A stretch of 64,000 nucleotides of DNA from an uncultured Clostridia bacterium. GTDB lineage: Bacteria; Bacillota; Clostridia; Christensenellales; UBA1242. Made by a program: the position numbers and the translations under genes. Below are positions 1 to 64,000 of this stretch, piece by piece. Where the stretch lies: contig CANQDP010000005.1 in assembly GCA_947593585.1 (NCBI GenBank), forward strand, positions 3,477 through 67,476. The letters run 5' to 3'. Numbering within the stretch: position 1 is the stretch's first letter; each line of letters starts with the position of its first letter. The notes beneath the pieces were generated by a model that worked only from the letters and a program-made list of their open reading frames with translations, made no database searches and had not been told where the DNA came from.

Positions 1-116
1 ACTTTCATCACTTTAAATCCGCCCTTTTTGAAACTCTCTAATTCCACCAAAAACTCAGCCAACGCTTGATTGACTGTTTGCCCTTCACTTTTAATGTCGA
101 TTGTTATTAATCGCAT
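1..116 (-). CDS. Smr-domain-like small protein, N-terminal part (gene runs off the window start)
   Basis: ATG at 116-114. Translation MRLITIDIKSEGQTVNQALAEFLVELESFKKGGFKVMKV resembles the start of a stand-alone Smr domain. Absent from the ORF track because it is under 60 aa in this window. Confidence 0.3.
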   Translation of the reverse strand, partial: MRLITIDIKSEGQTVNQALAEFLVELESFKKGGFKVMK

Positions 117-122
117 GAAGCA

Positions 123-150
123 ATTATAACACAATGCAAAAATTTTGCAA
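123..150 (-). promoter_or_regulatory. Promoter TTGCAA-16-TGtTATAAT, only 6 nt from the ATG (candidate leaderless)
   Basis: Minus strand reads TTGCAAAATTTTTGCATTGTGTTATAATTGCTTCATG. There is no SD between the -10 and the ATG. Confidence 0.4.
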
Positions 151-152
151 AG

Positions 153-173
153 AAAAAAGAGCTTGCGCTCTTT
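153..173 (-). terminator. Intrinsic terminator after lipoprotein gene
   Basis: Minus strand AAAGAGC-GCAA-GCTCTTT followed by TTTCTTT. Overlaps the stop codon. Confidence 0.6.
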
Positions 174-1323
174 AAATTCTTAAATCAACTGTTAAATCAA
201 GCAAGGCGTTTTTAATCCTTTCAAAGTTGGCTTTAAACTCTTTTTCGTTTGAACTAGCAAATGAATATTCAACTGTGGTGTTTGCCGCTTTGTTTGAATA
301 GTTATACTGCACGATTTGATTTGAACTATTGATTGTGATTTCAATCTTCTCGCCAGATTGAGATTCTATCGTTACTTTAACACCTTTAAGGTTTGAAACC
401 TTGTTTTCATTATACTGCTCAAGCGTGGTGGTTGCGCCCTCTTGCTCACTAATGATTTGCGTTACTGATTTTAGGCTTTCAATCCAATTTGAAATTGAAG
501 CATTGGAATCTTCCTGACCAAACTCAGTGTACTGCTGATGAATGATATCATAATTATAAGTGGTGCCCTCTTCCAAATAAGCGAGATAACTAGGAGTTTC
601 AACTGCATAAGACACAGGCAAATTGGCTGAAGAATTTTGGAAATATAAATGGCCTTCGCCGAAACCTTTTTGCTCGCATATCACATGGTTATAATCGTCA
701 AACACAAAGTTTGTGGCTGCTGTGCTTTGAATTTTTGCATTTAATGCTGCCACCCTTTCGCTGGTGGAATTATATAATGCTTCGTTGCCGTCAACTGAAG
801 CATATTTCTTATTTGCCGCGTCAAGAGTTTGTGAGCATAAAGCAAGTTTATCCATTGCATTTGAAAGGGTTATTGAGCCGTCCTCAACGCCTTTGATTGT
901 TTTATCTAACTCTGCCACAATCTTGCCATAGGCCTCTGTCATTTCTTTCACAACAGGGTCAACCTGCTCAACCTCTTCTTGCTTGCCGGCATCAGGGTTT
1001 GGATTTGTTGGCAAATTTTCCTCTCCTGTGGTTGGCGGAGTGGTTTGCTCATGCTTCTCATCAGTTGATGGAGTGGTTGGTTTTTTATCATCTGAAGTTG
1101 AAGGCGCTGTTTGCGGATGATTTGGATAACCATTGTTTTGCCCGCTGCTCTGTGTGCCTCCCCCTTGGCCGCCATTCCCTGTGGATGGATTTATTGAGGC
1201 TTCATTCTTTTGAGTTTCATCATTTGGCACGATTGTTACTTCTTGTGTGCCCTTGCACCCAACAAAGCCAAACATTGTAACCCCTAATAGAAGTGTTGCA
1301 CCTATTGCTTTCCATTTTTTCAT
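172..1323 (-). CDS. Putative lipoprotein with a Thr/Pro/Gly/Gln-rich linker, paralog of the next gene
   Basis: Start moved to MKKWKAIG (ATG 1323), preceded by GGAGGTG. Signal peptide ends in lipobox-like FVGC. C-terminal region resembles that of ORF 1413-3098. Confidence 0.7.
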   Translation of the reverse strand: MKKWKAIGATLLLGVTMFGFVGCKGTQEVTIVPNDETQKNEASINPSTGNGGQGGGTQSSGQNNGYPNHPQTAPSTSDDKKPTTPSTDEKHEQTTPPTTGEENLPTNPNPDAGKQEEVEQVDPVVKEMTEAYGKIVAELDKTIKGVEDGSITLSNAMDKLALCSQTLDAANKKYASVDGNEALYNSTSERVAALNAKIQSTAATNFVFDDYNHVICEQKGFGEGHLYFQNSSANLPVSYAVETPSYLAYLEEGTTYNYDIIHQQYTEFGQEDSNASISNWIESLKSVTQIISEQEGATTTLEQYNENKVSNLKGVKVTIESQSGEKIEITINSSNQIVQYNYSNKAANTTVEYSFASSNEKEFKANFERIKNALLDLTVDLRI

Positions 1324-1347
1324 TTTGCACCTCCAAAATATATTTAT

Positions 1348-1376
1348 ATTATACCACAAATGTGGGATATTGTCAA
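1348..1376 (-). promoter_or_regulatory. Promoter of lipoprotein gene 172-1323
   Basis: TTGACA-ATATCCCACATTTGTGG-TATAAT (17-nt spacer, extended TG). Confidence 0.65.
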
Positions 1377-1380
1377 CACC

Positions 1381-1410
1381 AAAAAGAAAAAAGCCTATTT
1401 CTAGGCTTTT
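1381..1410 (-). terminator. Intrinsic terminator after the 571-aa lipoprotein gene
   Basis: AAAAGCCTA-GAAA-TAGGCTTTT followed by TTCTTTTT. Confidence 0.7.
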
Positions 1411-1412
1411 GA

Positions 1413-3098
1413 TTAAATCCCCGCTTGGTTTTCGTTTTTCTTTGCAAGCAATTCTCCATATTGCTCTATGATTTTTTTGAATTCCTTTTCAAAAGCGGCT
1501 TTGGTTGCGCCTTGGATTTCATAATTCAATGTTTGACTATTGCCCTCTTCACTAGTTATTACAACGCCAAATGAAGTGAATTTGCCGTTTTCGTCAAGTT
1601 GAGCGGTGAAAACCTGCTTTGTGCCATCGTCATCTGCGGCAGAAACGGTGTAAGTGTCCGTCTTTGAATCATACGCTATTTTAAAGGTTTCCCAGAAAAC
1701 TGATTCTTTTAAGGCATTGGCATAGTATTGCATATCTATGTGTTGATAATAATTTGCATCTCCAACACGCTCCACAATTTCGCCGTCTATTGACTGCCCG
1801 ATATATTTATCCTGACCATCACTCAAAATGCCAACACTAACAGTTGTGCCCTGTTCTCCCGTGGTTGTGGCATATTCCGCCACCTCACCATTGCCAATTA
1901 AAATTTTGCCATCGCCTGTTTGACCATATGAATCAGACATCGTGGCGGACAAAATGCCATATTTATAATCAAAACTTTTATCGATTGAGGTGCTTAGCTG
2001 CTGATAATAAGCATAATTTGAAATTTGTGAGGCTATATAGCTATGCTCATTGCTATAATCAGTTTTGGTGATTTGCCTAAATGAATAAGTGTAAGTGTCA
2101 TCATCACCAAAGGTTTCCGTTACGCGAGATATTCTACCCTCGTTTGTAAGATAAAAGGTGATTGACCTATTGCCATCGTGCTCAAATGTGTAGATATTAT
2201 CGTCAGCAACCACTTTGCTTGGGCTCGTTGTGGCAACATACCATTGCTTGTGCATAGAAGTGTATGAAACTTCGCCCGTTATGACCTGTTCCTCGCCATC
2301 CGCATCTTTTAAGAAAAGCAGACCGTTGTCGTAAACCGCTTTTTGCTCTTCTAACTCGCCCAAGCCTTCAAGACTTACATCCATTGCGAATTCACCATCT
2401 GGAGCGGTGTAATAATGACCGCTAGTGTTATTGCCCGTTGCCACATGTCCAACATAAATGTCATTATAATCTAAAACAAAGGTTGCGTTGATTGCGTTTT
2501 GTGAAATCAACATATTAATCACAGCTTGCGTTGAAGCAACTGATTTTTGCAAATCTTCTATAACTTTGCTATCTGCTTTGTCGCTAGTTTGGCCTTTTAA
2601 GGTTTCAAGCTCACTCTCAAAACTTTGCATATTTGATTTCAAGGTGGTAAGTTGGCTTGAAATTGAGGCTTGATTTTGCTTTAAGCTATCAATATCTTGC
2701 TTGTTTGCTGTGGTTTGTGAACTAATGCTTGAAATTTGCCCTTGCAAATCTGAAATTAAGTTTTGCACAATTGTCATGTTTGAAGTGATAAGTTGCAACA
2801 AAGCAGCATCATTTTCTTTAAGTTTTGAAATGTCTTCTTTTAAGCCTTTCATTTCGTTTTGAAGCTGCTTCATTTGCTCTTGCAACTCGTTAAATTGAGC
2901 CTGCTGAGAGCTGGTTTGCTCTTCAGGATTAATTGACGCTTGGTCATTTGTGGCGCACGCACCAAAGCCAAACGCAGATGCCCCTAAAATGAATGAAGCA
3001 CCGAATGCTGCAAACGCTCGCTTTGCGGTTTTGCCCACTCTTAATTTTTGGGTGGTAGTTGACACTTTGCGCTTGCCCATTTTATTTAATAAACTCAT
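1413..3098 (-). CDS. Putative lipoprotein with an N-terminal coiled-coil region
   Basis: Start moved to MSLLNKMGKRK (ATG 3098), preceded by GGAGGGG. Signal peptide ends in FGAC. Heptad-like Q/L/S-rich stretch. C-terminus (KAAFEKEFKKIIEQ) resembles ORF 172-1323 (NEKEFKANFERIK). Confidence 0.7.
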   Translation of the reverse strand: MSLLNKMGKRKVSTTTQKLRVGKTAKRAFAAFGASFILGASAFGFGACATNDQASINPEEQTSSQQAQFNELQEQMKQLQNEMKGLKEDISKLKENDAALLQLITSNMTIVQNLISDLQGQISSISSQTTANKQDIDSLKQNQASISSQLTTLKSNMQSFESELETLKGQTSDKADSKVIEDLQKSVASTQAVINMLISQNAINATFVLDYNDIYVGHVATGNNTSGHYYTAPDGEFAMDVSLEGLGELEEQKAVYDNGLLFLKDADGEEQVITGEVSYTSMHKQWYVATTSPSKVVADDNIYTFEHDGNRSITFYLTNEGRISRVTETFGDDDTYTYSFRQITKTDYSNEHSYIASQISNYAYYQQLSTSIDKSFDYKYGILSATMSDSYGQTGDGKILIGNGEVAEYATTTGEQGTTVSVGILSDGQDKYIGQSIDGEIVERVGDANYYQHIDMQYYANALKESVFWETFKIAYDSKTDTYTVSAADDDGTKQVFTAQLDENGKFTSFGVVITSEEGNSQTLNYEIQGATKAAFEKEFKKIIEQYGELLAKKNENQAGI

Positions 3099-3118
3099 TT
3101 TCCCCTCCATATGAAAAT

Positions 3119-3147
3119 ATTCTAGCATAAAATAGCCATATTGTCAA
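3119..3147 (-). promoter_or_regulatory. Promoter of lipoprotein gene 1413-3098
   Basis: TTGACA-ATATGGCTATTTTATGC-TAGAAT (17-nt spacer, extended TG). Confidence 0.6.
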
Positions 3148-3158
3148 GAGGGGAATTG

Positions 3159-3192
3159 AAAAAACTGCCTTTTGGCATCTAGGCAGTTTTTT
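3159..3192 (-). terminator. Intrinsic terminator after clpX
   Basis: AAAAAACTGCCT-10-nt loop-AGGCAGTTTTTT. Overlaps the clpX stop. Confidence 0.65.
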
Positions 3193-4447
3193 TATCTTTT
3201 TTAACAATGGTTTTTATAATTTTAGGTTTGCCCGTTTTATTGATAAAATCGGCTGTGATTGTGATTTTCTTAATGTTTTCTTCAAAATGAACGCTATACA
3301 TAATGTCAAGCATACGCTCTTCTAAGATTGTGCGCAAGCCGCGTGCACCCGTTTTGAGTTCTATCGCTTTCTTGGCAACTGCCGTGATTGCACCCGGCTC
3401 AAACGACAAATCTATGCCATCCATTTTGAAGATTTCCACATACTGCTTTGTGATTGCGTTTTTAGGCTCAACCAAAATGCGCTCAAGTGCGGATTGGTCG
3501 AGGCTATCAAGAGTGGCAACAATTGGCAATCTGCCCACAAATTCAGGAATCATGCCATATTTAATAAGGTCTTGTGGCTGAATGTTTTCAAATTTATTGA
3601 TTGGCTCACCTTCCGTTTGCGTTTTAACTTCTGCCCCAAAGCCGAGCGTGGATGCGCCCGTGCGCTCGCTTATGATTTTGTCTAGCCCAACAAATGCGCC
3701 ACCGCAGATGAATAAAATGTTTGTGGTGTCTATCTTAATATTCTCTTGCTGAGGATGTTTGCGCCCACCCTGAGGCGGAACGGATGCGATTGTGCCCTCT
3801 AAGATTTTTAAAAGGGCCTGTTGCACGCCTTCACCACTCACATCGCGCGTGATTGAGACATTTTGCGTCTTGCGAGCAATTTTATCTATTTCGTCTATAT
3901 AAATTATGCCGCGCTGGGCTTTTTCAATGTCATAATCCGCATTTTGAATGAGTTTTAGCAAGATGTTTTCCACATCATCGCCAACATAACCCGCCTCTGT
4001 TAATGCGGTGGCATCGCTTGAAGCAAATGGCACTTTAAGCATTTTAGCAAGCGTTTTGGCAAGCAGAGTTTTGCCTGAGCCTGTTGGACCTATCAAAAGG
4101 ACATTCGATTTCTCCAACTCAACCTCGTCTTGCGCATTTTCACGCTTAATCATATTATAATTGATGCGCTTATAGTGATTATAAACAGACACGGCTAGAA
4201 TTTTTTTAACCTCGTCTTGCCCGATGACAAAATCATCTAAGCGCGCCTTTATTTCTTGCGGCTTTGGGAGATCTATAAATTCATTTTTATCGTTTTTCTT
4301 TTTGCGCGCATTAAAGTCCATAAGGTCTTTAGCGATATTAACACAATCTTTGCAAATAAAGCAATCACCCTCAGTGTTGCTAATGATGTCGGTTAATTCT
4401 CTCGCCGGACGCCCACAAAAAGAGCAAATGGTTTCAATTTCTCTCAA
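3179..4447 (-). CDS. clpX: ATP-dependent Clp protease ATP-binding subunit ClpX
   Basis: N-terminal zinc finger CSFCG...CFICKDC, Walker A GPTGSGKT, full-length ClpX-like sequence. TTG start preceded by AAAGGGGTGA. Confidence 0.95.
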
Positions 4448-4532
4448 AATTCACCCCTTTATATATATCTATTATTTATCATTATTATGTTTTAATACTA
4501 ATATATTTTAATTATGTTTTAACTCATTAAAT

Positions 4533-4850
4533 TTAATCAACATTAGTTGTTATTGGTTCTAAATAGTTTATTTTTTTATTGTTTTTAGTTGCATATTCAA
4601 TTTCGGATTTTGTGCTAGAACCTATATATCCATTTTTGTTTATAACAAAAATTTCATCGGACATGTCAATTTTTCTTTTGTGCATATCGTCAAGCATTTG
4701 TTTAATATCGTTTGTCAAATCTCCTAATTCTAAAAAATTTGGTGTTAAAACAATGTTTCCTTGAAATGTCAATTTTTTTTGAACGGCTAAAAAATCTTCT
4801 TTAAATTTAACACTTCCGCACAATGTAATAACATTATATTTACCTAGCAT
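4533..4850 (-). CDS. Hypothetical protein, possibly nucleoside 2-deoxyribosyltransferase-like fold
   Basis: 105-aa ORF in a visibly more AT-rich block. The pattern ITLCGSVKF...DMHKRKIDMSDEIFVINKNGYIGSSTKSEIEYA recalls NDT-like Rossmann proteins. Family assignment is from memory only. Confidence 0.45.
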   Translation of the reverse strand: MLGKYNVITLCGSVKFKEDFLAVQKKLTFQGNIVLTPNFLELGDLTNDIKQMLDDMHKRKIDMSDEIFVINKNGYIGSSTKSEIEYATKNNKKINYLEPITTNVD

Positions 4851-4900
4851 ATTATTTTTTCCTTATATTGTCTTAACAATGTTTAATTTTAAAATAAAGT

Positions 4901-5242
4901 TTATTTTATTAATAAGTGCTGTTCAGGATACCACGAAGGAGTGCAAGTCATTAAAACATTGCAATTTGCATCCCAAAAATATTTTTCATTTTTGTTTATT
5001 AAAATTGCATCACCTTTTTTAAAAGAAATAACTTGATGCTCTGTGCTAATTTTACCTTTGCCTTTTAAAACATAAATCATCTCTTTAACTTTGGTGTTTA
5101 CGCAATAGCCAGTTTCAGGATATCTTCCCTTAATTTCTGCGGTTGAAAGGTCAATATCTTTATCTTTAAAGTTATATTCATTTGCAATGCATAAATCACT
5201 GTTTTTGAACAAATCGGTTTGCTCCTGTTTTATGATTTTCAT
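4901..5242 (-). CDS. Cupin domain protein
   Basis: Beta-barrel cupin-like core (EMIYVLKGKGKISTEHQVISFKKGDAILINKNEKYFW). Start set to ATG 5242 (MKIIKQ), 8 nt after the clpP stop. Confidence 0.6.
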   Translation of the reverse strand: MKIIKQEQTDLFKNSDLCIANEYNFKDKDIDLSTAEIKGRYPETGYCVNTKVKEMIYVLKGKGKISTEHQVISFKKGDAILINKNEKYFWDANCNVLMTCTPSWYPEQHLLIK

Positions 5243-5250
5243 ATCCAACC

Positions 5251-5829
5251 TTATTTGCGTTTTTCAAAAATTTTGTCAACAAGGCCATATTTTAGTGCGG
5301 CTTTGGCGTCTAAGAAATTATCGCGGTCGGTATCCTTAGTGATTGTGGAAATGTCTTTGCCCGTGTTGTCCGCCAAAATCTTATTAAGGGTTTCGCGAGT
5401 TTTTTGAATGTGCTTTGCGTGGATTTCTATATCGCTAGCCTGACCTTGCGCACCGCCTAGTGGCTGATGAATCATCACTTCGCTATGAGGCAAGCAAACG
5501 CGCTTGCCCTTTGCCCCACTAGACAAAATCACGGCAGCCATGCTTGCAGCCATGCCAATGCAAATTGTGGAAACATCGCATTTGATATATTGCATAGTGT
5601 CATAGATAGCTAGGCCGGCGGAAACGCTGCCACCCGGGCTATTAATATACATAAAAATGTCTTTATCTGGATTTTTGCCTTCCAAATAAATTAGTTGCGC
5701 AACCACAGTGTTTGCAACATTGTCGTCAATTTCGCCTGATAGAAAAACAATTCTATCTTCCAACAAGCGGGAATAGATGTCATAACTACGCTCAACATTC
5801 CCAACTTGGTCAATAACCATAGGTATCAT
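5251..5829 (-). CDS. clpP: ATP-dependent Clp protease proteolytic subunit ClpP
   Basis: 192 aa with canonical ClpP motifs ([25 protein letters not shown]). Confidence 0.95.
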
Positions 5830-5841
5830 AAAACTTCTCCT

Positions 5842-6303
5842 TTATAAATTTACATTTGCTGAATTTTGCAAATTTGAAACAAGATAAATAATTTGCCTAT
5901 CTTCTTTCATGTTTTCTGCATATTTAGTGCCTTTGGCAATTATGTCCTCTGCATAGAGCTCTTCAACAACATAATAATTTGTGTCGCTCTCCACTAAATA
6001 TTCTTCTTCATCTTTTTCAATTTTATCTTTGCCATAACTAGATATAACCACTTTGGTTTCTGGATAATTTTTCGTGGCTTTCCATAATATGGTGAATTTT
6101 TGCTGATATCCGTCAAATTTTGTTTCGGTGATTTCATCGCAATGAGATTGGTTTAGTAAATAGGACATTAAATTTTTATCTAGCATGACCAATTTGCCAG
6201 CGTGGTCTTTATAAAAGTTTGCCAGCCAATCTAGCGGACAAACATTTTTGTTTACCCTCGCTTTTAAATAAAAATCGTCTATGCTAACAACATTTTTATC
6301 CAT
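5842..6303 (-). CDS. Hypothetical protein (153 aa) between tig and clpP
   Basis: Intact ORF packed tightly between tig and clpP. No motif recognised. Confidence 0.55.
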   Translation of the reverse strand: MDKNVVSIDDFYLKARVNKNVCPLDWLANFYKDHAGKLVMLDKNLMSYLLNQSHCDEITETKFDGYQQKFTILWKATKNYPETKVVISSYGKDKIEKDEEEYLVESDTNYYVVEELYAEDIIAKGTKYAENMKEDRQIIYLVSNLQNSANVNL

Positions 6304-6315
6304 ATATTTCTCCTA

Positions 6316-7599
6316 TTATTTTATTGTGTTATTGGCGCGCAAGAATTCGGTTATCTTTTTCATAAGCATTTCGTTGGCAACACGATTTACCATATTATTA
6401 TTGTCCTCACGCTTGATTTCTTCCAAAGTTTTGCCAGAGTTTTTTGCCATTTCAATAAGTTTCTTGTCGATTTCCTCTTGAGAGATGTCCAAATTCTCAA
6501 CTCTAATCAATTTTTCAAGCACCAAGCGAGCCTTCACATTGCGAGTGGCATTTGTGCGAACTTCTGCTTTGAAATCGTCCATCGATTTGCCGATATATTT
6601 AACATAATCTTCTAGCGTGATGCCTTGATATTTCATTTGCATCTCTATGCCATTTAATTGGCGATTAAGCTCTTCATCAACCAGCACTTCTGGTGGAGTG
6701 AGCTCTGTGTCGTCAACCAACTTATCGAGCATATCGTTATCCAATTCGATTTCTGCCCTATCGTTTGCCTCTTTATTTAAGCGGTCTGCGATGCTCTTTT
6801 TAAACTCGTCAACCGAACTAAACTCGGTGGAATTGGACACAAATTCTTCATCCAACTTTGGCGTTACGCGCTCACGAACAGCCTTAATTTCGCACTTAAA
6901 TGTGGCAGGCTTGTTTCTTAAACTCTCTTCATGATAATCTGCAGGGAATGTTACAACGACATCTTTTTTGTCCCCAACATTGAGGCCAATAAGTTGCTCT
7001 TCAAAATCACCGATGAAGGTGTGGCTGCCAATCTTTAATTGATAGTTTTCAGCCTTGCCCCCATCAAAAGGCTTGCCGTCAATATAGCCATCAAAATTTA
7101 AGTTTACGAAATCTTCGTTTTTCACAGGCTTTTTGGTTTCCACCAAGCGGGAAGCACGCAAAAGCTCACGGTCAATGGCATCCTGAACATCTTTATCTGT
7201 AACTTTAACTTCTTGCTTTGTGAAAGTGAGCCCTTTATATTGAGCAAGCTCAAAAGTTGGCACGCAAGGAATTGAAAGCACGAGGTCCACTCCCGTCTCT
7301 CCCACCTGCTTAATTTCAAGCTTTGGGCTATCAACCGGCTTAATATCCTGATTTTCACGCAAAACTAAAGTGTAGGCCTTATAATAAACCTCATCAAGTG
7401 CACCTTCAACGAACGCACCCGCACCATACGCTTTTTCAATCATATTGCGTGGGGCATGACCTTTTCTAAACCCTGGCAAATTATATTTTCTTTTGTTTTT
7501 TTCATAAGATGAATTTAATGCTTCATCCCACTCTTGCTGCCCAACATGAATGTTTGCCACAATCAGTGAGCCTTTTTGTTTGTCTAAAGTATACTCCAT
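6316..7599 (-). CDS. tig: Trigger factor
   Basis: 427 aa. N-terminal ribosome-binding motif GFRKGHAP, central FKBP-like region, C-terminal arm. Confidence 0.95.
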   Translation of the reverse strand: MEYTLDKQKGSLIVANIHVGQQEWDEALNSSYEKNKRKYNLPGFRKGHAPRNMIEKAYGAGAFVEGALDEVYYKAYTLVLRENQDIKPVDSPKLEIKQVGETGVDLVLSIPCVPTFELAQYKGLTFTKQEVKVTDKDVQDAIDRELLRASRLVETKKPVKNEDFVNLNFDGYIDGKPFDGGKAENYQLKIGSHTFIGDFEEQLIGLNVGDKKDVVVTFPADYHEESLRNKPATFKCEIKAVRERVTPKLDEEFVSNSTEFSSVDEFKKSIADRLNKEANDRAEIELDNDMLDKLVDDTELTPPEVLVDEELNRQLNGIEMQMKYQGITLEDYVKYIGKSMDDFKAEVRTNATRNVKARLVLEKLIRVENLDISQEEIDKKLIEMAKNSGKTLEEIKREDNNNMVNRVANEMLMKKITEFLRANNTIK

Positions 7600-7691
7600 A
7601 TAAACTCCTTAAATATATTTATAAACTTATTAAGTTTAGCATAAAAAAAATAAAAAAGCAATAATTTGATTAAATATTTTCTTTGTGCAAT

Positions 7692-7719
7692 AAAAAAGGC
7701 AAAAACTATGTTTTGCCTT
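7692..7719 (-). terminator. Intrinsic terminator after the 113-aa membrane gene
   Basis: AAGGCAAAA-CATAG-TTTTTGCCTT followed by TTTTATT. Confidence 0.65.
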
Positions 7720-8059
7720 AAACGATGAAAGATATTGCAAGCACAATAAGGATTAGCGCAAAGCCAAAGCCACCAAATATCACAACGCGCTTTTGCTTTT
7801 TCAAGCCCTTTCTGTAGTGCCGCATTTCAAAGAGCATATCGTCATTTTGCTCTTCTTGCATTTCTCTATCTATCGCCCTAGATTTTTCATCAAACTCTGC
7901 AAATCTTTTCACTGAAAATAAAATTAGCGCCACGCTCAAAAAAATCAAACCAAAACACAAGCAGTGATTATTTTTAAGTGCGCTGCCTATGATTAACAGA
8001 ATAATTGAAATAAATAAACTCACCAAACATAAGGTGAGTTTATAATCTAACCTTTTCAT
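7718..8059 (-). CDS. Small membrane protein (113 aa)
   Basis: Two N-terminal and one C-terminal hydrophobic helix. ATG overlaps the upstream stop (TAATG), suggesting translational coupling. Confidence 0.55.
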   Translation of the reverse strand: MKRLDYKLTLCLVSLFISIILLIIGSALKNNHCLCFGLIFLSVALILFSVKRFAEFDEKSRAIDREMQEEQNDDMLFEMRHYRKGLKKQKRVVIFGGFGFALILIVLAISFIV

Positions 8060-8328
8060 TAAAATTGATTAAGCACTAAGAAGACTATGATGATGATAAC
8101 GAAAATTACAAACGCAATCATCCAGCCAATGTTCTTGCGAGCTCTTGCATATTGGAATGCGAAAACTGCAGTGATTGCATAAGCGATAACTTGAGCAATC
8201 AAAGTCATAGCGCTAACAAGGCCAGAACTCAAACTAAGAGCTGAGAAAATTTTTGCCAAAACCAAAGCGATTGCCACAAGACCAATTGCGATGTATGACA
8301 AGAAAGTTACAAGACCTTTACCCTTCAT
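8059..8328 (-). CDS. Small membrane protein (89 aa)
   Basis: Three predicted TM helices. RBS AGGAGGGAAAA lies before the ATG. Confidence 0.55.
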   Translation of the reverse strand: MKGKGLVTFLSYIAIGLVAIALVLAKIFSALSLSSGLVSAMTLIAQVIAYAITAVFAFQYARARKNIGWMIAFVIFVIIIIVFLVLNQF

Positions 8329-8367
8329 TTTTCCCTCCTAATTTTATTATATCACAAAAGATTTCTT

Positions 8368-8389
8368 AATTGCAAACAAATTGCAAACA
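8368..8389 (-). repeat. Tandem direct 11-mer (AATTGCAAACA x2) overlapping the -35 region of the 89-aa membrane gene
   Basis: Read directly. Each copy carries a TTGCAA -35-like hexamer. A TGATATAAT extended -10 lies downstream on the minus strand. Confidence 0.6.
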
Positions 8390-8470
8390 AAATTAAAATT
8401 TTTAAAAAATTTGATAAATTTAGGCAAAATTTTTAAAAATTTGCGCTTTTAATGGGTGTTTTTTGCAATT

Positions 8471-9358
8471 TTATAAATTTTTTAAAACATCGCTAAAATA
8501 TTTTGGCAGAGGCAATTCAAAAGACATTTGCTTTTTTGAGGTGGGATGAATGAATGAAATTTTATAAGCATAGAGCAACTGCCCGCCCGAATAAATTTGC
8601 GTGGAGCCGCCATATAATTTATCGCCAACTATTGGGTGTCCGATAGATTTTAGGTGAGCGCGAATTTGGTGCGTCCTGCCCGTGGTGAGTTGGCAATTTA
8701 GCAGAGTGAAATGGTCATAAACTTTATCTATTGTAAAGATTGTTTTGCTATAGCGACCATTCTGCTCGCCCACCATTGCCATCTGCTCGCGATTTTTAGG
8801 GTTTCTGCCAAGAAAGCCTTCCACCACAAAATCTTCCTTAATCCTGCCAGCCACAAGCGCTTTATATTGGCGATTAAGCGACTTATCTTTGAGTTCGGCC
8901 GAGAGAATTTTGTGAGCGTTATCCGTTTTGGCAACTATCATCAAGCCGCCAGTGTCTTTATCTAATCTGTGCACAATGCCTGGGCGCAACACGCCATTGA
9001 TTGACGATAGATTTTTGATGTGAAACATCAGTGCGTTCACTAGCGTGTGTGATTTTGTGCTTGCGCATGGGTGGACAACCAAACCGACTTGCTTATTGAT
9101 TACGAGCAAATCACCGTCTTCATACACTATGTCTAGCGGAATATTTTCGGGCTCGGCAGAAATTTTTTCGGGCTGCTTTTCCTTCAATTCAATTTTGTCC
9201 CCCACCGATAAAATATAACCCGCTTTCACTTTTTTGTCGTTTACGCTAATTGCACCTTCATCGTTTAGAGTTTTAATAAAACTGCGTGAAAAATCAGTGC
9301 GTTCAGCCAAGAACACATCTAGGCGGATATTACCCTTTTCAACAACAAAATTTTGCAC
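8471..9358 (-). CDS. rluD: RluA-family 23S rRNA pseudouridine synthase (RluD-like)
   Basis: N-terminal S4-like domain plus catalytic motif HRLDKDTGGL. Conserved lspA-rluD neighbourhood. Confidence 0.85.
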   Translation of the reverse strand: MQNFVVEKGNIRLDVFLAERTDFSRSFIKTLNDEGAISVNDKKVKAGYILSVGDKIELKEKQPEKISAEPENIPLDIVYEDGDLLVINKQVGLVVHPCASTKSHTLVNALMFHIKNLSSINGVLRPGIVHRLDKDTGGLMIVAKTDNAHKILSAELKDKSLNRQYKALVAGRIKEDFVVEGFLGRNPKNREQMAMVGEQNGRYSKTIFTIDKVYDHFTLLNCQLTTGRTHQIRAHLKSIGHPIVGDKLYGGSTQIYSGGQLLYAYKISFIHPTSKKQMSFELPLPKYFSDVLKNL

Positions 9359-9362
9359 AATG

Positions 9363-9824
9363 CTAACCTTTAACCTTTCCTTTTTTAAAGAATAAGATAT
9401 AAATCACCATCATAATTGCGCCTATTGTTAGGAAACCATCTGCGAAATTAAACACAGGGAAAGACGGGAAAAAATCTAGAAAGATGAAATCTCGCACATA
9501 GCCGAGCATTAGTCTATCCACAAGATTGCCAACCGCCCCACCCAAAATGAAGCCGAGAGAAATTGAATAGAACACACTCTTTTGCTTAAACAAAATGTCT
9601 GCCACCACTATGGCGATAATTAAAACGAATGTTAGCACAGAAAGCAAAACAATATGATTGCTTAAAATGCCCCACGCTGCGCCGCTATTTCCGCCATTTG
9701 AAGAGATTGACACAACATGAGGAATAACATTTTTATAGTCCACACTAAATAAAAAATGTTTGGTGGTGAGGTCCACCACCAAAACTGCAATAATTGTTAA
9801 TGCTATAATTATCCATTTTTTCAT
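9363..9824 (-). CDS. lspA: Lipoprotein signal peptidase II
   Basis: 153 aa, four TM helices, conserved NLVDR and FNFAD motifs. Confidence 0.9.
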   Translation of the reverse strand: MKKWIIIALTIIAVLVVDLTTKHFLFSVDYKNVIPHVVSISSNGGNSGAAWGILSNHIVLLSVLTFVLIIAIVVADILFKQKSVFYSISLGFILGGAVGNLVDRLMLGYVRDFIFLDFFPSFPVFNFADGFLTIGAIMMVIYILFFKKGKVKG

Positions 9825-10255
9825 TTATTTTCGTCTGGCCTCAAAATTTTATGCCCCTCAGGAGTGAGCAAGAACAAATCACCGTGCCAACGATGGATGC
9901 TGCCGTTTAACCCATAGATTGCGCCAGATAAAAAGTCGAGAATGCGGGTGGAATCGATATTGGCAATGCCTTCCAAATTAACTGCCACGGTTTGACCCTG
10001 CTTCAAATAGTCCACCACCTGCTGAATTTCTTTTTGCGTTTTTGGCTCAACCATGATTATGTTAGACTCTGCTTGAATGCCAAAGGCGTTGAAAGAATTG
10101 CTTGCAGGGATTGTTTCTGCCGTGTTGGTTTCGCCCTGCACACGCTCATGAAGATTAAAATTTGCATACTTATCGTCTTGCACTTCGGTTTTAGACTTCT
10201 TTTCGCCCTTGCCCTCGAAACCAAGACCATGCATAACCCAATCAAAAAAGCCCAT
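9821..10255 (-). CDS. sepF: Cell division protein SepF
   Basis: C-terminal SepF domain (VEPKTQKEIQQVVDYLKQGQTVAVNLEG...FLSGAIYGLNGSI). 4-nt overlap with lspA. Confidence 0.85.
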   Translation of the reverse strand: MGFFDWVMHGLGFEGKGEKKSKTEVQDDKYANFNLHERVQGETNTAETIPASNSFNAFGIQAESNIIMVEPKTQKEIQQVVDYLKQGQTVAVNLEGIANIDSTRILDFLSGAIYGLNGSIHRWHGDLFLLTPEGHKILRPDENK

Positions 10256-10264
10256 AAAACACCT

Positions 10265-10522
10265 TTATTTTCTGCCAGTGTCCCCAAAAATCTGCTTGCG
10301 GAGCATTTCATATTCTGCATCGGTGGCGATGTTGAACTCTTTAACCACGCGCTCATAAATGGCAATAACGCTTTTATTTGCGGTTTTTGCCTTGGCTGCG
10401 GTGAGCATTTTTTCTGCCACTTTGATTGCTCCTTGCCTATTCATACGAATATCCATAGCCACAATTTTTTCAATTATGTCCATGCACTTATTTTCAAATT
10501 CTTCGGTTGAAAGACCTGCCAT
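10265..10522 (-). CDS. Hypothetical small helical protein (85 aa)
   Basis: ATG preceded by AAGAGGTGA. Own canonical promoter. No motif recognised. Confidence 0.55.
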   Translation of the reverse strand: MAGLSTEEFENKCMDIIEKIVAMDIRMNRQGAIKVAEKMLTAAKAKTANKSVIAIYERVVKEFNIATDAEYEMLRKQIFGDTGRK

Positions 10523-10541
10523 AATTCACCTCTTAATGATT

Positions 10542-10570
10542 ATTTTATATAAATTTATTCAATTTGTCAA
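10542..10570 (-). promoter_or_regulatory. Promoter of the 85-aa/sepF/lspA/rluD gene string
   Basis: TTGACA-AATTGAATAAATTTATA-TAAAAT (17-nt spacer). Confidence 0.55.
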
Positions 10571-10598
10571 CTCTTTAGCACAATTTTAAACTAAAACG

Positions 10599-10631
10599 AA
10601 AAACCCTTGCATAAAATTAGCAAAGGTTTTT
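10599..10631 (-). terminator. Intrinsic terminator after the giant gene
   Basis: AAAAACCTTTGC-TAATTTTAT-GCAAGGGTTTTT followed by CGTTTT. Confidence 0.65.
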
Positions 10632-10635
10632 CATT

Positions 10636-13600
10636 TTATACATTTTGTGGGAGTGAGAATCTAACAACTATGTTGTTAAATGTGCTTCCACCAGCAATGA
10701 TAGAGCATGTAATCTCCACATATTCTTCGCCTGGGTGAGATTTTTTATAGCTTATCAATGCCTGATTGCTGATTGTTATCTGCCCGCCTTGGTTAGTTAT
10801 TGAGCCTGCTAATTCGCCACTATTTGTTACTGTGATAGTGCCAGATTGCCCTTCCCTTACAAATGTGCCATTTGAACTATTGCTAAACTTATAAACCATG
10901 TTGCTTGTGCTGATGCTGGATTCTAAGCCTTCAACATATGGCACTAAGAAATAGTCAAATGCGGCTGTGTTGTAGTTAATCGTTAGCACGCTTCCTGATT
11001 GATGAATGAAATAGAAGGTTGCGCTAAGATTATAAACAGGATTTGTGCCACCGCTACCAGACCAAACTGCGCTATAAATTTCATAACTACCAAATGAGTA
11101 AGCTCTAGTGGAAGAAGCTGTGCTTGAGGCATTGTTCACCCAAGATGTTGATGGTGAAGTGCCCACACCAATGATTTCGTAATCATGCTCGGCATCAAAC
11201 TTTTGACCGCTGAAAATTGAAGAAAGTGTGAACATTCCCTTTGGCGTGAGTGCTTTTGTGGTGAATATTCTCAAGTCGCAAGAAAGGATTGCCGTGCTTG
11301 TGGATGTGGAGATTATTTCAATTTTGCCATTAAATTCATTGCTGAAATAACCATTGTCCAAATCCACACCAAACAGGCCTTTATCCAAACTGATGAGTGA
11401 TTTTTGTTCAAGAGTTTTTTCTCCAATCCTAATTTGCGCCGAATTGCTACTAAATTCTTTTATGAACGAAGCAAATGCTGAGATATTGCTAAAGTCTGAC
11501 CTAAACACCACGCCCGAGCTGCTTGAAGTGGTGGCACGAGCGGTGCCCGGATATTGCGAGCCATTATCTGAGAGCACAACCACATCAGTTTGAGCGGAAG
11601 ACAATTCAACCGTTCGCGACCCATTGCTAAATCTGGTGCCCGTATCTGTGCAATTCAGTGTGGCTTCAACGCCGCCACCAGACACTGGCGAAATATCCAT
11701 CTTTATATTTCCGGATATGTCGCAATAAACCACATATCTATTGGTGTTTGTTGTGTAAGTTAGCGTGTATTGGAAAAGCTTTAAGTTCGTGCCAGACAAC
11801 TCTTCATCTGCATCAATGTTTGTGTTTGCTGGCTGAACGCTTTGATTGTTATACACTTTGAAGGTTACATAATATTCGTTTGAAGTTTGATTCATATATC
11901 TGAATTTAAACTTATAAATGACTGCATAGTAAACTCTTGGTGAGCCGGACATTTCCACATCTGGCAAGGTTACTGTTGCCATGTAATTTGAGCCACTGCT
12001 TTGAGCGAAAGTTACATTGGTTGTGTGCTTGTCTGCCGCTTCAAACGCCTGCACAACATCCATGCCATAACTATATCTCACTATTGCAAATTGTGCACCT
12101 GCCATTTCTGTTTCTCTGAGGATTTCGACATTTGCAAAACGAGCTGAATCGGTGGTGGAAGCGTTTATGCCTATGTTGAATGTGGAAGCCCCGTCAACAG
12201 ATGCTGTGGAAACTAGGTATGCCGTGCTGCCCGAACTGAAGCCGTTGCCGCCTGCCCCTTCAAGAATGTTTCTTTCTTTTAATTCTTTATTTGCATAAGT
12301 GAATTTCACAAAGCCAAACACATTAATTGTGATGAAGCGGACATAATCTCCGTTGCCATTATCCGAGCCTGCAATAAGCTTTAAGATAATATCGCCAGAA
12401 AAGTCCTTATTAAACTTCAATTCGATTTTACTTGCAGATTTTTCAATGCTATAATCTTCGCTTTCAATTGCTGTGCCTTCAGAATTGCAAATTTGAATGT
12501 TGAATGCCGTTATGCCAAATGTGGCGTTGTTGTTTCTTGCTTTGTTATAAAGTGCAATATTTAAGCCATTATAGTAGGTTTCGCTCCTACCTTCTTGATA
12601 AGTGCTTGTGTAATAAGATGTGCCGTTTAATTTGCTATCGTCAAAAAGTGTGATTGTGTGTGAGAATGGGGACGAAGGGTTTCCTGTCATATAATAATTA
12701 TAAGTGTTTGTGGAGTTTGCAAGTTCGCTTATTATTTCAGCGCCCGTGGCCGGATTGCCTTTGTTTATGAAGAAATTGAAGGCACATCTATCTGTGATGA
12801 CCAACTCAATATGCCCTATCACTTTGCTATCGTAGACCACATTGAAGAATATGTGAACGATTGCGTCCGTGCCAGCGATTGAATAGAGTGTAACCGAATG
12901 GCTTCCTTGGGCAACTGAATATTTATAAATCTTATTATCTGCATCTAAGTTGCTCACAGAGTTGCCATTATAATAATAGAAACTGCTGCTTCCGTCATAT
13001 TGGAAAGAGATGTGGCTTTGGATGCCACTCGCAGTTGCCACAGTGTTTGGCTTAACATTGCCACTCAAATATTCATCTAAGATGACACTGGTGGTGGCGT
13101 AGGCTTCTAGTTGATTTGTTTGGGTGATGCGTAAATTATAGAAACCAATGTTGACATCTGCTATTTTGCCGCCATCTCCATAAAGAGCGAGTGAGAATGC
13201 AAGGGAATCAAACAATTTTGCGTTTGCGGTTCGGTTAAACGAAATTGCCACATCTTTACTTGTGTTTCCTTTAAGTTTTATAATCAACTGATATTCTGTG
13301 GAGTTTAGACCGAAGGACAATGTGTAGATTAAATCGCCATTTGTGTCTGCAAATCTAGACGATGCCGACAGCAAGTTTATTTCATGGACATTTGGCCCTG
13401 TGTATGACGCTGTTGCACTTGTGATATAGAACGCTGTGTTTTGCTTATCAAGGAGTGAGCCTATCACAAACTCGGTTTGCTCACTATTTCCAAGCACTTT
13501 GTTTAGCGTGAAACTATTTACTTCGTCTTTATCGTTTATGATAAATGAATAAGTGAGTGATTGTGTGGTGGCGATTTCTTCTGTGGAAACAAAGTCACCC

Positions 13601-16600
13601 TCCGCCACATCTAAGCCATCGCTGATTTTTGAGCCGTTTCTTTCGCCCATTATTTGATAAACATATTGATTGCTTGCGCCTGCATCGTTGCGGAACGAAA
13701 TTGTGGAAAGCACATTGCTTGTGGTGGAAACTGGTGAGAATGTGAGCACTATGCTGCCCGAACTAGTTGAAATGTTGTTGTTATCACCATGCTCGAAGCT
13801 GATATAGTTTGCATTTGCAATGTCATTGAAGCCCAAATCGCCATAATCTTCAATAATTCTTTCGCCAACTTGCAAAGCCAATCTTCTTGTGTTTGCCACG
13901 CTGTTTTTGCTAACAGCATCGGTCAATCCGGTCAAACTTCCATCTAAATTTGTGAATAGATAGGAATATAAATCGTCAATTTTATAGTTAGATTGCACAT
14001 TTTCGTGCGGAATTCCATTTTTCTCCGCCGCTTTTGTGAGATATAGTGGCACGAGATTATCATAAGAGCGATAAACACGCACATAGAAAGGAATTGTGAT
14101 TGCCGCTCCGCCCTCTTCTGTGAATGTGCTGGCATTTGACTTGATTGTGAAATTGAATTGGACAACCTTTTCAATTGCTGAGTGTGTGAAACCTATGGTT
14201 AAATGCCCATTAGAAATGGTGTTGCTATCCATGGTGGTTACAAACTTTGCATCGCCATCATCTTGAAGAGCAAATTCGAGTGTTGCATTAAATTCTCTTG
14301 GGGTGCGAATGATTAGTTGATTATTAAGTGTGCCGATTGAATAAGTGGTGATTGCGCCATCTTCTGTGCGGTTGAAGGTGATTGTGCTTGCTGTGGTGCT
14401 TGCATAAGAGGTGTCTGTGAAAGTTGCATCAAAAGGCAACTCACTTGCGTGCCCCGGAGCAGAATCTGGGAATGTGCGATCCACAAAACTTTGCACTGAG
14501 ATGTCCACATGACGATAGACAGTGTTGGTGGACGCGATATCTTCAAACACCATATCAAATGATACTGTGTAGAAATATGTTTTGGCTTCAAAATTGATTG
14601 CCAAATTGCCACTCGTGTGCACAAACTCAATAAAACTAACTGTTTGATTTGGTGATGCCTCTTGGGACATTTCGATTGACACATCACTCTGCGAAACCTG
14701 ATTTACTTGCAAGGATGAGATTTTAAGGGTCATGGCATATTTATTGCTGCTTCCATCTAGGTTGCTATATGACAAAAATTCTGTTAAATCAAGTGAGGAA
14801 ACAAAGCCAGAAGTGCCTGAGTAATTGCCCACTGTGCGCCAAATTCTATCGGTTGGGATTGTTATTGCTGGCATTATGAAATGCACAACCAAAACGAAAT
14901 CTGAGCCGGCAAACACATATTCAACTTCAAATTCTAGCGTTGAAGTTACATATTTTTGACGGCTGATTGTGGTGCTTGCTATTGTGATGACTGGATTTTC
15001 TTTATCTTCGCCAAAATAGATGTTTTTGCCTGCTTCGTCAATTGAAAATCCTTGATTTACTTTGACAATTTTCAACTCTGGAAGCGACAGCCCAGTGAAT
15101 GGGTTTGCAAAGGAAGCATCTTTCCACTCCATGAAATATCTGCCGTTTTCAATGCCTTCAAGTTCGTGAGTTAGACTTGAATTGAAACTATAACTCGTGG
15201 TTGGCTGAACATATGCCATAATTGAGCCAACAAACACCTCTGCACTGCCACTCGTGGCGTTATATACAACACCGATTTTGAGTGTGGCAAAATTATTGAG
15301 TGCTGGCAAAGTTGTTTTGTTTAACAAAGAATATCTCTTAATGCCCGTTTGCTCGTAGAAATCTTTGCCGTCTAAAAGGCTAGCTTCAAGCAAATATAAA
15401 TATATGTTTTCATCAGTTGGAGCGATTGTGCCCGGCAAGCAGAATTTGGTTAAATCCAAACTTTCGCCCAACACCTTGCCAGATGAATAGAATTGCAACC
15501 CTGAAGATGATTTTGGATTGATGTTTACAACCGTGTTTGTGTTTAGGGAAGTTAGGTTTCTATCTCTTAAAGTGTTGTATAAACGAACGAAATAATATGC
15601 ATAGTTTGATGAAGTGGTTTCAATTTTGAACGCCAAATATGCGGTTACGAAATCACCCGCTGGGCTAAAGGTGATAACGAATGATTTTTCATCTTTTGAA
15701 ATGGACACCAAATTTGGCATATTGTTGCTCGTGCCGACAAGCACAACATTGGCTATTGCACCCGGCTCGTCTTGCTCTGTGCGGTTTGTGATGATTGTGC
15801 GCTGAGTGGACATGGTGGAATCTAAATCAAACCTTATGGTTTGCCCCATGCTGACAGGCTCATAGTTTGGCAAGCTGATTGCAGAGCCGAAATAGTCTCT
15901 ATCTTGCTCATTTGCGTTGCTTGTGGTGGAGAATCTAACTGTGCCCGTGCCATACTCTTCAAAAGGATATTGCATTTCAATGCTTTGGCAGTTTGTGATG
16001 ATAATGCTGACACCTTCAAACACGAAATAGCTTTCGTCTGTGTAGGTTATGCGGTAATCAACCAAAATTTCTTTTTGCTCGCCATATATGCTACCGATTG
16101 CTATTTGAGCGTCCGCTTCGTTTTTATCTTCAAAAATATATCTAATGCCAACCACACGGCTATCGAGCGCCGGAGTGCCCGTTTCAACCACTTTTTCAAC
16201 AGAGATTGATTTGAAATAATTTTCTTGACCATCTTCTATTGTGAACACATCTTTAATTATGTTGAAACTATAATTTGAATATGCCGGCTGAATGTTTATG
16301 GCTGGTGAGCGAGGTGTGATGGTGATTGACATATCGCTCATGTTTGAGTTGCCCGAACTTATGTAGGTGAGAGATTTGCCACTATATGAGAATGTGAAAG
16401 TAAGCACAACATTTGGTGTTGAGAAAATTTCGTTTATTTGAGTGTCGAGCGTGAACTTTTCGCCCTCCATTGAGAAAGTTAAATCTTGCCCGCCTTCAAT
16501 TCGTCCGCTGACATTGGTTAGTGCCCACTCTTCCTCTTCGCTTACAATGGAAAGTGGTGAATTGTTTTGAGCGCCAACAGGGAAATAGTGGTTGGCTTCA

Positions 16601-19600
16601 AATCTATCGCCCTCCCTGGTGAGAGTGAGCAAATCTTTATATTTATTTTCTATTCTAATTTCGTCAAACTTAAATGACGTGGTGGATGCGCTAAGTTGGA
16701 TGTTATCCATGCTAACCACCTTATCCAACTCGCTGAACCAAGATGTTTTGATTGTGCTTGATGCGAGTGAGATGTTTTCATTTTCGGTTAAGCTCAAATT
16801 TTCATAGATTGAATCAATAGTTTCGGCATAATTATTTTCTGTGTATAGGCTATCTCTGCCCAAGCCATACACAAATGGGCTGCCCTCATCGCCCTGAGTT
16901 TTAAACATATTGATTGTGATGATGTGTGAAAGCTCATATTCATTATCGCTCTGCAAGGTGCGAGCGTTTGCCTTTTGCTCGTCAGTTTGAGAGAATACCA
17001 CATTTGGTCGGCAATTAATATTATAAACTGCGAGGCGTTTATCATCGCCGTCATTTGATTTTAAAAGAATTGTGAACACATATCTGCCTTCTTCTAAAAG
17101 CAATCTGTATGAAGAATCTGTTGTGCTGAAATAGTCGTTTTTGAAAGTTTGCTCACTTGCGCCATTTATAGTGTAGGTTATCTTATAATAATTTGATGTT
17201 TCAAGGTCGTTAATTCTAAATAGTGAATTGTTTGTGAAGGCTGTGTTTGTGGCCTTTTCAACAAGCAAAATTGTTGTGCCCGCATAAACGGTGGCGTTAT
17301 AGTCCTGATTTAAATCCGCCGTTATGCTATTTGTGAAGTATATGCGAATGTTTATTGCATCGCTGGAAGTTTTAACTTGAATGTTTAAATTTAAGGTGAT
17401 GTTTGTGTAGGAATAATTCGGCCTTCTGCTGATTTGCCATTCACCATCTGTTTTAGTGATTTCCGCCACCACGCTTCCGTCTGTGAGCGACACTTCATAG
17501 CCATTGCCCTGCTTTGTGTATCTATAAGTGGTGGTGTTTACAGGTGAAATTGTGAAGAATGTTGAATTTGTGATTTCTTCGCCATTGCATTGATAACTAA
17601 CCACTTCTTTTAGGTTTACTAAATTGGTGGAAGTGGTGAAAATGTCGTGCTCAGTTTTGTTTTGGAAAGTGAAACCTGTGGCTGTGATGCTAACCTTGAT
17701 GTATCTAATCGTTGAGCCACAAATCACTTGGATTACGCAATCTCCAATTTTAAAGATTTGCAAATTTGTGCCATCTATTTTTGCCACATCTTCGTTTAGG
17801 CTATAGTAGGCAAGGTCATAAGATTTTTGACTGCTCTGCTCGTCATAACTATACATTGGGCTTGGTGTGAAGAGCGATTGCTCAACCGAAGTGGAGAAAA
17901 TGTCTAGGTCTATTGCACTGCCGTTAAACATGCTGGAATATGAATATTGGTTGCCGCTCACGCCGTTTATTGTTACATCTATTGTTGGGATATTTAATGC
18001 GTCCTGGCTATCGGCAAGTGGAATGCCGTTAAGCGTGATTGAAGAGGCTTCGCTGCTATCGATAACAACGGCTGGTGAAAGAATTTCATCGTTGCCAAAA
18101 TTTAAGCCAAATCTAAAATATTGACCCGACCTTAGCGACACATACTCGCCCACTTTAAAAGTTACAACCAAATCTTGACGCTCAACGCCATCTAGGTCAA
18201 CCGTGTCTAACTCAAATACATTTGAAGAATAAATTGACCTATTGCCGTCCGCCTCATAAAGATAGACGAAGAATTTAAAAGCATCTTTATCGAAGATGTT
18301 GAAAAGCATATCATATGCAGGAGAATGAACGGTTAATGTGTGCCCTTTATCTGTGTTTTCCAAGAAGTGATAAACACCGCCTTGCAAAACGCAGTATTTA
18401 TCATCGCCATTTTCGCCTTCATATGCCTCACTCTGATGGAAATCGAATTCGATGCTATTTTTGTTTGTGAGAGTGTAGTTATTATTGATTGTGATGGCAT
18501 TTGCAAGCATAACGAAATGTTTGCAATAAACATCTGTTAGGTTTATCACTTCAGTGTCTGCATTGTTGATTAATGAGGTGATTAACTCTTCAGCAGTCTG
18601 CTGATAACTATTTTTTAGTTGAAGGAGATAAAGTGTGGTGGAAGCGGACGCAGAGCGCCTCGTTGCCCTAACACTATTCACAAAATTGCCCTCTTCATCT
18701 AAATATCCCACAAGAGCATATCTGCCATTTAATGCCAAGGTGGAATCGGCAATTTGAATTTGGAGATTTGGCAAAATGTTTACGCTTGCGCTTGTGCCTT
18801 CTTCAATTCTTGTGATTAACACGCCAGCAGTGTAACTTCCGCCAGTGATGTTTACTATATCTTCAAAAGGAATTTCGCCATAATCCGCCTTGGAATTTGG
18901 ATAAGAGATGTCTATCGAATAGGTGCGATCTGGTCGAGTGAATTCTTTTTCCAAATCAATCTCGGAAATTGTAACCTTTGTGGAAGCGTATTTAATCGTG
19001 CCATCACCATTAACCACCAACGCCAACAATTCAAGATTTTCTGCCGGCGTTTTGATTAATATATTGAAAGTTTTATCCTTGCCAGAATTGATAGGTGTGG
19101 TTGGGAAATCATAATCCCTGCCCTGCTCAAAATCTGCCTGAACATAATCACTATCTTGTTTGGTGAAGAAATCTAAATAACTCCCCGTGCGAAGAAGGGT
19201 TAAACGATGTGTGTCGTTAGTTAAGAACGCAACGCCATTCACTGCCTTATAGATTTCACCATTGAGCGAAATTGAGCTGATTAAAGTTAGGTTGTCTAAC
19301 TGAATTTCGCTAGATGTGGTGATTGTGAATAAATCATAATTTTCAGCATCGCCGTTATTTTTCCTCAGGCTTCCGCCAACATAATCGTAGTTATAGTTGC
19401 CGTCATCACCCAATTCAAAAGAAACCTTCTTTTTGCCTTCGCTTTCAAATTCCACAAGCCTATTGTTCCAATATCTTAGCCCAAACGCAAACTCGTTAAA
19501 CCTCATGCTCGTGGTGTTGCCATTCAAAGTTAGCCCCAAATCATTGCTATTTACATCAGCATCAGATACGCTGCCATTGAGTGTGATGAAATTGTTTTCG

Positions 19601-20652
19601 TAATATAAATTTAATTGGATGTTTGGATTGTTGATTGCCACATTTGAAATTGTTTCGCTTTCAACACTCACATTTAGCACTGCGTATGCCATATATTGCT
19701 CAACCCTATCGCTAGCATATATGAAATCGCTCTCAGGGTGCGCTTCTTGCTCGTTATAACTTTCGAAAACGGCATAGATAAATTCAAATTCACTTTGGCT
19801 GCCGTCTGGCACAAAGCAAACATTGCCATCAATTTCTTCTATAAACTTGTGAGTGGATAAGAAATCTTGATTGAACACTCTTTCATTTTTATATTCACGG
19901 CAAATGAGCTGATAATCGTTGATGTCGGTGGAAGTTTCGTTTGTGTGATAATATAACTCAACCACTTTGTTTTCATCACGCTTTGCCATTGGGTTTAATG
20001 AATAATATGGCTCGATGTGATAAGTTAAAGGCCATGCACTGCCTAGGCTCACTGAAACTGTTTGTGATTGATATTCTCTGCCGTGCTTATTCACAGAAGT
20101 TTTTGTGGTTGATGCACCTTCAAAGCGGATATTTTCAACTGCCATATCCACATAGAATGTTAGTCGGTCGGAATAAACTCGCCCACTAGTGGCTTCAAGC
20201 ACCACCTTGCCTTTGTTTGCGCGTGGGTTGTCTGGATCAAAGTGAGACGGCTTGCTGCCCAATGGCTTGAAATAATAATAAGTTGGTTCGTTGCATTTAA
20301 TTGAATATCTGCCCTGATTGTCGCTAACCAGCGGTTCGCCATTTTCATTGCAAAGAGTTATCAGCTCCTCGCCATAGATATTGCCAGAATCATCTCTTGA
20401 AATGAAATAGATATAACAATCATTTTGATTTACCTCGCCCTTATCGCTCGTGCCCGTGAGCATGAAAGAATGGAGCGAACCGGAATAGTCGTTTTTCACT
20501 TCAAAATTATTCTCTAAAAATGTGAGTTGGGTTGGAGCAATATTTTGCTTTTTAAATTTGCCCATTATTGCCATAACGCCAACCACCACACCAATAAATG
20601 CTAGAATGCACCCCAGCGTGATGCCAATAACTTTCAAAATCTTATGTTTCAT
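10636..20652 (-). CDS. Giant (3338 aa) membrane-anchored surface protein of unknown family
   Basis: Uninterrupted 10,017-nt ORF. N-terminal signal-anchor VIGITLGCILAFIGVVVGVMAIMG. The rest is N/S/T/Y-rich with no repeats or known motifs visible. Has its own promoter and terminator. Confidence 0.9.
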   Translation of the reverse strand: MKHKILKVIGITLGCILAFIGVVVGVMAIMGKFKKQNIAPTQLTFLENNFEVKNDYSGSLHSFMLTGTSDKGEVNQNDCYIYFISRDDSGNIYGEELITLCNENGEPLVSDNQGRYSIKCNEPTYYYFKPLGSKPSHFDPDNPRANKGKVVLEATSGRVYSDRLTFYVDMAVENIRFEGASTTKTSVNKHGREYQSQTVSVSLGSAWPLTYHIEPYYSLNPMAKRDENKVVELYYHTNETSTDINDYQLICREYKNERVFNQDFLSTHKFIEEIDGNVCFVPDGSQSEFEFIYAVFESYNEQEAHPESDFIYASDRVEQYMAYAVLNVSVESETISNVAINNPNIQLNLYYENNFITLNGSVSDADVNSNDLGLTLNGNTTSMRFNEFAFGLRYWNNRLVEFESEGKKKVSFELGDDGNYNYDYVGGSLRKNNGDAENYDLFTITTSSEIQLDNLTLISSISLNGEIYKAVNGVAFLTNDTHRLTLLRTGSYLDFFTKQDSDYVQADFEQGRDYDFPTTPINSGKDKTFNILIKTPAENLELLALVVNGDGTIKYASTKVTISEIDLEKEFTRPDRTYSIDISYPNSKADYGEIPFEDIVNITGGSYTAGVLITRIEEGTSASVNILPNLQIQIADSTLALNGRYALVGYLDEEGNFVNSVRATRRSASASTTLYLLQLKNSYQQTAEELITSLINNADTEVINLTDVYCKHFVMLANAITINNNYTLTNKNSIEFDFHQSEAYEGENGDDKYCVLQGGVYHFLENTDKGHTLTVHSPAYDMLFNIFDKDAFKFFVYLYEADGNRSIYSSNVFELDTVDLDGVERQDLVVTFKVGEYVSLRSGQYFRFGLNFGNDEILSPAVVIDSSEASSITLNGIPLADSQDALNIPTIDVTINGVSGNQYSYSSMFNGSAIDLDIFSTSVEQSLFTPSPMYSYDEQSSQKSYDLAYYSLNEDVAKIDGTNLQIFKIGDCVIQVICGSTIRYIKVSITATGFTFQNKTEHDIFTTSTNLVNLKEVVSYQCNGEEITNSTFFTISPVNTTTYRYTKQGNGYEVSLTDGSVVAEITKTDGEWQISRRPNYSYTNITLNLNIQVKTSSDAINIRIYFTNSITADLNQDYNATVYAGTTILLVEKATNTAFTNNSLFRINDLETSNYYKITYTINGASEQTFKNDYFSTTDSSYRLLLEEGRYVFTILLKSNDGDDKRLAVYNINCRPNVVFSQTDEQKANARTLQSDNEYELSHIITINMFKTQGDEGSPFVYGLGRDSLYTENNYAETIDSIYENLSLTENENISLASSTIKTSWFSELDKVVSMDNIQLSASTTSFKFDEIRIENKYKDLLTLTREGDRFEANHYFPVGAQNNSPLSIVSEEEEWALTNVSGRIEGGQDLTFSMEGEKFTLDTQINEIFSTPNVVLTFTFSYSGKSLTYISSGNSNMSDMSITITPRSPAINIQPAYSNYSFNIIKDVFTIEDGQENYFKSISVEKVVETGTPALDSRVVGIRYIFEDKNEADAQIAIGSIYGEQKEILVDYRITYTDESYFVFEGVSIIITNCQSIEMQYPFEEYGTGTVRFSTTSNANEQDRDYFGSAISLPNYEPVSMGQTIRFDLDSTMSTQRTIITNRTEQDEPGAIANVVLVGTSNNMPNLVSISKDEKSFVITFSPAGDFVTAYLAFKIETTSSNYAYYFVRLYNTLRDRNLTSLNTNTVVNINPKSSSGLQFYSSGKVLGESLDLTKFCLPGTIAPTDENIYLYLLEASLLDGKDFYEQTGIKRYSLLNKTTLPALNNFATLKIGVVYNATSGSAEVFVGSIMAYVQPTTSYSFNSSLTHELEGIENGRYFMEWKDASFANPFTGLSLPELKIVKVNQGFSIDEAGKNIYFGEDKENPVITIASTTISRQKYVTSTLEFEVEYVFAGSDFVLVVHFIMPAITIPTDRIWRTVGNYSGTSGFVSSLDLTEFLSYSNLDGSSNKYAMTLKISSLQVNQVSQSDVSIEMSQEASPNQTVSFIEFVHTSGNLAINFEAKTYFYTVSFDMVFEDIASTNTVYRHVDISVQSFVDRTFPDSAPGHASELPFDATFTDTSYASTTASTITFNRTEDGAITTYSIGTLNNQLIIRTPREFNATLEFALQDDGDAKFVTTMDSNTISNGHLTIGFTHSAIEKVVQFNFTIKSNASTFTEEGGAAITIPFYVRVYRSYDNLVPLYLTKAAEKNGIPHENVQSNYKIDDLYSYLFTNLDGSLTGLTDAVSKNSVANTRRLALQVGERIIEDYGDLGFNDIANANYISFEHGDNNNISTSSGSIVLTFSPVSTTSNVLSTISFRNDAGASNQYVYQIMGERNGSKISDGLDVAEGDFVSTEEIATTQSLTYSFIINDKDEVNSFTLNKVLGNSEQTEFVIGSLLDKQNTAFYITSATASYTGPNVHEINLLSASSRFADTNGDLIYTLSFGLNSTEYQLIIKLKGNTSKDVAISFNRTANAKLFDSLAFSLALYGDGGKIADVNIGFYNLRITQTNQLEAYATTSVILDEYLSGNVKPNTVATASGIQSHISFQYDGSSSFYYYNGNSVSNLDADNKIYKYSVAQGSHSVTLYSIAGTDAIVHIFFNVVYDSKVIGHIELVITDRCAFNFFINKGNPATGAEIISELANSTNTYNYYMTGNPSSPFSHTITLFDDSKLNGTSYYTSTYQEGRSETYYNGLNIALYNKARNNNATFGITAFNIQICNSEGTAIESEDYSIEKSASKIELKFNKDFSGDIILKLIAGSDNGNGDYVRFITINVFGFVKFTYANKELKERNILEGAGGNGFSSGSTAYLVSTASVDGASTFNIGINASTTDSARFANVEILRETEMAGAQFAIVRYSYGMDVVQAFEAADKHTTNVTFAQSSGSNYMATVTLPDVEMSGSPRVYYAVIYKFKFRYMNQTSNEYYVTFKVYNNQSVQPANTNIDADEELSGTNLKLFQYTLTYTTNTNRYVVYCDISGNIKMDISPVSGGGVEATLNCTDTGTRFSNGSRTVELSSAQTDVVVLSDNGSQYPGTARATTSSSSGVVFRSDFSNISAFASFIKEFSSNSAQIRIGEKTLEQKSLISLDKGLFGVDLDNGYFSNEFNGKIEIISTSTSTAILSCDLRIFTTKALTPKGMFTLSSIFSGQKFDAEHDYEIIGVGTSPSTSWVNNASSTASSTRAYSFGSYEIYSAVWSGSGGTNPVYNLSATFYFIHQSGSVLTINYNTAAFDYFLVPYVEGLESSISTSNMVYKFSNSSNGTFVREGQSGTITVTNSGELAGSITNQGGQITISNQALISYKKSHPGEEYVEITCSIIAGGSTFNNIVVRFSLPQNV

Positions 20653-20715
20653 AAACCCCTACCTAAATGCAAAACTGCCAGATTAAAATTAGTATCAACA
20701 AAATTCTACATTTTA

Positions 20716-20744
20716 ATTATATAATTAAAAAAGTTTTAAGTCAA
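20716..20744 (-). promoter_or_regulatory. Promoter of the giant 3338-aa gene
   Basis: TTGACT-TAAAACTTTTTTAATTA-TATAAT (17-nt spacer), about 60 nt upstream of the ATG, preceded by phased A/T tracts. Confidence 0.65.
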
Positions 20745-20874
20745 ACAAAAGCAAAAAAGAAAATAAAAAATCGATATTAAAACAAATTTAAAAAATTTTC
20801 AAAAATTTTGATGAAAAACGGAAAAATTTGGCATTTTTTGCAAAAAATTTGATTTTTTTTGAAATTTTTGATTG

Positions 20875-20905
20875 TTTTTTAAAAAATTTGCACAAAAAGT
20901 GCAAA
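20875..20905 (-). terminator. Intrinsic terminator after rsmA
   Basis: TTTGCAC-TTTTT-GTGCAAA followed by TTTTTT. Confidence 0.6.
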
Positions 20906-20918
20906 TCCTAAAAAATTT

Positions 20919-21695
20919 TTATTTCAGCAATTTTGATAATTCAACAAATTGCTCCACCGATAAATTTTCTGGTCTAACATTAATTTCCAAACCCAACTTT
21001 GATAGGGCAGATGAAATTTTGTCTTTATCAAAATGTGGCTTCAAGTTATTCATCAAGGTTTTGCGCCGCATAGAAAACGCCTTCTCAACGAATGATGAAA
21101 ATTCATCAAAATCAATATCGTAAAGATTGTGTGGAATGAGTTTGCAAAGTGCGCTATCCACTTTTGGGCTTGGAGTGAAACATTCTTTCTTTATCACGCG
21201 CGGAATTGAGATGTGATATTTCGCTTGCAAGCAAACCGAACTTGCACCATAATCTTTGCTATCTTTATTTGCCGCAAAACGCCTTGCCACCTCAACTTGC
21301 ACCAACACCAAAATTGATTTAAACTCTGCCCCGCTTGTGGCAAGCTTGAAAATGATTGGGCTGGTGATGTAATATGGAATGTTTGCCACCACTCGTGCAT
21401 TTTTTAAATTTAGTTTTTCGATGTCCGCTTTTAAAAAATCTTCATAATAAATTTCTAAATTTTTATTTTCGCTGGCAATTTTATCTAAATAAACTGACAA
21501 CGATTTGTCTATCTCAAACGAAACCACTCTTTTTGAGTGTTCGCACAAAACTTTTGTGAGTGTGCCCGCCCCTGCGCCAATCTCTAGCACTTCGTCTTGC
21601 TTCGACACTTCTCCATCCGTTGCAATGGCGTTTAAAAGATTTGCATCAAAAATAAAATTTTGACCAAGACTTTTTTTATAATTTATTTTTTCCAC
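20919..21695 (-). CDS. rsmA: 16S rRNA (adenine1518/1519-N6)-dimethyltransferase RsmA/KsgA
   Basis: SLGQNFI motif and SAM-binding EIGAGAGTLT. GTG start preceded by AAAGAGG. Confidence 0.9.
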   Translation of the reverse strand: MEKINYKKSLGQNFIFDANLLNAIATDGEVSKQDEVLEIGAGAGTLTKVLCEHSKRVVSFEIDKSLSVYLDKIASENKNLEIYYEDFLKADIEKLNLKNARVVANIPYYITSPIIFKLATSGAEFKSILVLVQVEVARRFAANKDSKDYGASSVCLQAKYHISIPRVIKKECFTPSPKVDSALCKLIPHNLYDIDFDEFSSFVEKAFSMRRKTLMNNLKPHFDKDKISSALSKLGLEINVRPENLSVEQFVELSKLLK

Positions 21696-22431
21696 TTCTA
21701 GCCTCTTTTGCTATCATTATCAACTGATAGATTGCATAATAAAACATCAAAATCGAACATGCCACGAGGCATATTATCGTTACATAACCACACAAATAAG
21801 CGAATTGACCATGATTAATTCTAAACTTATCAAACGGCGGATAAATGCTATAAAGCAGCCACTCATAATTCACGTTAAGGCTGATTGCTGCGGGAACTGC
21901 ATAACTGATATAGAAAAGCACACATATAATCAAGAGCAAGCAATCTCTCCTCCTAGGCACATAACTCAAACTAATGAGTGAATAAATGAAGTATGCCAAA
22001 AGCAAAGCGTGATAATTAAATTGCACAAAATGAGGCACGCCATCAAATATGCCACTTGCCGAAGCTCCCCACATCCATGACGGATAGCAAATCAGCAAAA
22101 TCATAAAGACAAAAGAAAAACAAAATGACATTGGTTTGAAATTTTTTGCCACCTTTGACGGAGTAAATTCGCTCAACAAGAAAAGCACCATAAACAGCGA
22201 ACAGAACCACAGCGGTATGAAATTTTTTTGATATTGGTTGGTGGACAAATAATACACTTGCTTTAAAATTTCTGTTAAAATCAAGCAAATTGTGATAATT
22301 TTTAGAGGTATGCCTCTTAATTTTTGGTGCTTGCGCGTTAAGATCACATAAAAAACAGATGCCGATATTAAGAAAATGAAAAGCACCGGCAAAACTATTT
22401 TTTCAGCAGAACTATAATTAAAAGGTTTCAT
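21676..22431 (-). CDS. Integral membrane protein, possibly YwaF/TIGR02206-like
   Basis: About 7 TM helices. IPLWFCSLFMV resembles the YwaF-family motif. Overlaps the rsmA start by 20 nt. Confidence 0.55.
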   Translation of the reverse strand: MKPFNYSSAEKIVLPVLFIFLISASVFYVILTRKHQKLRGIPLKIITICLILTEILKQVYYLSTNQYQKNFIPLWFCSLFMVLFLLSEFTPSKVAKNFKPMSFCFSFVFMILLICYPSWMWGASASGIFDGVPHFVQFNYHALLLAYFIYSLISLSYVPRRRDCLLLIICVLFYISYAVPAAISLNVNYEWLLYSIYPPFDKFRINHGQFAYLCGYVTIICLVACSILMFYYAIYQLIMIAKEARSGKNKL

Positions 22432-22438
22432 TGATATT

Positions 22439-22466
22439 ATTCTAAATAATTTTTTGCTTTTTGCAA
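22439..22466 (-). promoter_or_regulatory. Promoter TTGCAA-16-TAGAAT, 7 nt from the ATG of the YwaF-like gene (candidate leaderless)
   Basis: Minus strand reads TTGCAAAAAGCAAAAAATTATTTAGAATAATATCAATG. No SD. Confidence 0.4.
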
Positions 22467-22564
22467 CAAATTTTTACAATTTTTATAATTTTATTGACAA
22501 ATTTTAAATAATTTGCTAAAATAATGGCACACAAAAGATGAAAATATTTAAAGCACTAAAGACG

Positions 22565-22591
22565 AAAAAAGCCAGCAAAACTGGCTTTTTT
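22565..22591. terminator. Hairpin terminator after the 198-aa membrane gene (symmetric A/T flanks)
   Basis: AAAAAAGCCAG-CAAAA-CTGGCTTTTTT. Confidence 0.7.
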
Positions 22592-22593
22592 AA

Positions 22594-23190
22594 TTAGTCT
22601 TTGTGCCTGTCAAGCAAGGCACTAACTAATGCAACAAGGGCAAAAATCGTGAGGAAGTAAACGCCCAGATGAGGCAGATAACTTGCCGTTGCGCTTACGC
22701 CTGTGAGCCCTAGCCCGCTAAGCACTAAACCGATTTGAGCAGTGTAGATTTCTGAAATCTTAGAAGCGATTAATCCACCGCCAACAAGCAAAGTGATTAA
22801 GAACGCAAGCACACTTAAAATGCCTAAAGCAGATGTGCAAGTTTTCACCAATGAAAGCACTTTGCCGTTATAGAAGAATTGAACGATTGTGATGAGTGCA
22901 ACTATGGCAACGAGCACAAGAGAGATGATTAAAAACACTCTTGCAGCCTGCCACCAACCCACAGATTTGACGCCTAAATCGCTTAGTTGCTTAAAATTGC
23001 CCGTCCAATCAGCGCGAGTTAATGAACGACTTGATGGCAAAAGATTTTTCGCTGCGTCTGGAAGGCCTTCAGGCAACCCTTTAATCACCACTTTTTCATA
23101 AGCAAACTTAAACTCAAGCCCCAAAAATGTGAGAACTGTGGCAAGTAAAGGCACAATCTTTAAAATCAGCACTTTCCCTTTAACTTTCAT
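22594..23190 (-). CDS. Membrane protein (198 aa), unknown function
   Basis: Four or five hydrophobic helices. RBS AAAGGAGG. Followed by a strong hairpin terminator. Confidence 0.6.
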   Translation of the reverse strand: MKVKGKVLILKIVPLLATVLTFLGLEFKFAYEKVVIKGLPEGLPDAAKNLLPSSRSLTRADWTGNFKQLSDLGVKSVGWWQAARVFLIISLVLVAIVALITIVQFFYNGKVLSLVKTCTSALGILSVLAFLITLLVGGGLIASKISEIYTAQIGLVLSGLGLTGVSATASYLPHLGVYFLTIFALVALVSALLDRHKD

Positions 23191-23400
23191 CTTTTAACCT
23201 CCTTTTATGAAAGATATAAAAATTTTATTAAAGTGAAATTGGCTTGTCCAAATAAAATTATGAAAATTTAATAATTTCATCCAAAATTTATTCAATTTTC
23301 AACAAATTTTTTCAAATCTGTTCATTTTTATTCTTATTAGGGGTTAATTATGCTTAAATTTAGCCGTTTTGGAAGCGTAAGGTTTGTTTTTAAATTATAG

Positions 23401-23429
23401 TTGACTTATTATAATTCTTATGATATAAT
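23401..23429 (+). promoter_or_regulatory. Promoter of valS
   Basis: TTGACT-TATTATAATTCTTATGA-TATAAT (17-nt spacer, extended TG), 20 nt upstream of the ATG, with an AGGAG RBS. Confidence 0.65.
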
Positions 23430-23449
23430 AGGGAAATTAGGAGAAAACG

Positions 23450-25864
23450 ATGCTAGATAATAAATATAACATTGAAGAAAAAGAAAAAAAATGGGAAGAG
23501 TTTTGGCAAGCAGAGGGCATTTATAAATTTGACCCAAACTCAAAAAAACCAACTTTTTCTATTGACACACCGCCCCCAACTGTTAGTGGTGAATTGCATA
23601 TTGGCCACATCTATGGTTTTAGCCAGGCAGATATGTATGCTAGGTTCAATAGAATGCTCGGCAAAAATCTTTTTTTTCCGCTAGGTGTGGATAATAATGG
23701 TTTGCCAACCGAACTATTGGTTGAAAAGCAGAAAAAAATTCAAGCACACACTCTCCCACGCGAAGAGTTTGCAAAAATTGCACAAGAGTTGCTTGTTAGT
23801 TACAATCAAAAATATAAAAATTTGATAATGCGCGCAGGCATCAGTTGTGATTTATCTTTAGGGTACGACACGATTGACAACCGCAGCCAAAAAACCAGCC
23901 AAAAATCGTTTATTGAATTGGCAAAAAGCGGCATTGCTTATCGTGAAAACAAGCCTAGCCCATGGTGCACAAAGTGTAGGACTAGTGTAGCACAATTTGA
24001 ATTGGAAGATAAAGATTTAGATAGCGTGTTTAACTATCTCAACTTTAAGTTGGCTGACGGGAGCGGCACAATTCCTATTGCCACCACCCGACCAGAATTT
24101 TTGCCCGCTTGCGTGGCAATATTCGTCAACCCTGAAGATAAGCGTTATTCACACCTTGTTGACAAATTGGTTAAAGTGCCACTTTTTGAAGATAGAGTTG
24201 TGAAGATTTATGCGGACAGCAAAGTGGGCATAGATAAAGGCACAGGCATTGTTATGTGCTGCACCTTTGGCGACCAAACCGATGTGGAATGGTGGAAAGA
24301 ATATCACTTAGAATTAAAGCAAGCGATTGATGATGGTGGCCGCATGACAGAGATTTGCGGAAAATATGCCGGGCTGAAAACCACAGATGCAAGAAAAGCC
24401 GTTATTGAAGACTTAAAGGCGCAGGGTTATATCTATAAGCAAGACGCAATCACCCACAGCGTTAAAGTGCATGAAAGGTGCGAGCAACCTATTGAATTTT
24501 TAACTAAAAAGCAATGGTTTATCCGCACTTCCACCCCAGAATTAAAGCAAAAATGGGCAGAACTTGGCAACAAATTAGTTTGGCACCCAGAGAGCATGAA
24601 AACGCGATATATGTCGTGGGTGGAAAATCTAAATCAAGATTGGAGCATTTCGCGTCAAAGATATTTTGGCGTGCCATTCCCTGTGTGGTATTGCGCCGCT
24701 TGTGGCAAGCCTCATTTTGCAGATATTAAAGATTTGCCCGTTAATCCGCTTTCAACTGAGTATAATGGAAAATGCGAATGCGGAAGCACAAAATTTGTGC
24801 CAGAGAGCGATGTGATGGACACTTGGGCAACAAGTTCGGTTACCCCACAAATCAACACAAATTGGTTTGATGACGAAAAGGGTGCAAGCAAAAAAATCCC
24901 TATGGACATGCGCTTTGCCGGGCGGGATATTATCACCACATGGTGCTTGCGCACAATCATTAAAGCATATTATCATCAAGGCTGTCTGCCATGGAAAGAA
25001 CTGCTTATCAATGGCTGGATGATGGCAGATAAAGGCATCAAAATTAGCAAGCACTTATCCAACTCTAAAATGGACCTAAATCAAATCATGCAAACCTATG
25101 GTGCAGATGTGGTGAGATATTTTAGTGCAAGTGGTGCTTATGGGCGCGATGTGATGTTTAATGACGAAGGGCTTAAAGATGGATATAAACTATTAAACAA
25201 AATATTTAACGGCTCAAAATTTGTGCTCAACTTCCTTTATGATTACACTCCTAAAAAACCAAGCAAAATTTTGCCTGTGGATGAATATGTAATGCACAAA
25301 TTTAATGACGCTTATAATAAAACAATTTCATTCTATCAAGATGTGGAAATGGGATACGCAAAAGCGGAAATTGAAAAATTCTTCTACTTCTTCTGTGATA
25401 ACTATATCGAACTAGTGAAAAATAGGCTTTACAAACCAGAAATTTATGGCGAAGAAGCCAAGCAAAGTGCACAATGGGCAAGTTATAATGTGCTATTTAA
25501 GATGTTGCAACTTTTGGGCATAACAATGCCACACATTGCTGAAGAAATTTATCAAAACTATTTTAGAACATTTGAGAAAGAAAAGAGCATTCACCTAACC
25601 GTGCTCTCCCCTATCAAATTAGATGAAAATAAAACTATAATTGAAAAAGGTGATGAGTTGATTGAAGTGGTGGCTCGCATTAGGCAATTTAAGAGCGAAA
25701 ACAAATTGAGCCTAAAAACCGAAATTGAAGATGTGGAAATTGTTAGCCACAATGTTGACTTCTTCAAACTTTGCTCAGACGACATTAAAGCAGTGATGAA
25801 CATAAAAGATTTAAAATTTAGCGCCGGCGAGTTTGATGTGAAAATTGGAAAAATTGCTGAATAA
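23450..25864 (+). CDS. valS: Valine--tRNA ligase, short archaeal/rickettsial-type
   Basis: Class I aaRS with HIGH (ELHIGH) and a KMSKS-like KISKH motif. The N-terminal block IDTPPPTVSGELHIGHIYGFSQADMYARFNRMLGKNLFFPLGVDNNGLPTE matches my memory of about 800-aa archaeal-type ValRS. Confidence 0.75.
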   Translation: MLDNKYNIEEKEKKWEEFWQAEGIYKFDPNSKKPTFSIDTPPPTVSGELHIGHIYGFSQADMYARFNRMLGKNLFFPLGVDNNGLPTELLVEKQKKIQAHTLPREEFAKIAQELLVSYNQKYKNLIMRAGISCDLSLGYDTIDNRSQKTSQKSFIELAKSGIAYRENKPSPWCTKCRTSVAQFELEDKDLDSVFNYLNFKLADGSGTIPIATTRPEFLPACVAIFVNPEDKRYSHLVDKLVKVPLFEDRVVKIYADSKVGIDKGTGIVMCCTFGDQTDVEWWKEYHLELKQAIDDGGRMTEICGKYAGLKTTDARKAVIEDLKAQGYIYKQDAITHSVKVHERCEQPIEFLTKKQWFIRTSTPELKQKWAELGNKLVWHPESMKTRYMSWVENLNQDWSISRQRYFGVPFPVWYCAACGKPHFADIKDLPVNPLSTEYNGKCECGSTKFVPESDVMDTWATSSVTPQINTNWFDDEKGASKKIPMDMRFAGRDIITTWCLRTIIKAYYHQGCLPWKELLINGWMMADKGIKISKHLSNSKMDLNQIMQTYGADVVRYFSASGAYGRDVMFNDEGLKDGYKLLNKIFNGSKFVLNFLYDYTPKKPSKILPVDEYVMHKFNDAYNKTISFYQDVEMGYAKAEIEKFFYFFCDNYIELVKNRLYKPEIYGEEAKQSAQWASYNVLFKMLQLLGITMPHIAEEIYQNYFRTFEKEKSIHLTVLSPIKLDENKTIIEKGDELIEVVARIRQFKSENKLSLKTEIEDVEIVSHNVDFFKLCSDDIKAVMNIKDLKFSAGEFDVKIGKIAE

Positions 25865-25922
25865 TTTTAAAATTTTTATGAAAATTACTTAAATTTTATT
25901 GTTTTTTATCAAAAAAATTAAG

Positions 25923-25946
25923 AAAACTCAAAAATTTTTGAGTTTT
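25923..25946. terminator. Bidirectional terminator between convergent valS and groEL
   Basis: Perfect palindrome AAAACTCAAAAATTTTTGAGTTTT with A/T runs on both sides. Confidence 0.65.
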
Positions 25947-25947
25947 T

Positions 25948-27552
25948 TTATTTTGGCAGCACGCTATCCTGAGGCTCTTTTATTGCCGCGATAATGCATT
26001 CAGTGGTTAATAGGCTTGAAGCAACGCTGCCCGCCGTTTCTATCGCTGTGCGAGTTACTTTTAATGGGTCGATTATTCCCGCTTCGAACATATCACAAAA
26101 TTTATCTTTCAAGGCGTCATATCCAAAATTTGGGTTTTCATTTGCCAGCACTGTTTGCACCACAACGCCATCATCAACACCTGCGTTTTTTGCTATTTGG
26201 CGAATTGGCGCATCTAGGCAATCTTCCACAATTTTGCCACCAATTTTTTCATCGTCAAAAAGATTTTTTTCAACAAATTTTTTTAGTGCAGATTTTGTGC
26301 GCAAGAGTGCCACTCCACCGCCTGCAATAATGCCTTCATCTATGGCAGAAGTTGTGGCATTGAGAGCATCTTCCATCCTTAACTTTTTCTCGCTCATTTC
26401 CACTTCTGTGATTGCTCCAACTTTAATTACTGCAATGCCTCCATTAAGCATGGCAATTCTATCTGTGAGTGTTTCTCTATCAAACGGCCTTATCGTTTGA
26501 GAAAGTTGTTTTTTTAGCTCTTTAATGCGGGTGTCGATTTTTTCTTTATCCCCTTTAGAGCCGATAATTGTGGAAATATCCTTATCCGCTTTAACCTTAT
26601 CTGCCCTGCCCAAATCTTCCAAAGTTACATCATTAAAGTTATTATAAATATCGCCAGAGATAAATTTTGCTCCAACAAATAAGGCGATGTCGTCCAAAAC
26701 CTTTTTCCTTCTATCTCCGAAATTTGGAGCACGCACTGCAAGGCAACTAAACACTTTGCGCATATTGTTTATAACAATGGTGGTGAGGGCATCTCCTTCC
26801 ACCTCGTCTGCAATTATGAAGAGCGAACTCCCTGCGCGACTAACCTTATCCATTATTGGCAAAATTTCATTTATGTTTGTGATTTTTCTATCTGTTACTA
26901 GTATGTAAGGATTTTCAAGTTCGGCAACGAGCCTGCTTTGGTCTGCGCACATATACGGGCTAATATACCCTCTATTAATTCTCAATCCGTCCACCACAGA
27001 AAGACTATCGAAAATGTTTTTGCTTTCTTCTATTGTGATTATTCCGTCCTTGCCCACTTTTTCAAATGCTTTTGCGATCAAATCGCCCATTTGTGCACTG
27101 CCAGATGAGATTGTGGCAATCTGGCGAATTGAATTGATGTCCTCAATGGGGCGTTTGTTTTTCTTAATCTCTTCAATTAAAAACGAAATCGCTTTTTGGA
27201 TGCCAGAGCGAAGCATAATTGGGTTTGCGCCCATGTTTGAAACCTTTAATCCTTCCAAAAATATCTTTTCGGCGAGAATTGTGGCAGTTGTGGTGCCATC
27301 GCCTGCCAAATCGTTGGTTTTTCTACACGCCTCGCAAAGAAGTTTCACTCCCGTGTTTTCAATTTCGTCCTTTAATTTGATTTCTTGTGCTATCGTTACC
27401 CCATCATTTGTGATAAACGCTTTATATTCTCTGCCTATTGCCACATTTTTGCCTTTTGGCCCTAGTGTGATTTTAACGGCGTTTGCAACCGTTTCAATGC
27501 CAGATAATAATTTCATTTTGGCTTCATCACCATTCAAAACTTTGTTATACAT
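25948..27552 (-). CDS. groEL: Chaperonin GroEL
   Basis: 534 aa. TLGPKGKNV and AGDGTTTATIL motifs. Lacks a C-terminal GGM tail. Confidence 0.95.
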   Translation of the reverse strand: MYNKVLNGDEAKMKLLSGIETVANAVKITLGPKGKNVAIGREYKAFITNDGVTIAQEIKLKDEIENTGVKLLCEACRKTNDLAGDGTTTATILAEKIFLEGLKVSNMGANPIMLRSGIQKAISFLIEEIKKNKRPIEDINSIRQIATISSGSAQMGDLIAKAFEKVGKDGIITIEESKNIFDSLSVVDGLRINRGYISPYMCADQSRLVAELENPYILVTDRKITNINEILPIMDKVSRAGSSLFIIADEVEGDALTTIVINNMRKVFSCLAVRAPNFGDRRKKVLDDIALFVGAKFISGDIYNNFNDVTLEDLGRADKVKADKDISTIIGSKGDKEKIDTRIKELKKQLSQTIRPFDRETLTDRIAMLNGGIAVIKVGAITEVEMSEKKLRMEDALNATTSAIDEGIIAGGGVALLRTKSALKKFVEKNLFDDEKIGGKIVEDCLDAPIRQIAKNAGVDDGVVVQTVLANENPNFGYDALKDKFCDMFEAGIIDPLKVTRTAIETAGSVASSLLTTECIIAAIKEPQDSVLPK

Positions 27553-27829
27553 TTTCCACCACCCCTATAATGTCTATTTGGCGCATGATGATATAAGTTT
27601 TTTCGTCCAACTTAATCTCTGCACCTGCGTATTTGTTGAAAAGAACTTTATCGCCAATTTTCACTTTCATTTTGCCCGCCGAATAATCAAAATTTTCTCC
27701 ATCGCCAACGGCAATCACTTTGCCAAATTGCGGACGCTCTTTTGCGGTGTCTGGCAAAATTATTCCGCTCGTGGGATTTGACTGCTCAGGCAAAATCAAA
27801 ACCCTATCAAATAATGGTTTTACTTTCAT
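27545..27829 (-). CDS. groES: Co-chaperonin GroES
   Basis: Start moved to MKVKPLFDRVLI (ATG 27829) after GGGAGGA. Overlaps the groEL start by 8 nt. Confidence 0.9.
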   Translation of the reverse strand: MKVKPLFDRVLILPEQSNPTSGIILPDTAKERPQFGKVIAVGDGENFDYSAGKMKVKIGDKVLFNKYAGAEIKLDEKTYIIMRQIDIIGVVENV

Positions 27830-28011
27830 TTTATCCTCCCGCCTGATTATATCCACAAATGTCAATATTTCATCTAAAAACTGCCAAAATTTAAAAAATT
27901 TTTAAAAAATATGGCGATTTTTACGCTTTTATTTAAAATTTTGGCTTAATTTTGAAGATAACAAAATTTTTTAGCGCACATATTTATTTGCCTTAAAAAA
28001 TAAAATTTAAT

Positions 28012-28728
28012 ATGCAAGAATATCAGTTTAATCAAAAAGAATATCGAAAAAAAATTTATAAAAATGGAGGCGGCTCGGTAGCCATTCTCATTTTTATCTG
28101 CATAATTTTAATAGGTGCCGCGTTCATCTTAATGCCAAAAAAATCAGCATCAAAGCAAGAATTTTATTTTGTGGAAATCAATCAATTCATCACCTATAAA
28201 GACGCAAACGAACTTGCCATTTCAATTCAAGAAAAAGGCGGTGCCGGATATGTTTTTTTTAATGGAAGTTATCATGTGTTTGCCGGATATTACCCTACTA
28301 AATCAGAGGCTGAAACGGTGTGCGAAAATTTAAAGGAAGAATTTGAGTGCGCTTGTGTGTTTTCGCTCGAATATTCTCTCAATTCAAAAAACCTATCAGC
28401 AAATCAAAAAACCGCTCTTTCCAACATGGTGGAAATGAGTGAAAACACGATTGGTGAGATTTATGAAAACATTCTTTCGTTTGTGAAAAATGAAAATAGC
28501 GAAGCAAAGTTAAAATTAAATTTTAGTGCCATTTTAAAAAACTTTGAAAGCAAGATGGAAGAATTCAACGGAGTTTTTAAAGACAATAAGTTTAGCAAAG
28601 CGCGCGCAAGTTTGGAAAAAATGCACACTTCTCTAACCAATTTGAATGATATAACTGACGCAAGCAAACTTAGATATGAGCAAATCAGTTTTGTGGTGAA
28701 CTATGTGAGCTTTCTATCGTCCTTTTAA
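28012..28728 (+). CDS. Membrane-anchored SPOR-domain protein
   Basis: N-terminal TM helix followed by a SPOR-like segment (FYFVEINQFITYKDANELAISIQEKGGAGYVFFNGSYHVFAGYYPTKSEAE). Confidence 0.55.
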   Translation: MQEYQFNQKEYRKKIYKNGGGSVAILIFICIILIGAAFILMPKKSASKQEFYFVEINQFITYKDANELAISIQEKGGAGYVFFNGSYHVFAGYYPTKSEAETVCENLKEEFECACVFSLEYSLNSKNLSANQKTALSNMVEMSENTIGEIYENILSFVKNENSEAKLKLNFSAILKNFESKMEEFNGVFKDNKFSKARASLEKMHTSLTNLNDITDASKLRYEQISFVVNYVSFLSSF

Positions 28729-29087
28729 TGTTTTCTATTCATCTCCACAATCTGCCAGATTGCTAATCCAATCAAGAAAAAGGCAAAGAGTTTCTTTAAA
28801 ATGTCGTTTGAAATGTGGTTTGCAAGCAATGCCCCGCCCACACTAAACACACAACCTATCAACGCAAGCAACCATGTTTCTTTAAATGCTACCAAATGAT
28901 TTTTTATATGAATGAAAAGAGCCACCACGCTCATTGGCAGAAAGGCAATCAAATTTATGCCTTGTGCTTGCAGTTGCTTGAAAGATAGAAATATAGTGAG
29001 CAAAGGTATCGTGAGAGTGCCACCACCCATGCCCATGCCACCAACTATTCCGCCCAATATTCCAACAACAATTTCCCAAAACAACAT
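28725..29087 (-). CDS. TauE/SafE-family anion exporter, C-terminal half-size protein
   Basis: 120 aa, 4 TM, glycine-rich GGIVGGMGMGGGTLTIPLL motif typical of TauE repeats. Confidence 0.65.
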   Translation of the reverse strand: MLFWEIVVGILGGIVGGMGMGGGTLTIPLLTIFLSFKQLQAQGINLIAFLPMSVVALFIHIKNHLVAFKETWLLALIGCVFSVGGALLANHISNDILKKLFAFFLIGLAIWQIVEMNRKH

Positions 29088-29093
29088 ATCAAC

Positions 29094-29456
29094 CTACTTT
29101 AAAAGCATCACAATGCCGCCTAAAAGCATAAAAAAGACGAATATGCCTTTAACAGTTTTGTTGCTTATTTTATTTAAAAGGGTTGCTCCAACCACCCCGC
29201 CAACCACTATGCCAACAATCACAGGCCAACCAGACGCAAAATCCACCGAATTATGGCACATATACACGATTGTGCTAACCAAACTTATTGGAAGAATGAC
29301 AAACAGGGCTGTGGCTTGCGCTTTTTTTTGCTCCATCTTAAACAATTTATTTAAAACGGGGACGACCACCATCCCTCCGCCACCACCAAAAAATCCATTT
29401 ATCAGCCCAATTAGTGCGCCAAACAGAATGATATAGATTTTTTTGACTTTTTTCAT
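29094..29456 (-). CDS. TauE/SafE-family anion exporter, N-terminal half-size protein
   Basis: 120 aa, 4 TM, GFFGGGGGMVVVPVL motif. Stop lies 6 nt before the start of the next half. Confidence 0.65.
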   Translation of the reverse strand: MKKVKKIYIILFGALIGLINGFFGGGGGMVVVPVLNKLFKMEQKKAQATALFVILPISLVSTIVYMCHNSVDFASGWPVIVGIVVGGVVGATLLNKISNKTVKGIFVFFMLLGGIVMLLK

Positions 29457-29553
29457 ACGAATAATATGTTCAATTTGCTCAATTTTATTTGCTTTTTTTT
29501 TCTATTTATATTATAATAAAGTGGTTTAAGGTAACAATTCTATGAGAGGTATT

Positions 29554-32500
29554 ATGAAAACTACAAGCAAATTAACTAAAACAATGCATCTTTTAATCGC
29601 CTTTATTTTTTTCTTGGCGGGTTTGATGCTTGCCACAGCCGTCAAGCCAAAAGATATTAAAGCGTATGCTTCCGCTTTCCAAAGCGAGGAAATAGTAACC
29701 ACCAAACTCACAAACAATGCCAAGTTTGAAGAAGGCAAAAAGGACGAATATCCTTACCAGCCAAATGGGTTTACCTCCTCAAACAGCAATGTGGAGAAAA
29801 ATAGTGGCGTTATTAATCTTAAAGACGAAGAATTTATTGATAAATATAAAAACCACAACGAGAACGAAACCAACCAATATGTGCTTATGGTGAAAGCAAA
29901 TGTGGAGGAGTTTGGATATGTTAGCTCTAGCCCTTCACAAATGACGCTTGATGCCAACAGCCATTATGAAATTTCAGTTGAAGTGGGTTGTTATGACGGC
30001 GCGAGGGCAACTCTTTGCTTAATTAGCGATGATGAGCGTATTATTTCACTCACCCATGTTGGCGATTGGAACAAATGCTATTTATATGTTAGCACAGACG
30101 AAACCACTTCTTTGAATGTAAACTTAGGGTTGTTTTCAAAGGGCGGCACAGTGTTGTTTGATGACATTAGCGCAAAGAAATTGAACGACAGAGCAATGAC
30201 AGACGCTCTTGCGAGAAGAGAAACCAACGGCGATGAATTCGCTTATTTAGATAAGCAAAATTCTGCTGCTTTAACTGAGTTTGACATGCTCCCTTCTAAC
30301 GAAATATTTGTTAAAAATGTTGGCGAGAGCGAAAATGATTTGACGAGCTATTCCACAACCGGATATTTGCACAAAGCAAGCGACAGTGAAGTGGATGACG
30401 GCGAGCACGATTACGCTTTTGTGATTAATCACATTAAAGCAACTTACAACACTTTCTACACAAAAGATAACTTTATCACTGTGGAAAAAGGCAGTTTGGT
30501 TAGAGTTGAAATCCCTGTGAAAGCACTTAAATTGAGCGGGCAAGTTACAATCAAACTTATCCGCACAGGAAGTGAAGATTATGACGATGAAAAGAGCATA
30601 AATCTCTCTGGCTCAACTAGCGAAAATCTGCTTAGAAACGGATATCAAAACAATTATTTTTACATTAAAACATCGCACACCCAAGAAGAAACCTTCAAAT
30701 TGGCAGTTGTTGTCGGCAATGCTGACAATCTAACCAGCGGCAAAGTGTATATTTCCACAATAACCATCTGCCCTATTGACGAAACTCAATTTAGCAATGC
30801 AAGCTCTAGCAATAAATTGGATTTAACCGGTGAAACGGACGAAAATTATTTTGCAAATGGTCAATTTAATTCAAGTAAAGCTTCTAGCAAAACACCTTAT
30901 TTGAACACTCCTGATTCTTGGTCGGTTGGCTTGGCTGATAGTGGCGAGCAAAAATATGGTGTTGTGAACACTAATAGCGAAGTGTTTGAGCGCATGAGAG
31001 AAGCAAATTCTCTTCCTTCAAGCCTCACCACGCCAGGCTCTATTGACAACAATGAAAATGACAATGTGTTGATGATGTATAACATCAGCGGAGACAAATT
31101 GTCTTACACAAGCGAAACAGAGAACATCACATCGGGCAGTTATCACCTATTCTCACTTGCCCTATTCACTAACTCTTGCAATGCAGAAATTAGCATTGTT
31201 AATGATAATGCAACCTTGTTTAGCACGCAGGTGAACACCAACGGCGAGTGGAAAATGGTGAATGTGTTTATGCACAACCCATATCTCACACAAGATGTGC
31301 AAATTAGAATTAGTTTGAATAGCGACAAATCTCTCTGCTTTGTGGATAATGTTAGCCTTGACTTAGATGCTCAACCAACTGAAAACACCTTCAACGAAGC
31401 AAAAACAGGCAATTTCACATTTAAGTTTAGCCTATCAAACATCTTCGCTTCAAAGGACGCAGAAGATTACGCCACACCTGAACTCCTTGTGGAGAGCGGG
31501 GATATAAATGGTGATTTTGGCATCATAAACATTGAGAGCCCTACCCTTGAAAGCAAAGTGCTCCCTAAAGATAAAGACAACACTTCTGGTGAAAACATTC
31601 CTTTAAACATTTTGAAATCTTTAAAAGGAAATGAGAAAAACATTCTTGGCATCTACGCCACTGAAAAGACATATTTCTCACTCACTTCGAAACTTGGATT
31701 TAGCCTAGACAGTGCAAATTATTATAAAATTTCAATAGATGTGTTCACTCCGTGCACCTTTGGTGAGAACGAAGGTGCAAGCCTAAGCATCACCTCGTTT
31801 AGCGATAGTTTCACTGCTATTAATGCTGATGAGGGATGGAGAACATACACATTCTTCATTCACCCAGAATCTAACTCCACATCAAACATCGTGTTTGGGC
31901 TTGGCACATCAGAAAACCCTAGCCAAGGCAGAGTGTTCTTCGGCAATTTAACTTATAAAGACTATGGCTCAGACCAAACAACCTTTGACGAAGAAGCAAA
32001 AGCCGGGCCTTATGCACTTGTGCTAAACAAATTGTCTTCTAGCGAAAACAACAATGAAAACAACGAAGAAAATGCAGAAGAAACAAATTCTAACGGCATT
32101 AATTGGTGGTATGTTGCCCCTTCAATCGTGTTTGCTGTGGTGATAATCATTTGTGTGGCTGGCGTTTTGATGAGAAAAGTGAAATGGAAGAAGCCAAACA
32201 AAAAGGTTAAGAATGAGTATGACAGAAACAAAACTGTAAACAAGCAATATTATTCAAGAAAAGCCACTGCAATGCGCGATGATGAAGTGCGCAAACTAGA
32301 AAAAGAACTTCAAGAATTAACCAGCCAACGCACCGGCTACGAAGAAGAATATAAAGTTTGCTTAAATTCACTTCGCGAGCTGAAAATTAAGCGTGCAAGT
32401 GCAAGCGAAATTGCAAAAGTGGAAAAAGAGATGAGGAAAAACAAAAAACTTTCTTCTGCCATTGGCATAAGCATTCAGCGTAAGGAAGAAGATATTGAAT

Positions 32501-32595
32501 ACGCAAAGAGCGAGCCTTATCTCAACGCTTTGATAAGAAAACTTTCTAGCGAAAAACCAGAAAATGCAGAAGAACCTGCTAAAGACAAAGATTAG
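29554..32595 (+). CDS. Large surface protein with repeated CBM/galactose-binding-like modules, a C-terminal TM helix and a cytoplasmic coiled-coil tail
   Basis: Start preferred at the second ATG (MKTTSK, GAGG 5 nt upstream); the ORF track starts at 29542. Signal peptide. Recurrent modules (NSHYEISVEV, SGSYHLFSLALF, SANYYKISIDVF). TM helix WWYVAPSIVFAVVIIICVAGVLM, then about 150 aa of charged heptad-like tail. Confidence 0.8.
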   Translation: MKTTSKLTKTMHLLIAFIFFLAGLMLATAVKPKDIKAYASAFQSEEIVTTKLTNNAKFEEGKKDEYPYQPNGFTSSNSNVEKNSGVINLKDEEFIDKYKNHNENETNQYVLMVKANVEEFGYVSSSPSQMTLDANSHYEISVEVGCYDGARATLCLISDDERIISLTHVGDWNKCYLYVSTDETTSLNVNLGLFSKGGTVLFDDISAKKLNDRAMTDALARRETNGDEFAYLDKQNSAALTEFDMLPSNEIFVKNVGESENDLTSYSTTGYLHKASDSEVDDGEHDYAFVINHIKATYNTFYTKDNFITVEKGSLVRVEIPVKALKLSGQVTIKLIRTGSEDYDDEKSINLSGSTSENLLRNGYQNNYFYIKTSHTQEETFKLAVVVGNADNLTSGKVYISTITICPIDETQFSNASSSNKLDLTGETDENYFANGQFNSSKASSKTPYLNTPDSWSVGLADSGEQKYGVVNTNSEVFERMREANSLPSSLTTPGSIDNNENDNVLMMYNISGDKLSYTSETENITSGSYHLFSLALFTNSCNAEISIVNDNATLFSTQVNTNGEWKMVNVFMHNPYLTQDVQIRISLNSDKSLCFVDNVSLDLDAQPTENTFNEAKTGNFTFKFSLSNIFASKDAEDYATPELLVESGDINGDFGIINIESPTLESKVLPKDKDNTSGENIPLNILKSLKGNEKNILGIYATEKTYFSLTSKLGFSLDSANYYKISIDVFTPCTFGENEGASLSITSFSDSFTAINADEGWRTYTFFIHPESNSTSNIVFGLGTSENPSQGRVFFGNLTYKDYGSDQTTFDEEAKAGPYALVLNKLSSSENNNENNEENAEETNSNGINWWYVAPSIVFAVVIIICVAGVLMRKVKWKKPNKKVKNEYDRNKTVNKQYYSRKATAMRDDEVRKLEKELQELTSQRTGYEEEYKVCLNSLRELKIKRASASEIAKVEKEMRKNKKLSSAIGISIQRKEEDIEYAKSEPYLNALIRKLSSEKPENAEEPAKDKD

Positions 32596-32909
32596 AGCCC
32601 ATTCGGGCTTTTTTCTTTATATATTTTTAAAGGTTGACCGATAAAAAGGACGGCTGAATTTAACTGATTGTCCTGCATTATTTTGCTTGGCTCAACTCCA
32701 AATAATTTTGCCACATCGTTCAGGGTTTGCCCGGGCTTTGTGATGTGCAAAATGAAATCATTAGGTTTGATTATTATCCATTCGCCTACATATAGCGGAA
32801 TTTTTTCATTGTTGCGCTTAATATTTTCGCTTGAAGCATTAAATCTTTTTAAGATGTTTTCAAAGTTATCTCCCTGTTGCACGCGATAATAAAACTCATT
32901 TTCTTCCAT
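32592..32909 (-). CDS. Small protein with two LysM domains
   Basis: YRVQQGDNFENILKRF and HITKPGQTLNDVAKLFGV LysM-like segments. The 3-prime end overlaps the convergent gene and its terminator. Confidence 0.65.
   Translation of the reverse strand: MEENEFYYRVQQGDNFENILKRFNASSENIKRNNEKIPLYVGEWIIIKPNDFILHITKPGQTLNDVAKLFGVEPSKIMQDNQLNSAVLFIGQPLKIYKEKSPNGL
32594..32616 (+). terminator. Intrinsic terminator after the 1013-aa surface protein gene
   Basis: GAGCCC-ATTC-GGGCTT followed by TTTTCTTT. Confidence 0.65.
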
Positions 32910-32988
32910 AGTTTTATATATGAAACTGAGCGGTCTATTTGATTGTTTTTAGTATATTCTTTTTTGCCAAATTATATATTATTTAAGA

Positions 32989-34500
32989 ATGAAATCGATT
33001 TTTAAGGCGGTTGCCGTTGTTACAATATTTTCAATCATAACCCGTGCGTTGGGCTTCCTTTTTAGGATTTATTCATCAAGAAAACTTGGTGCGGAAGGAA
33101 TGGGGCTTTTGCAAATGGCATCGTCTATTCTTGGCATTTTTATGACGCTGATTTCAAGTGGTATTCCGCTTGCAACCGCCAAACTTGTGAGCAAATATGA
33201 GGCACAAAATGAATTAAAAAGGCGCAATCAGGTGGTTACTTCCGCCCTTCTTTTAGCAATTATCTTGGCAGCCCTATCATCAGCTATGATATATGGCTTA
33301 AAATCGCTTTGGGGCGTGGTGTTGGCTGATAGCCGTGCAGTGGAAATTTTAATTATCACCGTGCCGTCTATTATTTTCAGTGCCGTCTATGCAGTTTTTC
33401 GCGGAGCGTTGTGGGGGCAAAATGACTTTTTTAATTGCGGGTTGACCGAACTTATTGAGCAGTTAATTCGCTTTGCCCTAACTTTTGTGATGCTATTTAG
33501 CATAACGGACTATTTCGTGGCAACAAAATATTCCGCAATCGCATTTAACATCACCTGCCTTATCTCTGCAGTTATCACCATATTCATATATTTTAAGCGG
33601 GCAAAATTGTGCTTTAAAAAAGGTGAATTTGCTTCCGTTTTTAAGAGTGCTTTGCCAATCACGGGAGTTAGGCTGGCAAATTCACTTGTGCAACCCATCA
33701 CCACGCTCATCATTCCCGCCATGCTCATTGTGGCTGGCTACACTAAAAGTGAAGCGGTGGCATCTTTTGGCGTGATTATGGGCATGACCTTCCCTATGCT
33801 GTTTGTGCCGATGTCGCTCGTTGGGTCTATAAGCATGGTGCTAATCCCTTCTATCACCGCTATGATGACAAAAAATGAATATGACAAGATTTCTAATAAC
33901 ATAAAAAAGTCTATAGAAGTGTCCATTTTCGTGAGTATGCTATTTATCCCGCTTTATCTATCCGTTGGCGACCTAATCGGGCTGGTGCTATATAAAAACG
34001 CGCTTAGCGGTGCGCTTTTGCAACTCTCTGCTGTTTGCATTTTGCCAATAACGCTTTGCAATTTGACCGGGAGCATCTTAAACGCCCTAAATTTAGAAAT
34101 AAAATCGTTTTTTCACTATATGATTGGCTCTGCCGTGCTGATTGTCTGCCTTCTTGTTTTCACCCCGCTAATTGGCATAAATGCTGTGATTGTGGCGCAC
34201 TTTTTATCTATGAGCACAATAACCTTGCTAAATATAAGAAAAATTCAAAAATCTGTGCCAAATTTGAAAATTAATTTAATAAAAATGACAATTCGATATT
34301 CACTAATTGCCACGCCGTGCAGTTTGCTTGGGCACTTCACATCAAATTTGATGCTCAAATTCTTCACAAACTTTTTTGCAGGATTAATTGGGGGAAGCCT
34401 GAGCGTTATTTCCACTGTGATTTTGTGCAAGGTGTTTAATTTGTTTGAAATTGACGACCTAATTGCCCTACTAAAACGCAAAAAGAAAAAAGAAAATTAA
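32989..34500 (+). CDS. MOP-superfamily flippase (MurJ/SpoVB-like)
   Basis: 503 aa, about 14 TM. N-terminus ITRALGFLFRIYSSRKLGAEGMGLLQMA is typical of SpoVB/MurJ-like lipid II or polysaccharide flippases. Confidence 0.7.
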   Translation: MKSIFKAVAVVTIFSIITRALGFLFRIYSSRKLGAEGMGLLQMASSILGIFMTLISSGIPLATAKLVSKYEAQNELKRRNQVVTSALLLAIILAALSSAMIYGLKSLWGVVLADSRAVEILIITVPSIIFSAVYAVFRGALWGQNDFFNCGLTELIEQLIRFALTFVMLFSITDYFVATKYSAIAFNITCLISAVITIFIYFKRAKLCFKKGEFASVFKSALPITGVRLANSLVQPITTLIIPAMLIVAGYTKSEAVASFGVIMGMTFPMLFVPMSLVGSISMVLIPSITAMMTKNEYDKISNNIKKSIEVSIFVSMLFIPLYLSVGDLIGLVLYKNALSGALLQLSAVCILPITLCNLTGSILNALNLEIKSFFHYMIGSAVLIVCLLVFTPLIGINAVIVAHFLSMSTITLLNIRKIQKSVPNLKINLIKMTIRYSLIATPCSLLGHFTSNLMLKFFTNFFAGLIGGSLSVISTVILCKVFNLFEIDDLIALLKRKKKKEN

Positions 34501-34547
34501 TTGCTTGCTATTTGAATAAAAACAATTTTAAGAAACAAACTTAAATT

Positions 34548-35264
34548 ATGTTTATTGTGTTTGTTAGAGTGTTGTTAATCTATATAACCGTTTTGCTGTT
34601 TCTAAGGCTTATGGGCAAAAGGCAAATTGGTGAAATGCAACCTTATGAAGTGGTGATAACTCTCATTATTGCCGATTTGGCAACTCTGCCAATGAGCGAC
34701 ACGAACATCCCTCTTTTAAACGGCATTTTGCCACTCGCAATTTTAGTGCTCATTCATTATGTGATAACTTTTTTGACGCGTAAGAGTGTGAATATAAGGA
34801 GATTAATGAGCGGGCGTCCGGTGGTTGTGGTGAGCCCAAACGGAATTGAATATAAGGCTTTGAAAGATTTAAACATGAATATAGACGACTTGCTTGAAGG
34901 CATTAGGCAGTGCAATTATTATAGTTTGGACCAAGTGCTTTATGTGATAATTGAAACTAACGGCAAGATGAGTGTGATTCCAACCAGCGTGAACGCACCT
35001 GCCACTGCGCAAGATGTTAAGGCAAACAACCCGGAGGCTCAACTTCCGCACGTTATTGTTAGCGATGGCAAAGTGATTAAAGAGCAGATGAAAGAATTGG
35101 ACATAGACAATCAAAAATTTCAGCAAATTTTAAAGAAAATTAACATTGAAAAACTTAAAGACTTGATTATTTTATCCGTTGACCAAAGCGGGAAGATTTA
35201 TTTCCAAGTGAAAGGGGAAAAATATCAGGTGATTGAAAACGCTGTGAACATGGAGGCAAAATGA
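34548..35264 (+). CDS. DUF421 (YetF-like) membrane protein
   Basis: LRLMGKRQIGEMQPYEVVITLIIADLA and IETNGKMSVIP match the B. subtilis YetF pattern. Confidence 0.85.
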   Translation: MFIVFVRVLLIYITVLLFLRLMGKRQIGEMQPYEVVITLIIADLATLPMSDTNIPLLNGILPLAILVLIHYVITFLTRKSVNIRRLMSGRPVVVVSPNGIEYKALKDLNMNIDDLLEGIRQCNYYSLDQVLYVIIETNGKMSVIPTSVNAPATAQDVKANNPEAQLPHVIVSDGKVIKEQMKELDIDNQKFQQILKKINIEKLKDLIILSVDQSGKIYFQVKGEKYQVIENAVNMEAK

Positions 35265-35647
35265 AGACCTTTATTCCTATGTTTATTATTTTTGCCATTG
35301 TAACCTCACTTTGCGTGTGGGACGGCATATATTCAAGAAAAGTTTTCAACAAAATGGAAGCCGACTGCAATTATGTGTTTGAAAGCCTGCAAACGAGAGA
35401 AATAACGGACGGCGAATTGCAAGAGAAAATCTTGGAAATTAATGACTATTGGACGAGCAAAATGGATGTGCTGGCAATTTCCATTTCAAGAAAGGACATG
35501 CAACCTGTGAGCGACTATTTGCAGTATTTATGTGCGTCTATAAAAAACGAGAGCCAGGAAGATGCAATCACCTACTCTCGTCTATTGAAATATAATGTGG
35601 AAGGGCTTAGTGAAACGGTTGGAATTTCTGGGCTAAACCTGCTATAA
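35261..35647 (+). CDS. DUF4363-like protein, the usual partner of DUF421
   Basis: 4-nt overlap with the DUF421 gene. N-terminal TM helix followed by a helical domain. The pairing is known from Clostridia-type genomes. Confidence 0.5.
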   Translation: MKTFIPMFIIFAIVTSLCVWDGIYSRKVFNKMEADCNYVFESLQTREITDGELQEKILEINDYWTSKMDVLAISISRKDMQPVSDYLQYLCASIKNESQEDAITYSRLLKYNVEGLSETVGISGLNLL

Positions 35648-35956
35648 AATGATGCAAAACGTAACGATTGCAAAGCCAACCATCACCATTGTGAAGGCAA
35701 GGAATGAACCTAAATCGTCTAGAGTTGTGTCAAAAAGGATATTGCACTTCTGTGGCCCGATTTTATCTATGCTCTCTAAAATTATGTTTGCGTGCTCACT
35801 AATTTTTGCCACTTTGCTTGCTGAAGATTTGCCCGTTCTAAACGCTTTTGCGCGGGCAATTTTTATCATAATCTTTTGCCTAATTTTCACATCTTCAGCA
35901 GTGGCGTCATACCTTAAACTCATAAAATGATAAGATTTTTTAACATTTTTTGGCAT
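35642..35956 (-). CDS. Small tail-anchored basic protein
   Basis: Start set to MPKNVKK (ATG 35956, AGGGG RBS), overlapping the uvrA 3-prime end by 17 nt. C-terminal TM helix LGSFLAFTMVMVGFAIVTFCIIL. Confidence 0.45.
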   Translation of the reverse strand: MPKNVKKSYHFMSLRYDATAEDVKIRQKIMIKIARAKAFRTGKSSASKVAKISEHANIILESIDKIGPQKCNILFDTTLDDLGSFLAFTMVMVGFAIVTFCIIL

Positions 35957-38813
35957 TTTTACCCCTTTTTTGCTTTTTTTCGCCAACATTCACTAAATTT
36001 TGCCTTAAATATTTTTTTAGATATTGCGCTGTGTAGCTCCCTTCAACCTGGCACACTTCTTCCGGCGTTCCGCTGGCAATCACTCTGCCACCTTCTTCGC
36101 CACCTTCCGGGCCCATATCTATAATATAGTCCGCTGTTTTAATCACATCTAGATTGTGCTCTATCACAACAACTGTGTTGCCCTTGCCAACCAAGCGTTG
36201 CAAAATGCCAACTAGTTTTTTAACATCATAACTATGCAATCCTGTGGTTGGCTCATCGAGAATGTAGGCTGTGTTGCCCGTATCACGCTTGGTGAGTTCG
36301 CTAGCAAGTTTTAATCTCTGAGCCTCGCCACCTGAAAGCGTGGTGGCACTTTGACCTAATTTGATATAGCCTAGGCCAACATCAACCAAGGTTTGCAATT
36401 TTCGCTTTAATTGAGGCAATGAAGAGAAAAACTCATAAGCTTCATCTATTGTCATTTCTAGTACATCGTAAATCGATTTGCCCTTATATTTCACATCTAG
36501 CACTTCACGAGAATAGCGTTTGCCCCCACACACTTCGCATGGCACAAACACATCTGCCATGAAATACATTCTCAAGCGTTTAACGCCATCGCCTGCGCAC
36601 GCTTCGCACCTTCCCCCTTCAACATTAAAACTAAATTCGCCCATATCAAAGCCTTTTTCTTTTGCACTTGGAGTGGAGGCAAAAAGCTTCCTTATATCTG
36701 TGAAAAGACCGGAATATGTGGCTGGGTTTGAGCGCGGAGTGCGACCGATTGGTGATTGGTCTATCATAATAACTTTGTCAATTTCATCAGCGTCTAAAAT
36801 TGCTTTTAGGTTTTTATCTTGCTCGCGCCTATTAATTTTGTTGAATAGGGCTCGATAGAAAATGTCATTTACCATAGTGGATTTGCCACTTCCACTCACG
36901 CCTGTTACGCAAGTGAACACGCCCTTTGGAATGGCAATATCCAGATTATTAATGTTGTGCTCTTTGCAACCGATTAGGTGGATAAAACCATTTTTAACTT
37001 GCCTGCGCTCTTCTGGCACTTCAATTTGCATTTCACCAGACAAGAATTTGCCCGTGATGCTATCTTTGCTATTAATCAAATCTTGCACGCTTCCCTGAGC
37101 CACAATTTGACCACCATGAATGCCTGCTTTTGGGCCGATATCCACAAGATAATCCGCCTGACGAATTGTGTCCTCATCATGCTCAACCACGATAAGAGTG
37201 TTGCCCAAATCGCGCAAGTTTTTAAGCGTTTCTATCAATTTGTCGTTATCGCGCTGATGCAGACCAATGCTTGGCTCATCGAGAATGTAAATCACACCGC
37301 TTAGTCCGCTGCCAATTTGAGTGGCAAGGCGAATGCGCTGGCTCTCACCACCTGAAAGCGTGCCTGCCCGCCTAGAAAGTGTGAGATAATTTAAGCCAAC
37401 ATTAACCAAAAACCCTAATCGTGAAAGGATTTCATGAATTATGCTTTCGGCTATCGTTTTATCCATTTTGCTAAGTTTTAAATTGGATATAAACTGATAA
37501 GTTTTAACGATTGACATATCGCAAACTTCTGCAATGTTCTTATCATTCACCTTTATGGACAAAGCATTAGGATTTAACCTTTTGCCTTTACACTCTGGGC
37601 AAGTATCTTCACTCATGAGTTTGTAAATCTCTTCTTTCACATATTCGCTTTGGCTCTCTTGAAATCTCCTTAGCAAATCCGGAATTATGCCCATAAAGAG
37701 AGCGTCTTTTTGAGCTAAATATTGGTGAAGATTTGTGGCGATTCTGTCTGGGTCGCCACTCTCACCATTAATCAATATGCTTCTCGCTTCTTTTGGGATT
37801 TTATAGTATGGGGTGTCTAGCGTGAAACCATGAAGTTTGGCAAGTTTATTGAGCGCTTTTTTTGTGATGCCTGTGGCGTCTATATTAAAGCCCATCACGG
37901 TTAATGCGCCCTCGTTTATTGACAATCTATCATTCTTCACAATGGCACTTTCGCCAATTTTCACCACATATCCTAACCCGCCACACTTTGGGCAAGCACC
38001 CGCTTGATTGTTAAAACTGAAAAGTGTTGGCTCAATGTCTGGAATGGAAATGCCACAATCAACGCAACTATATTTCACGCTATATAATTTATCTTCACCA
38101 TTTGTGTTGATAATTGTGATGCCGTCTGCCATTTGCAAGCATTTGTTGATTGAATCAGTGAGCCTAGGTGCGCTATCTGCCTTTTTCACCACTCTATCCA
38201 CCACCACAGATATATCGTGGCGTTTGTTTTTATCTAGCGAAATGTTGTCATCAAGAGAATAGAGCGTTTTATCCACCATAACGCGCACATAGCCGTCCTT
38301 TCTCAATCCCTCGATGGTTTTCTCGTGGCTACCCTTTTGTGCGCGTATAATTGGTGCCATAATGAGCATTTTGGAGCCATCCTCCGCTTCCATCACCCTA
38401 TCCACAATCTGGTCTAGCGTCTGCACAGTTATTGGCTTGCCACATTTTGGGCAAAAAGGTTTGCCCACACGAGCAAAAAGCAACCTAATGTAATCATAAA
38501 TTTCGGTGATTGTGCCAACCGTAGAGCGCGGATTGTTGTTTGTGCTCTTTTGGTCGATTGAAATGGCTGGGCTAAGCCCGTCTATGCTCTCCACATCAGG
38601 CTTTGTCATTTGGCCTAAAAATTGGCGGGCATAACTTGATAGGCTCTCCATATAACGCCTTTGGCCTTCGGCAAAAATTGTGTCGAAAGCGAGAGTGGAC
38701 TTGCCGCAGCCACTCACACCAGAAAACACTATTAATTTATTTTTAGGAAGGGTTAGGTCGATATTTTTTAAATTGTTTTCCTTTGCCCCTCTAATCACAA
38801 TATTTTCAAGCAT
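35940..38813 (-). CDS. uvrA: Excinuclease ABC subunit A
   Basis: 957 aa. Two ABC modules (GVSGCGKST, GVSGSGKST, LSGGE signatures) and zinc-finger cysteines. Confidence 0.95.
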   Translation of the reverse strand: MLENIVIRGAKENNLKNIDLTLPKNKLIVFSGVSGCGKSTLAFDTIFAEGQRRYMESLSSYARQFLGQMTKPDVESIDGLSPAISIDQKSTNNNPRSTVGTITEIYDYIRLLFARVGKPFCPKCGKPITVQTLDQIVDRVMEAEDGSKMLIMAPIIRAQKGSHEKTIEGLRKDGYVRVMVDKTLYSLDDNISLDKNKRHDISVVVDRVVKKADSAPRLTDSINKCLQMADGITIINTNGEDKLYSVKYSCVDCGISIPDIEPTLFSFNNQAGACPKCGGLGYVVKIGESAIVKNDRLSINEGALTVMGFNIDATGITKKALNKLAKLHGFTLDTPYYKIPKEARSILINGESGDPDRIATNLHQYLAQKDALFMGIIPDLLRRFQESQSEYVKEEIYKLMSEDTCPECKGKRLNPNALSIKVNDKNIAEVCDMSIVKTYQFISNLKLSKMDKTIAESIIHEILSRLGFLVNVGLNYLTLSRRAGTLSGGESQRIRLATQIGSGLSGVIYILDEPSIGLHQRDNDKLIETLKNLRDLGNTLIVVEHDEDTIRQADYLVDIGPKAGIHGGQIVAQGSVQDLINSKDSITGKFLSGEMQIEVPEERRQVKNGFIHLIGCKEHNINNLDIAIPKGVFTCVTGVSGSGKSTMVNDIFYRALFNKINRREQDKNLKAILDADEIDKVIMIDQSPIGRTPRSNPATYSGLFTDIRKLFASTPSAKEKGFDMGEFSFNVEGGRCEACAGDGVKRLRMYFMADVFVPCEVCGGKRYSREVLDVKYKGKSIYDVLEMTIDEAYEFFSSLPQLKRKLQTLVDVGLGYIKLGQSATTLSGGEAQRLKLASELTKRDTGNTAYILDEPTTGLHSYDVKKLVGILQRLVGKGNTVVVIEHNLDVIKTADYIIDMGPEGGEEGGRVIASGTPEEVCQVEGSYTAQYLKKYLRQNLVNVGEKKQKRGKNAKKC

Positions 38814-38858
38814 TTTATCTCCTAATTATACCCATGTTTTTAAAGTTTATTAACTTTT

Positions 38859-38887
38859 ATTATAACATACAAAACATTATTTTTCAA
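38859..38887 (-). promoter_or_regulatory. Promoter of uvrA
   Basis: TTGAAA-AATAATGTTTTGTATGT-TATAAT (17-nt spacer, extended TG). Confidence 0.5.
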
Positions 38888-38941
38888 CTAATAAAAAACA
38901 AAAAAATAATTAGGGCAAGAAAAAAAGTGGCAAAGCCACTT

Positions 38942-39379
38942 TTATGCTCTCTTTCTTGGAATTGTGAGAATTAGTGCAACTGCCACAATGCCAACGCCGA
39001 TTGTGATTGCACAAGCATAAACATTGAAGTAGTCTAACAAATCGTTCACTCTATAGATTGAAGAGATATAAACGACTGTGTCCCCTCCCTCAACATCTTC
39101 ACTAAATTCTTTATCTTCGCTGATGATGATTTTGTTGCCTTTAAGCTTATAGTAAAGCTCAGACTCGGTTTTTAGTGCCTCGTCTTTATTATCTTTGCCG
39201 TAAACTTCCACCACAACCTTAACTTTGCCGTTGAATTTGAATGAATAAGATGTTTCTGTGGTGATGTCCGCAACAGTGGTTTTGTTTTCATAAGAGCCAA
39301 ATGGGATGATTAAGCAAGGATAACCGTATGCAACCACAACGAAAGCAACACACAACAATAAAACAATCTTTCTAATCAT
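38942..39379 (-). CDS. Membrane protein with N- and C-terminal TM helices (145 aa)
   Basis: Start moved to MIRKIVLLL (ATG 39379) after AGAGAGG. Followed by a hairpin terminator. Confidence 0.55.
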   Translation of the reverse strand: MIRKIVLLLCVAFVVVAYGYPCLIIPFGSYENKTTVADITTETSYSFKFNGKVKVVVEVYGKDNKDEALKTESELYYKLKGNKIIISEDKEFSEDVEGGDTVVYISSIYRVNDLLDYFNVYACAITIGVGIVAVALILTIPRKRA

Positions 39380-39516
39380 AAAAAACCTCTCTATTATGAT
39401 TTTATACAAAAACAGCCGACTTGTCAACATTTTACGGCAAAATTTTTAAAATTTAACGAACTTTGTTTCGCTTGACAAAAATTTGATAGAATTTTAAACT
39501 TATTTTTGGAGGAAAT

Positions 39517-41277
39517 ATGAAAAATCGCGAACAAATTGAAGAAAAATATAAATGGGATTTAGAGTTATTTAAAACGGACGAAGAGATTGAAAAGGTGTTT
39601 TCTTACATCGAAAAATTGACAAAAGTTATGCCTAGCTATAGCGGAAAACTTGCAGACAAAAACAAACTTTATGAAGTTTTATATAAATATAGAAAGGAAG
39701 AAATTGAAATTGACAAGCTTGTTTATTATGTTTTCAACACTTATAGTGTGGACAACAGCAACACGCGAATTATTAAATTAAACACGAGGCTTAACAACGC
39801 ACTTGCGAAATTATCTGCCAGCACAGCATTTATTGGTCCTCAACTTTATGAGTTGCCAGACAAATATCTTTTGGAAATTATTAACGACAAAAAGTTTAGT
39901 GAATTTGACAATTTCTTTAAGGACATCATTAAAATGAAACCACACAAACTAGACGAAAAAACTAGTGAAATTGTTGCAAAACTAAACAAATCACTCAATC
40001 AAAATGCAGAGATTTATGACATTATCAATCATAGTGAAATTTATTTTGATGATGCGCTGGATAGCAAAGGCAAGTCGCACAAGATTGACAATTCTAGTTG
40101 TGAAGATTGCCTTATCAGCACTGATAGGGAATTAAGAAAAAACGCATATTATTCACTCAAAAACGCATTTAAGAGATTTAATAAAACTTTTGCTGCCCTT
40201 CTGCTTGGTGATATGACAAGTGATTTCAACATCAGCAAGTTAAAAAACTTTAATTCTCAATTAGAGGCTGCACTTATTGAAGATGATGTGCCAAAGGCTG
40301 TTTTTGACAAAAATATTTTGGAAGTTACAAAAAACATCAAGATTTTGCAAGAATATGTGAAAATTCGTGCTAAAAAAAGCGGATTGAAAGATTTTGCAAT
40401 ATATGATTTGAATGAAGATAAAAAGATTAACGGAAAAGTGAGCATCGAAAAAGCGCAAGCCACAATAATTAATGCCCTTGCTCCACTAGGCGAAGAATAT
40501 ATCAAAAATGTGAAAATTAAGTTTAACGACAAATCAATTGATTATATGCCAAACAAAAACAAAAGCACGGGCGGATATTCCAACTCTGCATACGGCTGCA
40601 AACCTATAATTTTGATGAATTGGAAAAACAATTATGATAGCATGTCCACCCTGGCGCACGAAATGGGACACTGCATTAATAGTGTTTACATTCTTTCATC
40701 TCAACCAAGAGAAAAATGCGGCGTGGTTATCCCCCTTGCAGAAATTGCGAGCACTGTAAATGAAATTTTGCTCATCAATTATATGATTAGCCACTGCCCA
40801 AAAAATCAAAAGGAGTATTATTTGCAACAACTATTTGACCTATGCCGTGGCACAATTTTCACTCAAACCTTGTTTGCAGAGTTTGAACTCTTCGCTCACA
40901 CTAATGTGGACAACGAAACACCTATAACCTATGAGGACTTAAACAACAAGTTCTTTGAATTGCTGAAAAAATATTATGGAAAGAGTTGCGTTATTCCAGA
41001 GTACGATAGATATGGCTGGTCGAGAATTCCGCACTTCTATCAAAATTATTATGTTTATTCTTATTCCACAGGCATGATAACTGCGATTAGCATTGTGGCA
41101 AAACTTTTGACGGATAAAAATTATTATAAAAAATATATTGAATTTTTAAAGAATGGTTCAAGCAAAAGTTTTATGGAAATTTTGAAATATATTGGCATTG
41201 ATTTGACCACTGACGAGCCTTATGAAACCGCCTTTAATTTCTTAAAAGAAAAGTTAAAAGAATATAAAAACTGCTAA
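39517..41277 (+). CDS. pepF: Oligoendopeptidase F (M3B family)
   Basis: 586 aa. Zinc motif HEMGH. Length and overall pattern are typical of PepF. Confidence 0.85.
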   Translation: MKNREQIEEKYKWDLELFKTDEEIEKVFSYIEKLTKVMPSYSGKLADKNKLYEVLYKYRKEEIEIDKLVYYVFNTYSVDNSNTRIIKLNTRLNNALAKLSASTAFIGPQLYELPDKYLLEIINDKKFSEFDNFFKDIIKMKPHKLDEKTSEIVAKLNKSLNQNAEIYDIINHSEIYFDDALDSKGKSHKIDNSSCEDCLISTDRELRKNAYYSLKNAFKRFNKTFAALLLGDMTSDFNISKLKNFNSQLEAALIEDDVPKAVFDKNILEVTKNIKILQEYVKIRAKKSGLKDFAIYDLNEDKKINGKVSIEKAQATIINALAPLGEEYIKNVKIKFNDKSIDYMPNKNKSTGGYSNSAYGCKPIILMNWKNNYDSMSTLAHEMGHCINSVYILSSQPREKCGVVIPLAEIASTVNEILLINYMISHCPKNQKEYYLQQLFDLCRGTIFTQTLFAEFELFAHTNVDNETPITYEDLNNKFFELLKKYYGKSCVIPEYDRYGWSRIPHFYQNYYVYSYSTGMITAISIVAKLLTDKNYYKKYIEFLKNGSSKSFMEILKYIGIDLTTDEPYETAFNFLKEKLKEYKNC

Positions 41278-41368
41278 AAAGTTGAAAATTTGTGCGTTTT
41301 TTGCAGAATTTTTAAAATTTTTTGGAAAAATTATTTTAAACTATTCTTTCTAAATAATAATTAAAAGA

Positions 41369-41397
41369 TTGCAAAAAATATTGGAAAGTGATATAAT
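41369..41397 (+). promoter_or_regulatory. Promoter of the wHTH-TM pair and uvrB
   Basis: TTGCAA-AAAATATTGGAAAGTGA-TATAAT (17-nt spacer, extended TG). Confidence 0.6.
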
Positions 41398-41409
41398 GGG
41401 AGTGAATTT

Positions 41410-41778
41410 ATGTTGGACAAAAAATCTTATGCCGTTTTAAAAGCACTGAATAAGTTGAGTGAAGGCACTGCTTATAAGGTGATTACAGCCGAAGATGTTT
41501 TATCAAACCTAACTCCAAAATCTCAATATGATGCGGACGGCATAAAGCAAATTATTGAATTTTTGGAAAAGCAGGAATATCTCAACATCAAGTTTTGTGA
41601 GGACAACACTTATTGCTACTCTCTCACGCCCAAAGCACGCATAAGTTTGGAGCAGGAAGGCAGCAAGCCAAAGCCAAAGAAAAGCAACAAAGAAATTTTA
41701 AATTTCGTTTTCACGATGATTGCGTCTTTTATTGGAGCAATGCTCGCCTTAATAATCTTTGCTTATTTGCCAATTTAG
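41410..41778 (+). CDS. Membrane-anchored winged-helix-like protein (122 aa)
   Basis: N-terminal wHTH-like segment (SYAVLKALNKLSEGTAYKVITAEDVLSNL...IIEFLEKQEYLNI) and C-terminal TM helix. Paralog of the next gene. Confidence 0.55.
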   Translation: MLDKKSYAVLKALNKLSEGTAYKVITAEDVLSNLTPKSQYDADGIKQIIEFLEKQEYLNIKFCEDNTYCYSLTPKARISLEQEGSKPKPKKSNKEILNFVFTMIASFIGAMLALIIFAYLPI

Positions 41779-41787
41779 AGGAAGAAG

Positions 41788-42150
41788 ATGTTAACATTTA
41801 AAGAAAAATATGTGATGGAATATGTTTATCAAAAATGTCAAGACAAAAAGTCTTGCCTGATTTCCCCGCGCGAAATTATTTCGCACGCCGCAGATAGATA
41901 TGTGATTTATCCTGACGAACTTGAAAAGATTATGACAAATCTTAGTTATGACAATTATATTGAATTGTTTAAGTCGGATAAAAAAGGCAGCCCAGTTTAT
42001 TGCGTTTCGCTAAAAATGAAGGGGGAAGGCTTCCACAGAGAACTCACAAACAACAAACGAAATTTGATGTGGCTTGTGGGTAGGTCGTGCGTGCTGGCAG
42101 TTATCACCGCAATAATTGGCGGGCTTATTAAAATTATATTTTTTAGATAG
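41788..42150 (+). CDS. Membrane-anchored winged-helix-like protein (120 aa)
   Basis: Same architecture as 41410-41778 ([11 protein letters not shown]...[10 protein letters not shown]...[10 protein letters not shown] plus a C-terminal TM helix). Confidence 0.55.
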
Positions 42151-42158
42151 GCATTTTT

Positions 42159-44123
42159 ATGGAATATAGGAATTTTGAACTTGTTTCTAAATATAAGCCA
42201 ACAGGCGACCAACCCGAAGCGATTGCTTCGCTCGTTGAAGGCATAAAAGACGGCTTATCTGCGCAAGTTTTGAAGGGCGTTACAGGCAGTGGCAAAACTT
42301 TCACCATGGCAAATGTGATTGCGCAAATCAACCGCCCCACTCTCGTGCTCGCCCACAACAAAACTTTGGCAGCACAATTATGCAATGAATTTAGAGAGTT
42401 TTTCCCAAACAATCGTGTGGAATTTTTTGTTTCTTATTATGACTATTATCAGCCAGAGGCGTATATAGTTTCAAGCGACACTTATATTGAAAAAGACATG
42501 AGTGTGAACGATGAAATAGACAAACTTAGGCACAGTGCCACCTCTAGCCTTTTGGAGCGAAGCGACACGATTGTGGTGGCGTCTGTTTCGTGCATTTATG
42601 GTTTGGGCGCACCAAAAGAATATTACGATTTGCACATTTCTCTTAGGGTTGGCGACAAATTAAATAGAGAAGATTTAATTCATAGATTAATAAACATTCA
42701 ATACACTCGCAACGACATTGATTTTGTGCGCTCAACTTTTAGAGCGCGTGGTGATGTGGTGGACATTTTCCCAGCAGATAGCAGTGAAGTGGCAATTAGA
42801 GTGGAGTTTTTTGATGACGAAATTGAAAGCCTTAGCGAATTTGAAGTGGTGAGTGGGAAAGTTTTAAATAAATTAAAGCACGCTTCAATCTTCCCTGCTA
42901 GCCACTATGCAGTGGGCAGTGAAAGGCTAAATCAAGCGTTGAAGCAGATTAAGCAAGACGCTGAGGCGCGCGAACAAGAGTTTTTAAGTCAAGATAAATA
43001 TATTGAAGCGCAACGCATACGCGAACGCACAAATTATGACATTGAAATGATGCAAGAGATGGGTTATTGCTCGGGCATTGAGAATTATTCGCGCTATTTT
43101 GACGGAAGAGAGCCGGGCGAGCCGCCTTACACTCTGCTAGACTATTTCCCTGAGGGCTTTTTGCTGTTTGTGGACGAAAGCCACATCACACTCCCGCAAG
43201 TGAGAGGCATGTATAATGGCGATAGAGCGCGCAAAAATAGCCTTGTGGATTATGGATTTAGGCTGCCAAGCGCTTATGACAATCGCCCGCTTAATTTTGA
43301 AGAATTTAATAGGCGAATTGGTCAAGCGGTTTATGTTTCCGCCACACCAAATGACTATGAACTTGGGCTGGCTGGCAATGTGGTTGAGCAAGTGATTAGG
43401 CCAACCTATCTGTTAGACCCAGAAATTGAAGTGCGCCCAAGCAATGGTCAAGTGGACAATTTATATGACGAAATTAAAAAGACCACGCAAAAGCATGGCA
43501 AAGTGCTTGTTACCACACTCACAAAGAAAATGGCAGAAGATTTGTGCACCTACTTTGGTGAAAACGGCATTAGAGTGAAATATTTGCACAGCGACATTGA
43601 CACATTAGAGCGCGTGAAAATAATTAATGAATTGCGTGCAGACGAATTTGATGTGCTCATTGGCATAAACTTGCTGCGCGAGGGGTTGGACTTGCCAGAA
43701 GTTACGCTCGTGGCAATTTTGGACGCAGATAAAGAAGGATTTTTGCGCAGTGCCACTTCTCTTATCCAGATTGTTGGGCGTGCTGCGAGAAATAGTGAAA
43801 GCCGAGTGATTATGTATGCGGATAACATCACAGACAGCATGAAGCAGGCGATTGACGAAACTAATTATAGGCGCGATAAACAGATGAAATATAACGCCGA
43901 GCATGGCGTGAAGCCAAAAACAATCAAGAAAGAGATTGTGGACACACTTAAAATTAGAATTGATGCGCCAGAAGAAAAGATGAGCAAACAAGATATTATT
44001 AAGAAGATTGAAAGCATGAAAGGCATGATGAACACTGTGGCAAGCCAATTAGACTTTGAAACGGCAATCCAACTGCGCGAAGAAATTGCCAAATTGAAGC
44101 GAAAATTAAACAAAGCGAAATAA
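42159..44123 (+). CDS. uvrB: Excinuclease ABC subunit B
   Basis: 654 aa. GVTGSGKT Walker A, DESH box, C-terminal UVR motif ([15 protein letters not shown]). Confidence 0.95.
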
Positions 44124-44169
44124 TTCGCTTTGTTTTTTATAAAAAAGAAAACGCAAAAGCGTTTTCTTT
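44112..44169. terminator. Two hairpin terminators between convergent uvrB and the 1354-aa gene
   Basis: AAAGCGAA-ATAA-TTCGCTTT followed by GTTTTTT, then AAAGAAAACGC-AAAA-GCGTTTTCTTT. Confidence 0.7.
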
Positions 44170-44176
44170 AATTTAA

Positions 44177-47100
44177 TTATTCAACATCTCCAGATTTTGC
44201 ATCGGATTCTGCTTCTGGTTCGCTCTCTTTTTCTTTAGCCTTTGTGCTCTTAGTGGTTTTTGCCTTATTAGACTTGCCACTTCCGCCCTTCTTGCCTGTG
44301 AAAGCGAAGAACAAGATTACGCCAGCCAAAATCAAAAGTGAAATAACAATTAACACTGTGCCAACAACAGAATCTGAAACATGCTTCTCTTCTGCCGTTT
44401 TAGAAACAACATTGAAGCTGATTTCACGAATTGTTTCGTTTTTATTGTTGTCTGTTAAAGTGAATTTCAAAGTGAATTTACCTGTGCCTGTGATGAAATA
44501 TTGAGAATCAAGAGTTGTGTCTGTGTTGCGCTCAAGATTTTCAGCGCCTTCCAAGGTTACAGATAAATTATACCAGTTGTTGAATATTTCAGCATCAGTT
44601 TTAGTGCCATCGTTATCATACAACTTCAAGCCTGTGTCGATGCTATCGATTTGCTCGCCATTGCTATAAATGGAGATTACAAGTGTCCTTGTTGAGCCAC
44701 GCTTTAAGTCGATGTTATACTCTATGCGGTTTTCACCATCATAAACTATATCTTGACTTAATCTAGCCACAACGCCTTCGCCAAATCTAATTTCAGGTTT
44801 GATTGAATCGCCAACTTTGATGTCGAATTCCTTCTCAATCTCTTCGTCTGTTACAAGAGATTTCGCCTTGTAGGTTACATGATAAGTGCCAGAAGTTTTG
44901 TGAGATGATGCCACATATTCTGGGCCACCCTCTTTAGGTTCTGAAACTCTTTCGTCAGTGAAGCCATCATTCAATTTGAAATGCCAGAAGGTTACCAATC
45001 TATTGTCAATCTCTTTTGTTTCAAGCTTTGGTGCACCGTGGTCAAGTGGAAGATAGTCTGGGTCGGTAACTTCTAGGGTAACTTCAACATCAAGGTCTGT
45101 GTTGCCATGAGAAGCACTTAAATATTCAAGCCAAACATCTTCGCCAACCTCTTTTTGAGCCTCAACATTAACATCGCCCGACCAAGCAAGTGCTGGAACG
45201 GTGATGCGAATTGTTAATTCTTTTGTGTTTGATGTGCGGGTTTGCATATCTTTGCCTTGATATGTTGATTTGATGGTTACTTTATAGTCGTCTGCAACGG
45301 TGAACTTATAGCCACCAGCATAAGAATCAGGCTCAACACCGGTTTTCACACCAACAATTTCGATTGTTGTGTCTGCCTTAGAAGTGATATCCCCTTCCTC
45401 GTTTTCAACTTTATAATCAAAGCGAACAACAGAATTTATGTCTGCTTCATAAATGCCACCAGAAAGTGTTGCACCCTTCACATTGATAGAAGTTAGTTTA
45501 GGGCTTTGAATGTTTTCAACTGTGAATGTGTAGGTGAAATATGTGGTGTTGCCAGCGGAATCTCTAGCGGTGTAAACAACATAATATGTGCCGGCTTTAG
45601 ATGCAGAGATTTTTGCGTTTGAAATTGTGAAAACGCCGTCTTTCACTGTGGTCTTTTTGCCAACAACTTGCTCAAAATCGCTTGGACGAATGGCTGGGTA
45701 GCCTAATTCGTCTTCAGAGATTGCGTCCAAATCCTCTTGAGAGATAACATAGTATTGCAAAGAGATATTTAGAGTTTTATCAGTTGTGTCCTCAAAAGAT
45801 ACTGTTGGAAGAGCAATATCTTTAGGAGCGCCGTCTGTGATATAGAATGTTTTGTTATTATTAGTGATGTCATCTTCGCCTTCAACTGCTGTAACTTTAG
45901 CGGTTGGAGCATCTTTTTCAGAAGTGTTATCCACGCTAAGAGTTTTGAAATCTATTGCAACAGTGTTGTTGTCATTAATTGCAACTGCAACTAAGTGAAC
46001 AAACTTTTCATCATCAGCCTTTTCAAATGCAACTTCAAATTCGCCATTTGAAACTTCTTTCATTCTTGTGATGTTGTTGTATTTGCTTAGAGCGGAAACA
46101 AGATTGTCATTATACAAAACATTAGTTTTGAAATTGTCGAAATAATTTGTGGAGTAATCTGGAGTGGTTTCATCTCCTTCCAAAGAGCCACCATGCTCTT
46201 TATTTACATTGCCCCAAGAAGCATCTTTTTCTTGCAACAACAATTTAGCAATTTCGGCTTTGATGTCTTTTTCAAAAGCCTCGGCTGTTACTGTGGCAGC
46301 ATCGCCAGACTCTGTGAACAAGAACAAAGCATTGCGAACATTTGCATCAACATCATCTTTTGAAACAACTGTGGTGTTGAATGAAGATTTTTCAGCGATT
46401 GTGTCCTCATTCAAAGAAAGGCTAACAGTTAAGTTTTTGCTAACGCCTTCTGTTTCATCGCCAGCAACATTGCCAGCCAATGCGCGCTCTAACACTTTGA
46501 ACTTATATGCCCTTGTGCCAGATTCATAAAGGGTTTTTCTTTGAGTGATAATATAGTTTCTGCCTGTGGTTTTGTTGAACACTTGATAAACAAGGGAATA
46601 ATCTTTGCCTGTGTAGTAGCCAAGTTTGAAACCACTATAATTAGTGTTAAATTTGAAACGAACAACTTTGTTCATTTTGCCGATGTTAGGGTCGTTTGAA
46701 GCATTATAGCCTTCTTCCGTGTCTTTAACGGCAACAACGCCCGTTTCATCATCGTTTAATTTGATGTTATCAATATAGAACTTATCTAGCGAGTTTGTGT
46801 TGCTTTGGAAATAACGAATGAACACATATTCATCATAATCGTAGATGCCCTCAGCGAAAATTGCTGGGAAGCGAAGCTCTGCATAGCCATAGTATGGAGC
46901 GAACTCGTAGATATAATCTTTATTCACATTTTCGCTATCAACAACAACTTCTTTTGCAACATCTTCACCTTTTTTAAGCACCGGCAAGCCTTCGCTATCC
47001 TTCTCCCAAGAAACGGTTTCAGGCAAATCATAGGTGTATGCCCAAGAAACATCAAGAGAATTTGAAGGCAAGGTTACGCCCGTAACATTAAATGTGGCAG

Positions 47101-48241
47101 ATGCAGTTAAACCATAATAACTCTCGATATAATAGGTGATTTTATAGTCATCTGTTAAATCTTTATAACTCTTTGCATTTTCAAAATTTGATAGGAGCAA
47201 ATCGAAAGTGCGTTGGTTATCTTCCAAAACCAATTTGATGTTTGAATTTTCTCTTTTGGTGATTTCAATCTTTTTGATGGTGTAGTCAACATTAGTGCTC
47301 TTGTTTGTGTTGGCAGTAACGTTAGGGAGCTCTATGCCCTTCTGCCCTAATGCCATTGCTGGCATTGCAAGATTTTTATCTATTGTTAACTCTGTTGGTG
47401 CATCAAAATCGCTCATGACATTGATTGAAAATTCATCATTAGCGTTGTTTTCGCCACCAAGATATTCATATTTCACTCTATATGTGGCGCTATACTTGCC
47501 ATTTAGGTTGGCAGTAAGCACGCACTTTTTGTCTTCAAGTGAAACCTCAGGATTGTCATTTTCCTCTGCTGTTGGGTCGTAGATTTTTGCGCCATTTTTA
47601 TAGATTGTTGGAGCAACGGTTACATACTCTTCTTCCACGCCCGAAGTGAGATAATCGTCTGTGCCGGCGATTTGAACATAAGCATTTGGCAAAGTGATTT
47701 TTGCACCATCACCAGCTTGCGATGGAACTAAATCTTTTGCGCCATTTGGAGCAACGAATGTGAGTGTGTATTTAACGCTCTTAACATACACAGACACTGG
47801 GCTAGAGAAATAATATTTGCCACTCTCCTCATAGCCATACATAACCTTATAATAGCCGCTATTTAAAGACTTAATACGAATTGATTGGTTGCTTTCTTCG
47901 TATTCAAAATATTCTGTGGTGGATTTATCCGACTTGATTTCACAATCGTGAATTACACCGCTGCCGTCTATAACACGGATGATATAGTCAGTTGGCACTT
48001 TTGAGCCGGTGAGAAGCGGAATTGATAAATTATCGTCCGTTTTATCCTCATTGGATAAATCTATAACTGAATTTTCCTTTAATAATTGAATTGCGTTGAA
48101 ATCCACTGAAACGGGCGTTGGCTCGCCAGCGACTGCAACATTTGAGGATATGGCAAAAGGATTAATTGCGAAAACAAAAGCCATAACCAAAAAAGCAAGA
48201 ACTAGAACAATTTGCTTTATGTGTGATTTGAATTTAGTCAT
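44177..48241 (-). CDS. Large (1354 aa) type-I-topology surface protein with Ig-like (DUF5011/HYR-like) modules
   Basis: Signal peptide. Segments such as GTYYVVYTARDSAGNTTYFTYTFTV and SGTYHVTYKAKS are typical of bacterial Ig-like folds. C-terminal TM helix VVGTVLIVISLLILAGVILFFAF plus a Lys-rich tail. No LPXTG. Confidence 0.85.
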   Translation of the reverse strand: MTKFKSHIKQIVLVLAFLVMAFVFAINPFAISSNVAVAGEPTPVSVDFNAIQLLKENSVIDLSNEDKTDDNLSIPLLTGSKVPTDYIIRVIDGSGVIHDCEIKSDKSTTEYFEYEESNQSIRIKSLNSGYYKVMYGYEESGKYYFSSPVSVYVKSVKYTLTFVAPNGAKDLVPSQAGDGAKITLPNAYVQIAGTDDYLTSGVEEEYVTVAPTIYKNGAKIYDPTAEENDNPEVSLEDKKCVLTANLNGKYSATYRVKYEYLGGENNANDEFSINVMSDFDAPTELTIDKNLAMPAMALGQKGIELPNVTANTNKSTNVDYTIKKIEITKRENSNIKLVLEDNQRTFDLLLSNFENAKSYKDLTDDYKITYYIESYYGLTASATFNVTGVTLPSNSLDVSWAYTYDLPETVSWEKDSEGLPVLKKGEDVAKEVVVDSENVNKDYIYEFAPYYGYAELRFPAIFAEGIYDYDEYVFIRYFQSNTNSLDKFYIDNIKLNDDETGVVAVKDTEEGYNASNDPNIGKMNKVVRFKFNTNYSGFKLGYYTGKDYSLVYQVFNKTTGRNYIITQRKTLYESGTRAYKFKVLERALAGNVAGDETEGVSKNLTVSLSLNEDTIAEKSSFNTTVVSKDDVDANVRNALFLFTESGDAATVTAEAFEKDIKAEIAKLLLQEKDASWGNVNKEHGGSLEGDETTPDYSTNYFDNFKTNVLYNDNLVSALSKYNNITRMKEVSNGEFEVAFEKADDEKFVHLVAVAINDNNTVAIDFKTLSVDNTSEKDAPTAKVTAVEGEDDITNNNKTFYITDGAPKDIALPTVSFEDTTDKTLNISLQYYVISQEDLDAISEDELGYPAIRPSDFEQVVGKKTTVKDGVFTISNAKISASKAGTYYVVYTARDSAGNTTYFTYTFTVENIQSPKLTSINVKGATLSGGIYEADINSVVRFDYKVENEEGDITSKADTTIEIVGVKTGVEPDSYAGGYKFTVADDYKVTIKSTYQGKDMQTRTSNTKELTIRITVPALAWSGDVNVEAQKEVGEDVWLEYLSASHGNTDLDVEVTLEVTDPDYLPLDHGAPKLETKEIDNRLVTFWHFKLNDGFTDERVSEPKEGGPEYVASSHKTSGTYHVTYKAKSLVTDEEIEKEFDIKVGDSIKPEIRFGEGVVARLSQDIVYDGENRIEYNIDLKRGSTRTLVISIYSNGEQIDSIDTGLKLYDNDGTKTDAEIFNNWYNLSVTLEGAENLERNTDTTLDSQYFITGTGKFTLKFTLTDNNKNETIREISFNVVSKTAEEKHVSDSVVGTVLIVISLLILAGVILFFAFTGKKGGSGKSNKAKTTKSTKAKEKESEPEAESDAKSGDVE

Positions 48242-48273
48242 TTCTTTCTCCTATAATAAGTTTAGTCTTGTAT

Positions 48274-48302
48274 ATTGTAATAAATTTTTGGAAAATTGTC
48301 AA
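48274..48302 (-). promoter_or_regulatory. Promoter of the 1354-aa surface protein gene
   Basis: TTGACA-ATTTTCCAAAAATTTAT-TACAAT (17-nt spacer). Confidence 0.6.
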
Positions 48303-48440
48303 TTAAAATAAAGCATTTTTCTAAACTTTTAACACATTTAGTTTTAGTTTTAAACATAAAAATATTGAATGAAAAAAAACTTGTTATGTCGAAAAACAAA
48401 ATTTAATAAAAATAATTGCGGTTTTTATCACATTTGCAAT

Positions 48441-48467
48441 AAAAAAAGATTGGGCAAGCCAATCTTT
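48441..48467 (-). terminator. Intrinsic terminator after the HicB-like two-gene cassette
   Basis: AAAGATTGG-CTTGC-CCAATCTTT followed by TTTTTATT. Confidence 0.7.
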
Positions 48468-48993
48468 AAAATTCTAACTGCTTTTTTGAAGTGTACTCCT
48501 TAGGCAGGAAGTTGAATTCTTCACTGCTGGCAAGGAAATATTGCTTTTGGCGATGGGCTTTCAAACGCTCTAAAAATTGTGCGTCTAGCAATTTATATCT
48601 TTCAAGCAAAATGGTGTTTAGTTCCGCAAAATCAAGAGTTTTTGAAGCGAGCAAGGCGTTTTTGGTTTCAACCGCCCATGTGCTTGGGTCTAGCAAGCCG
48701 GAATTGCTGAAATTGCAAAGGACATTCATATCTTCGGGCGAAGTGATTAATCGGGTGATAACCGCCACCTTCTCTTGCACTGTGCGGGGAAGCTCTTTAA
48801 CGGCGTTTGCGTCCATATAATAAAACTCATAAAGTTTATCAGGCTCGCCAAATATTGCGCTTGCATGACGCGGACGCCTTAGCACAACTCTATCGCCATA
48901 TATTCCCCTGCCTCGCTTATACTCAACTATTTCATAAAAATTATTGATTAGGAAGTCTAGCTGAGGCCAATTCTGCACATTTACCTTCGTCAA
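48466..48993 (-). CDS. Hypothetical protein (175 aa), downstream partner of the HicB-like gene
   Basis: TTG start 4 nt after a strong AAAGGTGGGAG RBS. No motif recognised. The terminator overlaps the stop codon. Confidence 0.6.
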   Translation of the reverse strand: MTKVNVQNWPQLDFLINNFYEIVEYKRGRGIYGDRVVLRRPRHASAIFGEPDKLYEFYYMDANAVKELPRTVQEKVAVITRLITSPEDMNVLCNFSNSGLLDPSTWAVETKNALLASKTLDFAELNTILLERYKLLDAQFLERLKAHRQKQYFLASSEEFNFLPKEYTSKKQLEF

Positions 48994-49018
48994 TCTACTC
49001 CCACCTTTTAACGCCTAA

Positions 49019-49288
49019 TTAATTTAGCGCATCAACCAACAAGCAAATTTGCTTTTTATACTTCTTTTGAAATTCTTCAAACTTGGTTGGCTTTTCCAAC
49101 TCGCAATCAAACTTGATTGCGCAATCCACCATTGCGCAAAGATATTCTTTTGCTTTGATGAAAGCCATTTCAATGCTTTCACCTTCCGTTACTATGCCAA
49201 CATCTGGAATATGAATAGTGTACCACCCCGTGTTGGTGCCTTTTTCGTCATCTTTATATAAAACTGCAGGATAAACTAAATCTTCCAT
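49019..49288 (-). CDS. HicB-like (UPF0150) small protein without a DNA-binding domain
   Basis: YPAVLYKDDE..GWYTIHIPDVGIVTEGESIEMAFIKAKEYL matches the HicB N-terminal antitoxin-like fold pattern. RBS GTGGGGG. Confidence 0.6.
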   Translation of the reverse strand: MEDLVYPAVLYKDDEKGTNTGWYTIHIPDVGIVTEGESIEMAFIKAKEYLCAMVDCAIKFDCELEKPTKFEEFQKKYKKQICLLVDALN

Positions 49289-49375
49289 AAACCCCCACTT
49301 ATGCTTATTTTATCATATTTGATTTTAAATGTAAAACAATTTTAACAATTAAATAAAAATTGATTTAATGCATTT

Positions 49376-50887
49376 TTACGCCTTGATGAGAAGAACAAAA
49401 GTGTCTATTTTATCTATGTATAAATTGCTAAACTGGTTCATTTCATATTCGTGCACAACTGAATAATATTTTGAAATTAGCGCTTCATTTTTTATGTAAT
49501 CACCCTTCTCACAGAGCAAGAAATCTGCCGATTGCTTTTCCACTTCCTTATCAAAACTTGCAAACATTTCAGGGAAAGCATCTTCTTTAAACACATTTTG
49601 AGCAAAGAACCTTGCGTTTGGCGTGATTTTGCAAGCGTTATAAAAGCCATAATCATACATCTTATAGCAAAATAGGGTTGGATTTTCAATGCCGTTTTGC
49701 TTAGAATAATTAGATATGTCGTCCGCCACAACTAGTTGAATATAATCGCTCTTCTCATTTTTTATTGCGCGGGTGGATGGGCAAAGGAAATAGCAATAGC
49801 CCAAGCCAACAACTAAGCATAGCATCGCGCTAACAACTTTGAAGAAAGCGTTATATTTGATGTGGCAAAACTGTTTGAAAATCATGATAAGACCAAGGCT
49901 TGCAAACGGATAAAGCACAACGAAATAGTATATATGGCAATTTTGAAGCATTAATATGCCAAGATTTATAAACAAAACTAAGAAATATAGCCATGCTTTT
50001 TTGCCCGTTTCTTTGAAATATAAAAACATTCCAACAAACATTATAGAGCAGCAAACATAATCATAAGCAAACAATTTAAACACATTGACCAGCACGCCCA
50101 TATATTTGCTATTATAGGCAAAAAGGTTTATGTAGAAATATGCCCAAAACATATCTTTTAGAGCATGATTGATTATATAATATAAAACGCTTAGAAAGGT
50201 GATGATGGCAAAGCCTAAAATCATAAATCCGATTGAAGCAAACATCTTTTTGAAATCTTTATTTTTGATGCTTATTATCAGCCAAATTAGAAGCATTGCC
50301 ACCAAGCCGACAATGGCGGTGAATTTCACCCAAAAAATTGCCGCCACGCTTGCCCCAATGAGCATGGAGCGAAGAGGTGAAAACTGCTTTTTTTCTTCAA
50401 TAAACTCAATGAAGCAAAGCAAAACATACATAATTAGTGGCAGAAAAAATTCTTCCACTGCCCCGCCACCAGCAAGATTATATGGTGAAGAGACGGCAAC
50501 GAACAAAATGGTGATTGCGCAAATCACGCTTGCAAAAGGCGAAACATATCTGCGCGCTAGTTTGAAAGTGAGATAGGCAAACACGCCCAAGCAAACCACT
50601 TCAAACAAAAGCACCATAATATAAGGATTTTTAAACAAGCAAAAGAAGGAAAACACCACATATAGCAACGGACCTTTTTGCTCAAACAAATCTCGATAAG
50701 GGGCTTTGCCATTTACTATGCCCCGCCCGACTGTGATATACCAATTCACATCTGTGTTTGTGTTGAATTTATATAAAAACGAGTTTTGGCTGCAAACTGT
50801 TAAAAAGCCAAACGCCACCAACAAAAAAAATAAGATTAAAGCAACGGTTTTCAAACCATTTAAAATCGGACTTTTTTTGCTTTCCAT
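49376..50887 (-). CDS. GT-C fold glycosyltransferase (PMT/ArnT-like, GT39/GT83-type)
   Basis: About 12 TM helices. First-loop motif GKAPYRDLFEQKGPLLY is typical of ArnT/PMT_2 enzymes. Soluble C-terminal domain. Start uncertain (TTG 50923 or ATG 50887). Confidence 0.65.
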   Translation of the reverse strand: MESKKSPILNGLKTVALILFFLLVAFGFLTVCSQNSFLYKFNTNTDVNWYITVGRGIVNGKAPYRDLFEQKGPLLYVVFSFFCLFKNPYIMVLLFEVVCLGVFAYLTFKLARRYVSPFASVICAITILFVAVSSPYNLAGGGAVEEFFLPLIMYVLLCFIEFIEEKKQFSPLRSMLIGASVAAIFWVKFTAIVGLVAMLLIWLIISIKNKDFKKMFASIGFMILGFAIITFLSVLYYIINHALKDMFWAYFYINLFAYNSKYMGVLVNVFKLFAYDYVCCSIMFVGMFLYFKETGKKAWLYFLVLFINLGILMLQNCHIYYFVVLYPFASLGLIMIFKQFCHIKYNAFFKVVSAMLCLVVGLGYCYFLCPSTRAIKNEKSDYIQLVVADDISNYSKQNGIENPTLFCYKMYDYGFYNACKITPNARFFAQNVFKEDAFPEMFASFDKEVEKQSADFLLCEKGDYIKNEALISKYYSVVHEYEMNQFSNLYIDKIDTFVLLIKA

Positions 50888-50963
50888 GCAAACAATATAA
50901 CACTTTGTTTGGATATTTGTCAAATAAGTGGAAATAAAAAAGCTCCCAAATTGGGAGCTAAGA

Positions 50964-51314
50964 TTAACCTATCTTTTTAATATCTTGCTCGATTTCGGCG
51001 CGAGCAAGTTTGTCACGCTTAGAAATCTCTTCGCTGAATGGCTCTGCACCCATAATTGGGCGAGCCTTTGAAAGGGTTTTTGCAGTTTTATTAACCAAAT
51101 TTAATTTGTGCAAATACTTTTGATAAATCTCGAAAAACAAGCTTGAAGTGAGGGTTGAATCCTCGCGGAACTCTTCCCTTAGAGCAACCATTTGCTCCGC
51201 ATTAATTGCGTTTGCAGGCTCTTTCAACTGGGCAGGCGTAACCTTTATTGCCTTGATTTCCTTCCTAAACGCTTTTCTACTCCTTGTGTATGGATGTTCA
51301 TTGACACTTTTCAT
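50964..51314 (-). CDS. Hypothetical protein (116 aa)
   Basis: Start moved to MKSVNEHPY (ATG 51314), 6 nt after GGAGG. No motif recognised. Confidence 0.55.
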   Translation of the reverse strand: MKSVNEHPYTRSRKAFRKEIKAIKVTPAQLKEPANAINAEQMVALREEFREDSTLTSSLFFEIYQKYLHKLNLVNKTAKTLSKARPIMGAEPFSEEISKRDKLARAEIEQDIKKIG

Positions 51315-51454
51315 ATGAGCCTCCTTTAAATTCAACTTTATATTATCACAAAATTTAAAATTTGTAAATAGTTTTTCAATATTTTTCTAAAAATTTTTGC
51401 AAATTTTTTTTGAATTAATTTTCTATTTTTTATGCGGGTTTTTTAGCGTTTAAG

Positions 51455-51480
51455 AATAAAGAAAAAGCCCGATTGGGCTT
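51455..51480 (-). terminator. Intrinsic terminator after rpoC
   Basis: AAGCCC-AATC-GGGCTT followed by TTTCTTTATT. Confidence 0.65.
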
Positions 51481-54400
51481 AATCTTCATCCACATCTTCA
51501 AACTTGATGTTGAAGTTTTGATTTTGAATTTCGTTGTCATCTTTCATCAATTTTGGAAGGATATTTCTATAAATTGGAGCACCTGTGCCGGCTGGGATCA
51601 TCTTACCTATGATTATGTTTTCTTTCAAGCCAACTAGGTGGTCAACTTTGCCTTTCAATGCCGCCTCTGTGAGCACATTGCTGCTCTCTTGGAATGATGC
51701 AGCAGACAAGAAACTCTCTGTGGTTAGGCTGGCCTTTGTGATGCCTTGAAGTTCGCGTTTTGCAGTGGCAGGCACGCCGCCCTCTTGCAATGCTTTTGTG
51801 TTGGCTTCTTCAAAGCGTCTATTATCCACAATGTCGCCCGGAAGCAAGTCTGTGTCGCCAGAATTTTCAATTTTAACCTTTTTGAGCATCTGCCTGATGA
51901 TAATTTCAAGGTGCTTTGCATTGATTGAAACCATCTGTGATTTATACACTTCAAGCACTTCGTTGAGCAAATATTCTTGCACGGCTTTCACACCGCGAGT
52001 GCGAAGCACATCTCTTGGATTTAATGGACCTTCTGTGAGTGCTGTGCCCGGAGTTACAACATCACCATTTTTAACTTTAAGTGTTGAGCCAAATGGCAGG
52101 ATGTAACTCTCTTCCGTTGTCCCTTTAATAACTACTTCATATCGCTTATCTATTTGATTAATAGTCACTTTGCCGCCAATGTCGCACATAACTGCTGCAC
52201 CCTTAGGGTTGCGTGCTTCAAAGATTTCTTCAACACGAGGCAAACCTGAGGTGATGTCCAGCGATGCAGAACCACCGCTGTGGAAGGTTCGTAGCACGAG
52301 CTGTGTGCCTGGCTCACCGATTGATTGAGCTGCAATGACGCCGACAGCTTCGCCAACATGGACAATATCGTTAGTGGACATATCTCTTCCATAACACTTA
52401 GCGCAAACGCCCATCTTGGCTTTGCAGGTTAAGTTGCTTCGAATGTTCACCTTTTCTATGCCGGCATTAACAATTTCTTTTGCAATTTCGTTAGTGATGA
52501 ATTGGTCTTCACCAATGATTTCTTTCTTGGTTTTAGGGTTGATAATTCTCTCTGCAGTGAAGCGACCAACTATGCGGTTTTCAAGGCTTTCAACAACTGT
52601 GCCATTTTGCTTAATTTCAGTTACTTCAATGCCTTTAACGCCCTCGCCAAGTGCTGCAAAGCAGTCTTCTTCCGTTACAGTTACATCTTGGGCAATATCA
52701 ACAAGCCTACGAGTTAAGTAACCAGAGTCGGCAGTTTTTAACGCTGTGTCCATCAACTGCTTACGGCTACCACGAGCGGCTGAATAGTATTCAAGAGAAC
52801 TCAAACCGCGCCTATAATTTGATTTAACTGGCACATCAGACAATTCACCGCTGGCAGCATCCATTTTGCCTAGAATACCGCTCAACTGCTTAAATTGACC
52901 CTCATTGCCACGCGCACCAGACGCAAGAATAACTTTAAGTGGATTGAATTTTGGAATTTCGTCTGATGTAACTTTAACTAGGTCATTAGAAGTTTTCTCC
53001 CAAATTGCGAAGTTCTTTGACCTCTTATCGTTATAACTCAAGAAGCCTTGCATATATAACGAATCATTTTGCTTGGCAATTTCATTGGCTTCTTCCAAGA
53101 TTTTATCTCTCTCTTTGGCTTCTTTTATGTCGTAGATTGAGAATGACACGCTTGCAAGTGTGGAATATTTATAACCCATATTTTTGATGTCGTCTATCAT
53201 AGTTACAGTGGTGTTTGTGCCGTGCTTACGATAGCAACTCTCAATAAGCTTTGAATATTCGCCTTTCTTGATTTCTTTATCTAATTCCAACTTTAAAGCG
53301 TTTTCGCGCTTAGACCTATCCACAAAGCCTAAATCTTGCGGAATTACACTATTGAATATTAATTTGCCGAGAGTGGTTTCAATTCTGCCTGTGATAATTT
53401 CGCCATTAAACTCAGCAGTTCTTCTAACATTAATTTTGGCTTGAAGGCTTAATTCTCCATTTTCATAAGCAAGCATTGCTTCGTCAAACGAAACGAAACT
53501 CATGCCTTCACCCTTTGCACCTTGCCTATCTGCCGTGAGATAGTAATTGCCCAAAATCATATCTTGGCTTGGCAACATATTTGGGCTGCCATCACTTGGC
53601 TTCAACACATTGTTTGAAGCGAGCAAAAGCATTCTTGCCTCAGTGCGTGCTTCGATTGAAAGTGGCACGTGCATACTCATCTGGTCACCATCGAAGTCCG
53701 CATTAAAGCCGCCGCACGCCAGAGGTGGCAAACGGATTGCCTTGCCTTCCACTAGGATTGGCTCAAAGGCTTGCACGCTCAATTTGTGAAGGGTTGGTGC
53801 ACGGTTTAATAGCACAGGGTGCCCTTGCACAACCTCTTGCAAAATGTCATACACAACAGGACGCTCTTGGTCAATCATGCGGGTGGCTTTCTTTAAATTG
53901 TTGGTTGCATTTATTTCCAACAATCTTTTAATGATGAATGGACGGAACAATTCAAGTGCCATCATCTTTGGAAGACCACACTGATAGATTTTCAATTCTG
54001 GGCCAACCACGATAACTGAACGGCCGGAATAGTCAACACGCTTGCCGAGCAAGTTTTGACGGAAACGGCCATGTTTGCCTTTCAGAGATGCGGTTAAGGA
54101 CTTCAAATCTCTCTGCCTGCTGCCCTGCACCGCTCTGCCGCGCTTGCCATTATCAAATAGTGCATCCACACTCTCTTGAAGCATACGCTTTTCGTTGCGA
54201 ATAATGATTTCTGGTGCACCTAACTCAATTAACTTTTTAAGGCGGTTATTTCTATTGATAACCCTTCTATATAAGTCATTCAAATCGCTCGCTGCAAATT
54301 TGCCGCCATCAATTTGAACTAATGGACGCAAATCTGGTGGGATAACTGGGATAACATCCAAAATCATCCATGCCGGCTTATTGCCCGACTTGATAAAGGC

Positions 54401-55045
54401 TTCAACAACTTCCAATTTTTTAGTGGCTTTTAATTTGCGTTGACCTTTGGCAGAATGCATAATGTTTGTGAGCTCTTCGCGCTCTTTTTCAAGGTCGATG
54501 TCATTTAAAAGCTCTTTGATTGCCTCTGCTCCCATGCCTGCACGGAAACCATTAGGACCATATTTCTCAACAGCCTCACGATATTCCCTATCACGGATAA
54601 CTTGCTTATATGCAAACTCTGTGTTTTTAGGGTCGGTTACGACATAACTAACATAATAAAGCACCTCTTCGAGTTGCTTTGGGCTCATATCTAGCACAAT
54701 GCCTAGCCTGCTTGGCACGCCCTTAAAGAACCAAATGTGGCTAACAGGGCAAGCAAGTTCGATGTGCCCCATACGCTCACGCCTAACCTTGCTTCTAGTT
54801 ACTTCAACGCCGCACTTATCGCACACAACGCCCTTATATCTAACGCGTTTATATTTGCCGCAATGGCACTCCCAATCCTTTTTTGGACCAAAAATGCGTT
54901 CGCAAAACAAACCATCTTTTTCTGGTTTTTGTGTGCGGTAGTTGATTGTTTCTGGTTTGGTAACCTCGCCTCGGCTCCAAGACCTTATCATCTCAGGTGA
55001 GGCGATGCCAACACGGATAGAGTCAAAATTGTTTAATTCAAACAT
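51479..55045 (-). CDS. rpoC: DNA-directed RNA polymerase subunit beta-prime
   Basis: 1188 aa. Zinc-binding CHCGKY..C..CGV and catalytic NADFDGDQM motifs. Confidence 0.97.
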
Positions 55046-55072
55046 TTAATTTCTCCTAGTTTTATGTTAATT

Positions 55073-55243
55073 CTAAATTGTTACGCCGTACTCTTGCTTT
55101 TTCAATGAACTTAACGCTGATTTAATTGTTGTGTAGGTCTTTTTGTTTACAACACAACCATCAAATTCCAACATGTCTTTGCGGTTGTGCTTCACTAACA
55201 AGGACCTTTCTTGCTGAGTGAAACTTACTTTATACTGGTTCAT
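55073..55243 (-). CDS. Small ORF (56 aa) between rpoB and rpoC
   Basis: Hand-translated: MNQYKVSFTQQERSLLVKHNRKDMLEFDGCVVNKKTYTTIKSALSSLKKQEYGVTI. AAGAGGAAATT lies before the ATG. It sits 21 nt after the rpoB stop and 27 nt before the rpoC ATG. It is below the ORF-track length cutoff. Confidence 0.5.
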   Translation of the reverse strand: MNQYKVSFTQQERSLLVKHNRKDMLEFDGCVVNKKTYTTIKSALSSLKKQEYGVTI

Positions 55244-55264
55244 AATTTCCTCTTTTGATTTAAG

Positions 55265-58200
55265 CTATTCGTCCAAATCGTCAAACAAATCGCTATCGTC
55301 AAACGCTGTTTGATTAACATCGTTTTCATAAGCGGACTGCAAATCGTCAAATTCGAGAGTTACATCTTCAAGCACAGGCTTATTAACTGCCTCGATTGGC
55401 CTAATTTCTTCACCCTCTTCACCAACTTCGTTGATTGTGAGCTCGTGATTATCTGCCGTTAAAATCTTGACATCTAGGCACAAGCCTTGCATTTCTTTAA
55501 CGAGCACTTTGAACGATTCTGGCATGCCAGGCTCTGGGATTGGCTCACCTTTAACGATTGCTTCATACGTTTTGATACGCCCTTCCACATCGTCCGACTT
55601 AATTGTGAGCATTTCTTGCAACAATCTTGATGCACCATACGCTTCAAGTGCCCACACTTCCATTTCGCCGAAACGCTGACCGCCGAGTTGGTTTCTTCCG
55701 CCGAGTGGCTGCTGAGTGATAAGCGCATAAGTGCCTATACCACGCGCGTGGATTTTATCTTCAACCATGTGGTCTAGTTTCAACATATACATGGTGCCCA
55801 CAGTGGTTTTGTTTTCAAATGGCAAACCTGTGCGGCCATCATATAATTGCATTTTGCCGTCTTCTGGCAAGTTGTTTGATTTAAGCAGTTGCCTAATTTC
55901 TTCTTCGCTAGCACCATCGAATGCTGGGCTTTCAACCTTCCAATCTAAGTGCTTTGCTGCCCAACCTAAGTGCATTTCCATCAACTGACCTAAGTTCATA
56001 CGAGATGGAATGCCTAGTGGGTTAAGCACAATGTCTACCGTTTCGCCATTTGGCATATAAGGCATATCGCACTCTGGCAAAACAACCGATATAACGCCTT
56101 TATTACCATAACGGCCGGCAAGTTTATCGCCCACTTGAAGCACACGCTTTTGAGCGATATACACTTTAACCATCATATTAACGCCGGCATCAAGTTCGTC
56201 CTTATTCTTTCTAGATAAGATTTCAATGCCAACAACCACACCTTCCTGACCGTGCTGAACTTTTAGGCTGGTGTTTTTAACTTCTTTTGTTTTTTCACCA
56301 AATATGGCCTTCAACAATCTCTCTTCTGGGGTCAAATCTGTTTCGCCCTTAGGGGTAACCTTGCCCACCAATATGTCGCCAACTTTGACCTCTGTGCCTA
56401 TGCGAACAATACCGTCCTCATCAAGGTTTTTAAGAGCTTCTTCGCTAACGCCTGCAATATCGCGAGTGATTTCTTCATCGCCAAGTTTGGTCGTCCTTGC
56501 TTCTGTTTTAACTTGCTGGATGCTGATTGATGTGAATGCGTCATCTCGCACAATTCTTTCGTTAACTAGGATAGCGTCCTCGAAATTGTAACCTTCCCAA
56601 TTCATGAAAGCAACCGTCATATTTTTGCCTAGTGCAAGTTCGCCATTCTCTGTTGAGCCACCATCAACCAAAACCGTGCCTTTCTTGACTTTTTCGCCCT
56701 TTTTGACGATTGGCTTTTGATTGAAGCAAGCTTTTTCGTTTGTGCGCTCAAATTTGCGCAACTTGTGGTTCACAACGCTGCCATCAGCATATTCCATAGT
56801 GATATAGTCTGCTGAAACATATTTGCACACACCATCTTGCTCTGCCAAGATTAATGCGCCAGAATCAACTGCAATTTTATTTTCAATGCCTGTGCCCACG
56901 ATTGGAGCTTCTGCCCTGATTAGTGGAACTGATTGGCATTGCATGTTTGCACCCATTAGGGCACGGTTTGCTGCGCAGTGCTCAACGAAAGGAATAAGCC
57001 CTGCACCAACCGACAACAACTGCCTTGGGCTCAAATCAACAAGGTCTATCATCTGAGAATCAACATGCTCAGTTTGACCATTGTGGCGGCAATCAACATA
57101 TCCGTCTAAAATCACTTTGTCCTTTTGAGGGATGGTTGCCTGAGCAATATAGTGCCCACGCTCCTCATCTGCCATTAAGAACACGATATCGTCTGTAACT
57201 TTCCTAGTTTTAGGGTCAACTTTTCTATAAGGAGTTTCAATAAATCCATATCTATTAATGCGCGCATAAGAAGCCACCGAAGTCATCAAACCGATTTGCT
57301 GACCTTCTGGCGTTTCAACCACGCAAATTCTGCCATAGTGTGAAGGGTTGATATCACGCACTTCAACAGTGGCACGCTCACGCCTTACACCGCCCGGACC
57401 GGCAGATGACAACCTACGCTTATGCCTTAAGCTTGCTGCTGGGTTAATTTGGTCCATTAATTGGCTTAATTGGCTGGTTGCCATAAATTCTTTAAATGCT
57501 TTGTTTATTTGCCTTGCGTTTACGATTTGGCTAGGAGTAACCTCAGACAAATCGCGGCTTTGCATCGTTTCGCGCACTTGGGCTTGAAGTTTGTTCATAC
57601 CACGCCTAAACTCATCGCGAAGCAATTCTCCACTCGTTGCCACACGGCGCATTGAAAGGTTATCAATTTCATCAGTTTCGCCCAAACCATCAATTAAATT
57701 TAGGTGATAGCCGATTGTTGCCATAATATCATCTAGAGTGATTTGGAAATCTTCCAACTTCCTTGCGTTTTCTTTGATAGCGGCTTTTAAAGATTTTTCA
57801 TCCTTGCTATCCTTCATGATTTGCTGCAAAAGTGGCAGATAAACCAACTCGGTTATGCCAAACTCTTCTGGGTCTAATTTTGTGTAGGTTTTAAAATCTA
57901 CGCGCTTATTGCCAACCACGCGAACAACTTTGTCGTTAACCAAAACTTCCACTTCGTTTATGCCGGCATTTTGAATTGCCCAAGCCTTTTCAAAACTGAT
58001 AACTTCGCCCGCATGAGCAAAAATCTTTTTGCCCTGCTTTATGTCGTTTGCTGCCACTTGGTCAACAATTCTATTCGCAACGGACAATTTTTTATTAACC
58101 TTAAATCTGCCCACTTTTTCAAAATTGTAGTGCTGAGGGTTAAAGAAACGGTCATTAATATAAGCCAAAGTGTTGTCCGGATTAGGGATTTCGCCCGGCC

Positions 58201-58933
58201 TGGTTTTCCTGCCGAACTCAATCAATGCGTCCTCTTGCGTGTTTTGAGGCTCTTTTTCAAGAGTGTTCACCAAGAAAGGATGGCGCCCGAAAATTTCATA
58301 CATGTCCTCATTTGTGTAGCCAAAGCATTTTGGCAAAATGCCCAAACTCATTTTGAACCTGCGGTCCACATTCATTCTTAGGCAATCGCCGCTAACTTGC
58401 TCGGTTTGCACCCACATGCCATAACTTGGTTGGATAGAGCCAGAATAGTCCATTCTGCCATATTTGTTCATCTCTCCCTCGAAGATGACTCCTGGCGCTT
58501 TAATCATCTGGTTGAGCACAACCCTTTCAACGCCGTTGCAAATAAAGCCTCCGTCCTTAGACATGAACGGAATATCGCCCATAAACACTTCTTGGTCCAT
58601 AATCTGACCGGTTTCTTTCACAAGCAAGCGGACATTGACCTTTAATGGCACAGTGTAGCTAGTTTGCTTTAGTTTGCACTCCGACCATGAGTATTTGGGG
58701 GTTTTGTCTATAGAATAACTCAAAAAAGACAACTCAGCCTTGTTTGAGTAGTCAACAATAGGGTTAAATTCACTCAATATCTCCCCAATGCCCTCATCAA
58801 TAAAATTATTGTAAGAATCCTTTTGAATGTTTAAAAGGTCTGGCATTGTGTATGGCACTTCAATTTTAGCAAAACTCATTCTTTCAGCACGGCCGCGTTT
58901 TACCTTTTTAATGTTGAGTGTGTTTGAATTCAT
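55265..58933 (-). CDS. rpoB: DNA-directed RNA polymerase subunit beta
   Basis: 1222 aa with conserved RpoB blocks (GRHGNKGV-type GRYGNKGVIS, RFGEMEVWALEAYGA). Confidence 0.97.
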   Translation of the reverse strand: MNSNTLNIKKVKRGRAERMSFAKIEVPYTMPDLLNIQKDSYNNFIDEGIGEILSEFNPIVDYSNKAELSFLSYSIDKTPKYSWSECKLKQTSYTVPLKVNVRLLVKETGQIMDQEVFMGDIPFMSKDGGFICNGVERVVLNQMIKAPGVIFEGEMNKYGRMDYSGSIQPSYGMWVQTEQVSGDCLRMNVDRRFKMSLGILPKCFGYTNEDMYEIFGRHPFLVNTLEKEPQNTQEDALIEFGRKTRPGEIPNPDNTLAYINDRFFNPQHYNFEKVGRFKVNKKLSVANRIVDQVAANDIKQGKKIFAHAGEVISFEKAWAIQNAGINEVEVLVNDKVVRVVGNKRVDFKTYTKLDPEEFGITELVYLPLLQQIMKDSKDEKSLKAAIKENARKLEDFQITLDDIMATIGYHLNLIDGLGETDEIDNLSMRRVATSGELLRDEFRRGMNKLQAQVRETMQSRDLSEVTPSQIVNARQINKAFKEFMATSQLSQLMDQINPAASLRHKRRLSSAGPGGVRRERATVEVRDINPSHYGRICVVETPEGQQIGLMTSVASYARINRYGFIETPYRKVDPKTRKVTDDIVFLMADEERGHYIAQATIPQKDKVILDGYVDCRHNGQTEHVDSQMIDLVDLSPRQLLSVGAGLIPFVEHCAANRALMGANMQCQSVPLIRAEAPIVGTGIENKIAVDSGALILAEQDGVCKYVSADYITMEYADGSVVNHKLRKFERTNEKACFNQKPIVKKGEKVKKGTVLVDGGSTENGELALGKNMTVAFMNWEGYNFEDAILVNERIVRDDAFTSISIQQVKTEARTTKLGDEEITRDIAGVSEEALKNLDEDGIVRIGTEVKVGDILVGKVTPKGETDLTPEERLLKAIFGEKTKEVKNTSLKVQHGQEGVVVGIEILSRKNKDELDAGVNMMVKVYIAQKRVLQVGDKLAGRYGNKGVISVVLPECDMPYMPNGETVDIVLNPLGIPSRMNLGQLMEMHLGWAAKHLDWKVESPAFDGASEEEIRQLLKSNNLPEDGKMQLYDGRTGLPFENKTTVGTMYMLKLDHMVEDKIHARGIGTYALITQQPLGGRNQLGGQRFGEMEVWALEAYGASRLLQEMLTIKSDDVEGRIKTYEAIVKGEPIPEPGMPESFKVLVKEMQGLCLDVKILTADNHELTINEVGEEGEEIRPIEAVNKPVLEDVTLEFDDLQSAYENDVNQTAFDDSDLFDDLDE

Positions 58934-59021
58934 TCATTAACTCCTTATTCAGTTGTTATCCACCTAGGTATATACAATTTATTGTATATCTCTTAAATGG
59001 GACAATTTATCATACTAGCCT

Positions 59022-59050
59022 AGTGTAGCATGATTTTCAACTAATGTCAA
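59022..59050 (-). promoter_or_regulatory. Promoter of rpoB-rpoC
   Basis: TTGACA-TTAGTTGAAAATCATGC-TACACT (17-nt spacer, extended TG). An overlapping alternative is TTGAAA-17-TAGTAT. Confidence 0.5.
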
Positions 59051-59149
59051 TAGATTTTTCAAACTTTTTCAAGAAATTTTTAAAAATCGTGTCAAAACAG
59101 TTGACTTTTAAAAAATTTTAACTGATTTTTCAAAATTTGTGGAAAACGG

Positions 59150-59180
59150 CAAAAGAAAAATCCAGCACAGGGCTGGATTA
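59150..59180 (-). terminator. Intrinsic terminator after the LRR protein gene
   Basis: AATCCAGC-CCTGT-GCTGGATT followed by TTTCTTTT. Confidence 0.7.
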
Positions 59181-59182
59181 AT

Positions 59183-62100
59183 CTATTTATTTTTTGTGAA
59201 AATATAATATTCACTTGCATCATCTTCAGATTGTGTGAAGTTATTTTTTAAATAGTCTGGCATTGGGTTAGCCTCAGCGTCATCAACTATAGATTTAAGC
59301 ACTTTAACCGCTTCTCCAGAGCCAATATAATGTAATAGCCCCCCGCAAACTTTAAGGTCGTAATAGTCAGTTAACATCTTATATACCGCCGGGCTCTTCA
59401 CAGTTACGCTAGATAAATTTTCCAATTCGGAGAATGCATATTCCCCAACAGAGTTTACACTTGAGCCAATCACGATACTGGTTACATTTTTGCTTGGGTA
59501 AAATAGTTGATGAGTATAATTTTCGTAACCACATAGAAAATATTTTGGAATAGTTTTTACATTATCCCCTATTATCAACTCTATCCCTTCTTCCGCTGAG
59601 CCAGAGTTATAACATAACCCATAAATATTATAACCATCACTTACTGTTAATTCAGAAATGTTTTCAGCATTATATATTAATTTTTTTAATGTTCTGCAAT
59701 AACTAAACACTCCACCAGCAAGTGATTTTACACTGCTAGGAATAGTTACTTCTGTCAAAGGCGTACTGTCAAAAATATTATATCCAATTGTTTCAACTTG
59801 ATTTAGATCTATTGATGTCAATTTTAGACAGTAACCAAAAGCAGCACGCTCTAGGTTTTTCACAGCGTCTTGCAAAACCACACTTTTAAGTTCTGAGCAC
59901 TGATAAAAAGCCGAATCTCCAATGGTTTCAGCGCCAACGATTAAACTAGTTATTTTTGTTGTGCTAAAAGCTCTCTCTCCAACCACGGTTACGCTCTGAG
60001 GGATAATTAACTCACCATTTATAGTTGTAGCCATGAATGAATAATATCCTATGGATTTGACACCATTTGGGATAATTAATTCACCCGTTAGTCCTCTACA
60101 ATAACAAAATGAATATTGTTTTATTACAGTTGTGTCCTGCTCAAGCGTAATTGTGAAATTTCTATCTCTATCTCCAACAGGGCCTACTGCCACTTTTTCA
60201 TTATTATATTTATAATAGGTTACGCCATTTATGTCTTCAAATTCTCCTTTTTGAGATTCGTCAGTAATTATTCTATGTGCATAATATCCTATCATATTTC
60301 CATTTGAGGTGGATGAACTAAATTTAATTTGTATAGATGAAGACTTATTTATAACTTCAGTTAGTTTATAACAACCACTAAAAGCATAATTACCTATTTT
60401 AGAAACATTTTCACCTATTGTTAGGCGTATAATATTATCACAATCATTAAAAGCATGGTTTTTTATTGCTGTTGTATCTTGCTCTAGCGTAAGTTCAGTA
60501 AATTGATTTTTATCCCCTGCCGAATCTACTGCCACTTTTTCATTATTATATTTATAATAGGTTACGCCATTTATGTCTTCGAAAGTGCCTTTTTGAGATT
60601 CTTCTGTTATTACTCTGTGTGCAAAATATCCTATATATCCATTTGAGGAGGATGATCCGTCTAACGAAATATTAAGAGATGAAGACTTATTTATAACTTC
60701 TGTTAGTTTAAGACATTGATTAAAAGCATCACCTCCTATTTTAGAGACATTTTCACCTATTGTTACGCGTATAATATTATCACAACCATAAAAAGCATAT
60801 GTTTTTATTGCTGTTGTGTCTTGCTCAAATGAAACTATGTCAATTGAGTTTCTATCCCCAGAGGGACCTACTGCAACTGTGTCAGTATCATATTTATAAT
60901 AGGTTACGCCATTTATGTCTTCGAAAGTGCCTTTTTGAGATTCGTCTGTTATTATTCTATGTGCATATTGTCCTATATATCCATTTGAGGTGTATGGACC
61001 AAGCTGAATTTGTATAGATGAAGATTTATTTACAACTTCTGTCAGTCTATAACAATCATCAAAAGCACTAGAACCAATTTTAGAGACATTTTCACCTATT
61101 GTTACGCGAATAAGACTATCACAACCATAAAAAGCATAATTACCAATGCTGGTTATTCCATCACTTATAACTAATTCTGTAATATTCTTGCAATTATAAA
61201 ACGCTCCACCTGAAGAATAATTTGAAGAATCTGGGATAACAACATTATGCTCGCCGTTCTCGCCGTCATTATATGTGGCGGGGATGACTATTTTGCCTGA
61301 GATATTTTTGTTTGCTGCCTTCACTTCATAATGGTCGGTTACGAATGTGTACACAAGAGGCTGTGCAACTTCTTCGTTATATGAAATTGTTAGGTCGCCC
61401 GTAACTTTATAGCTAGTATCTGCTTGCTCGTTTGCGCCCGTTACGGTGATTGTTTGTGTGTAGCCTTCTTTTTGCTCTCTTGGTTGGATTGTTAGAATTT
61501 CGTCATAATAAACCTTATCCCCTTGATTGAGTTCGGTTTCTCCACGCTTAACCAACACTTGCTCATCAATCTCTTTAATTTCAAATTCTTTTGGAGTTTC
61601 TTCTAGGCTGATTGACACATTGCCTGTTACTGTGTAGGTGTGCTCATCTGCACTAAGCAATTCAAGCCCGGTTAGCGATAGAGATTGGTTATATCCTTCT
61701 TTTTCAACATAGGTGATTGTGAGCACATCGCCCTCACGCACTTTCGAGCCTGTTTCTAATGGCTCACCAGAGTGCATAACGGTTACGCCCGGCTGAATTG
61801 TAACAGAATAGAAATTTGGAACGCCTGTGATTGAAATGGTGATGTTTTGACGGACATGAGGGACTGTGTAAACCCCAAAAGCATCTGCCTCCAACACCTC
61901 GCCATTGGCTTTAACTTGGAATGTCTCTGCCAATTCTTCCACTAAGTGATCGTATTGCACTTTAAATGAGAAGGCTGAGTTCCACTCCACAGCCTGCTCA
62001 TCTTGCTCACTTGAAATTGTGAAATATTCACTCGTTGGGATTGAAATGCTAAACTGCTTGATTTTTAGCTTTAAGTATATAGTTGCTCCCTTTTCAACAG

Positions 62101-62449
62101 TGTCGGAATCCTTATATTGCTGTGTGCAGGCAGCATCTTTATATATACCCAATAGGTCATAGCCTTCAATTGATTTAATTTGAGATTTAATATTTTTAAT
62201 CTGAGCGCCTTTGCCAACAGTTAATTTGTATGAAGAAAAATTTTCAAGCGGTGAATCGACCACAATTTGGTAGCTGCCATGATTGTTTTGATAAATTGCC
62301 ACGCCCACAGGAACTGCCACCATTAAACCTGCCAGCACGGCAGTGGTGGTGATTACGGCTGCATTTCTGCGCCTACGCTTGCTTTGTTCCTTTTTAACAG
62401 ACTCGTTTATTTTTTGAGATTGTGTGTCCACTGGTTTTTTCTCTTTCAT
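59183..62449 (-). CDS. BspA-type leucine-rich-repeat surface protein (1088 aa) with an N-terminal signal-anchor and Listeria/Bacteroides-repeat-like modules
   Basis: N-terminal basic segment plus TM helix AAVITTTAVLAGLMVAVPVGVAIY. Flg_new-like unit (GYDLLGIYKDAACTQQY). Many LRR_5-type units (IGNYAFYGCDSLIRVTIGENVSKIGSSAF). Three 114-aa repeats. Confidence 0.85.
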   Translation of the reverse strand: MKEKKPVDTQSQKINESVKKEQSKRRRRNAAVITTTAVLAGLMVAVPVGVAIYQNNHGSYQIVVDSPLENFSSYKLTVGKGAQIKNIKSQIKSIEGYDLLGIYKDAACTQQYKDSDTVEKGATIYLKLKIKQFSISIPTSEYFTISSEQDEQAVEWNSAFSFKVQYDHLVEELAETFQVKANGEVLEADAFGVYTVPHVRQNITISITGVPNFYSVTIQPGVTVMHSGEPLETGSKVREGDVLTITYVEKEGYNQSLSLTGLELLSADEHTYTVTGNVSISLEETPKEFEIKEIDEQVLVKRGETELNQGDKVYYDEILTIQPREQKEGYTQTITVTGANEQADTSYKVTGDLTISYNEEVAQPLVYTFVTDHYEVKAANKNISGKIVIPATYNDGENGEHNVVIPDSSNYSSGGAFYNCKNITELVISDGITSIGNYAFYGCDSLIRVTIGENVSKIGSSAFDDCYRLTEVVNKSSSIQIQLGPYTSNGYIGQYAHRIITDESQKGTFEDINGVTYYKYDTDTVAVGPSGDRNSIDIVSFEQDTTAIKTYAFYGCDNIIRVTIGENVSKIGGDAFNQCLKLTEVINKSSSLNISLDGSSSSNGYIGYFAHRVITEESQKGTFEDINGVTYYKYNNEKVAVDSAGDKNQFTELTLEQDTTAIKNHAFNDCDNIIRLTIGENVSKIGNYAFSGCYKLTEVINKSSSIQIKFSSSTSNGNMIGYYAHRIITDESQKGEFEDINGVTYYKYNNEKVAVGPVGDRDRNFTITLEQDTTVIKQYSFCYCRGLTGELIIPNGVKSIGYYSFMATTINGELIIPQSVTVVGERAFSTTKITSLIVGAETIGDSAFYQCSELKSVVLQDAVKNLERAAFGYCLKLTSIDLNQVETIGYNIFDSTPLTEVTIPSSVKSLAGGVFSYCRTLKKLIYNAENISELTVSDGYNIYGLCYNSGSAEEGIELIIGDNVKTIPKYFLCGYENYTHQLFYPSKNVTSIVIGSSVNSVGEYAFSELENLSSVTVKSPAVYKMLTDYYDLKVCGGLLHYIGSGEAVKVLKSIVDDAEANPMPDYLKNNFTQSEDDASEYYIFTKNK
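60100..61140 (-). repeat. Three tandem 342-bp (114-aa) repeats inside the LRR gene
   Basis: The marker GGTTACGCCATTTATGTCTTC recurs at 60218, 60560 and 60902, exactly 342 bp apart. Copies 2 and 3 share identical runs of more than 50 nt. Confidence 0.85.
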
Positions 62450-62504
62450 TTATCCCCCTCTTTAGTGTGCCCCTAAAATTGAAATTTAGGCATATTCACT
62501 AATT

Positions 62505-62535
62505 ATTTTACTCGCACCCCCCCCCCCTAAGTCAA
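62505..62535 (-). promoter_or_regulatory. Promoter of the LRR surface protein gene with G11 in the spacer (candidate phase-variable)
   Basis: Minus strand reads TTGACT-TA-GGGGGGGGGGG-TGCGAG-TAAAAT. Spacer is 19 nt at the current tract length. ATG lies 55 nt downstream with an AGAGGGGGA RBS. Confidence 0.6.
62517..62527 (-). repeat. Homopolymeric tract, C11 on the plus strand and G11 on the coding strand
   Basis: Counted directly: 4 C at 62517-62520 plus 7 C at 62521-62527. The longest other G/C runs I saw are 5-6 nt. Confidence 0.95.
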
Positions 62536-62602
62536 GTAAAAATAGGAAAATTTGGAAAATTTTTGAAAAATAAATGCCTGGCGGATAATTTGCGCAGATT
62601 TG

Positions 62603-62684
62603 GGGGCGCACGGTTGCCCGCGCGAGCGGGCAACAAAAAAGGCACGATGTGCCTTTTTAAAAGTTGAAAACTTTTGTGCGCCCC
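62603..62684. other. GC-rich 82-nt element able to fold as a four-way junction (closing stem plus three hairpins)
   Basis: GGGGCGCAC (62603-11) pairs with GTGCGCCCC (62676-84). Inside are TTGCCCGC-GCGA-GCGGGCAA, AAAAAGGCAC-GAT-GTGCCTTTTT and AAAAGTT-GAA-AACTTTT. Confidence 0.5.
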
Positions 62685-62688
62685 TCCT

Positions 62689-62716
62689 TAAAAAAGAGAG
62701 GCGTCATAGCCTCCCT
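62689..62716 (-). terminator. Intrinsic terminator after the Cys-rich gene
   Basis: GGGAGGC-TATGAC-GCCTCTC followed by TTTTTT. Confidence 0.7.
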
Positions 62717-62744
62717 TTTGATTTAACCTCTTAAACCCGGTTAA

Positions 62745-62957
62745 TTAGCAACCGCAACCGGTGTTGCCTTGATTGCCACCATTGCAGCCACAGAGTAATA
62801 ATAAGATTATGATTAAGAAGCAAGGGTCTTTGCAACCACAATTGCATAACAATAAGATTAAGATAACAAGTGTGCAGATGTCGCAGCCGCTTGATTGACA
62901 GCCACAATTTGAGCCACAGCCGCAATCTCCACCATTATTAAAGAATTTGTTAAACAT
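62745..62957 (-). CDS. Cysteine-rich (14 Cys in 70 aa) small hydrophobic protein
   Basis: MFNKFFNNGGDCGCGSNCGCQSSGCDICTLVILILLLCNCGCKDPCFLIIILLLLCGCNGGNQGNTGCGC. Strong RBS CAGGAGGAAAA and its own terminator. Resembles small high-cysteine proteins of spore-forming Firmicutes. Confidence 0.65.
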   Translation of the reverse strand: MFNKFFNNGGDCGCGSNCGCQSSGCDICTLVILILLLCNCGCKDPCFLIIILLLLCGCNGGNQGNTGCGC

Positions 62958-63046
62958 TTTTCCTCCTGAGTGTTTTATGTAACTTACAAAGTTTTTTTCT
63001 TTGGTACCTTAAAATTTCCTTTGTACAATACATACTACGCAGAAAT

Positions 63047-63079
63047 AAAAAAAGTGTTACGGTCAAACTGCCGTAACAC
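63047..63079 (-). terminator. Intrinsic terminator after the 142-aa gene
   Basis: GTGTTACGG-CAGTTTGA-CCGTAACAC followed by TTTTTTT. Confidence 0.75.
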
Positions 63080-63090
63080 TGCAAATTCGC

Positions 63091-63519
63091 TTAACCTTCT
63101 TTAAGCTGAGAGAAGAAGGCATCATGCTCAATTAGATTGCTCCTTTCAAGCGAACTAAGGTGAATTAATTGAATTTTCCTAGCTGTGTCATAAACAGAAT
63201 TGTTTAGTGCCTCCACAATGTCCTCACCAAATGAGCGCCTATACTGCAACGCAATTTTGATATACTTGCGATTAGCAACAGGATTTTCTCTCAACGCAAA
63301 AAGCAACTCATAATCATCTTTCATGCGGTATTTTTTCACATATCTTTGCAATATATAGAGCGTTTTTACCACTTTTGGCGAATAAACTTTATAAGTTTCA
63401 AACACTAAATCATAGCCCGAACTTGGCAAATAATCTCGCTCGGCATGTTTTTCCTTGAAATTTACCATATATGTTTTGATATCCTTACGCCTTATCACTT
63501 CTTTAATTAGATTTCTCAT
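63091..63519 (-). CDS. Hypothetical basic protein (142 aa)
   Basis: RBS TAGGAGAAAAA, own promoter and a strong terminator. No motif recognised. Confidence 0.6.
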   Translation of the reverse strand: MRNLIKEVIRRKDIKTYMVNFKEKHAERDYLPSSGYDLVFETYKVYSPKVVKTLYILQRYVKKYRMKDDYELLFALRENPVANRKYIKIALQYRRSFGEDIVEALNNSVYDTARKIQLIHLSSLERSNLIEHDAFFSQLKEG

Positions 63520-63540
63520 TTTTTCTCCTATCAGCCCTTA

Positions 63541-63569
63541 TTATCTCACAGAATTATAAATTTGTCAAT
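63541..63569 (-). promoter_or_regulatory. Promoter of the 142-aa gene
   Basis: TTGACA-AATTTATAATTCTGTGA-GATAAT (17-nt spacer, extended TG). Confidence 0.5.
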
Positions 63570-63576
63570 ATTGATT

Positions 63577-64000
63577 TTATGAAAACGAGGCAAGTTTTTC
63601 TCTTATCATTTGTTTTAATTGCACGATGTTTTTCTGCGTTTTTGCCCCTATATAGCAAGTATAATAAGGATAAGACCTAAAATTTTTGATTTCATCTGCA
63701 CTCACCTTATCAATTTTGTTATATACCAAAATAACTTTGTTTGGGTCGATAGACATACGCTTAAACTCGTTTTCCACCACTGCAATTTGCTCGTATTTAT
63801 GCGGGTCGCTAGCATCAACCACCATAAGAAGCACATTGGCGTCAAGCGTTTCTTCTAGCGTGGCTGAGAAAGCATACATCAACTCGTGAGGCAAATTTCG
63901 CACGAAGCCGACCGTGTCGATAAGCACATATTCCACGCCATCGTCCCACACCTTTTTGGAGAGCACGTCAAGAGTGGCAAACAGCCTATCGTCCGCATAA
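63577..64000 (-). CDS. hflX: GTPase HflX, C-terminal part (gene continues beyond the window end)
   Basis: The frame stays open to position 64000 (..YADDRLFATLDVLSKK..). LFATLD and DTVGFV G-domain motifs. The track start at 63966 is only an internal GTG. Confidence 0.8.
   Translation of the reverse strand, partial: YADDRLFATLDVLSKKVWDDGVEYVLIDTVGFVRNLPHELMYAFSATLEETLDANVLLMVVDASDPHKYEQIAVVENEFKRMSIDPNKVILVYNKIDKVSADEIKNFRSYPYYTCYIGAKTQKNIVQLKQMIREKLASFS

Follow-up and report, generated by a model that had tools for sequence, protein, structure and literature searches.

The promoters most closely comparable to the one analysed here are those in which a run of G residues separates the −35 and −10 elements. 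In porA of Neisseria meningitidis and tp0126 of Treponema pallidum, poly-G occupies exactly this position and expression is best when the spacer measures 17 nt, and the porA precedent named in the original prediction for this DNA is thus confirmed (PMC7864442). The locus described here lies in a stretch of 64 kb, referred to below as the window, and it resembles porA in that a G run of about 9–11 nt occupies a sigma-70-type promoter spacer ahead of a gene for a surface protein (a probable one in the window); in porA, changes in run length alter the spacing and hence the level of transcription, which amounts to volume control (PMC7864442). Unlike the window gene, porA encodes a porin of a Gram-negative pathogen and its switching has been shown experimentally; moreover, a G11 run in porA yields the optimal 17-nt spacer, whereas G11 in the window yields 19 nt.

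Poly-G promoters of T. pallidum are found not only at tp0126 but also at tprL and at tprE/G/J, all of which encode putative outer-membrane proteins, and tract lengths of 7–11 coexist in vivo (PMC7864442). T. pallidum is a spirochaete pathogen in which heterogeneity was followed by fragment-length analysis and reporter assays, as opposed to the comparison of assemblies used here. With respect to the protein concerned, the nearest case is Candidatus Mycoplasma girerdii, in which BspA-like surface proteins were inferred from metagenomes to be targets of repeat phase variation (PMC5476646). That system shares with the window both BspA-type leucine-rich repeat (LRR) proteins, in the window a probable surface protein, and an uncultured, host-associated bacterium. 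It differs in that the repeats are mostly frame-shifting dinucleotides that cause translational on/off switching, with variants quantified from reads, whereas the window has a homopolymer in a promoter.

Two further systems, poly-C of Bordetella fim and poly-A of Mycoplasma hyorhinis vlp, also use a homopolymer to set the spacing of promoter elements of surface protein genes; in fim, the tract lies between the −10 box and an activator site, so that switching is BvgA-dependent. Both differ from the window in base and organism. More generally, most known cases of switching by repeats come from pathogens (Neisseria, Haemophilus, Campylobacter, Helicobacter, Treponema and the mycoplasmas), and the phase variation known in gut commensals mostly involves invertible promoters of Bacteroidota. 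Our literature search found no paper on phase variation by homopolymeric tracts in Christensenellales, nor on the poly-G type in Firmicutes. The mechanism considered below is of a known kind; what is new is the lineage, gut Christensenellales near Candidatus Onthoplasma, and the gene.

Results

The predicted window promoter carries a G11 tract in a 19-nt spacer

The window derives from a rabbit-gut Christensenellales metagenome-assembled genome (MAG) near Ca. Onthoplasma. Its rpoB protein is 100% identical to that of the rabbit-gut MAG "uncultured Clostridia bacterium Lapin-021__bin12", and the next relatives are other "Lapin" MAGs (88–93%), followed by Candidatus Onthoplasma and Christensenellales MAGs at approximately 80–85%.

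The minus strand between 62505 and 62535 reads TTGACT TA GGGGGGGGGGG TGCGAG TAAAAT, where GGGGGGGGGGG is an uninterrupted run of 11 G residues, and the −35 and −10 hexamers are consequently 19 nt apart (Table 1). The distance from the −10 box to the ATG of the LRR gene is 55 nt. With 10 of 12 consensus matches, TTGACT-19-TAAAAT is the sole pair in the 296-nt intergenic region that reaches at least 9/12; no alternative promoter of that quality was found there when spacers of 14–21 nt were scanned. The original prediction had described this −35/−10 pair, its 19-nt spacer, the position of the ATG and the ribosome-binding site (RBS), all of which we located on the minus strand. It had also singled out the tract as the only long G/C homopolymer of the window, and G11 is indeed the only run of at least 7, the runner-up being a single C6. 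From base composition (38.7% GC), approximately 0.0016 runs of at least 11 would be expected in the window.

The spacers of other promoters had been described as shorter. Consensus matches at the genes for rpoB (TTGACA-17-TACACT), the 142-aa ORF (TTGACA-17-GATAAT), the 3338-aa protein (TTGACT-17-TATAAT) and the 1354-aa protein (TTGACA-17-TACAAT) all have spacers of 17 nt; these are promoters recognised by sequence rather than mapped start sites. The start of the window −35 box, TTGACTTA, is shared by the promoter match of the 3338-aa protein, in which the spacer is 17 nt. Because the good promoter matches elsewhere in the genome have 17-nt spacers, a spacer of 19 nt is an outlier for this organism. 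Every factual statement about the sequence in the original prediction was correct.

An invertible promoter was also considered and rejected, as no convincing inverted repeats flank 62500–62540; the pairings found were the terminator hairpin and short, A/T-rich matches of the kind that arise by chance. A search of positions 59000–64000 against Rfam gave no credible match to a structured RNA in the leader or the intergenic region.

Table 1. Positions of features in the window and of G tracts and related features in other contigs (spacer lengths in nt)
Feature	Locus	Position	Strand	Details
−10 hexamer TAAAAT	window	62505..62510	−	5/6 consensus matches; 19 nt after −35 box
G11 homopolymer (C11 on + strand)	window	62517..62527	−	candidate hypermutable element; TTGACT-TA-G11-TGCGAG-TAAAAT; spacer 19; LRR protein
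−35 hexamer TTGACT	window	62530..62535	−	5/6 consensus matches
A/T-rich stretch upstream of −35 box	window	62536..62580	−	putatively UP-element-like, by sequence inspection alone
RBS AGAGGGGGA	window	62453..62461	−	3 nt before ATG at 62449
1088-aa BspA-type LRR protein ORF	window	59183..62449	−	Pfam LRR_5
Tandem repeat in LRR gene	window	60183-61138		2.8 x 342 bp
Terminator-like hairpin and T run after LRR gene	window	59159..59179	−
Terminator hairpin AAAAAGGCAC-ATC-GTGCCTTTTT	window	62636..62658	−	predicted to insulate promoter from upstream genes
Second upstream terminator	window	62698-62713
rpoB	window	55265..58933		own promoter
rpoB promoter match	window	59050-59022
Slot between Cys-rich small ORF and rpoB	window	59183-62745
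Slot between Cys-rich small ORF and rpoB	L100	2382-10927
Slot between Cys-rich small ORF and rpoB	L051	3998-5247
70-aa ORF	window	62745-62957	−	Cys and Gly rich
Glycosyltransferase gene, 515 aa	window	49376..50923		intact
3338-aa ORF	window	10636-20652	−
1354-aa ORF	window	44177-48241	−
1017-aa ORF	window	29542-32595	+
T9 run	window	29493-29501	+
G9 tract	L026	2554-2562		TTGACA-ttga-G9-tga-TATTAT; spacer 16; multi-pass membrane protein
G10 tract	L040	13507-13516		TTGAC-G10-taatgc-TATGAT; spacer 15 or 20; secreted DUF6273 protein
G9 tract	L072	14480-14488		TTGACA-aaatttgtc-G9-TATCAT; spacer 18; lipoprotein, lipobox LTAC
G11 tract	L051 (Lapin-018__bin38; rpoB 93%)	13784-13794		inside PMT_2 (ArnT-like) glycosyltransferase gene
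ORFs on either side of the L051 tract	L051	13100..13891; 13851..14639
G9, L072-type family	L072, L092
G10, L072-type family	L088, L089, L090, L091, L094
G11, L072-type family	L096, L101
G12, L072-type family	L102
Contigs starting near tract, L072-type family	L087, L092, L093, L095, L097, L098, L099, L103, L104
Same-strain contig, sample ERZ27249252	L001			begins within tract: GGG-TGCGAG...
Same-strain contig, sample ERZ27249467	L002			ends 11 nt beyond tract; G11 with post-homopolymer miscalls
Same-strain contig, sample ERZ27249462 (2.7x)	L003	1900-1930		spans tract, with G12; 29 bp missing (window 62557..62529), −35 box included

The downstream gene encodes a species-specific LRR protein

The identification of the 1088-aa product as a BspA-type LRR protein was upheld by Pfam, in which LRR_5 (PF13306) matches six stretches of the protein with E = 1.8e-73 and 244.9 bits against a cut-off of 27.7. 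In the N-terminus, KRRRRNAAVITTTAVLAGLMVAVPVGVAIY, a basic stretch precedes a hydrophobic segment at residues ~29–53; as judged by eye, this arrangement resembles a signal anchor, and the protein is probably exposed at the surface. The C-terminus was inspected for LPXTG or another anchor, and none was found. Within the gene, a tandem DNA repeat whose units are 82% identical encodes LRR modules of about 114 aa, and recombination between the units could permit size variation of the protein.

As judged from the arrangement of signals around it, the LRR gene is monocistronic: a terminator-like hairpin follows it, and two terminators lie upstream of the G11 promoter, which makes read-through from upstream genes unlikely. 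Those upstream genes are the 70-aa Cys-rich ORF, the 142-aa ORF and a gene for an HflX-like GTPase.

No close homologue of the LRR protein was found among 5.8 billion proteins, the next best being 29% identical. Since the gene is present in one species only and has no orthologue, its promoter has no counterpart in other species with which to compare it. The slot that it occupies, between the small Cys-rich ORF and rpoB, is variable. In one sister species (L100; rpoB 91%), the slot contains an unrelated-looking LRR_5 gene of 2546 aa (29% identity), and in another (L051) it contains no large gene. The promoter of the 2546-aa gene is an ordinary one, TTGACA-17-TATATT, with no G tract. This tract-free promoter, belonging to an LRR gene at the equivalent position, counts against the reading of the window tract as a switch.

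Long G tracts recur in promoter spacers of the lineage

G/C runs were counted by length in 1.11 Mb of sequence, made up of the window and 79 related loci without redundancy. Runs of 3, 4, 5 and 6 numbered 6634, 795, 102 and 6, respectively; there were none of 7 or 8, followed by two of 9, one of 10 and two of 11. The decay of approximately 8- to 17-fold per added base predicts about 0.01 runs of at least 9, as compared with the five observed. In all five, it is the sense strand of the affected gene that carries the G residues. Four of the five have TTGAC 0–9 nt before their first G and a −10 box after their last, and they lie upstream of genes for membrane or secreted proteins (Table 1). Long G tracts are thus a distinct, non-random class in this lineage, and one that recurs in promoter spacers.

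Campylobacter offers a parallel, in that its genome is also low in GC and its G/C runs of at least 8 form a distinct hypermutable class, with the intermediate lengths missing from the background. The poly-G/C phasome genes of Campylobacter, an organism that lacks MutS/MutL mismatch repair, specify surface structures and glycosyltransferases. Most of its tracts are intragenic, as opposed to the four out of five that lie in promoter spacers in the lineage sampled here.

The fifth tract is the coding one. In L051, a G11 run splits a glycosyltransferase gene into two ORFs, and removal of one G in silico (G10) restores a single ORF of 512 aa, residues 10–507 of which align with an intact homologue in the window (515 aa, 40% identity). 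From this reconstruction, the L051 tract looks like a coding contingency tract in the off phase, which annotation would report as a pseudogene.

Tract length varies at a related lipoprotein promoter

We compared the promoter of the L072 lipoprotein gene with those of other members of the protein cluster and of more distant homologues. The promoter sits between rpoC and rpsL (L072, L087–L099, L101–L104), and the tract is kept down to 51% protein identity, in another genomic context and with diverged flanks, as in L089 (TTGACA-ttttgttac-G10-TATTAT). The original prediction had proposed a comparison of tract length among related genomes. At this lipoprotein promoter, the comparison revealed lengths from G9 to G12 (Table 1); at the window locus, it yielded only a G11/G12 difference between assemblies of low coverage, which is described below. 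Contigs that encode identical lipoproteins differ in tract length: the three with protein P0124 have 10, 10 and 9 G residues, and the two with P0126 have 11 and 12.

Of the 18 contigs of the family, nine begin close to the tract, at points between 4 nt ahead of it and about 45 nt beyond it. Such contig starts fit either heterogeneity of the tract within a sample or a collapse of read quality at the run.

A 19-nt spacer is present in 7 of 11 contigs of the family, five of which combine a 9-nt left part with G10 and two an 8-nt left part with G11. More generally, where the left part of the spacer is 8 nt the tract is G11 or G12, and where it is 9 nt the tract is G9 or G10. The 19-nt spacing in this family appears to be preserved by compensating changes; because the compensating change was perhaps a single ancestral event, it carries little weight as evidence. 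Across all G-tract promoters with a readable spacer, 19 nt is again the commonest spacing (8/13), and the canonical 17 nt was found in none of those observed.

Tract length at the window locus

Contigs of the same strain from other samples were retrieved by exact protein sequence and were 99.9–100% identical to the window; look-ups with the rpoB protein and with the 70-aa ORF beside the tract returned no contigs. A scan of JGI metagenome contigs with the flank of the window tract and with that of the L072-type tract gave no match. Differences in length at the window locus come from assemblies with 2.7–4x coverage.

One contig begins within the tract (L001), one ends shortly beyond it (L002) and one spans it (L003). 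An apparent G13 in L002 was rejected as a length variant, since an ungapped alignment reveals a G11 run with T>G and A>G miscalls just behind it. Because these miscalls fall at the tract in a low-coverage Illumina assembly, differences of one nucleotide at the window locus are weak evidence. L003 has G12, and it has in addition a 29-bp deletion, bounded by 2 nt of microhomology, that removes TTGACT; a comparison of G11 with G12 is therefore not a clean one. The deletion may represent either a locked-off variant or a chimeric read. Taken together, the contigs mark the locus as troublesome for sequencing and assembly, with a single G11/G12 difference that comes from low-quality data.

Discussion

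We propose that G11 is a simple-sequence contingency tract in the −35/−10 spacer of a sigma-A-type promoter that drives a surface LRR gene. By slipped-strand mispairing at replication, the run would gain or lose G residues, and each change in length would move TTGACT and TAAAAT relative to each other, in distance as well as in helical phase. The altered spacing would, in turn, change the initiation of transcription by RNA polymerase. The outcome would be heritable and reversible cell-to-cell differences in the amount of LRR protein, whether switched on and off or adjusted by degrees as in volume control. A slippage-prone poly-G switch that tunes transcription of the LRR gene from within the spacer is the best explanation of the sequence features, and we consider it a reasonably likely one. 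We infer both that the tract at the window locus slips at a useful rate and that transcription starts from the TTGACT/TAAAAT promoter. The slipped-strand switch put forward in the original prediction is thus partly supported, by the anatomy of the promoter, the outlier status of the tract, its recurrence in the lineage, the variability of a related promoter and, more weakly, the differences and breaks at the tract among same-strain assemblies, but it is not proven.

The canonical expectation, which the original prediction followed, would be that the G11 promoter is weak or off and that a G9 promoter, with its 17-nt spacer, is on. Because 19 nt is the commonest state of the G-tract promoters, the phase of the window promoter cannot be assigned on this basis. 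Either most of the gut population expresses the gene at a low level, or the optimal length is not the usual one when the spacer contains poly(dG).

The lack of a 17-nt state, together with the mode at 19 nt, could also mean that the role of the tract is a fixed structural one rather than one of switching. According to this hypothesis, a rigid, A-like poly(dG).poly(dC) helix or a bound protein sets promoter strength at the 19-bp geometry, and noise in tract length is incidental. A preferred geometry of this kind would account for the 19-nt spacer in the window and in 7 of the 11 lipoprotein contigs, for the 8-nt left part that goes with G11/G12 and the 9-nt left part that goes with G9/G10, and for the conservation of the tract over 51% protein divergence. 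The compensating changes, however, may amount to one ancestral event, spacings of 18 and 20 nt occur among contigs with identical proteins, and two of the promoters, L026 (16 nt) and L040 (15 or 20 nt), fall outside the 19-nt geometry altogether. Runs of 9–12 G are, moreover, intrinsically prone to slippage, and the frameshifting G11 in the L051 coding sequence points to tracts of this kind working as mutational switches in the lineage. We regard a purely structural or regulatory spacer as rather unlikely.

Another scenario is that the tract arose by accident, perhaps as a by-product when the LRR gene was inserted, and is selectively neutral, any effect on expression being of no consequence to the cell. 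In favour of such an origin, the gene is confined to one species and occupies a variable slot upstream of rpoB; neutral tracts would, on the other hand, be expected to shrink or to be interrupted, and to show no consistent placement, but in 1.11 Mb from which runs of 7 and 8 are absent there are five of 9–11, four of them at the same promoter position. An accident of this kind is, in our judgement, quite improbable. Least credible of all, to the point of being very nearly dismissed, is an artefact of sequencing or assembly, whether two-colour Illumina poly-G or a chimeric join: contigs do break at the tract and L002 has its T>G and A>G miscalls immediately after it, but the window and L003 have the same unique sequence adjoining the tract at either end, L001 and L002, which come from different samples, each show one of its sides, dark-cycle poly-G at the 3′ ends of reads would give G...C joins and not a clean internal G run, and comparable promoter tracts are present in MAGs from different studies and assemblers.

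If the tract does act as a switch, then an LRR protein peculiar to one species, and possibly an adhesin, varies from cell to cell in this uncultured gut Firmicute; relatives of the bacterium would vary lipoproteins, secreted proteins and a glycosyltransferase likewise, and the system would bear on the pressure that immunity (IgA) or phages exert on commensals. A broader hypothesis is that Christensenellales near Ca. Onthoplasma possess a promoter-biased poly-G contingency system at envelope genes, with a preferred 19-bp spacer kept by compensating changes. We offer this as a tentative extension, one that may well prove too broad. Were it true, it would constitute the first repeat-based phase-variable gene set in a widespread gut order, together with a variant rule of promoter spacing. 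There are also practical consequences, in that such tracts break metagenome assemblies right at the regulatory sites of interest, and annotation of MAGs will report off-phase genes, like that of L051, as "pseudogenes".

Other features of the window

The longest A/T run in the window, T9, overlaps a possible TTGCTT-17-TATAAT promoter approximately 40 nt upstream of the 1017-aa ORF; runs of A or T of this length number 16 in the 1.11 Mb, so that T9 is no outlier in the lineage. Three large ORFs of the window, of 3338, 1354 and 1017 aa, have N-terminal hydrophobic segments that resemble signal sequences, and a Pfam search found no domains in them. The 3338- and 1354-aa ORFs are preceded by canonical promoters with 17-nt spacers. 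The 70-aa Cys- and Gly-rich ORF upstream of the LRR gene, which has no Pfam match, contains two hydrophobic stretches, CGCGSNCGCQSSGCDIC and LLLCGCNGGNQGNTGCGC, and its DNA is conserved upstream of rpoB in approximately 40 related MAGs.
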